This document shows, piece after piece, positions 1 to 64,000 of a DNA stretch of 64,000 bases. The stretch comes from Takakia lepidozioides. Lineage: Eukaryota > Plantae > Bryophyta. The stretch lies in the NCBI GenBank assembly GCA_030704615.1, contig CM060732.1, forward strand, positions 38,564,001 through 38,628,000. The letters run 5' to 3'. The notes beneath the pieces are model-generated. The model did no database searches and was not told where the DNA came from. It was given only the letters and a program-made list of their open reading frames with translations. The position numbers and the translations under genes are program-made. Position 1 is the stretch's first letter. Each line of letters begins with the position of its first letter.

Positions 1-400
1 GTCTTTTGAATGACGTTAGTCCGTTCATACCGGCCTCTTGCTAGTTGAGTCCGTTCAGTCTGCTCAGTCTGGCTAGTCTGCCCAATCTTTTGAATGAGGT
101 GAGTCCGTTCTTACCGGCCTTTCGTGAGTAGTTCTCCTAGTCTGCTCAGTCTAGCAAGTCTACCCAGTCTTTTGAATGAGGTCAGACCGTTCTTACCAAC
201 GTCTCTGAGTTCGGACAGTCTGCTTAGTCTGCCCACTCTCCTGAGTCTGCTGAATCTGCTCATTATGCCGAGTCTGCTAAGTCTACTGAGTTTTGAGTCT
301 GATGAGTGTACTAGAACCAAGACCCAACCTACTTGCGAGTCTGTAGAGTCTGCTGGAGACTCAGTTGGACTGGTTTGCTGAGATGACTATGGGCTGAGAG
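1..400 (+). repeat. Degenerate AGTCTG/AGTCCG-rich short-period repeat, probably intronic in the MULE Ulp1 gene
   Basis: Dense recurrence of agtctg/agtccg motifs. The S/L/R-rich ORFs here are repeat artefacts. The reverse-complement motif (cagact) recurs at 1130-1720 and 3110-3820. Confidence 0.7.
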
Positions 401-439
401 TGTGTTGCGCCCTTGAGACTCATGAGAATCGTCTTGCAG

Positions 440-862
440 GGGGCATTGGAGTGTTGTTGTCATCGACGTGCGGAAAGGCTGCTACACTCACATGAATTCC
501 ATCGAGTCTTTGCATGGTTGCCCATATGTTTTGTCATGGATACGGAAGCTGCATGCAGAGTGTTTGGACTACAATGTTGATTCACCGGGTTGGGAGGAAG
601 TTAGGGCATTCAGTTCAACCAGCCTGAAGTGCCCCAACAGTCATTCAGCTGGGACTGTGGGATTTACGTCATGTCATTCATCCAAGGATATTATGAATGG
701 CTTCAAAGTGGGCATAGTCGAACTTCTTCTAAAAAGGCAGAGAGAGGAATACATTTCACGAAAAACTGGTTTACGTTCAAGTTTGCATTTGGCCAACGGA
801 TGCAGTGTCTTAAGTACATCTTGAATGGTTTGGCCGCTGCTGAGAACGCAGTTTCCTGGTAG
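440..862 (+). pseudogene. Ulp1/C48 SUMO-protease-like catalytic exon (MULE accessory gene), frameshifted
   Basis: After the acceptor cttgcag (~439) it reads GHWSVVVIDVRKGCYTHMNS (His motif). It then shifts frame into PQQSFSWDCGIYV (Gln/Cys motif of C48 peptidases), with a stop at 862. Confidence 0.75.
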
Positions 863-1129
863 ATAGGATGTATGGGCCCGAGATTAGAGGTGCACCATAG
901 GACGCATTTGTCATGTACGCATGCTTTTCAGCATTTGCAACGAAATAAAAGATGACTATGCCTTTGCATACACATCCTATTGGTCGATGATGAGTGCAGT
1001 GTGGAGTCCTCGCTGTAGACTTGTGACAAATTCACTGCATGTTGTTAAGCGGACTTACCCCTGCACAGTGCAAGCACACACAATCATTCTGTTTAACATA
1101 CCAAGGAAGTCCACTGGTCAACAAACAGC

Positions 1130-1720
1130 CGAGAGTCAGCAGACTGCCAGAGTATGTGAAGAGAGTATGCCTAGGCTGGTGAGCAGACGTTATGAGATGG
1201 CAATGTCGGCAGACTGACGAGAGTCCGACAGACTGAGGAGATGGGACCAGTCTGGCAGACTGGCAGATGGGATTGGGAACCATGAGTCATAGTCTGAAGA
1301 GCATGTGTGCTGAGAGTCCAATGGTCAGCAGACTGTCGAAAGTCACCGGAGTGCTAGAGTACAGGCGGATGGCATTGGCCAGTAGTCTGCCAAGTCTGGT
1401 CAGCAGAGTAAGTGAGGGTCCAGCGTACTCAGAATGGTGAATCTGATGGGCAGACCGCATGAGGGTCACTAGTCAGCCAAGTGCATGCCAATTCAGAACC
1501 AGGAGAGTGGTTTGCTTAGGAGACTGTGTACTCCGCACCCTGCATATTTTATTTTCATGCTGATGGACAAGTCAGATTGTTTACAAGCCTATGAGCACAA
1601 TGGCTCGAAGACTGGCAGCAGACTGAGCAGAAGCCTGGTTCAGTAGACTGGTTCAGAAGACTGGTTAAAGATTGGTACAACAGATTGGTTCAGACGCCAC
1701 AAGACTGGTTGGCAGACAGG
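1130..1720 (+). repeat. CAGACT-rich degenerate repeat inside the MULE
   Basis: Many cagactg/agactggtt units between the Ulp1 and transposase 3' ends. Confidence 0.55.
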
Positions 1721-1807
1721 TTGAAAATCTTGTGCACATGCAATCGTACTACATAATTTTTATTTCATCGGGAGAATGATAGTGTAGCATTTCCTACATT
1801 TTTTACT

Positions 1808-4800
1808 CTACTTTACAACTGGTATACGGTCTGCAACCCTCCGGATTGTGGAGTATATGTGTGCTACAGGTGTTGGGTCACCAACTCTCTTCCCTATTTT
1901 GCGCAAGACTCTGGGTCCCGTTTTCCATGCCTCAACGAAATCCCGTTTTTTTTTCAGCGACATATTGTTGTTGTCATTTACAGAACGGGAACTCTTTGCT
2001 GCCACAGGATACAACATTCTTGCAGCACTATTGGCAAGAATATCAACAAGCTGCCCCCTACAGATTCGAAGAGAAGACAACACATGTTTCTCTAGGTATT
2101 TGTCGTCACCAACAATGCGAAGTATGTGTGCAAATGCTTCATCCATGGAGGATGGTACGAGGACAGGCTCCACATCATAGGGGAAGTCATCTGTGGAAGG
2201 GCCATCTATTGCATTTTCCAAACCCTCTTCGTCGCCGCCACTTGCATGAATCCTAAACACACTATGCAATCCTCCATGAATGGTTCCCATCGCCATGCCA
2301 TAAGCGCGCACTATGAGTCAATCCTGCACGTGTGGATGAAGCAACTTCAAGACTCGGACTTGAGCTTGCACAAATTGCCCTTCATTGCCCATGGGCAAGT
2401 GCAAGAAGCCCATTCGCATCCGGGGTTGTAAACAATGTAAGTTGTGTTTGGGTGATTGATGCTTAGAACATAAGCTGGTTGCCTAGGATGGAACGGAAGA
2501 GTAACATTGCAAGTTGGGATGTCGCATACCACAAACACAGAACTGAACATGTACTTATCATGTTTGTCATTCGTTATGAATCAGTGCGTCTTCAGGTGAA
2601 TTGCATACCAGTAGTGTGTTAGCATACGGCCTTTTCCCATATGAGCCAATCCACTCAACGCCGTGTCATTTTGCCTTTCCCCGTCCTCAATCTTGCCTTC
2701 AAGTTCCATGGTATGCCTCAATGCTAGCGTGTGTGTCTTGACTGGCATGCGGAACATGGCGAGCTGTTGTACACCACATTGTTATTTAGGACGCCATTCC
2801 TTATCGATGTAGTCCAGAAATTCATGCCCATTCGGATATTTCTTTATCATGCCGAGGAGCGTTGTTGCTACCCACGCAAGACCTTCTTTGGGATCGTTTG
2901 GTCCACATCTACAGTACATGTTGTCTCCCATATCCTTCAGCAAGTTTGCGGTAGTGATAGGATCTTTGGTTTTCGCGCATGATTGCTTCACCCAAGCCCG
3001 CCGGACATGCCAAAGGCACAGGAAAATGAGTACTCCTCGAAAAACAGCCCTGCAAAGTACACATGCCCACATGAGAGACTTCAAAGAGGACTTCGCCGGT
3101 GGACTTGGGCACTAACCCAGTAGACTCTCTAATGGACTGGTCTGCCCGTTTGTTCCAGTGGACTTGCCCAACTGATTAAGCGAGCAGACTCACCCACTCT
3201 GACCTGCCATGAGTGTTGCCCTCACGAGACCGCCAGCAGACATGACCACGCTGACCTCGCAGCGGACTTGCGTAAGTGAGTCTTGCAACGGACTTGACCA
3301 GAGGGCATTCCGAGCGGACTGGGTTGCCAGCAGACTTCCGAACAGTTCCCTCCAGCGGACTCGCCTGCCAGCGGACTTGCTGGACCAGACTGACCTCGCA
3401 ACATACTGGCGCAAGTGAGTTTTACAGTGGACTGCTTGCGAACAGTCCTCTCCGGCGAGCTGGCCTGCCAGCGGACTTGCCTTTAGGATGTCGGCAGCAG
3501 ACTTACCCAGACTTTGCTGGCATAAGACCCGACCAGACTGACCTCGCATCAGACTTGCGCAAGTGAGTCTTCCAGCGGACTTGCCCTTAGGAGGCCGGTA
3601 GCAGACTTACCCAGATTTTGCTGGCAGCAGACCTGACCAGACTGACCTTGCAGCAGACTTGTGCAAGTGAGTCTTCCAGCAGATTTCGCCAGAAGACATT
3701 ATCAGTGGACTGGCTTGCCAGCAGACTTGCAGAAATGAATGGGCCAGACTTGCACAAATGACTGCGTTGTATAGCAGGGACTTGCCAAAGAGACTGACAA
3801 TGGATGCACGCAGCGGACTTGCACACAAGTGTACATAAGGGTATGTGAAACTTACGTAATGGTGTCTATTTCGGCGTCGGCATCGTCCACGATGAAGGCA
3901 TTGGGATCGCCAGTCCGGCATCTCTGCGAGGAGTGAGTCTCGCAAGGTTGCCATCCACGACATCAGGTCTGTTGTCCGCTCACGCGCGGATATGATGTAC
4001 GCAACTGATCTACCGTTAAGCTACTCGTCGAAGACCATCAACGTGTACAATGGGAACTGTTCAGATGCAGAATGTCAGATACTGCTAATGTGCGCACATC
4101 CACTAGTTCTGCAAGTGGATAAATTGTGAAAGGGATGAAGAGTACCTTGCGGTGATTTGTCCCGAAGGTTGCATCGCATGCAACGATACGGGCATGGCCT
4201 AATTGAAGCATTCATTTTTTCTGCCACTCAGTCTATATGCCAATTGTGAATGTTAAGTCGCCATCGTAGTGCTTGAATGTTGGCGCCAATTTCTCATCTT
4301 GATAGAAGAAGACCAATTTTGGATTTTGGTCTTTCCACATACGGACACTCTCCCGCATCGTTGGCATGTTTTTTGAACGTTTGTCACGCCCATTTTTCGG
4401 CCAGGTTCCGCACATTCCGCTCCAACAAAAAATCGTCCTGTGTCCATGCATCCTCCAACCCAGTGTTGTTCATGACGTGCTCTTTATGTTCCATCATGAT
4501 TTGGGCAACTTACAGGCCTCGGCACAGACACTCCATGACCCATGCTTTCAATTCCTCGCTAATGTTTGGCATAGACGTGGCAAGTGTTCCTGAACTCAGC
4601 GGACTTCCCATGACATGTGTTCCCTTTCGCGTCTGTATGCTCCATGTTGTTGTAGTACGTGAGGACACAAATGTCGAGGGCGAAATAGCATTGCTGGACC
4701 TTGAAATAGCATTGGCAACCACGCTTGTAAAACTCTCCAAATTCCGACTTCTTTTTCATTGGGCCTTTATGAGGGTGAGATGTTCCAGCACCCACAAGAT

Positions 4801-5235
4801 GTCCTCCACGTTTCAGTTTGGGATCCTCCACTATCGCATTGTTGGTGCGCTTGTCATCTGGACTGTAGCAGCATTGATACCTGGACATAAAAATCACAAT
4901 CAATATCCATCGACTTCTGGAAGCATGAAATCACAATACGTGGGTACAAAAAATGGCAACAGACATGCAATCAGACTACAAAAGGACGATGAGGATGGTG
5001 CACACATGATACTGTTCAGAAAATTGTTGGCTCTCGGCTCTTTTAGCATGTCGGGTTGCACTTTAGTATGGGCATTCACCCAAAACTGAGTGGGGTAGTC
5101 CACCAAACTCTCCTCTCTAAGAAGAAAGTCATCAACTCTATCCCACGGTATGCAGGCTTTTTGAACATTCACTCGCGCACCCATATAACCATATTGCGTG
5201 TCTCTCTTCCAATGGAGGTCCTTCGTGTTGAAGGG
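1808..5235 (-). mobile_element. Mutator-like (MULE) transposase gene with SWIM finger, multi-exon, decayed
   Basis: Motifs in order on the minus strand: IPWDRVDDF, KRGCQCYF...HTDAKGNTCHG (FAR1/GCM-like DNA-binding region), FFYQDE..FTIGI, CDATFGTN (first catalytic Asp, ~4155-4185), FLCLWHVRRAW (CxxH), and ASCTCPWAMKGNLCK (SWIM). Several stops and frameshifts. Confidence 0.85.
3110..3820 (+). repeat. Degenerate GC-rich tandem repeat (cagactgacctcgca...gcaagtgagtc units) in a MULE intron
   Basis: Related units start near 3250, 3387, 3535 and 3638, with many gcggactt/cagactt sub-motifs. Confidence 0.75.
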
Positions 5236-5236
5236 T

Positions 5237-5968
5237 CATTATTTCATCCGTTTCAAAACACTGAAGAATCACAAAAACATAACCATGCAACTTGGCATGA
5301 TGCATATATTGCTCATAAATCATCTATATTACTTATTTGGAAGAAATTTGTATTTACTTTTGTAGAAGATAACCTAACGGATTGGACAGATTCAAAATCA
5401 AAAACTCATGAATTAGCAAAACAAATAACAACGATATATGGATGGACACATTTGCAGATGTTAATGATAGTGGTCCAATTCAACCATTCACAAACTTTGC
5501 AAAAAATGAACCATATGATATAATAAATACAGAATTCCATTGCAAACCCCAAAACAATGATTCGACAATACCCGAGGCTAATACATGTAATACATTAGAC
5601 AACATTATTCCAAATTCTAAGTTCTATGGACAATTACGTAAACTCAATCAAGAACAACGTGCTATTTTTTATGATTGTATGCACATAAAACATATATTCT
5701 ATGAAGTACCAATACATTTATTTTTTACAAGAGGAGCAGGCACTGGGAAGACATTCGCGAACTCTATTGCTACTTATCCAAGGTTTACTTAGAATATATA
5801 ATGGACATCTGAAAGCTGATCCATTGAAACAAAAATCAATTTTAATCCATCTCTTGGATCAGAACGATTAGATACACTGGCAAAATCGTTTGACCAACTT
5901 GAACTCATGGTTTTGGACGAAGTATCTCTCATTAGCAACAAAATGCTTACGTTTGCAGACTTAGACAT
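5237..5968 (+). mobile_element. Helitron RepHel fragment (PIF1-like helicase N-terminal part)
   Basis: LFHPFQNTEE..WHDAY, LNQEQRAIF, Walker A IHLFFTRGAGTGKTF (~5710-5757) and Walker B LMVLDEVSLI (~5905-5935). Frameshifted and internally deleted. Confidence 0.8.
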
Positions 5969-6120
5969 CTGGAGCTATTCGCTCCAACGTTAGTGCCGCC
6001 TCCCAGGACGCCGTACATTGGCATGTCCCTAGTCCTGGCCTTCTTTTCTTGTAGGTGTGGTCATGAACCCAAATGGGGCGGTTACACCTGAGTATGCGCG
6101 GAAGGTGGTGGAGTTGGTCT
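5969..6120 (+). pseudogene. Diverged fragment of SDR exon 2 (homologous to 38830-39003)
   Basis: ctggagctattcg.tccaac...gtgtggtcatgaacccaaa...gcggttacacctga...tatgcgcggaaggt..tggtct aligns with the SDR gene, with substitutions and internal deletions. Confidence 0.85.
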
Positions 6121-6360
6121 GATTTTTTCCTACAAGTTCACTTGTGTCGATGTATTTGAGCTTCACGTAAAGTAGTGGAAGGAGATCATTGCCACATGTA
6201 ATATACTTATCTATGAAGGTTGTGATTTCGTCATTACTATTTTTGCCATAAATTGGTGCATTTGCTATCCATAACATACCGTGGTCATGTTCACTTCCTC
6301 TACTTTGAAATTTAGTGACAAAGAAGTAGTCTTGTATGGGACAAAAAATACTTGCATACA
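6121..6360 (-). mobile_element. Helitron Rep (HUH endonuclease) fragment
   Basis: FFVTKFQSRGSEHDHGMLWIANAP...FIDKYITC matches Helitron Rep motif 2 (ExQxRGxxHxH). Confidence 0.85.
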
Positions 6361-6512
6361 AGACTTGTCAAATGGGGGGACTCCACAGTTGACAATATGA
6401 TAACACATGATAATACACATGATAATACATGGCAGAAGGGTTCCCAACGGAATGGACAATTAGAACACTTGGGAGGTCTATGCACTTACCAGCATCCAGG
6501 ACAAGCACTTTG
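6361..6512 (+). repeat. 152-bp near-identical copy of the ABCC last intron/exon junction (18880-19031)
   Basis: agacttgtcaaatgggggg...caggacaagcactttg matches 18880-19031 with only two substitutions seen. Confidence 0.95.
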
Positions 6513-6700
6513 AAATTTGGATAGAATCATCATCTTGTGTACTAGCATCCATTCATATCATACATATTTGACACATTCATCCATGATGTTCATTGTATTT
6601 GGACAAGTTTGGAGGTATCATCCATGGAAAAACATGAATTTACGACAAAAATATTATATTATATTTTTAGAGGTAAAAAATATAAAAATTCGCCAAAAAT
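6513..6700 (-). mobile_element. Truncated, diverged copy of the MITE at 11021-11298, inverted
   Basis: Its reverse complement shares tttttggcgaa, tgtcg.aaattc, catggatga, ccaaactt and gatgattctatccaaattt with 11031-11222. Confidence 0.7.
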
Positions 6701-6854
6701 GAGAACAATGCTCTCGCCATAAATATTGTTGTCATGTTTATGAAACATATAAAAGTAATACCTCCGAAGTATGGCTTGTAGAAGTCTCAAGCTGCAAATA
6801 TACCATACTTGTAGCTAAGAAAAAGTATAGTGTAATAGCCAAGTTCCACGAGTT

Positions 6855-9418
6855 TCACAAAAGACACCACCTCGTTTTCTTGTGCAAAAATTCACACCGA
6901 ATTGAAGTATGAGTGGCGTCGTTGCCCACGTCTCCATCTGTACCTGCCTTGTCACCTTCATCTCCAATTGAAGCCTTCGCCAGAGCGCCAGTGACAACCG
7001 ACTCATCGTCTTCGACATCCTTCCGAGAGCCGTCGAGCAAGGCGGAAGGATTCATCAACACAACGCTTGCGAGGCATTCATGGCGCAAGCGTATGTACTT
7101 AACTCTATCTCCACTATCCCGCTTCACCCCCCGGACAATCCCGATCACGGCGTCGTGCGAGGGTCGTCTTAAAGATGCATGCATGTAATTGGTTTTCTCC
7201 AAAAAATCTTCAATCTCCACCTTTCCTCTGGGAAAGCCCAAGGTGGCCTCAGCCTCCTCGCGTCGCTCGTCTTCGAACGTCGTCCTCATTATGACCGCGT
7301 AGTCCTCTCCCCGTGCCCAATAAAGAGGTTGCTGCAGCTTTTCCCGGTTTGGGATGATGACATTGATTTGTAAGATGAGGGGCTCCCTACCGGCTTGAGG
7401 GATATGGGCGGTGAATTGGGTGGAGAAGGCTGTTTGGTCGGTGACAGGTTTTGGGATGAAGAGTCCAGGCAATTTCAGGGATAGACCCTTCGGGGTTAGA
7501 GTCGCCCGCCCAAAGACATCCCTGACGAAGCCGTCCTTAGGTATCCCCAAAAGAGATTCCGGCGCCCATCGGAAGCCTTCTTTTTGTACTCGGGCATGCG
7601 TGTTGAAGATGATGTCGGAGGGATATTCCTTCAGCATGGACAGGAAGATCACCATACGCTGCTCTTCAAGCTCTTTTCCCTTCCCAGCGGCATCTAGAAT
7701 ATCTTTCGGATCTAGGCCCAATAAACCGCAAATGCACAGCGTCTGATCAGCCAATTTTGAAGTCGTGCGGAACTGGAGCTCCGCGACCATCGGCACCAAT
7801 GCATGGTCGATGGTCTCAAAAAGTCCATCCTTGAGGAACTCAGCAAAGATAACAAACATTTCCATACCGTTCGTGAACAATTTATTTGGGAACGTGATGC
7901 AGTGCCCGTCCTCGGTCGACTCATCCTCGGTCGACTCGTCCTTGTCGTCGTAGCCCAAGATATCTTCACGAAGTCTTAGTGCTTGATCTTTAAACTGCAA
8001 AAGCAACTCGTTTGCGAGGATTCCCTCCTGGAATGTCCACAACCGATGGTTCCAATTGCAGAAATACAGACAGACACTCTTCTGGAGGTCGTTCGCTGTT
8101 GATGGCACTCTTCGAATGTCAGACGATAGCACGAGCACCGCAGACGCATATCTATAAGTACCTTTTAGTCTCCGGATGGCAAGCTTTCGATGCGACTCTA
8201 GATCTTTCGCGACAGGTATACAGAGAGTGTCCATCCAAAAGTGGCTTGGGTTGCCCTTCGCCTTGCCAGATTCTGCAGCTGCGTTCACCATCTTTTGAAT
8301 CTGTGATACTTGGCATCGCCGCAAATAATTATGAGTCCGATTGCCCATTCCATCGGCCCACCTGTTCATACAAGTTTATCAGTTTCACAAATTAAGTAAA
8401 GCCAATTCGATCGGTTGCTGAGGTAGGAAGCTTACACGTGGGAGATTGCTATGTACTGTGGTGAATCCGACTTGTCCTTATCAAAGGTCGCAACTTGTAG
8501 TTTCTGTTCCGCTTCGCTCCAGCAGATGACTGGCGTACCTTTGGCGTCCATGATTGCAACGACACGACTCACATCGACGTAGACATCTTCGCAGCCATCG
8601 CAGTTTTCCGCATGTGCCGTCTCGTACGTCGACTCATCAATATTTTGCGCGACACACATGTCCTCCGTGCAACCCCTGCTCGCGTGCAACTCTTTCCCCT
8701 GCGGATTCGGTAACGCTGCGATATAGTAATGCCCATCGATGCCCATATCCGAGAGACTTCTCCGAACATCCATCGGACACCAACCTTGCGCCAGCATCCG
8801 ATTCTTCAAAAGGATGGAATACCCCCACCTGCTCGCGGTGCGTCTAATGTCGTGGAACGACAGCATGGCTTGCTTGAGGGTATACCCGAGCGCGATGATG
8901 GACATGGAGATCTCCTCGGTGAGCGGCCATTTCGCGTGCTCAGGTTTCGGGATCTCCGTCTCCAGACGAGGACGGCCGTGCGTGGGGCAATAGTAGTTGA
9001 CGTACTTTGATAGCTCCCTCAGGATGGTCTCCGTCTCCTTGAGCCGCCTTTCCAAACGAGTCTTGTGTCGATCCTTCTCTTTCTGGACCTCTCGCCTCCA
9101 TTTGCGTATCTTGGACGGCAGACACTTGGTTGTAATGTACCTTTTGCTTTCATCTAGGAATTCGGCGGGGTTCGCTTTGACCCCGTTCACTGCGAGGACT
9201 TCGATCACGCACCCAAAGTAGAGCCAAGTTTGGAAAAAGTCTCGCACTTCAGCTGCGGATCTACCGCCAAACGAATTTTCACCTCGCAGGTCTTCTTTGG
9301 ACCAGTTCCGCCGACTCGGATAGCATAGGAACCCGCCTTTTCCAGAACGGTACTCAACGGATGTGGCATTTGGGACCCGGATATGTTGAACGCCGTCTGG
9401 CAGAGCGAAGTGATCCAT
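6855..9418 (-). CDS. Fungal-type heterokaryon-incompatibility (HET, PF06985-like) domain protein, 829 aa, two exons (9418-8436 and 8361-6855)
   Basis: Starts MDHFALP and contains FFQTWLYFG and GWCP. Splicing the 74-nt GT-AG intron (8435-8362) restores YIAISHVWADGMGN, followed by FWMDTLCIP, YRYASAVLVL and WNHRLWTFQEG. The spliced length is 2490 nt with no stops. Confidence 0.9.
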
Positions 9419-11020
9419 ATTAAGCAGCACACTATCTCGCAAAACCTTTACTACCACAAGCAATAGTTAAATTTTCCCCTGGAAAGATGGTCTTGTAATA
9501 TTATAACATTAGCGCTTTTCAATCCACGATGGTTGAAACACGAACTGCGTCAAGCAACAAACACCGGATGCCGGAGATTAGTTCAGAACAACTTACGCAC
9601 ACGGCCACAAATCACTGGAGGGAGGAAACAACATGGTGCAGATTTGTGAAATCAGGGCAGAAGTAAGCCCAACTGAGGTCAGAAGGGATACAATACCTTG
9701 GATGGCGAGAACAGCGCCCTGTGATGTCGAAGGAACGATTGCAAAGGCTTGTTCAATATATACTGGCAAACACAGGAGAAGAAGGAGTCAAGGAGAGGTA
9801 GGAGCCAATTTAGCAGCTGACAAAAGGGCTAGGTATTCAGATTCATACAAGAAACAATGCTGTAGAACATGGTGGATTTAAAAAGTGAAGCAACCAAGGA
9901 GCTACAGGTACAACGTTAGCTTCAGTCATGGGACAGTATGGTAAACACAGTGGATTAAGCTCACTGGCACCTCATGCTCAGTGGTAAACGCAGGACTGGA
10001 ATAATGCACACAATGCATGCAATCTGGAAGCAAAGCAACTAAGGGAATTCCACAGACTCAACATGATCAAAACCAGATTAGAAAAGGGCAAGGGGGCAAT
10101 GCAAGAGACTATGGGAACATCACCTGGAGCAACTCGAACTTGGGCTCTTCGAAAAGCGGATGGGCATAGGGTGGGCTAATACACCTTACTACATAAGCGC
10201 CCCATATCTAATTGTTGGGCCATAGTAATTTCTGGACCACTCTCGAATCAGGTCCCGAATGAAACTGCTCTACATATCATATTTGGTATTATACATATTT
10301 GGCCTGAGGTTGAACGTCAAGCCTAAGAGAATATTGTCTCTAGCATAAAGAATCTTATCTTGAGGATAAAACGATTATTTTAATAATGTCTTGGAAAAAT
10401 ATCTTATCTGGAGATTAAATATTAGTCTAAAGTCCTATGGGTTTTGGCATGTTGTCTTCAGGTCATAGTACAATGTGTTTTGCAATCTTTTCCAGAATGG
10501 CTCTTTTTGGCTTCCGTACCTGTGGAGCCCACAGGGTATCGATGGAAGCACGTTGGTGATAAATGGCACACAGTCGCAGGCTTGGGCCTTCCTGTCCTGT
10601 CCTGGACTCCTGGCAGCAGCAGCGAATCATGCCGACAGGCCACAGCCCTGTTTCTCATGTTATTACATACCTTAGTGGGAGGGCTAATCCCGCAGTGAAG
10701 CGCCAAATATTTATTTTCTTTACAACAAAACACTTCGGCACAACTTCAGGAGATTTCTAGATTTTACAGCACTGCCACGAGGAGATTTTAAGTAATTCGG
10801 TGGTGACTCCCTACATGAACTTGCTCTATCTACTGTACCAGACGTGATAATAGAATTATATACCAACAGTCAGCTCAGATGGTGGAGTGCGCACGGAGTG
10901 TCACCCATGATTCTGGGGTCAATTTTCCTACTGACGGGTGTGGTATGGTTCCTGGGCGGTGTCCCACTCATTGGCCTCCATGCTGCATATATGAAAGAGG
11001 TTATTTTTTCACTCACTTAC

Positions 11021-11298
11021 CAGTGTTTTTTTTTTGGCGAAAAATGGCCAAATGGCGACCTAAAAACATTCAAATGAATAATTCTGTCGCAAATTCCCTG
11101 TTTTTTCATGGATGAAATCGCCAAACTTCTACAAGGGGGAAAAAAAAAAGGTGGTTGAATTCACCAGATATGGATGATATAAATGGATGAAAGTACATAT
11201 GAGGATGATTCTATCCAAATTTTCAATGGATGAACAGAATATATAGCTATTTTTTGTAACCACTCGTGCTATTTTTCACATTTAAGAAAAAATCACTG
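11021..11298 (+). mobile_element. hAT-type MITE
   Basis: TIRs CAGTGTTTTTT / AAAAAATCACTG. The flanks ctcacttac / ctcactac form an imperfect 8-bp TSD. Confidence 0.75.
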
Positions 11299-11630
11299 CT
11301 CACTACTAAGGGGCCTGATTTGTGAGCTGTCGCTCCCAGGTGTTTCCTTTTTTTCAAAAAACAAAAAAATATAAATAAATTATGTGGGGAGTCATGAGAG
11401 CATCTGGTCAATCATCAAATGCAGCCAATTATTCTAGGATTTCACAGAGCTAAGGAAAATATTTTCCTAGAGCTTTATGCCTTGAAACATGTATTTGGAG
11501 AATTGATATTTGGAGTTTGTTTGAGATTTTAGGCCTTTTTTTATAAAATTTTTAGAATTTCGGCCGTTTTCCCTAAATTTTCACTTAATTATTAGGCAGA
11601 TTCTTTTTAATTATTTAGTGCCGGATCAGC

Positions 11631-11932
11631 ACAACCTTCCAGAGGGTACTCTAACATTATTTGGATTAAGCAATTTTAAACTTGGCATGCACAACCTTCC
11701 GAAAGGTAACCATTGGAGATGACAGGATGGCAAAAACAACCTTCCGTAAGGTATTACACATATTTGTTTGGATATTATGTAAGTTAAAAAATGATCTAAA
11801 CAACCTTATGGAGGGTATACCAATATGTTTGGATCGAGCAATTTTAAAATTGATATATTGTTTTGTTTATATTCAATCTTAAAATGAGCCTTGTTAGAGT
11901 TAACAATTTTAGAATACCCTCTGGAAGGTTGT
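11631..11932. mobile_element. Foldback/MITE-like element with ~28-bp TIRs and internal TIR-like repeats
   Basis: acaaccttccagagggta.tctaa at 11631 and its reverse complement ending at 11932. Internal acaacctt...ggta copies at ~11691, 11737 and 11800. No clear TSD. Confidence 0.7.
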
Positions 11933-12203
11933 TCTTATCATTCCCCCAAATTGCATAATGGTGAAATGCGTGCAAGGTCCGGACAGGGAAGGGCAAAGGG
12001 TAAAGCAAAAGTTTATGGGCCATGCGCGAGCCAGTATTGGCGAGCTACACGAAGACATGGAGGGGCAGGCCCACGTGTGTGGCCAGGCGTGCGAAGCCTC
12101 GGGAGGTGCGCTGCTGGTAGACGCGCTGCAGGGAGACTAGGGAGCCACCGTCACTACGACGTTGCTACCGACAATTCGCGGGGGCCTTCACACAACATGG
12201 GGT

Positions 12204-12248
12204 CAGTGTTTTTCTTAAGAAATTTGGAAAATAGCACGAGTGGCTACA
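12204..12248 (-). mobile_element. Terminal 45 bp of the 11021-11298 MITE family, inverted
   Basis: cagtgtttttcttaa...aaaatagcacgagtgg.taca is the reverse complement of 11255-11298. Confidence 0.75.
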
Positions 12249-12261
12249 GAGATTTGCAGGA

Positions 12262-12880
12262 TATGTCTGACCGGCGGGAATGGCGCATGTGATGGTCATC
12301 CTCGGCGATGGAAGAGGACTGGATCTCGAGGATCTGGCAGCGGCGGAGAGCCCAATGATGAGGCGACGATCTGAGCGGGGCTACCGCCTGGCGACGCGTG
12401 TGCGTGACGAAAATGGGGCACACCTGAAGGACAAAGAAGTTTTGATGCTTGGCAGTGTCCCTGCCTTGTTCCGGATAACCCAGGTTATGTGTGTGGTGCT
12501 AGCAGCTCTGTGGATTGTATTTCTCCTCACGGTTGCGGACCTGAGCAGAACACATGGTACCTGCTTGCGGTTGGCGGTCTCGGCATGATCCAAAATGTGG
12601 TGGTTGCAGGGGCAAGTCGGGGACAAAGCACAACAGGCATTCAATTGACTAAAATTGAGTCATTTGAAAGGTCATGGATGCATTGATGGATCTTGAAATA
12701 AACCATGAAACTGTCGGGAGGTCTCTGCTTAAGGAATTCTTTAATGGGAACGTACGACCTGCAGAAAAAAGCTGGTGGGATGGCACGAACAAGCAAGCAT
12801 ACGAGAGCGATAGGCGCAGGAAGAGGCCTGAGAGCTTGCGATATGGTGCTCCTTCCGCATTCCAGTCTCATCAGATATGA
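12262..12880 (+). pseudogene. 5'-truncated, frameshifted fungal-type uncharacterised membrane-protein gene (HET neighbour)
   Basis: Successive frames give LTGGNG / HVMVILGDGRGLDLEDLAAAESP...LAALWIVFLLTVA / QNTWYLLAVGGLGMIQNVVVAGASR / MDALMDLE...GRSLLKEFFNGNVRPAEKSWW. I recognise this motif order from a family of fungal hypothetical proteins. Confidence 0.75.
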
Positions 12881-14217
12881 CTTGCGTTTGAGCTATAGGG
12901 ATGGGGGGCACGGTTCTAAATTTTCCCTATGCATCATTATCGAAAGTCATGAAATTTTTTCCTGCTAGACAGTTTTATTTGTGTCCTCTGTTTTTCCTAT
13001 CTACTAGTCAAAGTCATGTTGTGGTTTTGTTAGTTCTATCAAAGATTTGTATTCACGAGCTCAACTCAGTCAAGTACCATAAGGATTGCACCACCAGCTG
13101 TAACCATGAAGACCTTTCATCTCTGATGCTTGTAGGCTGCTTGACTATTTATCGAAACCTGGCTCACATGCAGATGTGTAGTCCTGCGTGCATTACTGCA
13201 TCAGGAAGCGAGAGTTTCAAGGGAGCGAGAGACTCAACTAGCACATTTTTATCAGCAATCAGGATCTCATGTGGCAGTATCAATTGGTATATTGTAGCAA
13301 AATCAGTCCCTCCAAAGGCAAATTGCTGTTTCAGCTCCACGTGTGACTGTGTGAAGTTTTTTCAAAAGACCTGTGCAATTGTCAAGTCTGTATCATATCT
13401 GCCCTCCCTTCCAAAATGGGCCTAGAGGCCGTTTAGGGGTTAAGCACTCCTCAAAAGGTGCAGTGTCACAAAATTTACATGAGCAGAATAGCTAATGAAG
13501 CAACAATCATTTTTTTCTTAAAATTAAAAAGGGGAAGGAAGCTTCCCTGTAAATCATTTTAATAAAACATGGAAAATTTAACCATGTGGGGTCCATGATA
13601 GATACATCAGGAAGATGGGATAACACCCTAATCCAGCCATCATAGGCAAGCTGTAAACTGAACACCCAATCACCGAGGATCACTTGTGCAAAGCACATAA
13701 TTTTTGAAATTGCGGATGTACTATATATTGGTTATCAAAGTACATATCATCCCACTTCTGCTCAGTAGGACGGTCCCTCCTGTAAAACCAATTAATATTT
13801 TTAATATTTGATGCATCCCCCGAAGGAAGCGTAAATTATGGTGTCTCTTCACCCAGAAGGCCCTTGATGGCCTCTGTTGAGCAATAGGCTCTGTTGGGCC
13901 GTGTCTGATACAAGGGTCTGAATATGACAGTCTCTGGGGGATCTGATACTGTTTGCATGGGAATAGCAAACCGACTACTATACAATTCAGCTCCTGGAAC
14001 AACAATAACATCAAACACCTAGCAGTAAATATGATTTTTGACATTGCTTGTGACATCTCCAATCAGTTAGTTGGTGGTTACTCAGTTGGAGATTATTTAG
14101 TTGGTGATCAATTTACGAGTGCTTTACAGTAAATCGTCAGAAGTGCCACAACCTGTCACAAATGAACCTCGACTAGTTACCCGACAATATTTCCTTGAAG
14201 ATTTCATAGAAAACTTC

Positions 14218-14257
14218 ACTCTCTCTCTCTCGTTTCTCTCTCTCGCGCGCGCGCGCG
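14218..14257. repeat. (CT)n/(GC)n microsatellite
   Basis: ctctctctctcgtttctctctctcgcgcgcgcgcgc. Confidence 0.9.
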
Positions 14258-17200
14258 GCAGCACGTCGGTGCGCTAGCGCCACCTCCACCACACCATGAC
14301 GTCCAAACGCTAAAGGACGGTTGCCGACGAGGCAGACTACCCGTCTCTCTCACGTCGATCTAATTCCCCTCTGCTTCTTCTTTCTGCCCCTGTCTCTCAA
14401 CATGCCTTTCATTGGCATCAGTACTCCACAAGGAGTACTGATGTTCAAACGCTTTGGGACCAAATCACCATCTTACAAACGAAATGCATCTCGGGAGAGA
14501 CTCTGCAGCAAGTGCTCACTGCCCGCGACAATGACTCGGAGAAGCGGTTGGCTTCCCTAGACAAAGACTGGGAGACGCGGATAGCTTCCCTTAACAAAGA
14601 CTGGAAGAAGCGCTTGGATTCCTTGGACAAAGATTGGCAGAAACGCATGACAGACAGAGACACAGACTTGGAGAACAATATGTCAGTTCACGATAGCGTT
14701 TTGCAGGCGTCTCTTCATGAGTGCATTAGCAAACTTCAAGGTCTGTCGAAACATCTCAATGACAAATCCACACATACGCGTCTTTCAAAATTTGAAGGCG
14801 AAGTGAAGACCTTTGCAAAGAAGAGCCTCCCAGATCCCCTTACGACAAGCATCCACCTACAAATGGAATCCCTTAGCAAAGAGCTGGAAACACACAGAAT
14901 TGCGACGTCTACAATGGCTCGAGAGCTCCAAGCTCACAAGGCAGAGGCCTCCTCCTGGGCTAAAATAGTTAAGGGGAACACATCCAACAACAATCCTCAT
15001 TCTCTAGAGATGACAGTCTCGGCTACCTTACGAGATGAACAGCAACGGGCTTTTAAAGCCCTTAACATCAGAATCACTGGGAAGCTCAGGGCAAGGTACA
15101 TTTGGTGTCACATTAAAGGCTACAACATCCTGCTGGCGGGATGTTATTTTGCTCCTGCTGCATCTCCGCGCAGTGGCCTACATATTCGAACAGATTCACC
15201 ATATGTTCCTTTGGAAGACGATACGGCCCGTCTCCGTACCCCACACATGGATATTTTCTTGGTTGGAGATTTCAACGCCTGTACATAATCACTACAGGCC
15301 CCCACCTTCAACCACACGGATCCTCTACACATCCAACGCTCGCATACGAAATTGGAGAGACAAAATGCAGATTCCTCTTGCGAAATCACAAGCTACGGTC
15401 ACCATCTACTCAAGTTTTGTGAAACTCAAGGGATTGTCATTTACAATGGAACAACCAACTTCAAATCCTCCAACCAGTTCACTTGCCACACGTACAAGGG
15501 CCAAAGCGTGGTTGACTATCTCTTGGGGAGCCCCAACAAGTCTGAAAGAATAAGCTCTTTTTTACATCACGAGATACCCGGATTTTGATCACTCTTGCCT
15601 TTCCTTTGCAATTTCTTCCATCTCCCTCCTAGTGAGGATTCCCTCTCGTCTCTTCCCTTACACCCACGTATCCACTTTAATACCCCTTTCTCTCACTTAC
15701 ACGACGCCGAGTATGAAACATACCTAGCGTCAACCCTCATTTCCATTCTACATCTACGATTTCCTAACGACAAGGCTACACATTTTACTCAAGCCCTTTG
15801 GGACTCAGCCCTGCGATCATTTCCCGTCACCCTTCCATCTACTTCCTTACCCTTCTCCACTCGTCATTACGCACCATTTTATGATGAGGAATGCAAGATT
15901 GCTAGACGTCACATCAAATCTTTACTGCTTGATACCAATTCTTCTCCAAAATCCACTAATCTTGCTCTTAAGCACTATAAGTCCCTCATTAGATCCATAA
16001 AGCAAGCCTACACTATCAAGTTGCAATCTTCTTTCCTTGCTAAAATCAGATTTTATCCTCGTTCTTTTTTGTCCCTCCTTAAACCTCATAGAGACCCCCC
16101 CCCCCCCCCCCCATCATTGACATTCACGTCTGGCATGAATATGCACAGTCTTTGTACCATTCCCCAACCCAAACTCCTTCTCGTGTAACCTCTAAACCCC
16201 TTCACTTCTCTTTCTTTACTACGGCCAATGTCAGTAAGGCAATTAAGAAGCTACAAAATTGCAGAGCAGTGGACATTTCAGGGACTTCAGAGTGAATTCA
16301 TCAAGTATGTTGCACCTACTTTAGCCCCTTTTATAGCTAATCACTTCAATGAGGTGGTGCAACGGGGCTTTCCAACAAAGTGGACAGAGCATTATCCACC
16401 CACTTTTCAAGAGCGGTGACAGGCTCGCACCGGCAAACTATCGCACTATCATGGTGTCCTCATTACTTGCTAAATTGTTTGGGGCAGTAGTGGCCATGGA
16501 ACTGGATGATTGGGCTGAGTCCTCTCACATTCGTGCTGAGGGACAGGTTGGTTTCCGTCGCAACACCACTATTGACCACATCTTCACTCTTCAGGTTATG
16601 GTGGAAAATGCACGCTATGACAAAAGAATGGTCTATGTTTGTTTCGTGGACTTTCACAACGCCTTTGATTCAGTTCCTCGGGACCTTCTCTTCCAACGGC
16701 TCCATAGAGTGGAAGTCCCTCCAAACATCCTTTGTACCATCTCTTTTATGTATGAGATTGTTACTGGCATTGTTAACGTCGCTGGTGAATTGTCAGCCAA
16801 GATCCGCAACAACACTGGAGTCAAACAGGGCTGCCCCTTTTCACCTACCCTGTTCGGGATCTACATCGACGCCTTGGAAAATTACATATCAAAAAAACCA
16901 TGGGGGTGGGGGTACCATTGGATGGGGGACCAACCCAATCAGATCTCCTCCCTGCTCATGATGTTGCCCTTGCCATTTTGGCACAATCCCCGGTCTTTCT
17001 ACAACGCCATCTCAAAATTTTGGAACAATTCTGCAAAGACTATGGGATGCAAGTCAATCTTAGCAAGACCAAGATCATGGTCTTCAATGGCCAGGCTGAT
17101 CGTAAATTCATCTTCAACCAGCAGGAAATTGAGATTGTGAAATCATACCGGTACCTGGGTCTGGTTATCCACTCCCCTAAGTTTCACTTTGCAGCCACTG

Positions 17201-18280
17201 CCTTGGACAGATTGACTAAAGGTAAGGCGGCCTCCGTCCGCCTTCAGGCCAAATGCAAGCAAATACATCTGCAGCATCCCCCGACCAAAAGTGGCTGTTT
17301 GACACCGTCGTAAGACCTGCTACCATCTATGGTTGTGAGTTTTGGGCACCTGGTGTCCCTGTCTCCTGGTGGGAAAAGAATTTGGAACCATTACAGTCAT
17401 CTTTTCTCCAAGCAATGCTTGGCGCCAAGAGCACAACTCCATCTCAGATCCTAGCTGCAGAGTTCACATGTGTACCATTGCAATCCGAGCCTCTTCAGGC
17501 TTACAATCTTTCTCCATAGATTGCAATCCCTTCCACCCAAAAGGCTAGTGGCAAGGGCACTCACAACATCTATGAGGCTCATAGCTGCAGGTTTCAGGAA
17601 CTCCTGGTATGCTCGAGTGGACAGTTTATTTCAACGTAACAAACCTTCTACTGCTTTCCTATTACCAATGAACCCAGATGAGGTGGACATCACATCCAGA
17701 CATGACCGCAACAGACTCATTCGGAGAGAGAGCTTATGGAATTACATGTCAAGAGAACTTGGAAGCTACCCAATCTCACGACAAAACTCCACTTCTATCG
17801 AGAGACGTTCTTGGTGCTCCGCGATGATAGAATCTTGAGACCAAATTACTTTTCAGCACCCTTATCTCTTCCCTACTGAGGGCATTGGGGCGGTTCAGGG
17901 TGGATTCCCACAACCTACGGATAGAGACCGGCAGATGGGAAAACCTGCGACGGGAGGACCGCCTATGTCCAGCTTGCATAGGGCACAGCAAGGAAATTGA
18001 AACTGAAGAACACTTCTTCTACCCTCTATACTACGAGATCCGTGGGAGATTCCACTGTTTATTCAGTGGAACCCAAACTCTCACTGATGTCTTTCACTAT
18101 GAGGATCAAAAATGCTTGGCAGCCTACCTACACGAGGCCTTCATCCTTAGACAATCACTAAAACATTAATTGTGGTTTCTGGATTTGTTCCTCTCATGTG
18201 TTCTTCCATCTTGTCCCATAAGCTCTATGAGCTTTCCGCAGACGTTATAAAGCACCATTTCATTTCATTTCATTTCATTT
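14258..18280 (+). mobile_element. LINE retrotransposon (RTEX/CR1-L2-like architecture), decayed; 5' boundary approximate
   Basis: Coiled-coil ORF1 (SWAKIVKG, ALNIRITG); APE endonuclease (GCYFAP, LVGDFNA, SVVDY); RT (NYRTIMV, QVGFR, FVDFHNAFDSV, GVKQGCPFSPTLF, degenerate LLPAHDV for FADD, NLSKTK, YRYLG); C-terminal HNLRIETGRW..CPAC..EEHF; (CATTT)5 tail at 18256-18280. Confidence 0.9.
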
Positions 18281-18546
18281 CTCTCCATCAACGTACTCGC
18301 CACCGAGCCACTCTCCATAAGCATATGAGCAGCATACTTACTCCCCAATTGGATACTTTCAGCATCTTACTCCAGGATCAGCTACTTGACTCAACAACCA
18401 CTGGGGAAGAGGAAACAATAAGAAAGGGTTGCCATATAGGGGAGAAGCCGTGCACTGGTCTGCAACCCACTAGACTAAAAGGTGAAGGAGTTGTGAGAGA
18501 CCGCCCCTGAGTTCAAATTGAGGTTGTGCAACATTGAAGGGAAGAC

Positions 18547-21500
18547 TCATTCGTCAAGCAAATCGATTTGTGCTGGAAGCTGTTTATCAACTGCTCTGAA
18601 GTCAGTCGTGTTGCTCGACCTTGATGAGTACTCATGAACCAAAGAGGCAAACATAGATGATGGTTGCTCCAAAAGCGTCGTAGGGTTGTCATACTCTTCC
18701 ACCTTGCCTGTGGATGGGAAGCGCTGATTACTCTTCCACCTTGCTTGTCCATGGGAAGCGCTGATTGAGTTCAATGTCAATGAGGTAAGGGTTGCGATGA
18801 TTGTGTGACTATTGTAGAATGATATGTACAATGCTATGTTTGGCTAACAAAGCCCACTGGACTACCACAGTTGCAGACCAGACTTGTCAAATGGGGGGAC
18901 TCCACAGTTGACAATATGATAACACTTGATAATACACATGATAATACATGGCAGAAGGGTTCCCAAGGGAATGGACAATTAGAACACTTGGGAGGTCTAT
19001 GCACTTACCAGCATCCAGGACAAGCACTTTGTCACTATCCATGACAGTGGGTATTCGATGTGCAAGTGCATGAGTAAAACTCTTCCCACACGGTTTCTTG
19101 GATCAAGGCGTCTGTGTAGGCATCTACCGAAGCAGTTGCTTCATCAAGCACCAACACCTGACTGCGCTTTAGTAGAGCACGCCCCAAGCAGAAGAGCTGC
19201 CTCTGTCCCATACTCCAATTCTCTCCATTCTCCAACACTGTACAATGCACGCCCTGGGTCAATCACTATCACTGAATCATTTCTGCTTTGGAAGTGGGAT
19301 CAGACTTACGTCCACCCGAAAAGGAAGAAGCCAATCAAGAATCCTCGTTCAGATCATACTAATCCGACATTTGTGGGTATCTGTGCACGTACCTTGTTAT
19401 GTTTTTATCAGATTTTGTTAGCATCCCATAGCCTTCTTGATTCTCTACAAAAGAATCTTGAACTTAACAACAGAAATTGAAATGTTCCTTGGATGATACC
19501 TGGAGAATCAAGCTTCTCTTCCAATTGCTGAACAATGCCAGCTAGTTGGCATTTCCGCAAAGCCTGCACACAATTACCAGTACCAATAAGTCTCCATGTA
19601 TTGGCCTTAATACATCCCTGCCCTGGCAACTTGACGAATCCCAACCAGGCTTCAAGGGAGGATGGTCTTTTAAATTTTCTTCAGTTGTGTGATTGTCCAT
19701 AAGTTCTTTGCGCTTCAAATTGACACATTTAAAGAAGAGAGGCTTACCTCCCAAATCTCCTCATCAGTATATTGGCCTGTTGGGTCCAGGTTGCTTCTGA
19801 TTGTTCCCTCAAACAAAGTGGGATCCTGTGGAATAATGCTTAACTTAGTTCGTAAGTCACTGAGCCCCAGTGTGCTAATGTCCACACCATCAATCATTAT
19901 ACAGCCCCCAACAGCCTCCACCATCCTGAACAGAGCCAGGGCCAGGGTTGACTTGCCACTTCCTGTCCTGCCTACTACCCCAACTTTGCTCCCTCCCTTG
20001 ATTGTAACCGACACACCCTTTAGCACCAGCGGGGTTTTTGGACGATAGCGCAGCTGAATCACAAATTTGGGAAAAAAAAAAACAAAAATGTTAGTAGAGA
20101 GTCCATATGTTTCTGACAGTGAAGGAGACGTGACAAAAAAGAGCTGACCTGGAAATCCATAAACACAATCGTTCCCTCAGATGGCCAAGCCTTAGGTGGC
20201 TGAGTACTTTCGATGTGGAGTGGTGCCTCAGATGGTAAGTTTGCATACTGTCCAATTCGCTCCACTGCAACCATCTTATTTTCCAGGTTGCACACCGATG
20301 AGACCAAAACAAGCAGTGCTGTGTTGAGAAGTAACCCATACAACAGGGATAGCCCCACCAGATCTGCACGCCAACAAAGTTAGAAAACAACACTCAGGTT
20401 TTAGTGCATCCTCGAGCAGCTATTGTTAACCTGCTCCACATCATCTATAGAGGCATAAACCTGGAATTTCTTACATTGCCCTGACGTGCTTACATAACTT
20501 TGGTCTGTTAGCGATGGCCAGAAGGTTGAAGTTTAACATCTGAAGTTTTTAGATGTGTGCTTTGGTTATCCCTTGGTCTGGCAGATATGCACTAGGCATC
20601 TAAGCAATGATGAGGGCCACGATGAGAAACACGTTTGATTTCACTCACTCAATCAGGCAGTTTAATCCAAACACCTGAACTCTCTAGATTGAACAGCTGT
20701 GTAAGTTTCATTTTGTCACAGAATTCCAGATTAACCTGGTTGCACAATACTTGATGGCAAAACCACTTGGAGGAGGGCTGTTGAACAGAGAACTGTTGTT
20801 CCAATCATTTCCAACCGGTAACCAATCCATTCATTGGCTGCATTGTTGTGAAAGTCCATGCGTAGACTAGAATCCACATTTTCAATGTTGGCCCAGGAAA
20901 ATTGTTCTTGCTGCCCAAAGCATCTGATAGCCCAGCAATTGTCTCTGAAAAGTGATGAATGACTGGTGCCTTGGTTACAGCATCCACCCTTGTCAACTCT
21001 CTTGATGTTGTAATGAAATATACCTGCAAAAGGCATTGATTAGAAGTTAGCTTCACTTCCCTGTCTTGAGGAAGTTCGTCTACCAATTAAGGTAGAGAGC
21101 AGCCACAAGGAGCCTCTAATCAACACAGACTAATGGCACCTATGTAAACGCTTGCAGGGAGGAGGCTCTCTTTAATGCGGTTTCAGGTGGCATCTTATCC
21201 CTCCATTGACAAACTCAACAGAGCCAATGCCTGTTGCGATTCAGCATGACAGAACAACATTTTATATTCCAAATCCAAGGTGGAGATGGTGCATTTGCTC
21301 ACCTGATATGAGTAATATATCCGAGACAAGGGAATAATGATGAAGACCAATTGCCAAGTAATTTGGCATATAACAAACAAGACACCTGCCGTAACAAACA
21401 CCGCTGCCAGAAAAGCTCCAAAGAGAATGGGCACAAGTACATCCACTAGTGCCTGGTCTGTTGATGCCTGGCAACACACAGCCACATGAAGGTGCACATT

Positions 21501-24500
21501 AAGAGAAATATGTAGTCGGTCGGAATTCAAGGAACACGGGAACCACTTAGCTTTCCAGGTCTATAGACGTGAGATTACAAATTTTAATGGCAGAAACTTT
21601 TGAACTTGTGAAGAACTGAAGAAACTGGTTCATCCACCATCAAGGAGGTGAGATTTCCCATGTTTGCTTCCCCGGTATTCCACCTGCATCCATTTATTGC
21701 CTCTGAGCCTGGTCAACTTGGCCAAATTACCAGCTGCTTTTTATTCTCCTTGGGAGCACAAACAGGGTACTCTAAAGCAGATGTCTACTTACTCTGCTCA
21801 GCATTCTCCCAGACGGTGTTGTGTCAAAGAAGGACATGGGTGCCTGGAAAATGCTGCGAAGCATTTTCAAGTAGAAGACCTGTGAGGTTGACAACCCCAC
21901 GAATGCAACTAACGAGGAGCGCATGAGCACACACAGACCACATGCCAAAGCCAGCTCTGCATACACTGTAGTGAACCACCACTTTGACTGAATCTCCTGC
22001 TGTTGGGTTGTTGAGGTCTCGTACGCAATCCAGTAGTCACCAGCAATCTGGAACATTTGCCACAAAGTCTGGACAGCCAGCAAAGCCAATGCAAGTGCAC
22101 CACCGAATACCGTGGTCCAGTACACCGCCTTGCTTACACGCCCTGTTGCCCTCTCCTCATCTTCAACCAACCGGGCCGAAACTTCTTCTTTTGTGCTTGT
22201 AGACCTTCTGTTGGAAAACTGACGATCTGGGGTCCTCTGGTTGGCTACAAAATCAGCGGCTATGGGTGAGTGTCGTGCATCAACCTTGGTCGAACACAAG
22301 TTTGTTTGAAGTATTGTAGATAACCTTGGAGATGAGCTTGACCCTTGGCCCTCAACGAAAGAACCAGGCTCATCCTTGCTTTCCAATATCTGCACACCTT
22401 CCCTCACAGTAACCTTGTCCAAAGCTTGACTGTGAGCCTCCACCAAGGACTCAAAATCTAATCCGGCCATGACAAGCTCCTCAAATTTTCCTGACTGCAC
22501 GATTGTGCCCTCACGCATTACCTGTTGAGACCAACAAACCCTTGGTTAGAGACCCCAACCAATAAGAAAATAATAGTTCACAGGTGTGGATCTTCATGTG
22601 ATGGTTTAAAAAAGAGTTAGCTTTGCTGTAGGGCACAGAGGAGAATAGAAAGAATACATTGCCCAGGTGGAGGGGGGTGTTGGGGAAGAGGAAGAAACAG
22701 AGACACAGAAAGAAATAAGAAAAACTTATTACGTTCATGTTCATGGGAGAAAAAGACATAAATTTACTACACCAGGGGAAAGGACATAACCAAGGAACCA
22801 TAAAAAACAGAACGGAGAAGCATAGGATGGGAGGAGCACATAGCTAGGAATTTTTCAGAAGAGGTACTCAAGAGGTCCACATAACATGTGGAAGCCCCAC
22901 ATAATGGAACAGTCGACCTGAAGGTGTGTCCCAGTTACTGGAGTGTCCCTTATAGCAATAGTGAAATTCTGGTATCAATGCTTCCAATGGTAGGTCCAAC
23001 AACAACCAGTGGAAAGGTTTAACAGCATGAAAAAGAATCCAACAGTAAAGCATCTTCTGTGGATGGTAGCACCCCTAGACAAGAGGAGACCGTAGATACA
23101 TCCTCATGTGAAGTTAGCCAGACTAATCATAATGAAGAGGTTTGCTGGCATGGTGAGAAAGTGGAAACAATGACCTCAATAAGAATCAAAGATTTTTCTG
23201 CTCTGAAGTGTTCAATTCTTCTCACTGTATCTGCAGGTTCCCAGCAAAAATTCTTGTAAATAGAGACAATATTGGAGGAAATGTGAGCATGATCACCAGA
23301 ATCAAGCTGGCTCTGTGGAGAAACTCTATCTGATGAGTGACCAGTATCACTGTTTTGCGTGCCAAAGCTTCCACAATACACTCCTGACAAGCCAAAACCA
23401 GGACAAGATGCAGTCAAGAATTGTCCACATAGGCAGCTTCAATCTTAGAAACCTACACCTTACTCAATAGTCCACACTGGAGTTCTGAACAGAGATGAAT
23501 GGGGACAACCTTGAACCAAGTGTTCATGATAAGCACAGTTCCAAAAATGCTAGCAACCAACGTGAGGGAATTGGAGCTAAGACTCTGATGACAATGGCAT
23601 AATAAGTAAGTAGTATGAAGAAACCGGGGACCTCTGTAAAGTGCAAAGTTAAATGCACAGACCCCACACCCCAAGTACCAGCAACGGAAAGCAGGAAGAT
23701 GGGGCAGGAGTTGAGAAGAAGGGTTCATAACGGCTTAATTAACTCAGCTTGACCATCCATCCAACAGATTGTAAGCACATCCAAAACATGTCTAACCACG
23801 CACTTTCTGAGTCCACATATGCTGGGGGCGAGGTTTGAGCATCAGTTGCCCTGGCATTGGTGCATAAAACTAGGCACTTGCAAGCCCTGTGGCCAATTCC
23901 AAGTCAGTACTGATCTGATTTTGTCAACAAACACAGACTTTTCATTGAAGGACGTGAATGTGAGAGGAGTACTTGGAATATTTGAGATCCTGCGTGTGCA
24001 TCCACAGAACTGAAAATGTCATCAAGGAGGTAAATGTCGCAGTCTTGGTACAAAGCCCTGGCCAGCTGTACACGCTGCTTCTGTCCCCCACTCAAATTGA
24101 TGCCCCGCTCTCCTATCTCTGTTTGGTCACCGTACTCCATCTGCATTATGTCCTGCTGTAAAGCACACCTTCGCAGTGTTTCAAGGTATCTGGCTCGATC
24201 CATGGGATGTCCAAAGAGAATATTATCTTGAATGGTGCCATTCTGAATCCAGGAGGACTGGGCAACAAAGGCAGTGCTCCCACTCAGCTCCACCTGCACC
24301 ATATCTCAGCCCAGGAAACTGAGAAAAAGAACCAATTGAGATCCGAAAGGAGAAGAGCTAGAAAGATGCTGAGGATGTAATCAATATTGTGGCATTTCAG
24401 CTCACTCACATTGCTTGATGTGGGGTCAAGTATTCTGCACAATAATCATAGGTGTATACCTCGGTGACTTCATGGAAATGAACTTAGGACGTTGAATGGA

Positions 24501-26900
24501 TAAGAACAAGTGTACCCGGCCAGCCAGCTTTGTCATCTCTCCAAGCAAGGATGCAAGCAGCGAAGATTTCCCTGCTCCAACCTTCCCCACAACTGCTACA
24601 AGAGAATGTCGAGGGACTTGAATGCTGATGTTTGTGAGTGTGGGCTTCTCTATGTCTGGGTCCCACTTGAATGATGCGTTTTCAACACTCACAGCCCGAT
24701 CTGCCCCATATGACAGTCTTATGACCGCATCTTCTTGAAGCTCATTGCTCCATAGAAATTTGTCCAGGCGTTCAAGAGAGATGAGTGCCTGCATGCACGA
24801 TAACAGAGTATGGACAGGGGGAATTCGACATTACAAGGATATTATGTAACCCTAGTGGGTGGATGCCATGAACTTAAACTGTGTTCTTTGGTGGGCCATT
24901 CAAATTATTCTGCCTCAGGTCAACACTGAAATTTTCAGAGGGGAGGATCTAATATGAAGAAATGTACAGTGCAGTGGAACTATGTATTTTACAACATAGA
25001 AGCCATTCAGAGGTGTTCAGTACTGGAATCCCCTTCTATTGGTCCAACTCTAATCTGGCCAGCAGAATGTAGCCAAAAGCATAGTGCCAGATGCACACAC
25101 GATTTCACACATCACCCACAATTTCTTTTCATAGATCTAAGCATCTCAATGATGGTGGCAACAGTAAGGAACATAGACAAAATACCTGCGAGACTCCGAT
25201 TATTGCCTGTGGCAAATTGCGCATGGGTTCCTGCATTATGCGGACAGTGGAAAGGGTGGTGAAAGCCATCCCAGAAGAGAGAGGATGGTCGAAATAAACG
25301 CAGGCGGCAAAGATAGCCGCGCATGATATCAATGGCGTGAGCCAACCCACAAAGGTATTGACTGCATGGGCGTACGTGTATTTGCAAAGCCAACCATATT
25401 CAATACTGCGAGCATTCTCCACATTGTGGAGGAACTTCTCCTCCCACCCTTGCAGCTTTATGACCTGCAAGCATTCCCACAGGATTATGAACATCAAACT
25501 ACACTTTTAGATACCTTCCAAAGCCACGGTAGTCTAACAGAAGTACTAGCATGACTTCGACTCGGAAAACTAGGGGAAAAAAACGATCATGGAACTTTTT
25601 CTCGGAGCATAGCTCGCAGCTGATCTCAAAATCAAGCACTGGGGCGACGATGCAATTAACAAGTGGTTTCCATTTGAGTATACATTGCAAAGCTGGAAAG
25701 CGAGAAAATCTGGGAAGTCGTTCCCCTTCTTCTATTCAGTCTTGAAGTTGGTACCTTGATGTTGGCCAGACACTCATTGAAGGCTTTCATGCGTCGGTCT
25801 CTTCCGTGCATTATTTTCCTCTGATACTCCTTCAGCCTCTTTGCCATTGAAACGAAAACGGTGGCACTAGTAAATATAACCACCAGACCTGCCATAGTTG
25901 CGATTCCCGCCACCCTGGCTAGTATCACAATCGCTATTACTATCTGGCCAGGGACAACCATAGATTATGCAGCTGCAACATCACATCGGACATTTGTTGG
26001 ACATCGACAGACATGTAGTTTACGATCTGGCCCACTCCATGGCTCTGTCGGGATGCGCTTGAGAGGCGAAGGCCCTTGCGGTAAACTGTGGTGATCAAAG
26101 ATGACCGGATCTGCATGCCTAACTTTTGGCACGAGAAATTATACTGGTGGGAGCAGAGAACTTCGATAGACTTGGCTGCAATCAATACTAGGACCAGCAT
26201 GTAGCCTTCGTATTGAAAAAGTTTTTTACCCGAACTGTAATCTACGAAGCTTTGAATCAAGAGGGGCCCTACAAACATCACCGATAACTTGAGCAGAGCC
26301 AGGAGCCCACAACAGACAAACGGCCACCAGAACGATCTGCAAAGGTCTCGTCGAACAGAGTTTTGCACTTCATCTTTTGGCCAATTCGATGTGAAAAGTG
26401 CGTACAATCGAGTTGCCTGGTCCTCTGGGGCAGGAGAGGGATATCTGCTTTTTGAATGGGCCTTCGGACTCCCGTCTTCAGCAATGGGTTCATCCATGAG
26501 AACGTAGCTCGACTTACAGCGCCTGCTTTTGCATATAGGCTGTCTTCCAATGAGTCTGGCTGGAACGCAGTGTCCTCCACTTTCAAAAGGGCTCTTGCAG
26601 ACTACCCATTCTTTCTTTCAAATTCTACTAGTACTACTGTCACGAACTACTCTCGCATTCTAACGCCTGGCACCCACTTGAGGAGTCCACGGGGAATCGA
26701 CAGTTCGATTTTTGTGTCTTGTGGCAGTGACAGTGACACTCCATCCGCAACCACAGTGCACCAGCGACCCCCACTTTCCAAAACTTTGAGCAAGATTCAG
26801 CAGAACAAACTGTCGAGCCGAGAAAGGAGGTGAGCACACCTCCACTTCGAGAACACCTACAAAGGTGGAGCTGCAGAAAAGTCGGCAGCTTCGCAACGAC
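18547..26900 (-). pseudogene. ABCC/MRP-type ABC transporter gene (~13 exons) with multiple frameshifts
   Basis: TMD1; NBD1 ([22 protein letters not shown], exon ECIVEALARKTVILVTHQ at ~23297-23383); TMD2 (FFDTTPSGR); NBD2 ([28 protein letters not shown]); last exon GKVEEYDNP..SMFASLVHEY. Frameshifts at ~26430, ~25960, ~20930 and ~19070. The 5' end is uncertain. Confidence 0.88.
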
Positions 26901-27269
26901 CTCCCCTCTTGCTGCTGCCACATGAGTCATGACGTCATGAGCAACGGATTTGTGGCTCCTACCTCCTCATGTACAGAGTGCCCGCTCATGTACCCTCCTA
27001 ACGTACACTGTGGCTGCTCTCATGCGAAAAATGTTTTTCAGTGCCAGCGTGTCAGGTGATAAGTACGCTCATAAGTCAGGCCGTTGTACAATTTTTATTT
27101 TTTCCTGTCCTGTGCTGCCATGTGTCAGAAGGTCACCCTGCTGTAGTCAATGTGGCCCAGCGTACAACCTGCCAGGCTGGCTATACGCTTTATTAAAATT
27201 ATTGAAGGGAAAAAATTAAAAACCCTATTACATGGCACCAGAGTACTGAGCAGAGCAAGAAAAAGCTGG

Positions 27270-27657
27270 GGAAAGGGAGGTGTCCTCTGCACCAGAGTTC
27301 ACAACCTGGGAGTTTTCCTTTTCTTCAGTTCCATTACATAGTGCAAAAATCTCCCCTGCTGAAGGTGAAGACTTAGCAGGAAGATAAGATAAGATAAAGT
27401 TTCCTTAAGACAAAGTCTAGGATTCATCTTTCATTTGAGCCCTCTATGAGGATGTGATTGGCTTATTAGGCACTTCTCTCCCTTACTGTTCTGATAGGAC
27501 CTGCCTCTGAACTCTGGTTACTGAGCAGTGCCTCTTTGTTGGTCTTATGGCTCCCCTGCAAGGTTATTTTTTCCTTGCTTGTCCCACTTTTTTTCTCTTA
27601 TTAATAAAGTTTTCAGGGCCTCTGTCCCCTGTTCTTTAAGAAAAAAAAAAAAAAAAA
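27270..27657 (+). mobile_element. 5'-truncated retroposed insertion (LINE 3' end) with poly(A) and TSD
   Basis: AATAAA at ~27603 and A17 at 27641-27657. AAAAAGCTGG is present at both 27260-27269 and 27653-27662. Confidence 0.7.
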
Positions 27658-27836
27658 GCTGGCACCAGCACAATCCACAGTTATTAACTTAGGGCTAGGT
27701 ATTATGTTACAACAGGAGTACAAATGTTAGCGGCCATAGGGTACTGATGTGTTGATAGGGTCAGTTACATGGTCTATAATATATTTTAAGAAAATAAAGC
27801 AAATTACTTTAAATTGTGGAAGGGAAAAAGTTCAAA

Positions 27837-28336
27837 NNNNNNNNNNNNNNNNNNNNNNNNNNNNNNNNNNNNNNNNNNNNNNNNNNNNNNNNNNNNNNNN
27901 NNNNNNNNNNNNNNNNNNNNNNNNNNNNNNNNNNNNNNNNNNNNNNNNNNNNNNNNNNNNNNNNNNNNNNNNNNNNNNNNNNNNNNNNNNNNNNNNNNNN
28001 NNNNNNNNNNNNNNNNNNNNNNNNNNNNNNNNNNNNNNNNNNNNNNNNNNNNNNNNNNNNNNNNNNNNNNNNNNNNNNNNNNNNNNNNNNNNNNNNNNNN
28101 NNNNNNNNNNNNNNNNNNNNNNNNNNNNNNNNNNNNNNNNNNNNNNNNNNNNNNNNNNNNNNNNNNNNNNNNNNNNNNNNNNNNNNNNNNNNNNNNNNNN
28201 NNNNNNNNNNNNNNNNNNNNNNNNNNNNNNNNNNNNNNNNNNNNNNNNNNNNNNNNNNNNNNNNNNNNNNNNNNNNNNNNNNNNNNNNNNNNNNNNNNNN
28301 NNNNNNNNNNNNNNNNNNNNNNNNNNNNNNNNNNNN
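27837..28336. other. Assembly gap (500 N)
   Basis: Run of N. ORFs spanning it are artefacts. Confidence 1.
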
Positions 28337-31300
28337 CCAACGCCTTTGGCTGACTTTCTCAGTGCTTTCTGGCTTGGCTGCTTCATCTGCTTTCAGTCTT
28401 TCCACGTCCTCTGGTTGGGGATCCGATTGCGCCTTCATAGCCCTGGCATTCGCTTCCTTCTTCAAGTTAACCTCCGAGAGGTCAACGGTGCCACTGGGAA
28501 TCCACATACCAGGGACAGTCTACCAAATGCTCGGCATGCCACTCCTCCTTCGCCATTACTTCTATGTACAATCGTACCACGACCTCCAGGTGTCATCCAC
28601 GCCAGGAAGAATGGTGGACCCCTTTGAATGGCCCCGGACGGAATGAGTGCAAAGTTTATGTACCTGCAATCACGAGGCAGTTCAGCAAAATCATTCTACT
28701 GACTGATCATCATGCAAGAAGAAGTTCTCAATGCACAAGGTATTTCAGCACCGAAATACGTAGTGGACCGTGCCCCAATTACCCAACACTGACATCTTCC
28801 AGAGGTATATTTCGGCGCCGCAATATCCACCGCTGCTTAGTTAAATCATCAAAACTGCAAAAAATGGGGATGCATTGGCAACAGATTACCTGAACAGGAC
28901 ACGCATTGCCGCTTTGTCGGCACCCTCCTGCTCTTCGATGTATACGCTGCGTCTTGCCTTTGCAATTTCTCTGAAAAAGAGGTTTGCGAAGCGCCCTCCA
29001 TAACTACTGCACGAAGTTCTCCATTGTCTCAGGCTTCGTCCAGTCGATCTGTAACTTGAAAGTGGTGGTGTTGCAATCCAATTGCTCCTGGGCGTGGGTC
29101 AGTACCTTCCAAAACATTCATGATTTTGAAATTGCGATGATGTCCAACACACAGAAGAGGAGGAAATTATACCTGATGCCACCAAGTCATCACAGTGAGC
29201 CTCGTTTCATTTTGTCGTCTGTTGGCTCGATGGGAAAGTGGTACAACAGCTTCGTGTTTGTATGGCCGTTCCAGATTCACAGCCACCTTGTCTGCATGGC
29301 CTAACATCGGTCAGACAAGAACTTCATCATGACAATCGCGAGAAGGACAAAACAAGAACAAACATGCTTACCTCTCCGTCTCCGCCGCTCAACACATGAC
29401 ACTGCGATGTGATGAAGTTTCTCCATGGACATTTTCGGTTTCATGGGTCTCGAGTAATGCAGTCCTATCTCCGCCAGGAACTCGGCACCAAGACCAGGGT
29501 CAACGATTGCAACTTGCTTAACAAGTTTGGACCTGTACTTGGTTCGTGATTGCCTCCCTGCCTGCACAATGTGACTCTCTATCGACGCGTCCGCCTTGTT
29601 GGGGGCATCATTCTCAAGAACTGCCTTTGGCATAGGCCAAGTCATCCTTGATGTTCGTCTGCATTCCCATACCCAGCGGATACAATCAGGCCACGGATCC
29701 CTGCAACAAATAACATTAAATCGGGAAAATTGAGATGAACCTCACTGAATAGAGGATCTCCACCATGGCGTCCAGTGTTGGACGGTACCAGGTGCGATCT
29801 ACTTTCGCAAGGGACTTCCTGTACAGCCCGGGATCGAGGGATTTTTGGAAGTCCGTCAGCGGTGATGTTCCCACTTCTTGCACTCTGTAGAGCGTATGTG
29901 CCAGATGAGTTTCCACGAAGGCCCTCTCTGTTACCCTGCCATGGAGAAAAAAAAAACAACATGAAAATATGATTTCGGCACAGCAATCCAATTTCCAGTT
30001 CATAGAATGCATGACAGTCAAGAACATTGTCTATTTTGGCGCCGCAATAGGCAGTACACAAGGATGTAGTTGTATACTTATAAATTTATATCCGCCATGG
30101 CACCCTTCAGCAGTCCTCTGTCCTTGACGTCCACCTTGACGACAATGCAGTCCACCATGTAATGCCAACTGATATCTTGCGGATGCATTTCAACAATGTA
30201 CTCTGTCCAGGCAAGCATCCTGTGGTTCCCGTCCCAAACGAAGAACATCTTCCCTTCCATGTGTGCGAATGTGGGATTAGTCTTCAGAGAGGCTTCAAAC
30301 TCGGCATTTACAGTGTGCCAGTGGGGGCCCCAATTCTGAAGCTCCTCTACAGTGGGGCCCCTTGTGACACCCTGGTCATTCTCAATGGAAACGTAGAATG
30401 CTACCGACCCCCGTCTATACCCCTCTCTGAAGTTGTGCTTTAGTCGATCGATGTCCCTGGCAGTGCTTGCCTTACAACTGGAAGGCTAACCATGCAACAC
30501 AAAGGAACTTTGAGGTTCTCCGATACCCACATGGAGCCCAAACGCGGCCTATGTTGCTATGAGTCTCTGCCAGCAACCTGTTTGCTGCTATGTTCATGTC
30601 TCGTGCGCTCATGAGCATACCCGCCACCAGTTTCTTGCTTCCAACACCTCTCTCATTTCCCTCACCCCTCTCACCAGCCTGTCTACTGTCCTGGAGGTTT
30701 TGCTCCTCCGCAAGCTCCAGCAGTTTCTGATCGTCATCAAGTCGCACCACGTTGTCGTCCTCTGCTTCTGTCAGCTCAATGGGCCGCCTTCTGCAGATCC
30801 GACTCCGACATCTCCAGCGGCCTCCACCGCATCCGTGTTTTCTTAAACTGCTGCAAACCCAATATCTCCGCTTCCAGTCTCCCTAGGGGTTTTACTGGCG
30901 AAGCCATGGGCTCCTTCCGCTTCCTCGGCTTCCGAACTCTAGGTGGGCTCTTAGGCGATATCTGAGGTGTTGAATGGACTCTCGCCTGCCTCGATGTGCA
31001 CTTCCACTTGTGAGCGCAGCACCTGGGCAGGAGTATCCAAAGTTGACTGTGTTACCTTGCCCCCCTGCGATCCCTCCCCAGCTCCCATGTCAAACAAACA
31101 TGAAAACATGAGACACTGCAGGCCAAAAAAAAGATGTAAAAGGAATAGTGCGTATGGAGTGCTTCACATCCGCGAAGCACGAATCTCTCACTGGTGGGCG
31201 ATCCGAGTCTCCGGATAACGATGTCTGCATTTCCTGCATGAGACGGAGCTTAAGTCGTGTCGTCGACGGCTTCCCAAATTTCCGCGTCCTCCTCTTTGCC

Positions 31301-31350
31301 GGAGTCGCCCGACCTTCCACAAACATTATGCTATCACTATGCTGCATAAG
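28337..31350 (-). pseudogene. Multi-exon ParB/Srx-like domain gene (TE-associated), decayed and cut by the gap
   Basis: Reads ...HNFREGYRRGSVAFYVSIE...MFFVWDGNHRMLAW..WHYMVDCIVV..AMADIN, then spliced exons VTERAFVETHLAHTLYRVQEVG and VKQVAIVDPGLGAEF. DGNHR..A resembles the ParB/Srx DGxHR motif. In-frame disruptions and mutated splice sites are present. Confidence 0.6.
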
Positions 31351-33429
31351 GAGAGGAAACGCAGGAGAATGTCACTGCAGAAGGGAAGGGACGAGAGAGC
31401 GAGCGGTGGAACATGCAACCACTATGCACGAGCAGATGCGTAAGCAGCCACGTCTCCGGAAGCGTTGTCACCGTCCACCACTTTCTGCCGTATGGGTGAT
31501 GAAGAGATTGCGACCCCTGACACGTTCGTACGCATGAAGTCGACTGGAACACGACGCGTGCCTGTTCAAGCCACCAGTACAAGATGCTTTATCCGAATTG
31601 TGGCACCGAAATACCGTTCCGTTCACCGTATGCTGTTTCGGGAGCAGCCGACATTGAATGAAATATCCGCACATCATGACACCCAACCGCCATGAAAATC
31701 CCCTGCCTATGACATTCAACAGTCAGGTCGGTACGTTTCATCAGCGGACGGATGAATTTCGGCGCCGAAATTCATCGGTTGGAAGTGCTTTCATGCACAA
31801 ACTTATGAATTTCGGCACCGCAATTCATCGCTTGCCCAGTCCTCATCCATCATGAGGAAACCTGTCAGTCGGATATCGGAGCCTTAATTGTTTCCGGGAC
31901 AGTGGAGACGGCTGCACCTTGGCACATTTCATCCATATTTCGGCGCCGAAATTCATTACGAATATCTCCGTCCGCGAGTAGACGAGGTGGAATCATCCAT
32001 ATTTCGGCGCCGAAATTCATCCAGCGCGAAGACTAGATCGGCACCATGCTGCGCTTTGCCGCCATCATTGCCCTTGACGGATGCTGTCCATGCCTGTTGG
32101 ACATGCCATGTCTGGACATTTAACTATAATTTCGGCGCCGAAATTATACTTTATGTGCGGTAACGTCTCGTGCGAAAAAGACCACTTTATGGATACTGTC
32201 AGTTTCAAATGAAAACAACGGCTAAAATGCAATTAATTTTCCCCCAACATGAAAAAATATCCCCTTTCGACATTGGAAAATGGCCTTTTGTAAGACAGAA
32301 GGGGTTGAATGTGCCGATTTCTGCATTAAATGCAGAATATTCGTGTTATCTTCGTCGGAATGGATTATTTCCAACGAATTTCGGAACATAACATCATCCA
32401 GAAGCAAGAAGTAAGTGTCCGGTTCGGACGAATTTCGGCGCCGAAATTTATCCGTCGCATAGAAAATGTAATATTACAGTTACTCATTGCGGACAGTAAG
32501 GATGAATTTCGGCGCCGAAATTCATCCATTTCAAAGAGAAATAAAAATTGGAGGGAGGGCATTGAATGAATTTCGGCGCCGAAATTCGTTGCTCTCGAAG
32601 AAAAAAGAAAATTATAAGGGAGGACTTGGATGAATTTCGGCGCCGAAATTCATTGCTCGCGAAGACAAAAGAAAATTAGAATTCCGGACTTGGATGAATT
32701 TCGGCGCCGAAATTCATTTGTCGCAAGGAAAAAGAAAATTAGAAGGGAGGACTTGGATGAATTTCGGCGCTGAAATTCATTGCTCGCGAAGATAAAAGAA
32801 AATTAGAAGGGAGGACTTGGATGAATTTCGGCGCCGAAATTCATTGCTCGCGAAGACAAAAGAAAATTAGAAGGGAGGACTTGGATGAATTTCGGCGCCG
32901 AAATTCATTGCTCGCGAAGACAAAAGAAAATTGGAAGGGAGGACTTGGATGAATTTCGGCGCCGAAATTCATCTCTCGCAAGGAAAAAGAAAAAGAAGGG
33001 AGGTCTTCGGATGAATTTCGGCGCCGAAATCCATCCGCAGGACAGCAAAATTAGAGTCGGAAAAGGACAATAAGAATGAATTTTGGCTTTGAAATTCATC
33101 CATTCTGCTTATTCAGGATTACTGTCATTCGGATGTCGGCACCGAAATGCGGACACGTGGTGAATCACGACTGTAATCACGAACACATTCATCCGTATTT
33201 CGGCATCCAAATTGAACACTTACGTGCAGAAACAATTTCATGAAGAAGATGTTCATCCGAATTTCGGCACCGAAATCCATCCGTTGGGTGCTTGCTCAGT
33301 TTCATGAGGTGAACAAATTATGATTTCTGTCGCCGGAATTCATCTCCTGGCTTCCAAATCTGTTACATGACAGAGATGTTCATCCAGATTTCGGTGCCGA
33401 AATTCATGGGAAGGTCTGATTTATTGTAG
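28337..33429. mobile_element. Right arm of a probable CACTA/EnSpm-type DNA transposon
   Basis: A subterminal palindrome array ends in ggtctgatttattgtag, whose reverse complement CTACAATAAATCAGACC is a CACTA-like TIR lacking the terminal CA. No transposase or left end is visible because of the gap. Confidence 0.5.
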
Positions 33430-33470
33430 CCCAACTGGTGGTACATCACAATTCAGGCACCGAATATCCT
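31590..33470. repeat. Phased array of the palindrome (G)GATGAATTTCGGCGCCGAAATTCATC(C), about 20 copies, period ~63-64 bp
   Basis: Perfect copies at 31751-31776 and 32500-32527. Homogeneous 64-bp minisatellite core at ~32500-33040. Degenerate copies with unrelated spacers on both sides. Confidence 0.95.
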
Positions 33471-33479
33471 GGGCTCCAA

Positions 33480-33700
33480 GTCATGAGCGGACACTGGTAC
33501 TTATGAGCGGAGTGCTTCCAGCATGAGCGCGGAAATCTTCGAAATCTTCTCTTCTTATACTACTTTCGATTATTTTATAATTTTGGGCCCGAAAAAAATC
33601 TGCCGAAATTCGAAGTGTGTTACTTTGCGGCTCATGGGTGAGCCATGCCCGCTCATGAGCTCATGAACTCATGGCTCATGAGCTCATGGAATAGCAACCC
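33480..33700. mobile_element. hAT-like MITE end with GCTCATGAGC subterminal motifs
   Basis: Repeated catgagc/gctcatg ending catggaatagcaaccc. Similar motifs occur in opposite orientation at ~26905-27080. Confidence 0.5.
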
Positions 33701-33944
33701 CCCACATCCATGCTATAATGATCTATCATCGAGGCATATTACTATTCTTAACATGTTTAAAGAATTGATATTGAAAAATAGAAAATAGAACTCAAACTTC
33801 TATTTTAATTCTTGTGTTAAATGAGCAATACATATTCATGGTATATTTTGAAGGAATGTCTCTTAAAATAAAATTCATTATTAGGATTTAAAGTTTTTTC
33901 CCTAATTAATCTCATTTTTCTAATTTATTTAATCAATTAATTAG

Positions 33945-34153
33945 GATCCGGATCCGAACCCGTGAACCCGCTAATATTTCCCAACAACTACCCGGACCCT
34001 AACCCGAGTCTGTGTTGACAAACCCGGACCTGGACCCGAACCCAGATTTTCCAAATTTCAAAAACCCGGATCCAGACCCGGACTTGGCTCCAAAAAAGAA
34101 CCCGAACCCGGACCCGGCGGGTTTCTTAGAAAGGCAGAACCCGCACAACACTG
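33945..34153. mobile_element. hAT-like element end with AACCCG/GACCCG subterminal repeats
   Basis: Many (a/g)acccg motifs terminating in cacaacactg (TIR CAGTGTTGTG). Confidence 0.65.
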
Positions 34154-35470
34154 GACACGACCTTATTGATTCAGAAAGGGCATATGTTGTCTTGACTAAC
34201 CTAAAAAAAAAGCTCTCATATTAGAGATGTATTCACCTATCTATTGCAGATAAACCTCTTATTGTGAATCAAGTGCTTCTGGCCTTGTGCTAGTTTTTTT
34301 CCCTCAGTCTGGTCTCCGGGTGCGACAATTATCAAAAGAGTGCAGACTCTTGTTAGAAACTTTATGTGGGGCGCCTCCTTGACTGGAATATCTTGCAGAG
34401 CCCTTTGCGAGTTGGAAGCAACTCACTCAAAAGAAATGTAATGGGGGTCTGGCCAGTATAGAACCACAATCGTAAATCTATGCTCTTCTTGCGAAATGGG
34501 TCCCAAGGATTTCTTCACATTTCACTTCTCCTTGGAGCTTGATCGTCAGACACCATATCCTCCAAGCTCGTCCGCTCCCTGTCTCGGTTTGGCCCCCATC
34601 TCTCAGATGGATTGTTTAAGGAGGTTCTTCCAATTTAATAATGACCTCTGGTTCAGGGGTCTGGCGATCTATTTGGCATTCCTGGTTCTCCGTACGTGAT
34701 CTTTTTTTCCCAAAAATCGTTGAGCTCTTTTTTGAAGAGGCTCTCAGACAGCCTTTGTTTGGTAACTTTGATCGAGACTCTGAGCTATTGGTTAAGTGCT
34801 ATGGGCACATTGGGAAGTTGCAGGGGTTTCCAATTTCATGCACTTGTGGGAAAATGGCTCCCTCATCTCCCCTTCTGTGGCGCACTAGTAGCAGCCACCC
34901 TATCCGCTAGAAGAGTCAGGGCAGGGTGGGAGTCCATCACCGGAGACATTCTTGAGTCTTGGAATCCCTACTGCCCTCGTTCCTTGCTAATGGAAGGTGT
35001 CTCCATGTCTGGATAGGCTATGAAGTTGGGGGCTTCAAGTTTGCTTTCTTCGCGCTGTACCGCTCGGGAGCTTTATTTCATGGCTGGAAGTTCAAAGTTT
35101 ATAGCTTTGATTTTTTGCACTCCCCGCAACATTTTCCTTCCTGGAGGACTCCCTCTATGTTGTTCGGGTCTGTTGCATGACGACCGGGGTTGTTAACCCC
35201 TCTGCTGACAATGATTGCCACACCAATCCTAAGTTTCTTTGGTTTTTGACTGCACCCCTTGCCCTACTCCAGTTCGACCCGGGAGAATGGATCTGGCACG
35301 ACAGGAAACACTCCCCTTTTTTCCTTACTCTGTCAAGCTGGGTTATTCCTTGTTGCACCACACTACCTCTTTGGACCTCAAATGGACAAAATATTGGTCC
35401 CTACTTCAGAGTGATCAAGTTAGAACACATCATGAAGCCAACCTCTCTTGTGAATAACACAAAGACCTAC
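34154..35470 (+). mobile_element. Decayed L1/Tx1-type LINE ORF2 fragment (post-RT region)
   Basis: LKKKLSY..LSIADKPLIVNQVLLA..IIKRVQTLVRNFMWG and GGLASIEPQ..ALLAKW motifs with many stops. Confidence 0.7.
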
Positions 35471-36039
35471 TAAAAATGGGTCCCTGGCAAAGAAAAGTTG
35501 ACACTCACGCAGCATGATCAAAACCAGGGAGGCCGATAGGCCCCAGAGCCACCGAAATGCCCACAACAAGGGGTAGGGGAGCAATAAATTCTGTCGAGTC
35601 GGGCCCTACAGAGATCAGGGGGCTATGGTTGTTGGACCAAGTGAAGAAGAGACCCGAGTCAAAATGACCGAGGGCCGCTGACAACCCCACAGAAAAATAT
35701 AGGCCTCCCAAGCGCACCGATCCTTCTTCGATCTCAGTGCGGTTTTGTTTTTAAGCCCGACGGCTTGTTGTTCTTTATGATCATATCTCCTTTCTTAATT
35801 TCATTGATGTCCTCGCCGACTTTCCACCTCCTCCCCCCTCCTTCTTCTCCCCCTTCTCTTGCTAGTAGGGATGACATCCATTTGCTTGTCCTCATACCAC
35901 AAGCAAGTGGGACGCGGAGAAAAGAAAATCCAAGTCAACAACATAGAATAACTCTGGTTAGTCCATTTTATACTTAGCCACATTCGGACTTAGTCAAATT
36001 TCAAGACCAAGTGTGGGTTACACTCTAACTCCATTCTGT

Positions 36040-36140
36040 GTAACCCCGAGTGGAGTTACTCATCTCGTTGTGTAACCCGATGTAACCCCAAGTGGAGTTA
36101 CACTCCTCGTCGTGTAACCCCAACTGGAGTTCACACTCCT
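36040..36140 (+). repeat. Short tandem repeat tgtaacccc.a.tggagtt (3 copies)
   Basis: Direct reading. Confidence 0.7.
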
Positions 36141-36448
36141 TCGGTTCCATGTCACTCTCAAGAGAGGGTGGGGAAGATTGGACATGCCGGAAACCGGCGT
36201 ACCATCCTGTCAGAGGTTGCATGTGTGCATTAAGTTCTTACAATATTCCTATTATCTTCCACAACCCAACATGCCCTCAATAAACTTTAGAGCCTCGTCC
36301 CCTCTTTAAAACAAAACCCCCGGAAAACAGAAAAACAAAACAAAACATGAATCCAACTTGACATGGCCCAATAGGCCGGGAGATTGAAATGTTACGCATA
36401 ATAAAAACCTCAAGGCAAACAAAAAAAATCAAAATCAAACAAACATAC

Positions 36449-36934
36449 CGTAGTGCGATAGCCGGTTAGGCACTTGCCTACCTAATAATTATTTTTAGGG
36501 CCATTTGGCACTTAGGCACTTTTGAATTTTTTTAAAAAAATTAGGCAACTTGGATGTGTAATTTTTTCAAATTACTATTGTTTTTAAATAAAAGGGGACG
36601 GAGGCCCTTTAAAGGAAATTAAAAATAACGATCACAAAATGAAAACACAAAAATATAAAAATACAGCTGCTGCCATGAAAACTGAGTCCATGGATGACGT
36701 TTTAAATGAATATCATTCTAAATGGATGTCATGTTTAGATTTGTTTTCTATTTCATATTTTTTCTAATTTAAATTCAAGTTTTTATACCATAGGCACGTT
36801 TAGAGAAATTTTTGAAAATTAGGCACTCTTTGAAGATAATTTTTTAAAATTAGGCACTCTTGTCAAAAATAATTTATTTTGATTAGGCACTTTATTTTCG
36901 AATTAATTTCTGCCTAACCGGCTATCCCACTACG
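36449..36934. mobile_element. MITE with 24-bp TIRs
   Basis: cgtagtgcgatagccggttaggca / tgcctaaccggctatcccactacg (1 mismatch), flanked by TAC on both sides. AT-rich interior with ttaggcact repeats. Confidence 0.85.
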
Positions 36935-37420
36935 TACTCCGGCTCCATCCCTTAAGAAAAAAAAAGAAAGGAAAAACTCAGTAACTGTTGGCCCTTGCCA
37001 GTGGATATATCATGTCTCTTTCTTCATGCTTTTACCAAAGAAAACAAAAGGGAAAAAAATTGTGGGGGTGAAGCGGCAACTTGCCCCATCATTTCATGCT
37101 TTTCCTTCTTAGGTATCCTCCTTTTGAACTCACGAGTGGGTGCTCCGGCCACACAGACTTGTGTGTTGATACCATTGGCTGACTCCGTTTTTCTCCGCAC
37201 CGTTGGATCATAAGTGCCCCAGTGGGCTGGATGGAAGATCACAAAGGCTCACAGCGGAGCAGGGAGCAGGGTGGGGAGTGGTTAAGAAGGGTGTGGGGGA
37301 GATTTGACAGGCATGAGGCCGTTTGAAAAGCATGATTCCGTTTACTGCGTCCTTGGGTTACATTTGAATTCCAATTGTGGAGAGCTGTAGATGGAGACGG
37401 GGAGGGAGATGGGGGAGCTG

Positions 37421-37691
37421 TGATGTGGACAGGAGTGGAGCAGTGTGGTGTGGCGGGGCTGTTCTTGTGGTGGCTGCGCATTGGAATCATCCCCGGAGCT
37501 TCGATGTGGACAGGACGGGAGCAGTGTGGCGGGGCTGTTCTTGTGGTGGCTGCGCATTGGAATCATCCCCGGAGCTTCGATGTGGACAGGACTGGAGCAG
37601 TGTGGCGGGGCTGTTCTTGTGGTGGCTGCGCATTGGAATCATCCCCGGAGCTTCGATGTGGACAGGACTGGAGCAGTGTGGCGGGGCTGTT
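37421..37691 (+). repeat. 76-bp minisatellite, about 3.5 copies, upstream of the SDR gene
   Basis: gatgtggacagga..ggagcagtgtggcggggctgttcttgtggtggctgcgcattggaatcatccccggagcttc at ~37422, 37503, 37579 and 37655. Confidence 0.95.
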
Positions 37692-38077
37692 GTTGCATAG
37701 AAATAGGATGCAACACTGGCACTCTTCGCTCAAATTGCTCTCATGCTTTTAGTGCCGTGATTTCTCTCTGGGCATGCTTCTGGGTCCGGATCTGGAGAGG
37801 GTCATGCTGTTGGTGCCCACGTCGTACTCTGTTGTTGTCCCCTCCCCACCCTTCCCCCGCCTCTGAGATCTGTGCGTAAACGTTTGGAGTATTTCTGGTG
37901 GATGAATTGTCAGAGAGAAGCTAGGTTGCTATGGTGATATGGTGTTTGCTTGATAGAAGTTGGGATTCGGGAATTTTGTGTGAATCGACCATTTTACTGT
38001 TTGGCTCATCACCCCTCTACCCATCCATCGACATTTCTAAGGAAAGAGAGAGAGACAGAGATCTCTGAGGGGAAGCT

Positions 38078-39143
38078 ATGGTGAAGGATTTGAGACCAGT
38101 AGTTGTGGTCACGGGTTGTTCTTATGGAGGCATTGGCTATGAAATGAGCCGCTTCTTTGCAGAGTCTGGCTGCCGGGTTTTTTCTTCAGATGTGAAGCCC
38201 ATGGTAGAAATGTTGGAGCTCGAAACTCGGGGGATCGATATCGCCTACATGGATGTGTCTTCTGAGGAGTCTGTAAATGAAGGCATTGAGAATATCATCC
38301 GAAAAGCAGGGCGGATCGACATTCTTGTCAACAATGCTGGAGTTCCTTGCAGTGGCCCCCTGGCCGAAGTTGCTCTTTCGGACGTTCGTCGGGCCTTCAA
38401 TGTCAACGTGTTGGGCACGTTGGCACTCATCCAAGCAGTAGTGCCGCACATGGTACTCCAGGTATGATGATTGCTTGTCGATTTCAAGAGTTGTTGCATG
38501 TTAATGGCGATGAAGAGGGGTTACATGGGGAAATTACAAGGGAACTAATGGTGAACTACATCTGTCGGTTGGCCAAAATCCTTGGGGGTTGCCTGTCACA
38601 GTTCTTCATTGATCATGCTTACTTCACAATGTGGCTCTGATTTGCTAAACCAGGATCCTTTTTCCATTTCAGGGTGGTGGCAAGATAGTCAACGTTGGCA
38701 GTGTGCTGGGCTTGGTTCCTTGTGCCTGGGAAGGCGCTTACGCAGCCACCAAGACTTCCGTTCATGCCATATCAGATGTCTTGCGCATAGAGTTGCAGCC
38801 CTTTGATATCAAGGTTGTGACCTTGACGCCTGGAGCTATTCGATCCAACATTACTGGCACATCCCAGCACGCCGTACGAGCCGGAACTTGGCGTCTCTAT
38901 CCTGGGTTCGTAGAGGCCTTTGATTTTCTTGTGGGTGTGGTCATGAACCCAAAGGCAGCGGTTACACCTGAAGACTATGCGCGGAAGGTAGTTGAGGTGG
39001 TCTTACAAGAGACTCCACCGCGCCGGTCTTTTGTCATTCCTTACTGGAGGTATAACGTTTTGCAGTGGCTGCCGTTATGGCTTCGTGATTGGCTGCTGTT
39101 CAAACATGCTCATATGCACCTGGCATTGAAGCGGAAAGATTGA
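38078..39143 (+). CDS. Classical short-chain dehydrogenase/reductase (AYR1-like group), 284 aa, exons 38078-38461 and 38673-39143
   Basis: TGCSYGGIG, DILVNNAG, IVNVGS and YAATK motifs. The GT-AG intron 38462-38672 keeps the frame. Confidence 0.92.
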
Positions 39144-40179
39144 AGAAGAGGATAGAGTGGAACTTCAAACTGAGATTTCAGGTTGGCTTCCACCTTCTTG
39201 AGATTCATTTAGGTCTCGAAACCTTCAATGTATTGCCCTTATCAATGTAGGAGATCTGGATCCTTGTTGGATTGGTGTTGTGCTTAGAGTAAGTTCTAAT
39301 GTTGTTCTTCCTGGCAGTAGCAGGAGGGAACATGAAGATACGTTACTTTCAAGATGTAAGTATGATGCTTTGGAGATAGAGAACGTGCTTTCCAGCCACT
39401 TACCGACTTTCAAACGATTTTTGCAATCCCTGAGAAGACGGGAGTTCTCTATTCTTCAAGCTCGTGTAAGATTGACAAACGCGAGTGTTGATCAAACAGG
39501 ATTTTTTCAATTACACCTTTACTTGTTTGTGACCTGCTCAAGGCTCTGGAGTGTGTGCAACAATTGCATGGTTAACTCCTAGTTTCAATCTTTCCAAGAC
39601 ACTGGGGAAGATGCCATTTGGAGCAGAACACCTAATAATATTTCTACATATTCAAGTTGATCATACATTCATGTGTGAGCTGCATTTTACATTACATTCG
39701 TGGTGATGGTCTGCAACTTGGTAGGTTCAGCTCTCTGCACTTTGTGGGGCACCTTCAAATATAAAAAAGAGCTGTCTAAATTTCTGTGAGCTGAGTGAAT
39801 GAGTCCTTTGGTATCAGACTCAACCATATGAACGTGACCCATATCCAATGTTGGCTTGGGCCACCAAGTAAAGATTGTCTGGTTATACTCTACAAGTACA
39901 GTACTAGTTGCCTCTCTTACTAGACCCCTGTCCCCCTAGAGTCCTGCAATGTGAAGGCATCTGAAGTTAATTTCAGAACATGTTCCAGCTTGCAATTGAG
40001 CCTGCAAAAGCTAATGGCATATTTTAGTGGACATACTATCCAATCTGTGCAGCTTTTGGATCAGGGAGTTGGGTCACTTAAACGCCTGTCTTAAACACTC
40101 ATCTGAAAGGCTCTCCGCCTCTTGTGACAATCGCTGTCTATTCTCCTTTGTGGATGGCATGTCTCAGACACATTTGTCA

Positions 40180-42639
40180 TCAGACCAGCTGCAAACCAGC
40201 CCGCTTGACACATCTTTGCTCCATCAATTCGAACACCTTTGCTTCATCGTCCCATCTGCCAGCTGCGGCATAGATGTTTGACAGTAGCACATAAGCTTCT
40301 GGGTACTGTGGATCCCATTCGAGAATGAATTTTGCAGCACGCTCTGCTAGCTCCACATTACCATGAATTCCGCAGGCACCAAGCAAAGCTCCCCACACTG
40401 AAACATCTGGTTTGATTGGCATTTTATTAATGAAATTCTCTGCCTCATCCAATCTCCCTGCACGGCCAAGAAGGTCCACCATGCAGCCAAAATGCTCCAC
40501 TGTAGGTATCAGGCCATAATCATAACTCATGGTATTGAAGTAGTGACAACCTTCATCCACTAGGCCTACATGCCTACATGCAGAGAGAAGAGATATGAAC
40601 GTGCTACCATTGGGAGTCAAGCCTTCCCATTGCATTTGTCCAAATAGTTGGAGGGCCTTCCTACCACACCCATGCTGAGCATATCCTGCAATCATAGCAT
40701 TCCCAGAGATGACATCTCGCTCAGCCATATTCTGGAATATTTGGTGGGCGCTCTCCATACTACCACATTTCGCGTACATGTCAACCAAGGCAGTATCCAA
40801 CATCATATCTGGCGTAATTCCACTTTCGATGATGTCCACATGGACCTTCTTACCCTTCTCCAGGACTCCTAGACCAGCACATGCTTTCACAGCACAAATA
40901 AATGTCACTGTGTTTGGCACCACCCCCTCCAGTAGCATATGCTTGTAACTACGCAAAGCCTCCCTATCATAACCATGCTGAGTACATCCTGCAATCATTG
41001 CACTCCATGAGACCACATCTCGCTTTGCCATATTAATGAAAACTTGATGTGCATCGCCAATACTTCCACATTTGGCATACATGTCAACAAGAGTGGTCTC
41101 CAAATTAATATCTGAAGCAATTCCAGCTTTGATAATGTCAGCATGGACCTGCTTGCCCTTTTCCAAGGCTCCTTGGCTAGCACATGCATTGAGAATGCAA
41201 ACAAATGTGACCTTATTAGGTGTCACTCCTTCGCGTTGCATTTGTTCATAGATTTTAAAAGCCTCTGTTCCAAGTCTGTGCTGGGCATATCCTGAGATCA
41301 TCGCACTCCATGAGACCACATTCCGTTTGGCCATATTGTCAAACACTTGATATGCATCCTTTATGCTCCCACATTTGGCATACATGTCAACAAGAGCAGT
41401 CTCCAATATAACCTCGGGGGCAATTGCAGCATTGATGATGTCGCCGTGGACCTGCTTGCCCTTTCCCAGATCTCCTAGGCCACCACATGCCTTGAGAACG
41501 CAAACAAATGTCACCCTGTTGGGCGCCCATCCTTCCAGTTGCATTTGCTCATAGATTTTGAAAGCTTCCTGACTACACCCACACTGGGTATATCCTGCAA
41601 TCATGGCATTCCATGAAACCACATCTCTTTTGGCCATGTTCTTGAAGACGTGATGTGCATCCTCTATGCTCCCACATTTGGCATACATATCAACAAGGGT
41701 ATTGTCTAAATTGATATACGGCATAATTCCAGCTTTGACGATGTCAGCATGAACTTCCTTTCCTTTTTCCAGGGCTCCTAGCCTGGCACATGCATTGAGA
41801 ATGCAAATGAAGGTCACCATATTAGGCATCATACCTTCCCGTTGCATTTTCTCATAGATTTCAAAAGCCTCCCTACCACACCCATGCTGAGCATATCCTG
41901 CAATCATCACACTCCATGAAACTACACTTTTTTTAGCCATATTGTCAAATACTTGACGTGCGTCCTGTATGCTCCCGCATTTGGCATACATATCAACAAG
42001 GGTAGTTTCCAAAATAACACCTAAGGAAATACCAGATTTTATGATGTGAGCATGAACCTGCTTGCCCTTTTCCAGGGCACCTATGCTGGCACACACACTG
42101 AGAATACACAAGTACATGACCCTGTCGGGCATCACCCCTTCCAACTGCAATCCCTCATAGATTTTGAAAGCCTCCTTAACTTGCCCGTGCTTAGCATATC
42201 CTGCCATCATCAAGGTCCAAGTGAACATGTCTCGCTCAGGCATTGCATCAAACACTTGGCGTGCATCCACCACACTCCTGCACTTGCTGTACATGTTGAT
42301 TAGGGTATTTAGTAGAAACATGTCTGGCTTGAATCCACTTTGGATAATGTGAGCATGCACCTGCTTTCCTTGTGCTAGGTCTCTCTTCTTGATGCACTCC
42401 TGCAAGAGAGAGACATAATTATTCGAGTCTGCACAAGTGCCTCTTTGGTTCAAAAATCGCGATGCCTCTTCCACTCGTCCTCCCTTACTTCGTGTTCCTA
42501 GATCCCTGTGAATGTCAGAAGAGCTCTTGTTGACTCCCTCTCTTGGTACTCTATCCAAAGTGGCAGTGATGGTGGAGGTGCTATCCTTGCCGGCAGTCTG
42601 ATGTCCAACAAACAATTGTGCCTGATTCAGAGCTACCAT
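40180..42639 (-). CDS. PLS-class PPR protein with E domains and no DYW (819 aa)
   Basis: Regular P-L-S triplets ([10 protein letters not shown], VVSWxAMI); [13 protein letters not shown] and [10 protein letters not shown]; frame lost at the PG box. Confidence 0.93.
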   Translation of the reverse strand: MVALNQAQLFVGHQTAGKDSTSTITATLDRVPREGVNKSSSDIHRDLGTRSKGGRVEEASRFLNQRGTCADSNNYVSLLQECIKKRDLAQGKQVHAHIIQSGFKPDMFLLNTLINMYSKCRSVVDARQVFDAMPERDMFTWTLMMAGYAKHGQVKEAFKIYEGLQLEGVMPDRVMYLCILSVCASIGALEKGKQVHAHIIKSGISLGVILETTLVDMYAKCGSIQDARQVFDNMAKKSVVSWSVMIAGYAQHGCGREAFEIYEKMQREGMMPNMVTFICILNACARLGALEKGKEVHADIVKAGIMPYINLDNTLVDMYAKCGSIEDAHHVFKNMAKRDVVSWNAMIAGYTQCGCSQEAFKIYEQMQLEGWAPNRVTFVCVLKACGGLGDLGKGKQVHGDIINAAIAPEVILETALVDMYAKCGSIKDAYQVFDNMAKRNVVSWSAMISGYAQHRLGTEAFKIYEQMQREGVTPNKVTFVCILNACASQGALEKGKQVHADIIKAGIASDINLETTLVDMYAKCGSIGDAHQVFINMAKRDVVSWSAMIAGCTQHGYDREALRSYKHMLLEGVVPNTVTFICAVKACAGLGVLEKGKKVHVDIIESGITPDMMLDTALVDMYAKCGSMESAHQIFQNMAERDVISGNAMIAGYAQHGCGRKALQLFGQMQWEGLTPNGSTFISLLSACRHVGLVDEGCHYFNTMSYDYGLIPTVEHFGCMVDLLGRAGRLDEAENFINKMPIKPDVSVWGALLGACGIHGNVELAERAAKFILEWDPQYPEAYVLLSNIYAAAGRWDDEAKVFELMEQRCVKRAGLQLV

Positions 42640-45029
42640 CCTGCATGAGTCAAAACTCTGAATAAGAAATATTTGAACTAAAACTCAAATAAGGTTTCCC
42701 AAAGCTACTACAAACTTTGAAAGACATCCCTTCATGCAGAAACCTTTTTCCTGCATACGGAGAAGGTTATATTACTGCAGCACAATGATGAAATGAACCT
42801 ATTGTAGTATCCCTGGTGTAGATCGACATGAAAACCTTCACAAGATTGTGCCTGATCTTGTATCATGGATGCTAACTCTGCATTCACCCAGTGGGGATTC
42901 AACCAACTCTCAACACAAAGCACCTCCTTTGTGCCTTTATGTCTTAAGTCTGGGGATGTTGGATTTGTCTGACATGAAAACCACAAGTGGACAGCTAGTA
43001 AGCAGTTGCAGCTTGAAGCATAGACCAGACTACAACAACCAAAGCTCCAAATCATCTTTCGAATAGCAAAAACCTTGAACAGCCTATTCACATGCCCTGC
43101 TATCAAGGAAGGGCAACCTATTGACACCATCAGTAAGAACAACTTTTGCTGCTCATGCACAAGCGCATATACAATGGAGTCAATAAAACATCGTAATGCC
43201 CCTTCAGACCCCACCATCAAATGCGCTAAATGAAAAATGCCTCACCATCCCAAACCTGTTTTCCAACCAGTGTGAAGGTTCTGAGAGGAACTCCTGCATG
43301 TATGCTTGTCCTGCATGCCAGAAGTGCCAGAACAAATCCTGTAAGTTTTTATTGCCTCAGTTTCAACTGACTCCTGGTGGTGTAAATTTGAATAATCATA
43401 TTTTTGCAAGTTGACCTGAGCTTTTTTCCTGATGTACAAAACAAATAGACAACATACCAAAAATTATGGATGTTGCAGACGATACCGAAAGAGTTTGTGG
43501 TGCACAAGGCTGTCCTTGAAGCCAAGCTGATTGTGGGTTGCATGCGCATGCCTCCACAGCCCTTATTTGACGACACTCGGTGCTTCGACCATGATCTGCA
43601 ATCCAACTAGCATCTAGATGCCCATCTTGAAACTTCAGTGGAGCTCCAAATGCCACAGTACAATCACAGGCATAAAGTGATATCCATCCACCATTGCACT
43701 GTGCTTGACCTTGTGTCATGGCAGCTAGCTCTGTTTTCACCCAAGGGGGGTGTGACCATGTTTCAATCCAAAAGACCTTGTTTGTGCTCCTATCCCTGAA
43801 GCCTCGTGCTCTTGGATTTGTCTGTGAAAACCCACCAGTGCACATCTGAGCAGTCATAGCTTTAACCACGGCTTCATATTGATCAGGCTACATGTCCACA
43901 ATCATCTCTTCAAACTTCAAGCAAACCAAACTTCAAGCAAACCAACAACAAGAGCAACAGAAATAGCTATCAATACTTGGAGCTGAAAAACATCCTGCCA
44001 GCGTCAGTAAGAAACATGCAGGTCTTTTTTTCTACTGTAAAAATGATTGGGGAAATATGAATAAACCTCACCTTATCCCCCTGTTCTCCCACCCATGCCG
44101 AAGGATCTACTATGGACTCCCGCCACCATAGTCCTTCCGTGCTTACTGCTTCGCCTGCAAGCAGATACCACTAAAACAGGTATCTTCAGCAGCTTTTACC
44201 TACCAGAATCCAGAGTCTTCTGGACTAATGCTATTGGAGGCTTTCCACAAACTCTCTCCCTCTCTCGCTCTCACTCAGACAATCGTGGCTCTACACCTCT
44301 CCAGGGACAACAACAGTATGTTCACATCGGTGGTAATTCGAGTGCTACGTTAACGAGTGAGCTCACATTGCAAGCTGACCTTCAGAGGACTTCCGATAGC
44401 TATGTGCGAGCACTGTATAAATGCTACAACCTGGTGGTCGTTTCCCCGAAAACAGAGTATCCCGGATGGAGAAAGGCCGCTAGCTAGCTCTGTACGAACC
44501 TCCTCTTCCTCAGTCAAGCAGTTGAAGAAAGACATAGACTAGAAGTGTCATATATGACATGATATATTGAAGGGGCTACGGAGAACCACAATTGCGACGA
44601 TTATACTCACTTTCGACTACTGCCCTTGAAGGATCATGCTGTGAACTTGCTCGAACAAAACCGGTAGAGTGTCTTTTGGTATGTGTCCAGGACAATTTAA
44701 AGCAGGGGTTGATCCGGCGCAAGGAAATAAGAGATACCCAAAAGCACGAATACACTTTCATGTCTGCAAGGCTTGGTTCCCCGGAAGGCCCCATTTCAGC
44801 CAGTACTTGCAGGTATCTCGGGGTCAGCATGCCGAAGGTGGCTGCACAGACCCATCAATGACCCATCAATCTGCTCGTAATGATGCATGCTGACAGCAAC
44901 GTCAGGATAAACCCTCGAGTGTGGGCTCTCCCTGCTCAGCGGCGCAGCAGGCTGCCATTGTCCCTGTCCTGAGAAGCAGGTTCTTGAAGGAGTTTGCACA
45001 ACCCACCTGCGAGCTTTCATCCCTTACAC

Positions 45030-45367
45030 TAGAGTTATCCGTAAAGTGAGCCTGAGTTTGGTACCCTGTTTGGACCCGAGTTACGGGTTTCATCCTGAGT
45101 TTGAGTGAATTCGTAAAGTGCAGAAAACTGAGCACGAAGTCAGAAAAGAGGGCACCAAATCATAAATTGGGGATGAGGGCCTCCGCGTCGACGACTAACA
45201 AAACTCGGCACCAAACTCCTGCCACCCCCATTTTCCTAGTCCTGGCAGTTTGGTCCCGTGTTTTTTTCTAGTCGTACCGCTTGATCATGAGTTTCGAGTT
45301 TCATACCGAGTTTTGGCCAAACTGAGGGTTCTCATGCCGAGTTTGGGACCCTTTACGGATATCTCTA
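45030..45367. mobile_element. hAT-like MITE with 17-bp TIRs
   Basis: tagagttatccgtaaag / ctttacggatatctcta (1 mismatch), with internal (c)gagttt repeats. TSD not evident. Confidence 0.7.
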
Positions 45368-46699
45368 CTATAACCTCTTCAATCCTGGCCTGTCATCCCT
45401 TCCTCATCCTCTTCTCATCGAGAGGATCCGGTTTGAAGTTTGAAACCTGCTGACCCGCTTCAAGCTTCAAACAACCACGCAACCCGCAGAAAACCAAGTC
45501 CTACTGCAGTTACGTCTTCCCAGGGTAGGGATGGCTGGTCCCGCGTTTTACCGTCCTACTTTCTTCATTCATGCAAGCTTCCACACCATACCCACACTGG
45601 GCATATCCTGAGATCATGGTGTTCCATCTCTTTCAGCCAGATTGTTAAACACTTGACGAGCATGCACAGTAAACTATTACCCGCATGTTTGTTGTGAAGT
45701 GAGTCAGGAGAGGAAGCGGTTGAAGTGGAGTCATGGGGTTTCTGACGACCTTTGTAGTCTGAAGTTGGAATCTAGGAAGATCAGCTCCGATTGAATGGAA
45801 GAGTGCAAGTGGGGGATCCGTGAAGGTGATAAGTTTCTATCCATAACCCCTCAAAGATGTTTGCTAAAGCAGTTCCCCCATGGAGGGTGCAGGCTTGTAG
45901 TGTGTCCAGCAACTCGAAGGCATTAATCGGTGCAGCATGAGTATACTACCCAAGAGGGCCGGGACAAGAATGATGAATACAAAGGCAAAGAGGAGGTGAG
46001 CACCAAGAGAATCAGACCAGCTGAGGGCCATTTGTAAAGTCTCAGGCAGCGACCCCTAATGTACTAGCCAGTTTGGCCACTGCACTGCAGATTCATGACC
46101 CTTTTTGGCCACATCTTTGCAAAATCTTAGATCTATAGAGACCAACTGTTGAAATATGTTCCTGATTACATCCTCTATCTCCTGTCTGTAGTCACGTGGG
46201 CCGAGTGGATGAGGGGTTGACACTACTTTGATGATGACATTGGATCATGGCCTCACCCACATTGGAGCCTTGTGGCTGTATGGTGGACCTCCTAGGTCTT
46301 GTTTGAATTTAATTGCCAAAATGCCAATGAACCAAATTCTTGTGGATGGTCTCTTCTGACAAGGTTTCCAAACTACTGGAGTCATGAACTTTTGCGGTAC
46401 CATCGTGGAAGGCTCATTCCAGGCAAGTACCTACCATCTGAAGTGAACCTGCCACACCATGCAGACCACAACCTGCCACAATCCAACATCATGCATTGAT
46501 ATCTAGTTCTACCAGAAGGCCATAACTGGACAGTTTCTGTGGTCGCTAGCCTAGAGCTGAAACATATTGGGTACCAGAAGGACGTCTTTGGACATCTGTA
46601 CAGGCGGGTCGATTTGTAGTGTACAGAACAGAAGTTGCACCCTGTGCCATTAACTCCACATGGTATGAATGGCACTGAAATTCAGGTTCTGGATGCAAT

Positions 46700-46970
46700 C
46701 TACCTAGGACCACATCTTGAGTAAGAGTTTTACCAATTTGACTCAACACCCTTGCATCAGCTTGTGTCAGACTTTTGATGATGTGCATAAGTGGTCCGGG
46801 CAGCTTGTGATGAGCCAAAAGCAACGGCCTTCTTGCTGTGACTGCCAACAGAGAATGCATTGTGCTCCTCCACATATGCAATACAAAGTCTGTCTGAGCA
46901 TGTATCCAGCCTCCTCCATCTGCCCGGATAATCTCTTCAAATCAGAATTTTTGGATGCATTTTGCACCTA
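46700..46970 (-). pseudogene. Decayed DYW-domain remnant downstream of the PPR at 46984-49416
   Basis: DLKRLSGQMEEAGYM and PGPLMHIIKSL in different frames correspond to ELKRLSxxMxxxGYVP and PGxxIRxIxNxR of the intact paralogues. Confidence 0.7.
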
Positions 46971-46983
46971 CAATGATCTAAAA

Positions 46984-49416
46984 TCAGCTGGCTATGACTC
47001 CACCTCGGTCCTGCATCACTTTTGCCACCTTTGCTTTATCCTCCCACCTGCTAGCCGCAGCATAGATGTCTGACAGCAACACTCTAGCTGCAGTGTGCTC
47101 TGAATCCCACTTGATAATGCAACTTATGGCTCTTTCTGCTAGCTCTGCATCACCATGAATTCGGCAGGCACCGAGCAAGGTCCCCCACAATGATGCATCT
47201 GGTTCAATTGGCATTTTTTTGATGAAGTCTGTGGCCTCATCCAATCGCCCTGCACGGCCAAGAAGGTCCACCATGCAGCAAAAATGCTCCACTGTATGTG
47301 CAAGACCATAAGCTTGACTCATGGATTCGAAGTACTGACGACCTTCATCAACTAGGCCCACGTGGCTACATGCAAACAATAGAGATATAAAAGTAATACC
47401 ATTCGGCTTCACGCCTTCCTTCTGCATTTGCTCAAATAGTTGCAGGGCCTCCCTACCATACCCATGATGGGCACATCCTGCAATCATCGCACTCCATGAG
47501 ATTACATCTCGTTTAGCAATATTATTGAACACTTGGCGTGCATCCGCAATGCTCCCACACTTTGCATACATGTCAACAAGGGCATTTTCCAGATTAATAT
47601 ATGACATCATTCCAGCTTTGCTCATGTCATCATGGACCTCTTTGCCCTTTTCTAGGGCTCCTAGGCTCGCACATGCATTCAGTACACAAATGAATGTGAC
47701 TCTGTTGGGCGTCACCCCTTCCAGTAGCATTCGATCATAGATCTTGAGAGCTGCCCTTCCTGATCTATGCCGAGAATATCCTGCAATCATAGCATTCCAG
47801 GAGATCACATCTCGTTTAGCCATATTGTCAAATATTTGGCACGCATCCTCCATTATCCCACATTTGGCATACATATCAACCAAAGCAGTCTCCAAAACAA
47901 TATCTGATACGCTTCCAGCCTTGATGATGTCAGCATAGACCTTGTTACCCTTTTCCAGGGCTCCTTGACTGGCACAAGATTTGAGGACGCAGACAAACGT
48001 CACTGTACTGGGTCTCACCTTTTCCTCATGCATACGCTCATACAAATCAAAAGCCTCTGCACCACACTCATGCTGTGCATATCCTGCAATCATTGCAGTC
48101 CACGAGATCACATCTCTTTTTACCATATTGTTGAACACTTGACGTGCATTCTTCATGCTCCCGCACTTGGCATACATGTCAAGAAGGGTATTCTCCAGAT
48201 CAATACATGACAAAATGCCAGTCTGGATGATGTCAGCATGCACCTTCTCCCCTTTTTCCAGATCTCCTATGCTCGAACACACCTTAAGAGTGCAAATGAA
48301 TGTCACCATGTCAGGCATCACACCTTCCTGTCTCATTTGGTCATAGATCGTGAAAGCCTCATTACAACACCCACACTTGGCATATCCTGAGATCATAGCA
48401 TTCCATGAGACTACATTTCGTTTTGACATTTGGTCGAACACCTGACGTGCATCATGAATGCTCCCACATTTGGCATACATGTCAACAAGAGCAGTCTCTA
48501 AAATAACATCTGATGCAATTCCAGTTTCGAGGATGTCAGCATGGACCTGCTTACCCTTTTCCAGGTTACCTAGGCTGGAACACGCATTCAGAATGGAAAC
48601 GAAAGTCACCCTGTTGGGCATGACCCCTTCCCATTGCATTTGCTCATACATCTTAAGAGCATCACTGCTGCACCCATGTTGAGCATATCCAGTGATCATT
48701 GCACTCCATGATACCACATTTCGTTTGGCCATATTGTCAAACACTCCACGCGCATCCGTTATGCTCCCACATTTGGCGTACATGTCAACAAGGGAATTCT
48801 CTAAGTTGACATATGCCGAAATTCCAGCTTTGATGATGTCAGCATGGAGCTTTTTGCCTTTTTCCAAGACTCCTAAACTGGCACAAGCATTAAGCACGCA
48901 AATGAATGTGACCTTGTCAGGTGTCACTCCTTGCTGTTGCATTTGCTTGTATATTTTGAGAGCTTCCTCAGCATGCCCATGCTTGGCATATCCTGCAACC
49001 ATCATAGTCCATGTAAACATATCTCGCTCAGGCATGTCGTTGAACACTGGGCGTGCATCAAGTAAACTCCCGCACTTGACATACATGTTTATAAGGTTGT
49101 TGAGCAGAAAGATGTTTGGCTTAAATCCACTCAGAATAATGTGGGTGTGCACCTGCTTTCCCTCGGCTAGGCCTTTTACGTTGATGCATCCTTGTAAGAG
49201 ACTGAGATAAGTACTTGAGACTACCTGAACTCCAGGTTGCTTCAAAAGGTGGAGTGCCTCTTTCAGCCGTCCTAGCTTACATAGTGTTTGCACAATAGGG
49301 TCAGAAGAGTTTTTGTCAACTCCCTCTGCTGGTTTTCTTTCCAAAGTAGTAGTGATGGTGGACGTGCCACCACAGCCAATGGTCTCAAAAAATTGTGCCT
49401 GATTCAACCCTGCCAT
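46984..49416 (-). CDS. PLS-class PPR protein with E domains, DYW lost (810 aa)
   Basis: Intronless PLS array plus E1/E2, ending just after MQDRG. Confidence 0.93.
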   Translation of the reverse strand: MAGLNQAQFFETIGCGGTSTITTTLERKPAEGVDKNSSDPIVQTLCKLGRLKEALHLLKQPGVQVVSSTYLSLLQGCINVKGLAEGKQVHTHIILSGFKPNIFLLNNLINMYVKCGSLLDARPVFNDMPERDMFTWTMMVAGYAKHGHAEEALKIYKQMQQQGVTPDKVTFICVLNACASLGVLEKGKKLHADIIKAGISAYVNLENSLVDMYAKCGSITDARGVFDNMAKRNVVSWSAMITGYAQHGCSSDALKMYEQMQWEGVMPNRVTFVSILNACSSLGNLEKGKQVHADILETGIASDVILETALVDMYAKCGSIHDARQVFDQMSKRNVVSWNAMISGYAKCGCCNEAFTIYDQMRQEGVMPDMVTFICTLKVCSSIGDLEKGEKVHADIIQTGILSCIDLENTLLDMYAKCGSMKNARQVFNNMVKRDVISWTAMIAGYAQHECGAEAFDLYERMHEEKVRPSTVTFVCVLKSCASQGALEKGNKVYADIIKAGSVSDIVLETALVDMYAKCGIMEDACQIFDNMAKRDVISWNAMIAGYSRHRSGRAALKIYDRMLLEGVTPNRVTFICVLNACASLGALEKGKEVHDDMSKAGMMSYINLENALVDMYAKCGSIADARQVFNNIAKRDVISWSAMIAGCAHHGYGREALQLFEQMQKEGVKPNGITFISLLFACSHVGLVDEGRQYFESMSQAYGLAHTVEHFCCMVDLLGRAGRLDEATDFIKKMPIEPDASLWGTLLGACRIHGDAELAERAISCIIKWDSEHTAARVLLSDIYAAASRWEDKAKVAKVMQDRGGVIAS

Positions 49417-49881
49417 CCTGCATGACCAGAAACTCTCAAGTCATAAACCTTTAAACCTCAACCTCAAATAATAAATCTGAAAGCTACAAGACATTTCACA
49501 GAAATACCACTTCATGATTACCGGTTTCATAGAATTGACGCAGTCGTTTCCTTTGTGAATAAAATTATTGGGGTTGAAAATCATGGCACAGCAATCATTT
49601 GTATTCTCGACCTGGAACTCTATAGTGGACACTGACATTGCAGCATTTTTCAATTGATCTTGTACCAAAATAGCTATTCACAGAAAGAGATTTGACTAAC
49701 TCTCAATCCTGAGGACTTAGTATGTCTGAAGTCTGATGATGTTCGACATTTCTGTGGAAACTACAAGATTGAAGCTCAGCAGCCTACATCTTTAACAGCC
49801 AACTTATCTAGAACGCGGTACAACTCCGAAGAATTTCTCAAGACAGGCCACAAAAAACTGTTCTACAACTGTGGATTACCA

Positions 49882-49912
<31 letters not shown>

Positions 49913-50424
49913 AAGGGAGTTTTGGCATACTCCAGAGGGTGTAACACATCTGCAGACACTAGAGGGGCCACACTATATAGGGCTCAAAATCTTTGCTCTT
50001 CGTGGAAATTGCACCGAGGTTCGGTCTGAGCGAGTCGGTGATAAATCTCTCCTCATAGAGAACCTACTGAGGAGGTTCTGTCAAACACAGGGTATCCTAC
50101 ATGGGCTATCGCCACAAGCTAGCCAGGTGAATAAGTACCTCCCTATCTCAAGCAATGAATTCAGAAACATTGAAAGAGGAGGACAAGGGTGTCGATTAAA
50201 CTCACTTTTCTGCACAGTCCTTGTAATTATTCTGTGAAATCCTTCGACAAAACTTAATGTAGTTTCTGCCGGTATGGTGAGTTAAGGACAATTTGGCGCA
50301 TGCATCTCCCAAAGCACAAAATTCAGAGACCCAACGAAGTATGCAAAGATTTGCATGTTTGCAGCTTTCCTCAGTGCCCGTCCCAAACAAGGGTCTCCGA
50401 CAAGGCATTTCCAAGATGGATAGA

Positions 50425-50920
50425 AACTTCAGCTTCACAGCCTGGCCCCTCATTCGGCTGCATGACGTGAAGACTCCCATCTGTAGCGCGCAAAGAGAAG
50501 ACAGGGTACAGACCCTGCAATAGAGCCCCAAAGCATGCCATAGCTGCCCCGCCCAGGAATCCAACATCCATGAATACATGCAGCAGCAGGTCTCTCTGTA
50601 GCGGGTCTTGTTGCTGTGGATATTAACTTGGTGAAGGTAATTGCGAACGTATGTAGCTCACAAAAGAATGACAACTTTTCCACATACTGTGTCTCTTGGC
50701 CCTTTTCAGTCTCCGCAGTGCATCTCTGTACTCCGCATGTTAAGAATGTAGACTGCTGCTTCTGTTTCACAGGTGCAATGGCAGAATGCGCCGGCGCTCT
50801 ACTCAGCGCACGTTTGGAGGCCACAAGCGAGGTATTGTCTTCTCCTTGCGAGCAGCGGGCGGGAGGCCTCACATCATGCAGCAGATCATTCAAGGGCCAG
50901 GCTATGGAGCTGAAATGGGC
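50425..50920. repeat. Diverged ~85-bp inverted repeat between the head-to-head PPR genes
   Basis: 50425-50505 (ttcagct.ca.agcctggccc...gctgcatga.gtga..ctccc...gcaa.gagaagaca) matches the reverse complement of ~50835-50915. Confidence 0.75.
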
Positions 50921-52295
50921 ATCCATGCCCAGCCCGAGACTTATGCAGACTCCTTCCAGTCCTCCAGTAAAATCGAATCAAGGTATGGAGAAGAAACTGT
51001 TGCACTTTTGGGGAAATTGCATATGTCGAAGCAACGTAGGAAATAAATCCTTAGCAGCGACACTCCATTTGTTGTGGTGGAACAATGAGATCATACAACG
51101 GCTGTAGAGGAACTTGAGTATAATCGACGCTCCTGTCCCCGTCCATGAATCTCCTGGAACATTCGAAACTCCCAATATGTTTGCTCTCTTTCGATTTCTT
51201 ACATGAGAGAGGGAGAGAAATTTTGACTTGGATGGCTAGCTCGTGGCCTCAGGTAGTATGAGGTATCTTTTTGGCGGGAATTAGCCACCAGGTTGAGAGT
51301 TATGACAGGGTTTGTGCGTCGCAACGCCAGCCTTTGCTAGAAGTGTGGACCAAGAGGTGGGAGGATTCTGCTCACTTGTTTATATAGATGTGGCGCACAT
51401 TGCTGTGTGGCACATCTGAAGCAGTGCCAGCTTCAAGAGAGAAAGAGAGGTATGTGCTGTGAAAAATCCTGCACTTACGTTCCCCAATAAGACCCAGTCA
51501 ATCACCAGCTGTAAAAGGTCCGGAGATGTTTGATCGATGTTTGCCTGCAGGCCAAGCAGTAAACTTAGAACGGCTCTGGCAGGAGTACTTCTCATATCCT
51601 TCACAGTGGTGGGACAACAGGTTTGAGAAGGTGAGGCTATCTCCATTTAGGACTAGGAGAGTGTGAAGCAGGAGGTCACCTGATCATTTGGTGGATTGGA
51701 TTCTGTACAAAATTGCGTAAATCACTGAAATTTCTGCTTGTGTTTGCAGTAAAACAGCAAAAATTGTTACCAGACATGAAAGTAGGTTCTTTCCTGCTAT
51801 TTTAGAGGACTTTGGAGATTTAACGGTTGTAGCCTGGTCCAGACCAGCTGTAGTTGAAGAGATATGTAGGCTCAGCTGCCCACTCATGCTTTTCACAGAG
51901 AAATCCAAGATCACCAGACTTCCGACGTAAGCACACAAAGGATGTTCTTTGGGTTGAGAGTTGGTCAAATCCTCCTTGGGTGAAAGCAGAGCTAGCTTCC
52001 ATGATACAAGGCCGAGGTCAATCCGGTGGTGGTTCTACTGTCGATGAACACCAAGGAGCTCCAGGTCAAGAGTACAACTGGTATTTCTTTTGATAATCAA
52101 CAGTTTTAACTCAAATGGATAGAGTTGGTTCATTCAAAAAGCGAATGACTGCAGCAGTTTTGTATCCCTGTTAATATGTAGCAAAAGGGCATGTCCTCAT
52201 GTGCAAGCTCCTTCTTTGGAGTATTTAGGTGCTTTCATCAGTGACAATTGAGCTGAGTGTTTATAAGTGACTCCAAGAGTGTGGAGTCATGCAGG

Positions 52296-55133
52296 ATGGC
52301 AGGGTTAAATCAGGCCCAACTCTTTGTTGAGAAGCAGACTGGTAGCAGCTCCCGCATAACCAGTGCCTTCGAAAGAGGACCAAGAGAGGGAATCAATAAG
52401 AACCCTTTTGACACTACTGGGGATGTTAAGACACTATGTAAGGTAGGGCGATTGAAAGAGGCGTTGCACATTTTGAAGCAACCTGGCACTCAAGCTGACT
52501 CCCATACTTATATATGTCTCTTGAAGGAATGCATCAACATGAAAGACCTGGCAGAGGGGAAGCAAGTGCATGCTCACATTATCCAAAGTGGATTCAAGCC
52601 GAACATCTTTCTCCTCAACACGCTTGTCAACATGTATACCAAGTGTGGTAGCATGCAGGATGCTCGCCGAGTATTTGACAAATTGCCTGAACGAGATATG
52701 TTTACATGGACTATGATGATGGCAGGATATTCCAAGCATGGGCGCGCTGAAGAGTCTCTCAAAATTTATGAGCGCATGCGATGGGAAGGGTTGACACCTG
52801 ACAGGGTCACATTCATTTGTGTTCTCAACGCATGTGCCAGCATAGGAGCCCTGGAAAAGGGCAAAGAGGTCCATGCTGACATAATTAAAGCTGGAATTCC
52901 ATCGTATGTTAATTTGGACAATACCCTTGTGGACATGTATGCCAAATGTGGGAATATAGAGGGTGCACGTGAAGTATTCAACAACATCAGTCAACGAAAT
53001 GTGGTCTCATGGAATGCCATGATTGCAGGATATGCTCAGCATGGGTTTGGTAGGGAAGCCTTAAATCTATATGAACAAATGCATCGGGAAGGGGTAACGG
53101 CGGACAGGATCACATTCATTTGCATTTTGAATGCATGTGCAAGCTTAGGAGCCCTGGAAAAGGGTAAAGCTGTCCAGGCCGACATGATCAAAGCTGGAAT
53201 TGTGACATATGTTAATTTGGACAATACCCTTATTGATATGTATGCCAAATGCGGGAGCATAACCGATGCACGTGGAGTGTTTGACAACATGGCTAAACGA
53301 GATGTGGTGTCATGGAACACCATTATTTCAGGGTATGCCCAGTGTGGGTATGCTAGGGAGGCTTGCAAGCTCTATGGTCACATGCAACAGGAAGGAGTAA
53401 CCGCCGACACAGTGACATTCAATTGCATTCTTAATGCATGTACCAGCCTCGGAGACCTGCAGAAGGGCAAGCATGTCCATGGTGACATCATCAAAGCTGG
53501 GTTGGCATCAGAGGTGAACTTGGAGACTGCTCTCGTTGACATGTATGCCAAATGCAGGAGCATAAGGGATGCACGTCAAGTATTTGACAACATGAGCAAA
53601 CGAAATGTGGTGTCATGGAACGCCATGATCACAGGATATGCCCAGTGTGGATGTGGAGGGCAGGCTTTTGAGATTTATGAACAAATGCACCAGGAGGAGG
53701 TGACACCAGACACAGTTACTTTCATTTGCGCCCTGAAAGCATGTGCCAGCCAAGGAGCCCTGGAAAATGGCCAGAAGGTCCATGCTGACATCATCAAAGC
53801 TGAAATTGCATCCGATATTATTTTGGAGACTGCCCTGGTTGACATGTATGCCAAATGTGACAGTATAAAGGATGCATTCAAAGTATTTGATAATATGGCT
53901 AAACGAGACGTAGTCTCATGGAGTGCAATGATCACAGGTTATGCCCAACATGGGTGTGGTTCAGAGGCTTTCAAAATCTATGAGCGAATGCAACACGAAG
54001 AGGTGATCCCTGACAGGGTGACATTCATTTCTGTTCTCAATGCATGTGCCATTCTAGGAGCCTTAGACAAGGGAAAGCAAATCCATGCTGACATAATTAA
54101 AACTGGGATTGTGTTAGATGTTAAACTGGAGACTGCTCTTGTTGACATGTATGCTAAATGTGGGAGCATTAAAGATGGGCATCTAGTGTTTGACAATATG
54201 GCTAAACGGGACTCGGTCACATGGAGTGCGATGATAGCTGGATGTGCCCAGCATGGGAATGGTAGGGAGGCCCTCCAACTATTTAATCAAATGCAGCAGG
54301 AAGGAGTTAAGCCAACGTGTGTCACCTTTATATCTGTTCTCTCTGCGTGTAGGCATGTGGGCCTAGTGGATGAAGGCCGACACTACTTTGATTCCATGAC
54401 TCGAGATCATGGCCTCACACCTACAATGGAACATTTTGGCTGCATGGTTGACCTTCTTGGCCGTGCAGGGCAATTGGATGAAGCAGAGGATATCATTAAC
54501 AAAATGCCAACTGAAGCAGAGGCTTCTGTGTGGGGAGCCTTGCTATTAGCCTGCAGAATTCATGGCCGTGTGAAACTAGCAGAACATGCCGCAAAATCCA
54601 TGCTAAAGTGTGATCCACAGCACCCCGCTGCTTATGTGCTGCTATCCAACATCTACGCCGATGCTGGAAGGTGGGATGATAAAGCAAAGGTGAGGAAAAT
54701 GGAGGACAGAGGCGTCAGAAAAGAACCAGGCCACAGTTGCATTGAGGTCAACAGCCATGTGCATACATTTGTTGCTGAAGACAACTCACATCCTCAAATT
54801 GAGGAAATTCATGCTGAGTTGAAAAAATTGTCTGTGCAGATGAAGGAGGCTGGGTATGTTCCTGACATGAGCTTTGTTCTGCATGATGTTGAGGAGGAGG
54901 AAAAAGAACGTTCTCTTTCCTACCATAGTGAGAAGCTGGCCATTGCTTTTGGTCTCATCAGGACGGACCCTGGGATGTCTATCCGAGTGATCAAGAACCT
55001 TCGGGTTTGTGGTGACTGCCATACCGCCACCAAGTTCATCTCAAAGATTGTTGGGCGAGCAGTTCTTATACGGGATTCCACCCGTTTTCACCACTTCCAG
55101 GATGGGGTTTGCTCTTGTGGGGATTACTGGTGA
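52296..55133 (+). CDS. PLS-DYW PPR protein (C-to-U organellar RNA editing factor), 945 aa from MAGLNQ
   Basis: PLS array, E domains, PG box [19 protein letters not shown], and terminal CSCGDYW. Confidence 0.95.
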
Positions 55134-56399
55134 AACAAGCAACATGCATGAAAGAGGTCGATTGTTCAAAATGAGGGATATCTTGTCATCATTCTTGTAT
55201 ATTCAAAGAAACAATGTGTAGCATCGAATGTGCCCATCAGTACCACACATTCTCTGGGCTGCCCGTGGTGATGATAATGTCATGAATGATCATCAAACAG
55301 CAGCAGTGAAGCCAAGGAACCTTGTGCTAAGAAAGTTTCGACAGATTATCCGAGTAATTTGGCATGAAGAAAGTCCTTCAGTTTTCAACCGAAGAGGGTT
55401 GAACAAGGAGGGGGGCTCCAGAGGAGTGGGAGCTCAAGGATGACTCAGGGCAGCTACAATGTCTCCATGCATACCGGCACCTTTTTCTTCTTGTTGCTGC
55501 AGAGGAGATTTTTGCATATTTATAACTCATGATCGGGCATTTCATCTACAGGTTTCTCCAAGAAACAAAATTAGCTGTCAGTTCAAGACCACGGGCTCGG
55601 ATATATCCCACGGTCCAACATAGTGTCTATATCAACAGAGAATACATCTGAAAACCATCCTTGCTACAAATTTTACAATGACCCCACCTCAATGAAGGAG
55701 ACATGTTACAATGGCACCAAACATTAACGGTACACGGGCAATTCTTTCCTTGCCATCTCATTTGAACTAAAGCCGACAGTTGATTGTGGGTGACTGTGGT
55801 TGAGCTCAACTATTTTCAATAATCGTAGAACCCTGGCTAACCCATCCCAACTGCTGAGGCTACATGGCTACTATCATTTGTCTTGAAACCTAAGCAAGTC
55901 GACCCCGGCCGACGTAGCATAACCTCTAGGCCAAGTTTGAATCAAAATACCACATTCAGAAACGTTTCCTGGATGTATTTGTCACGAAGAACTGGGAGCT
56001 CAAGTCTTTTGTGATTACACTCTCCGGTTAGATGGCTCACAACCACCTGCCCGATGCTCCCTTTCATCCAAAGAAAATCACCCTCCACTGTACAGTCTTC
56101 CTTTGAGGACACCAGGCTTAATCCTTTAGTGGTGTAACTTTTCACCCCTCCCAACTTCAGGCTTTTCTTCCTGCCTACTCTTCCTTGCAATCTGTTGATG
56201 ACTCTCTGCAGGTATTCCTTGATTTGACTGCTGCTCGTGGACATACTCTAATCATAACCATGACCAGGGGCAAGTCCTGGATACTGCAGTATGATTCTTT
56301 GCATTAAAAGAAACCAGTAATTTCAAAGTGCTAACAAAATATGACCTGTCCATGGTAACACTTGATGACACACAATTTGCTTCAAGGATGCTGCTTGTT

Positions 56400-59246
56400 T
56401 CACCAATAATCCCCACAAGAACACACCCCATCTTCGAAGTGGTGAAAGCGGTCTGCATCTCGTATGACTATTGCACGTCTAACAATCTTGGAGATGAACT
56501 TGGTGGCAGTATGGCAGTCGCCACATACCCGAACGTTCGTAATGATGCGGATAGGTGTCCCAGGGGGCGTGCTGATCAGACCAAAAGCAATGGCCAGCTT
56601 CTCACTATGGTGGAAAAGAGAGATTTCCTTCTGCACCTCCTCCACGTCATTCAGCACAAAGTGTGTATCAGGCACGTACCCAATGTCAGCCATAAGCCCA
56701 GACAATCTCTTTAGTTCAGTGCTGATTTCCTCGATTTGTGGATGCAATTTGTCTTCTACCACAAATATGTGCACCTGGTTGTCGATTTCGATGCAGCTGC
56801 TTTCCGGCTCCTTTCTAACACCTCTATCCTCCATCATTTTTCTCACATTTGCATTGGCATCCCACCTGCCAGTGGCAGCATAGATGTTAGATAGTAGCAT
56901 GTAAGTTGCAGTATGCTGGGGATCCAACTTGAGCAGGCATTTTGCTGCACGTCCGGCTCGCTTCACATCGCCATGAATTCTACAGGCGCCAAGCAAGGCC
57001 CCCCACACCGATGCACCTGGTATGATTGACATTTTGTTAATGAAGTCCTCTGCCTCATCCAATTGCCCTGCACGGCCAAGCAGGTCCACCATACAACCAA
57101 TATGCTCCATTGTATGAGTAAGTCCGTGATCTCGATTCATGGCATCAAAGTAGTGGCGACCTTCAGCCACTAGGCCTGCATGGCTACATGCAGAGAGCAG
57201 AGATATAAATGTGACACCATCTGGCTTCAAGCCTTCCCAATGCATTTGTTCAAATAATTGCAGGGCTTCTCTACCACAGCCATGCTGACCATACCCCGCA
57301 ATCATTGCATTCCATGAGACCACACTGTGTTGAGACATATTGTTGAACACTTCGCGTGCATCCTTCACACTTCCGCATTTGGCGTACATATCAACAAGGG
57401 TGTTCGCCAGAAGGATATCTAGCACAAATTCCCCTTTTCTGATGTCATCATGAACCTCTTTGCCCTTTTCTAGGGCCCCTAGGCTAGCACATGCATTGAG
57501 AATACAAATGAACGTGACATTGTCGGGCCTGACCCCTCTCCATATCATTTGTTCATACATCTTGATAGCCTCCCTACCAGAGCCATGTTGAACATATCCT
57601 GAGACCATTGCATTCCATGAGACCACATCTTGTTGAGCCATATTGTTGAACAAACGACGAGCATCCTTAAGGTTTCCGCATTTGGCGTACATGTCAACAA
57701 GGGCATTCTCAAGAATGAGATCTGGCACAATTTCACTTTTGCTGATGTCAACGTGGACCTCCTTGCCCTTTTCCATGGCTCCTAGGCTGGCACATGCACT
57801 GAGAATGCAAGTGAAAGTGACCCTGTCTGGCAATACCCGTTTGCGTTGCATTTTCTCATAGATCTGGAAAGCTTCCCTACCACAGCCAAGCTGGGAATAA
57901 CCGGCAATCATCGTATTCCATGAGACCAAATCTTGTTTAGCCATATTGTCGAACACTTGATGTGCATCTTTTATGCTCCCACATTTGGCATACATGCCAA
58001 TAAGAGTATTTTGCAGAATGATATCTGGTGTAATTCCGCTTTCACTAATGTCAGCATGGACCTCTTTGCCCTTTTCCAGGGCTCCTACACTGGTGCACAC
58101 ATTGAGAACACAATTGAATGTGACTTTGTCAGGCATAACCCCTTCCTGTATCATTTGCTCATAGATCTTGAGTGCCTCTCTACTACAGCCATGCTGAGCA
58201 TACCCAGCAATCATGGCATTCCATGAGACCACATCCTGTTTGGCCATATTGTCAAACACTTGATGTGCATCCTCCATGTTTCCACATTTCGCATACATAT
58301 CAGCAAGTGCAGTCTCCAGAATAACATCTGGCACAATTCCAGCTTTGATGATATCGGCATGTACCTGTTTGCCCTTCTCCAGGTTACCAATGCTGGCACA
58401 CGAATTGAGAATGCAGATGAATGTGATCCTGTTAGGTGTCACCCCCTCCTGTATCATTTGCTCATAGATCTTGAAAGCCTCCCTGCCACACCCATGCTGT
58501 CCATATCCTGTGATCATCACGTTCCATGACACCACATTCCGCTCGGCCATCTTGTCGAACACTTGACGTGCATCCTTCATACTCCTGCATTTGGCATACA
58601 TGTCAGCAAGGGCAGTTTCCAGACTGACATCTGGCGCAACTCCAGCTTTGGTGATATCAGCATGGACATCTTTGCCCTTCTCCAGGGCTCCTAGGCCGGC
58701 GCATGCATTGAGAATGCAAATGAATGTCACCCTATTGGGCGTCACCCCTTCCTGTTGCATTTGCTCATAGATCTTCAAGGCCTCTCTACCACCCCCCTGC
58801 TTTGCATATCCTGCTATCATCATATTCCATGTAAACATATCTCGTTCAGGCATTTTGTTGAACACTAGGCGTGCATTCACCACGCTCCCACATTTGGCAT
58901 ACATGTTTACAAGGGTGTTAAGTAGAAAGATATTTGGCTTACATTCAGTTTGGATAATGTGGGCATGGACCTGCTTTCCCTCTGCTAGGCCCTTCACGTT
59001 GATGCACTCTTGCAAGAGACTCACATACGTCTTGGAGTCTGCCTGAATGCCTTGCTGGTTCAAAATGTGCAGCGCATCTTTCAGTCTTCCAGCCTTACAC
59101 AAAGTCTTTACATCCCCACGAATACTCAAAGAGTTATTCTTTGCTTCCTTTCTTGCTGCTCTCTCAACAGTGGTGGTGATGGTGGAAATGCCACCCCTTC
59201 CGACAAAGTAACGATGAAGAGACTGGATCTGATTCAACCAAGCCAT
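56400..59246 (-). CDS. PLS-DYW PPR protein (C-to-U organellar RNA editing factor), 948 aa
   Basis: PLS array, E domains, altered PG box PESSCIEI, HSEKLA, CGDCH, and terminal CSCGDYW. Confidence 0.95.
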   Translation of the reverse strand: MAWLNQIQSLHRYFVGRGGISTITTTVERAARKEAKNNSLSIRGDVKTLCKAGRLKDALHILNQQGIQADSKTYVSLLQECINVKGLAEGKQVHAHIIQTECKPNIFLLNTLVNMYAKCGSVVNARLVFNKMPERDMFTWNMMIAGYAKQGGGREALKIYEQMQQEGVTPNRVTFICILNACAGLGALEKGKDVHADITKAGVAPDVSLETALADMYAKCRSMKDARQVFDKMAERNVVSWNVMITGYGQHGCGREAFKIYEQMIQEGVTPNRITFICILNSCASIGNLEKGKQVHADIIKAGIVPDVILETALADMYAKCGNMEDAHQVFDNMAKQDVVSWNAMIAGYAQHGCSREALKIYEQMIQEGVMPDKVTFNCVLNVCTSVGALEKGKEVHADISESGITPDIILQNTLIGMYAKCGSIKDAHQVFDNMAKQDLVSWNTMIAGYSQLGCGREAFQIYEKMQRKRVLPDRVTFTCILSACASLGAMEKGKEVHVDISKSEIVPDLILENALVDMYAKCGNLKDARRLFNNMAQQDVVSWNAMVSGYVQHGSGREAIKMYEQMIWRGVRPDNVTFICILNACASLGALEKGKEVHDDIRKGEFVLDILLANTLVDMYAKCGSVKDAREVFNNMSQHSVVSWNAMIAGYGQHGCGREALQLFEQMHWEGLKPDGVTFISLLSACSHAGLVAEGRHYFDAMNRDHGLTHTMEHIGCMVDLLGRAGQLDEAEDFINKMSIIPGASVWGALLGACRIHGDVKRAGRAAKCLLKLDPQHTATYMLLSNIYAATGRWDANANVRKMMEDRGVRKEPESSCIEIDNQVHIFVVEDKLHPQIEEISTELKRLSGLMADIGYVPDTHFVLNDVEEVQKEISLFHHSEKLAIAFGLISTPPGTPIRIITNVRVCGDCHTATKFISKIVRRAIVIRDADRFHHFEDGVCSCGDYW

Positions 59247-61021
59247 TCTGCATGACTGGAAACTCTTGGTAACAGACCTATAGAGTTGTAATATATATCA
59301 AAGCTCCTCGGTACTTTACGAACCTGTTCACGGCTACATGTTCACAAGTCACAAAACTGCTGCAGTCATCTAGTTTGAGAATAAACAGGGTAACTTGTGT
59401 TTTCGTTCGATCCCTGAAGCATCATAAAGAAATAACCCATTGTATTCTCAGCCTGGAACTCCATTGCATCCTTTGTCATTAGAACCATCACAAGATTTGT
59501 CTCGAACTTGTATCATAGCAGCTCACTCTGCATTACACTGAAGGAGGCTTCAAACAAAAAATCCAATCCAAACAACCTCTTTAGAGCACATCTGTCTAAG
59601 GCCTGCTGATCTTGGACTTTGCTATGGAAACAAACAGTGGGCAGTTGAGCAGCAACACCCTCACATAGACTTGGAAGCAACCACCAATTGATCTCCAAGT
59701 ATCTTTCAAATACAGTATCCAACCTACTGATACTAACAGTAAGAACCACTAGCATTGCTTCAAACAATATGCCACAGCATTGTCCTAGCAACTTTCGATC
59801 CTATTGTGAATCAACAGTCGACTGATCCAAAAGTAAGAGCCAATATGGCAGGTGTTACAGAGAAACATCCTTTTGTCATAGTAACTGAACCCATGGTCTA
59901 GTCTCCAAATATACTTCAACACTGTACCAGCTTCCCTCAGAAATAATTTTCGTGCTTGGACTAAAACAGTTGGGTAACAAAAGAGCCTCACCCTCTCAAA
60001 CCCAATTGCCCCAATTGCCCGCCACTGCGAAAGCTGTTCTGCGCTGATTGCTGGGCCTGCAAGCAAACATCACACATAGACTTCTAGCAGTGCCTAATTG
60101 CCAAGTCTTATTCAGGAACGTAATGCAGGTTTTCGATAAAAGGACTCTCTCTCATTCACGCAACTCAACGGTCGGTAATAGCCCTGATGACTTGGACATA
60201 CGCAATTGGTACAACAATATGGCCATTTGTGAAAATTGCAGTGAGCACATAAAATGTGGAGACACTCTGACAATTGAGTCCCTCAACCTTGGTAGGCGAT
60301 TCAAGGGATACACTCTTACTGGAGAGTAAGAGTGTCTCCCTTGAAGAGAGGTCTGAAATGGTGAGCCTAATACGGAGCTGATGGAAGGAGGACAAGATTG
60401 CATGAACTTAAAATAGAGAGGTTGGATAAAGGACCTCAATCTCGCCGAAAGACCCAAAAATGGAACGAGTTGCATGTCTATCTTTCTTCCGTTTCCCTGA
60501 AAGGGTGTTAGGCCGGACCTGGCCAACACCCATTTCCGCTCCACAATCTGGCGCATTAATCTGCTGCATTGTGTGAAATCTCCCGCCAATTCTTGCATGG
60601 AGAAGACAGGGCCTTCGATGTAGACTGCACCTTCTTTCCCAGGAGAGCAGCGGACCACGCTGCCGTCCCTGTGAACTGTTAGAGAGTGCATTGAAATCCT
60701 CTGACTAGCTCGTGACACTTTAGCACATTTACCGTACAGTGATTGGTCTCGAAGTTGAAGTGGGTCATTGATCAAAATGAGGTTATTGCATCTCCAAGAA
60801 CAGTCATCGACCCTTCTTCCTTCTCGTCGCTCATAAAGCGCTACCGAGCTTGATTGTCCCTTGTATCTACACAGACTTCTACAGTTCTAGGATTTGCGCT
60901 CTTGGTGGGTTTTGGGGATCTCGTTTGGCCCCTCGTATTCGCTGGTTTCCACTTTGTTTTCGTTTCTTCACTTAGGTCCAGGGCGAGGGCGAGGGCGAGG
61001 GCGAGGGATACATTCACGATC

Positions 61022-63770
61022 ATGATTCTAAAGAAGCCGAGCTGGGCAGAGAATCTACCGGAAGCTTCAGCAGAGTCATCTCCCTCCAACCATAACCCAC
61101 AAACACCGGTGGTGGAGTTGGTCTTCGCTCTCAAAGATCAAAGGCTGAACAGGGAAGTGGCACTGGCTCTGAGGACAGGATTGAGGGATGCACAAGCCGA
61201 GTTTGGGTTCATGAGAGTAAGGGGTCTGAATTCACTGGTCAAGTTTCTAGCTTCGTCCGCCAAGTCACAGAGGGTCATTGAGCTTTTTCAGGACAGTCAG
61301 AGCTACCAGGACCTGCAAGGTATCTTCCTGTGCTGTTAGCTTCCGGTTTCCCTTGTGAGCCAGCCGCTATCTGCATTGAAATCGGAATTAACACATGTGA
61401 CTGAGAACTAATTCAGAACGTAAGCGTAGATCTGCACTTAATTCATTGTTCAAGGACTCAAATGAGGAGATGCTTTAGCCAGTCACAGTTGTGGATTGCA
61501 TAGTTGCCGCCTCAAGTACTGGGGGACAACCGTGCGTACGAATTAGTGGTATGTACTTCTCTTTGAGGCAGTTTACCATAGTATGGATCTTACTTGTGGA
61601 TTTGTCTGTATGAAATGGTGGAGCAGTCGTGCCAGCGTTGTTTGGGCATACATTGGCCTCTCACAAATGGGCAGGCAAGGCCCCTGGAGGGAGCCTGGTT
61701 GAAGTGGAGAGTCCCCCCAGAGAAGTGGAGGGTTCTCCTATAGGAGTGGAGAGTCCTCCCACCTGTGTGGAGAAAGCACTTGCTCTCCGAGTGCTGGAAG
61801 GCTGCTGCCTCCTTGACAGTGCTAGCCGAATTAGTGCCTCTCGATATGGCGCAGTGTCGGTAAATTCTCCCCCTTTTTCCTTCTCTCTTTTAGCTTATTC
61901 ACAACTACTGATCTGTGTGTGTGTGTCTGTGTGAGAGAGAGAGAACCTCCCACACCAGGCAATATACTGAGATTCAAACCAAGGGTGGACTCCCTTGGCC
62001 TGTAAGCAATGAATGGGGAAAATGTGCACTTCATATCCAATCTTTGGAAATGATAGTGAGCATAGTGAGCAGTTGCAGCTGGATTGCAATTGGTATCCTA
62101 CCCATAAGAGTCCTCTTACTGAACAGACTGGTCCAGCAGCTCTCTCTGATCAGTTTGAGACAACACCAGAAGCTGTGACTCACGTGGACTCGAACCTATG
62201 GTAGAGAGTATTTCAAGATATAAGCTGGCAGGTCAAAATCAACGTAACGAAGAAGTCTTCTGAGATATAGTCTGGTGTGACTTGTTGGGATTGTGGAGGA
62301 CCTCATGTTAAGAAGGATTGCTCGGAGAGAGGCAAAGGGCCGACACAGGCATAGCCTACACAATTACAGTGTGGGCATTGTGGCAAGTATGGGCATGAGG
62401 AGGCCCATTGTTATGACTTGCATCTTGAGCTACGGCCAGGCCAGTTCCAGGGGAACAATGGTGGCCGAGGACGAGGCAATGTAGTCCAGAGAGGTAGAGG
62501 AGGTAGAGGTCGTGGTGGAGGTCATACGCTCCTTCCTGTTCCTTCAGCACAGTGTTGGGACTATGTCTCTCTCGCACACACAGCATGCCTGTCGGTCATG
62601 TCATCACTTTCTCCTTGCCCGTGTTGCATGCGTCTCATGTTTCTTGTGTGTGTGGCCAGGAGCTAATGGACTTGTTCTTAGCTGGAGGGCCTTCAGAGCA
62701 AAGGGGATGCCTAGATTGTTTGTTAGCAGTCATGCTGGACTCCCCCATCAACCAAAAGGTTCGCATCTTTCCCCCTATATGAATATCACATGCTTGACTG
62801 TGCCTTTGAGGATCGATCTCCTATGGGAGACTAAATGTGGAGCATGTCTGTGCCCACTCATTAACCAGGAATGAGGATTTTGGAAAGTTGTTGCAGGAGG
62901 GATAGGCATTTGGTTTGTATGAGTTTATTCATGGATGCCAGATGGTTAACTAGATTACAGATTCTTCCATTTCAACTTTTCTTGGAAGCCCCTTAGTTAC
63001 ATCAGGGCCTTCCCTGTTCTATGATTTAGGCGTCCCACAGAAGGCACCTGCCTTCTCCTGAGTTTGACGGGGAAAGGGTTCTGGTTACAGTTGCCATGGC
63101 TGCTACTTCTCTAAGCAACACTGCTGGTAGATGGAAGACTCTTCCAGAGGAATTGTATGCAGGTACTGTAATGAAGGCGTGTGTGTGCTGCACAGGAGTT
63201 TGAACGGGTGAATGGACTTGGCAAGATTGCAGATTTTTTAAGAAATGACCATCTAGATGCGACAATCAGGTTTGGATCTCCGGTGCATTGTCTTGTCCTT
63301 AAGGTTTGAACAGGGAGGGACACATTGTCTTGTTTCCCCTGGGTTGCTCCAGGATTTTCATGACAGATATATGAGAGCATGATCTTTCCCCATCCCCCAT
63401 GAACACATTGGTATGTAACTGATAAATTAGAGATGTTTGGGCTAGAAACAAGAAAAATGTGACAAAGATTCGATGATCTTGCAGGATAAAGATTGCGGAG
63501 TTCATTGTAGTATTGGTGGGGCATGTGCTCAGTCCGAGTAGACCTTCCAGCGGGGTACTTCAAGAGGAAGGACAGAAGTCGGAGAGGATGGCCAAATGGG
63601 CCCATCAAGCACTTGTGGAGGTGCTGGGTGCAGACAGTTCACCTGTGGTGGATGCCATAATTGAGGCTGGACCCACTTCGTTATTAGATGCAGAGCCAGC
63701 AAAGTTCATTGCTTTCTTTACAAGAGCACTTGCCAAGTTGAAGGAGGTGCCAGATGCAATCATTTATTAA
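61022..63770 (+). CDS. Plant ARM-like / Cdc14 (SIN component, PF08045-like) protein, 329 aa; exons 61022-61319, 61627-61859, 62660-62758, 63196-63269, 63485-63770
   Basis: REVALALRTGLRDAQAEF, LQVVPALF, ALALRVLEGCCLL and EQRGCLDCLLAVMLDS match a conserved plant family. All introns are GT-AG and the spliced length is 990 nt, in frame. Confidence 0.85.
62230..62520 (+). mobile_element. LTR-retrotransposon gag fragment (two zinc knuckles plus RGG tract) in intron 2
   Basis: CWDCGGPHVKKDC and CGHCGKYGHEEAHC, followed by GGRGRG repeats. Confidence 0.7.
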
Positions 63771-64000
63771 TGAAGGGTAAATTTGGATATTTCACAGGGA
63801 TGCAGATGTCTGTGGACCATCATGGGGTCCACACTCAAATGATCCCTCAGATATTTATGGATTCACAAAGGGATTTCCAGTGGAAACATTTAAATGACAA
63901 TTTAAAAAATGTGAAATCAAAAAAGCTTGAAGGAGGTTAGGCCACATTCCTACCCGAGCTGTTGGGAGTGACAAAAAGACTCTCATAACTTATCTGGGCA

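Follow-up and report, generated by a model that had tools for sequence, protein, structure and literature searches.

A fungus-derived HET-domain gene beside the remnant of a fungal-type membrane-protein gene in the moss Takakia lepidozioides

How did two neighboring genes of fungal type come to lie in a moss chromosome, and did they arrive as a unit? The question is raised by a 64,000-nucleotide stretch of the Takakia lepidozioides genome (assembly GCA_030704615.1, contig CM060732.1, positions 38,564,001 to 38,628,000), called here the window, in which all coordinates are counted from the first letter. Fungus-derived HET genes have been published for Physcomitrium patens (Yue et al. 2012, PMC3493653), in line with the first-pass annotation of the window, which had pointed to such reports in mosses. 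Two fungal regions of P. patens, FR1 and FR2, are described as containing HET together with a "conserved fungal gene" (CF) (Sun et al. 2020, New Phytol 228:1169, as relayed in PMC7911284). Because both kinds of region were already in the literature, at least as far as the relayed account of the second goes, the novelty first claimed for this locus was overstated: fungus-to-moss transfer of HET genes is known, and the locus is a further example with some new detail.

Results

An intact HET-domain gene with a single coding intron

The list of open reading frames and direct reading of the letters yield a two-exon HET-domain gene on the minus strand, running from an ATG at 9418 to a stop at 6855-6857.

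8436 to 9418, minus strand: HET coding exon 1, with ATG at 9418-9416; 327 codons plus 2 bases
8362 to 8435, minus strand: HET intron of 74 nt, phase 2, inside the Val codon after ISH; canonical (GTAAGC...CTGAT...CAG)
6855 to 8361, minus strand: HET coding exon 2; 501 codons plus the stop at 6855-6857

The intron joins two source open reading frames (8432-9463 and 6855-8369, both minus strand), and the 327 codons, the split Val codon and the 501 codons make 829 once spliced. The gene had first been described as uninterrupted with 829 codons; the count and the intactness stand, but given the 74-nt intron the description is true only of the spliced reading. Both its start and its length fit the family consensus MDH..P.

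Exon 1 encodes a family-specific N-terminal domain with a Cys/His cluster and then the first HET strand, YIAISH; exon 2 covers the remainder of the HET domain (about 7970-8360), followed by a helical region and a beta domain at the C terminus, a layout taken from the predicted model of a homologue, P0005. The full set of HET motifs claimed from the letters is indeed there: YIAISHV/WADGMGN, FWMDTLCIPV and WNHRLWTFQEG are all present, matching the three conserved blocks Y.A.S..W.., W.D..CI and W..R.WT.QE. The moss protein keeps 54 of 55 nearly invariant family positions, the exception being a conservative M-to-L change, and the invariant Val column that falls in the split codon reads Val after splicing. 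Because the intron splits the HET domain, exon 2 alone scores 21.6 bits against Pfam PF06985 (profile positions 27-87; curated cut-off 22.5). Relatives from its subfamily, taken at full length, clear the cut-off with 33.7-37.8 bits, and in them the domain begins at the YVAISH strand. The product is an 829-residue non-NLR HET-domain protein; the homologue model predicts that a helical, Cys/His-rich domain at the N terminus is followed by the HET death domain, a helical region and finally a beta domain.

HET has been reported as a remote relative of TIR (PMC4986451), and a 2025 review lists its biochemistry as not determined (PMC12881547). As in TIR-domain death and signaling proteins, a conserved Glu is present in the moss protein, in the WTFQE motif; sequence search and a fold search with a whole-homologue model, on the other hand, gave no TIR match. 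No other structure was matched either. For the whole-protein model of P0005 (pLDDT 85), the best Foldseek E was 0.14, and the VIA rows were taken up by the N-terminal helix bundle. Both the HET subfamily and the partner family described below have confident predicted folds without a solved relative.

The HET gene groups with Pezizomycotina sequences

The best matches to exon 2 are 36-44% identical and are unnamed or ascomycete proteins; 1643 relatives of the N-terminal domain were found, and the named ones are fungal. The exon-2 tree places the moss row in a clade of 18 rows (SH-aLRT 100); the members of this clade that carry names are Bisporella, Phialophora, Madurella and Dactylellina. As judged from these comparisons, the moss HET gene sits inside a Pezizomycotina clade; the public protein collection holds no identical or near-identical match to its product. 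The codon carrying the 74-nt intron is shared, in the same phase, by nine fungal or metagenomic relatives, and a short donor intron retained in place speaks for transfer in the form of genomic DNA. Homology and tree therefore uphold the fungal affinity first proposed: HET nests in Pezizomycotina, and both families are otherwise found only in fungi.

Sporadic occurrence of HET-like domains outside fungi, including green algae and bryophytes (PMC4986451), would be compatible with an ancient HET gene vertically inherited by plants. Against such descent, the gene nests in the Pezizomycotina clade with full support and shares with it the three-part architecture, the intron position and a neighbor family otherwise confined to fungi, and we regard it as extremely improbable.

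A truncated and frameshifted partner gene lies head-to-head with HET

At 12277-12829, head-to-head with the HET gene, lies the C-terminal ~45% only of a gene from a fungus-only membrane-protein family.

12277 to 12549, plus strand: partner remnant frame 1, profile positions 253-306; GLDLEDLAA and a transmembrane helix
12543 to 12662, plus strand: partner remnant frame 2, profile positions 305-344; contains NTWYLLAVGGLGMIQN; reached only via a frameshift
12668 to 12880, plus strand: partner remnant frame 3, profile positions 382-435; MDALMDLE...EFF; after a second frameshift, stop at 12878-12880

The profile was built from 112 fungal homologues, and the remnant covers its positions 253-435, the three motifs matching in three reading frames (E 6e-14, 2e-11 and 1e-8). 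Positions 1-250 have no match anywhere in the window. The family search returned 299 matches, and all named ones are fungal, in agreement with the original reading of motifs known only from fungi. Since its first ~250 codons are gone and the rest carries two frameshifts, this copy is a pseudogene.

Contigs from sequencing runs of the organism (X5 and X6, RNA by the tool's guess; X2, a DNA run) add a second copy. Paralogue contigs carry 1 extra base after 12543 and 7 extra bases after 12666, exactly at the frame breaks; their homology to the window starts at about 12285, and loose ends occur before 12285 in X5 and X6. A partner paralogue elsewhere is intact and expressed. The first-pass proposal that the effector was kept while the partner decayed therefore holds at this copy, but not generally.

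The gene pair is embedded in host repeats

Between and beyond the two genes lie repeats and a plant gene.

11239 to 12264, strand not assigned: repeat-bounded insert with 54-nt inverted arms at 11239-11292 and 12211-12264
10640 to 11640, strand not assigned: host repeat present in high copy, lying between the HET gene and the partner remnant; contigs reach a depth of 48,000, with poly(A) loose ends
21772 to 26497, minus strand: plant-type ABCC transporter exons, context outside the gene pair

The repeat-bounded insert adjoins the cut-off 5' end of the partner remnant, opposite-strand joints occur in contigs at 11134/12257 and 11251/12261, and a relative of 11060-11222 occurs in inverted orientation at 6513-6670, immediately beyond the HET stop on its 3' side. 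The best solved-structure match of the ABCC gene is plant ABCC13 (E 1e-32). The sole gap in the window, a 500-N run at 27837-28336, has four PPR genes, two with DYW domains, beyond it; the HET pair and the ABCC gene are on the same side with no N between them, so the gap-free stretch originally described is real.

Might the pair nevertheless be fungal contaminant DNA, or the product of a chimeric assembly join? Its composition differs from that of its neighbors, with GC3 of 0.58-0.64 vs 0.46-0.50 and CpG observed/expected of about 1.0 in the HET exons vs 0.35-0.55 around them, and none of the contigs, which are short, joins the fungal-type genes to plant genes. However, repeats of the host genome, in high copy, separate the two genes and cut one of them short, X2 contigs match the window without difference between the genes (9435-10068 and 11832-12233), the stretch is present in runs from three studies of the organism, and the HET gene has a spliced 5' UTR intron as well as an N-free connection to the ABCC gene. 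Contamination or a chimeric join is a very improbable explanation.

The HET gene or a close copy is transcribed and spliced

Upstream of the coding exons, the HET gene has a further transcribed segment.

9419 to 10026, minus strand: HET 5' UTR, with a 152-nt GT..AG intron at 9545-9696

The 5' UTR intron is seen as a 9544 to 9697 joint in X5 contigs, and its splice sites were read directly. X5 contigs extend to 10026, depth in X5 and X6 is zero from 10040, and the intergenic repeats have no depth in either run, whereas X2 covers every bin. The 74-nt coding intron is removed in X5 and X6 contigs but not in X2. Differences of 1-5% from the window mean that the spliced contigs may derive from a HET paralogue; between 6871 and 7244, X5 contains window-identical letters at a depth of about 165-180. 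The HET gene, or a copy at least 95% identical to it, is transcribed and correctly spliced.

Among the listed differences from the paralogue-like contigs, 27 codon changes are nonsynonymous and 8 synonymous, which gives no sign of amino-acid constraint since duplication; the HET frame could therefore be intact merely through the youth of the copy. On this account the pair was recently copied within a repeat-rich region, the partner broke, and HET is a functionless, neutrally evolving duplicate. The divergence of a few percent, the 27 of 35 changed codons, the surrounding repeats and the decay of the partner all fit. Yet the remnant, over 485 nt, has taken up two indels, whereas neither indels nor stop codons interrupt the 2487 nt of HET coding sequence, and the near-invariant residues, the undepleted CpG and the window-identical letters in a run guessed to be RNA also speak against it. 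We consider a neutral duplicate unlikely.

HET and partner genes are linked in fungi, with discordant relatives

The proposal of a fungal two-gene unit presupposed that the two families are linked in fungi, and they are. Among 42 distinct metagenomic loci of the HET subfamily, 8 have the partner gene at a distance of 0.3-2.8 kb, and it is also found beside HET in L001, L005, L009 and L011; conversely, a HET-domain gene is near the partner in all six partner contigs. As to whether fungal homologues share the divergent arrangement, some do, with head-to-head cases 0.3-2.4 kb apart, but the orientation varies.

The HET exons come closest to sequences of Pezizomycotina type, with identities of 65% to L018, 60% to L019 and 51% (exon 1) and 41% (exon 2) to L001. 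For the partner remnant, identity reaches 54-62% with proteins of the Armillaria clade and only 34% with the L001 partner, in a partner sample that was seeded from L001 and is incomplete. Co-transfer of HET and partner as one unit is plausible, but unproven because the nearest relatives are discordant, a Pezizomycotina-type HET against an Armillaria-clade partner. This discordance favors separate entry of the two genes, or their pairing inside the moss. The adjacency of the pair in many fungi, head-to-head cases included, makes a single DNA fragment the simpler route, and varying orientation and pairing among fungi, sampled incompletely from L001, can explain the discordance. Separate origins remain a lesser but appreciable possibility.

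Discussion

The locus is probably best explained as one copy of a fungus-derived gene pair resident in the moss genome, with HET intact and its partner broken. The HET gene would have arrived as genomic DNA from a filamentous ascomycete-type lineage, together with the donor intron, and would after transfer have gained a host-type 5' UTR with its 152-nt intron. Its divergent neighbor would formerly have been a multi-pass membrane protein of a fungus-only family that in fungi often lies beside HET genes; loss of its first ~250 codons next to a host repeat, and two frameshifts in the remainder, would have made it a pseudogene. The HET protein may be a regulated cell-death or signaling protein, as HET domains are in fungal incompatibility, with its variable C-terminal half as a possible sensor, perhaps for the state of the membrane partner. 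This HET copy might use partner protein supplied in trans, or might act alone.

The closest precedent is in P. patens. As in the regions relayed from Sun et al. 2020, a fungal HET gene in a moss nuclear genome is clustered with a conserved fungal gene and mobile elements, in several copies; here a span of 6 kb contains HET, what is left of the fungus-only hypothetical protein, and host repeats. Such regions are also characterized by a HopQ1-like (HLP) gene; no HLP domain was found among the open reading frames scanned around the pair at 1.8-6.4, 11.9-17.1 and 21.8-28.6 kb. Whereas the Takakia protein is full-length with three domains, the HET domain of P. patens has been called truncated (PMC11228847). 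In that moss, two HET genes respond to Botrytis with induction (bioRxiv 10.1101/2020.10.29.361329), and in Podospora, overexpression of HET domains kills the cell (Paoletti and Clave 2007, as summarized in PMC12881547).

The fungal loci het-B and het-c/pin-c (PMC10890737, PMC2988816) each consist of a HET gene and an adjoining partner, and here too a specific partner family is tightly linked across taxa. In Podospora anserina het-B, the HET-plus-lectin-fold gene Bh lies beside the PII-like gene Bp (PMC10890737). Both systems pair a non-NLR HET protein that has a C-terminal beta-rich domain with an unrelated adjoining gene, in a clustering that is conserved across taxa with variable relative orientation. 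They differ in the partner, PII-like there and a multi-pass membrane protein here, and in the extra 315-residue N-terminal domain of the HET protein here. HET-C, the partner in het-c/pin-c, is a membrane protein. Neurospora crassa het-c/pin-c (PMC2988816) is alike in the tight linkage of a HET-domain gene to a partner gene, but our partner matches no Pfam family at E up to 1, and hence not Het-C. By analogy with these systems, the HET subfamily and its membrane partner could tentatively be viewed as a fungal two-gene module for death or recognition, widely conserved and so far undescribed, that moved as a unit into the moss, was amplified and is still expressed. The plant would then be running an imported fungal two-component cell-death switch, possibly in defense; we put this forward as a speculative and rather unlikely reading.

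As a whole, the locus chiefly adds confirmation and further detail to the transfer from fungi to mosses that was already known. The retained, spliced donor intron points to transfer of genomic DNA followed by domestication, including the gain of a host-type 5' UTR intron. Recurrence of the partner family beside HET genes across Ascomycota and in Armillaria makes it a partner candidate for many uncharacterized HET proteins, and a third added detail is that the structures of both families are predicted with confidence and have no relative among solved ones. Should HET and partner work as a functional unit, mosses would provide a simple haploid setting, without the other HET genes of fungi, for testing death signaling through the HET domain.

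Structure of the HET gene and its intron

The HET-domain gene is read from two long open reading frames joined across a short intron:

8432-9463, minus strand: long ORF containing exon 1, in a frame different from that of the exon 2 ORF
8435-8362, minus strand: intron of 74 nt, GTAAGC...CTGAT...CAG, canonical short type
6855-8369, minus strand: long ORF containing exon 2

Exon 1 ends in ...ATC TCC CAC GT at 8436 and the reading continues in exon 2 with G TGG GCC from 8361, giving a spliced reading of 829 codons from the first ATG (9418), which agrees with the conserved MDH start of the HET subfamily, to the stop at 6855-6857. The first-pass annotation had described an uninterrupted 829-codon gene; its codon count holds, but the gene is not uninterrupted, since the intron splits the ORFs. 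The two exons served separately as search queries: window:8438-9418:- (327 aa) and window:6858-8360:- (501 aa).

As in the moss gene, the Val codon that follows ISH is split in the same phase by an intron of 55-85 nt in eight fungal or metagenomic relatives (L001, L002 from Bisporella, L003 from Phialophora, L004, L008 from Madurella, L009, L012 and L018), all with GTAAGT or GTGAGT donors. In L005 the intron at this codon has a less typical donor (GTTTGT), and the HET relative in Armillaria has no intron there. Judged by position and phase, the intron of the moss gene is that of the donor. Its presence in both the moss gene and ascomycete relatives speaks for genomic DNA as the form in which the gene was transferred, and for a filamentous ascomycete-type lineage as its source.

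Family membership and origin

Exon 2 alone scored 21.6 bits against Pfam HET, slightly below the 22.5 cut-off, because the intron splits the HET domain; full-length relatives of the same subfamily, in which the domain starts from the YVAISH strand, scored 33.7-37.8 bits. The homologue search with exon 2 returned 65 proteins, the best of them unnamed metagenome or Logan proteins (40-44% identical), followed by proteins of Bisporella (38%) and Phialophora (36%); more distant matches came from Mycena, Aspergillus, Talaromyces and others. The N-terminal 327 residues form a conserved, subfamily-specific domain with 1643 relatives in an exhaustive search, the named ones coming from Dactylellina, Madurella and Bisporella. 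Closer fragments came from a profile-guided scan of metagenome contigs: L018 shares 65% identity across 271 exon-2 residues, and L019 shares 60% across exon 1. A scan of metagenome contigs with exon 1 itself as query found no close relatives, although the profile scan did, and a search for homologues of the 160-residue HET core by itself gave one match and missed the short P. patens proteins.

Maximum-likelihood analysis of the exon-2 region placed the moss row within an 18-row clade (SH-aLRT 100) whose named members are all Pezizomycotina; the moss branch is long (0.56), and the tree does not resolve its placement inside the clade. The moss gene keeps 54 of 55 nearly invariant family positions, the sole difference being a conservative M-to-L change, and those kept include the WTFQE glutamate and a C/H cluster resembling a zinc site.

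Exon 1 residues 214-278 (about 8585-8779) carry a nearly invariant Cys/His cluster of the subfamily's N-terminal domain, C...H-x4-C-x4-C...H-x6-C-x-C. This cluster is probably a zinc site, and it sits in a loop region that is modelled with confidence and to which no fold is assigned.

The partner remnant is a pseudogene of a fungal family

The closest long HET relative lies on L001, a 73-kb ENA contig, where an intron-less 446-residue ORF stands head-to-head with it, 2.4 kb upstream. This partner ORF matches the window motif NTWYLLAVGGLGMIQN. Its protein has 299 relatives and no Pfam domain, and the name-bearing matches in the family are all fungal (Aspergillus, Trichoderma, Fusarium, lichen fungi and Armillaria). 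A search of the window in all six frames with a 112-member partner profile gave matches only at 12277-12829, where profile positions 253-306, 305-344 and 382-435 lie in three different reading frames; positions 1-250 had no match in the six frames of the whole window. Paralogue contigs, assembled from runs X5 and X6 and also from the DNA run X2, have one extra base after 12543 and seven after 12666, exactly the two frame changes, and lose all similarity to the window before 12285. The truncation and the two frame breaks relative to the paralogue identify the remnant as a truncated, twice-frameshifted pseudogene, in keeping with its earlier description as a decayed partner. An intact partner paralogue is expressed.

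Residency in the plant chromosome

The gene pair lies among plant genes and repeats:

6513-6670, inverted: relative of the high-copy element, 160 nt, 75% identical, just 3' of the HET stop
11081-11351: short element of very high copy number (contigs of the DNA run up to 48,000 deep)
11239-11292 and 12211-12264: inverted arms of a repeat-bounded insert abutting the remnant truncation
16349-17140: reverse-transcriptase ORF (RVT_1, 64 bits), between the pair and the ABCC transporter gene
40180-59246: tandem array of four PPR genes, with DYW deaminase domains at the end of two and E motifs at the end of the other two

The sole N run in the window is a 500-N scaffold gap at 27837-28336. The PPR cluster lies on its far side, and the ABCC exons share the gap-free side with the pair, as had been claimed; their best solved relative is plant ABCC13 (E 1e-32, vs 1e-19 for animal ABCC proteins). 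The window stretch is present in runs of three studies of the same organism and partly in a plant metagenome. Its composition is uneven: CpG observed/expected is about 1.0 in the HET exons vs 0.35-0.43 in the strongly depleted PPR genes, and GC3 is 0.58-0.64 vs 0.46-0.50.

Host repeats have invaded the locus. Besides the repeat-bounded insert, the remnant truncation abuts the very high-copy host element. Many other copies of this element pass into poly(A) beyond 11347/11351, as a SINE-type retroposon would. The inverted relative just 3' of the HET stop and the copy at 11081-11351 thus flank the HET gene as two inverted copies. Pfam searches of small ORFs flanking the pair found nothing; as they were empty at 5.4-6.4 kb, the Helitron-like look there is a by-eye motif impression only.

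Linkage in fungi and co-transfer

All six partner-gene contigs examined (L001, L005, L006 from Aspergillus sclerotiicarbonarius, L007, L009, and L011, which is Armillaria gallica KZ293679.1) have a HET-domain gene within about 5 kb, which in four belongs to the subfamily of the moss gene. Conversely, we reduced 80 metagenomic HET loci to 60 distinct groups and counted the 42 that had 2.5 kb of flank or more; a partner gene lay 0.3-2.8 kb from the HET gene in eight. No partner gene lies within 10 kb of the HET relatives in Bisporella, Phialophora and Madurella. The two families are thus often, though not always, linked in fungi, as proposed, and their orientation varies: four of the eight linked loci are head-to-head, three tandem and one tail-to-tail. 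The het-B genes Bh and Bp likewise combine tight clustering with variable orientation (PMC10890737).

Co-transfer of the HET gene and its partner is plausible. The remnant shares 54-62% identity with an Armillaria/Desarmillaria/Dendrothele clade (support 0.987) and only 34% with the L001 partner, though L001 carries one of the closest HET relatives; sampling of the partner family started from L001 and is incomplete. This discordance between the nearest relatives of the two genes is real, and pairs have evidently been reshuffled among fungi.

Three fungal neighbourhoods show further arrangements. On L011 (2-1084, 5025-7205 and 10001-11233), a HET-subfamily gene has partner-family genes on both sides; the HET gene lacks the ascomycete intron and has an SMP_MUG190-like N-terminus, and it is to these basidiomycete partners that the moss remnant is most closely related. 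On L007 (329-7107), a partner-family gene stands between a HeLo-domain gene and a 670-residue HET gene of another subfamily; HeLo is a pore-forming death domain, and the group looks like a small cell-death gene cluster. On L005 (5578-7375, minus strand), two ORFs lie head-to-head with the partner gene, one of 327 residues and the other for an AAA ATPase; the two may belong to a single gene as exons.

Predicted structures

The model of the L001 partner protein (88 homologues; pLDDT 90.4, pTM 0.86) has several long hydrophobic helices and a beta-rich domain. Fold searches gave no usable analogue (Foldseek against the PDB, best E 0.29; VIA-wide, best Z 5.8, generic helix bundles), and in the ESM Atlas the model matched only its own family, three Ascomycota clusters of hypothetical proteins. 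P0005, a full-length HET homologue, was modelled as one compact body (pLDDT 85, pTM 0.84) in which an N-terminal helical and loop region is followed by the alpha/beta HET core, then a helical region and, at the C-terminus, a beta domain. Its fold search (best E 0.14, Z 6.5) returned no usable analogue or solved relative, and a profile search of PDB sequences found nothing. Language-model look-alike searches gave only the same fungal families. HET has been reported to be related to TIR (PMC4986451); since P0005 has no solved relative, the whole-protein model neither confirms nor refutes this. A complex prediction for the L001 partner and L001 exon-2 product, run without controls, scored 0.00 with no verdict and is neutral on binding.

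Expression and selection

Read evidence consists of assembled contigs of runs, X5 and X6 coming from two studies and being RNA by the tool's guess. Depth in X5 and X6 is absent over 10040-10840 and almost absent over 11440-12240, whereas X2 covers all bins, so both behave as RNA. Contigs from both skip exactly the 74-nt intron, and an X5 contig also skips 152 nt at 9545-9696, bounded by GT..AG on the minus strand (splice sites confirmed in the window sequence); the transcript extends to 10026 at least. The spliced contigs differ from the window by 1-5%, in clusters such as 7471-7516, and may therefore stem from a paralogue. Over 6871-7244, window-identical letters are present in X5 at a depth of about 165-180. 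These data show expression of a copy at least 95% identical to the window HET gene, and expression of exactly the window copy is likely.

Among HET codons differing from the paralogue-like contigs, in a partial list and mostly in the C-terminal half, 27 change the residue and 8 are silent, which is about neutral or diversifying. The 485 nt of remnant hold two indels vs none, and no stop, in the 2487-nt HET frame; an intact frame of this length beside such a remnant counts against pure neutrality.

Relation to known moss HET genes

A fungus-derived HET superfamily of 20 genes is known in P. patens (Yue et al. 2012, PMC3493653), Sun et al. 2020, as summarised in PMC7911284, described two fungal regions with HET, HopQ1-like and 'conserved fungal' genes and mobile elements, and Botrytis induces two P. 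patens HET genes (bioRxiv 10.1101/2020.10.29.361329). HET biochemistry and structure are still given as not determined (PMC12881547). The intact HET gene and decayed partner remnant are confirmed by ORFs, splicing and profile matches, and the interpretation first placed on them is partly supported, in the fungal families and their fungal linkage though not in an uninterrupted gene. Given the published P. patens genes and regions, the core finding is a further case of a known type, in another moss genome. Co-option of the HET gene for defence, and a guard or toxin logic for the pair, are hypotheses. Possible novelties are the recurrent fungal pairing of this HET subfamily with a membrane partner, the orthologous intron and two folds without a solved relative.
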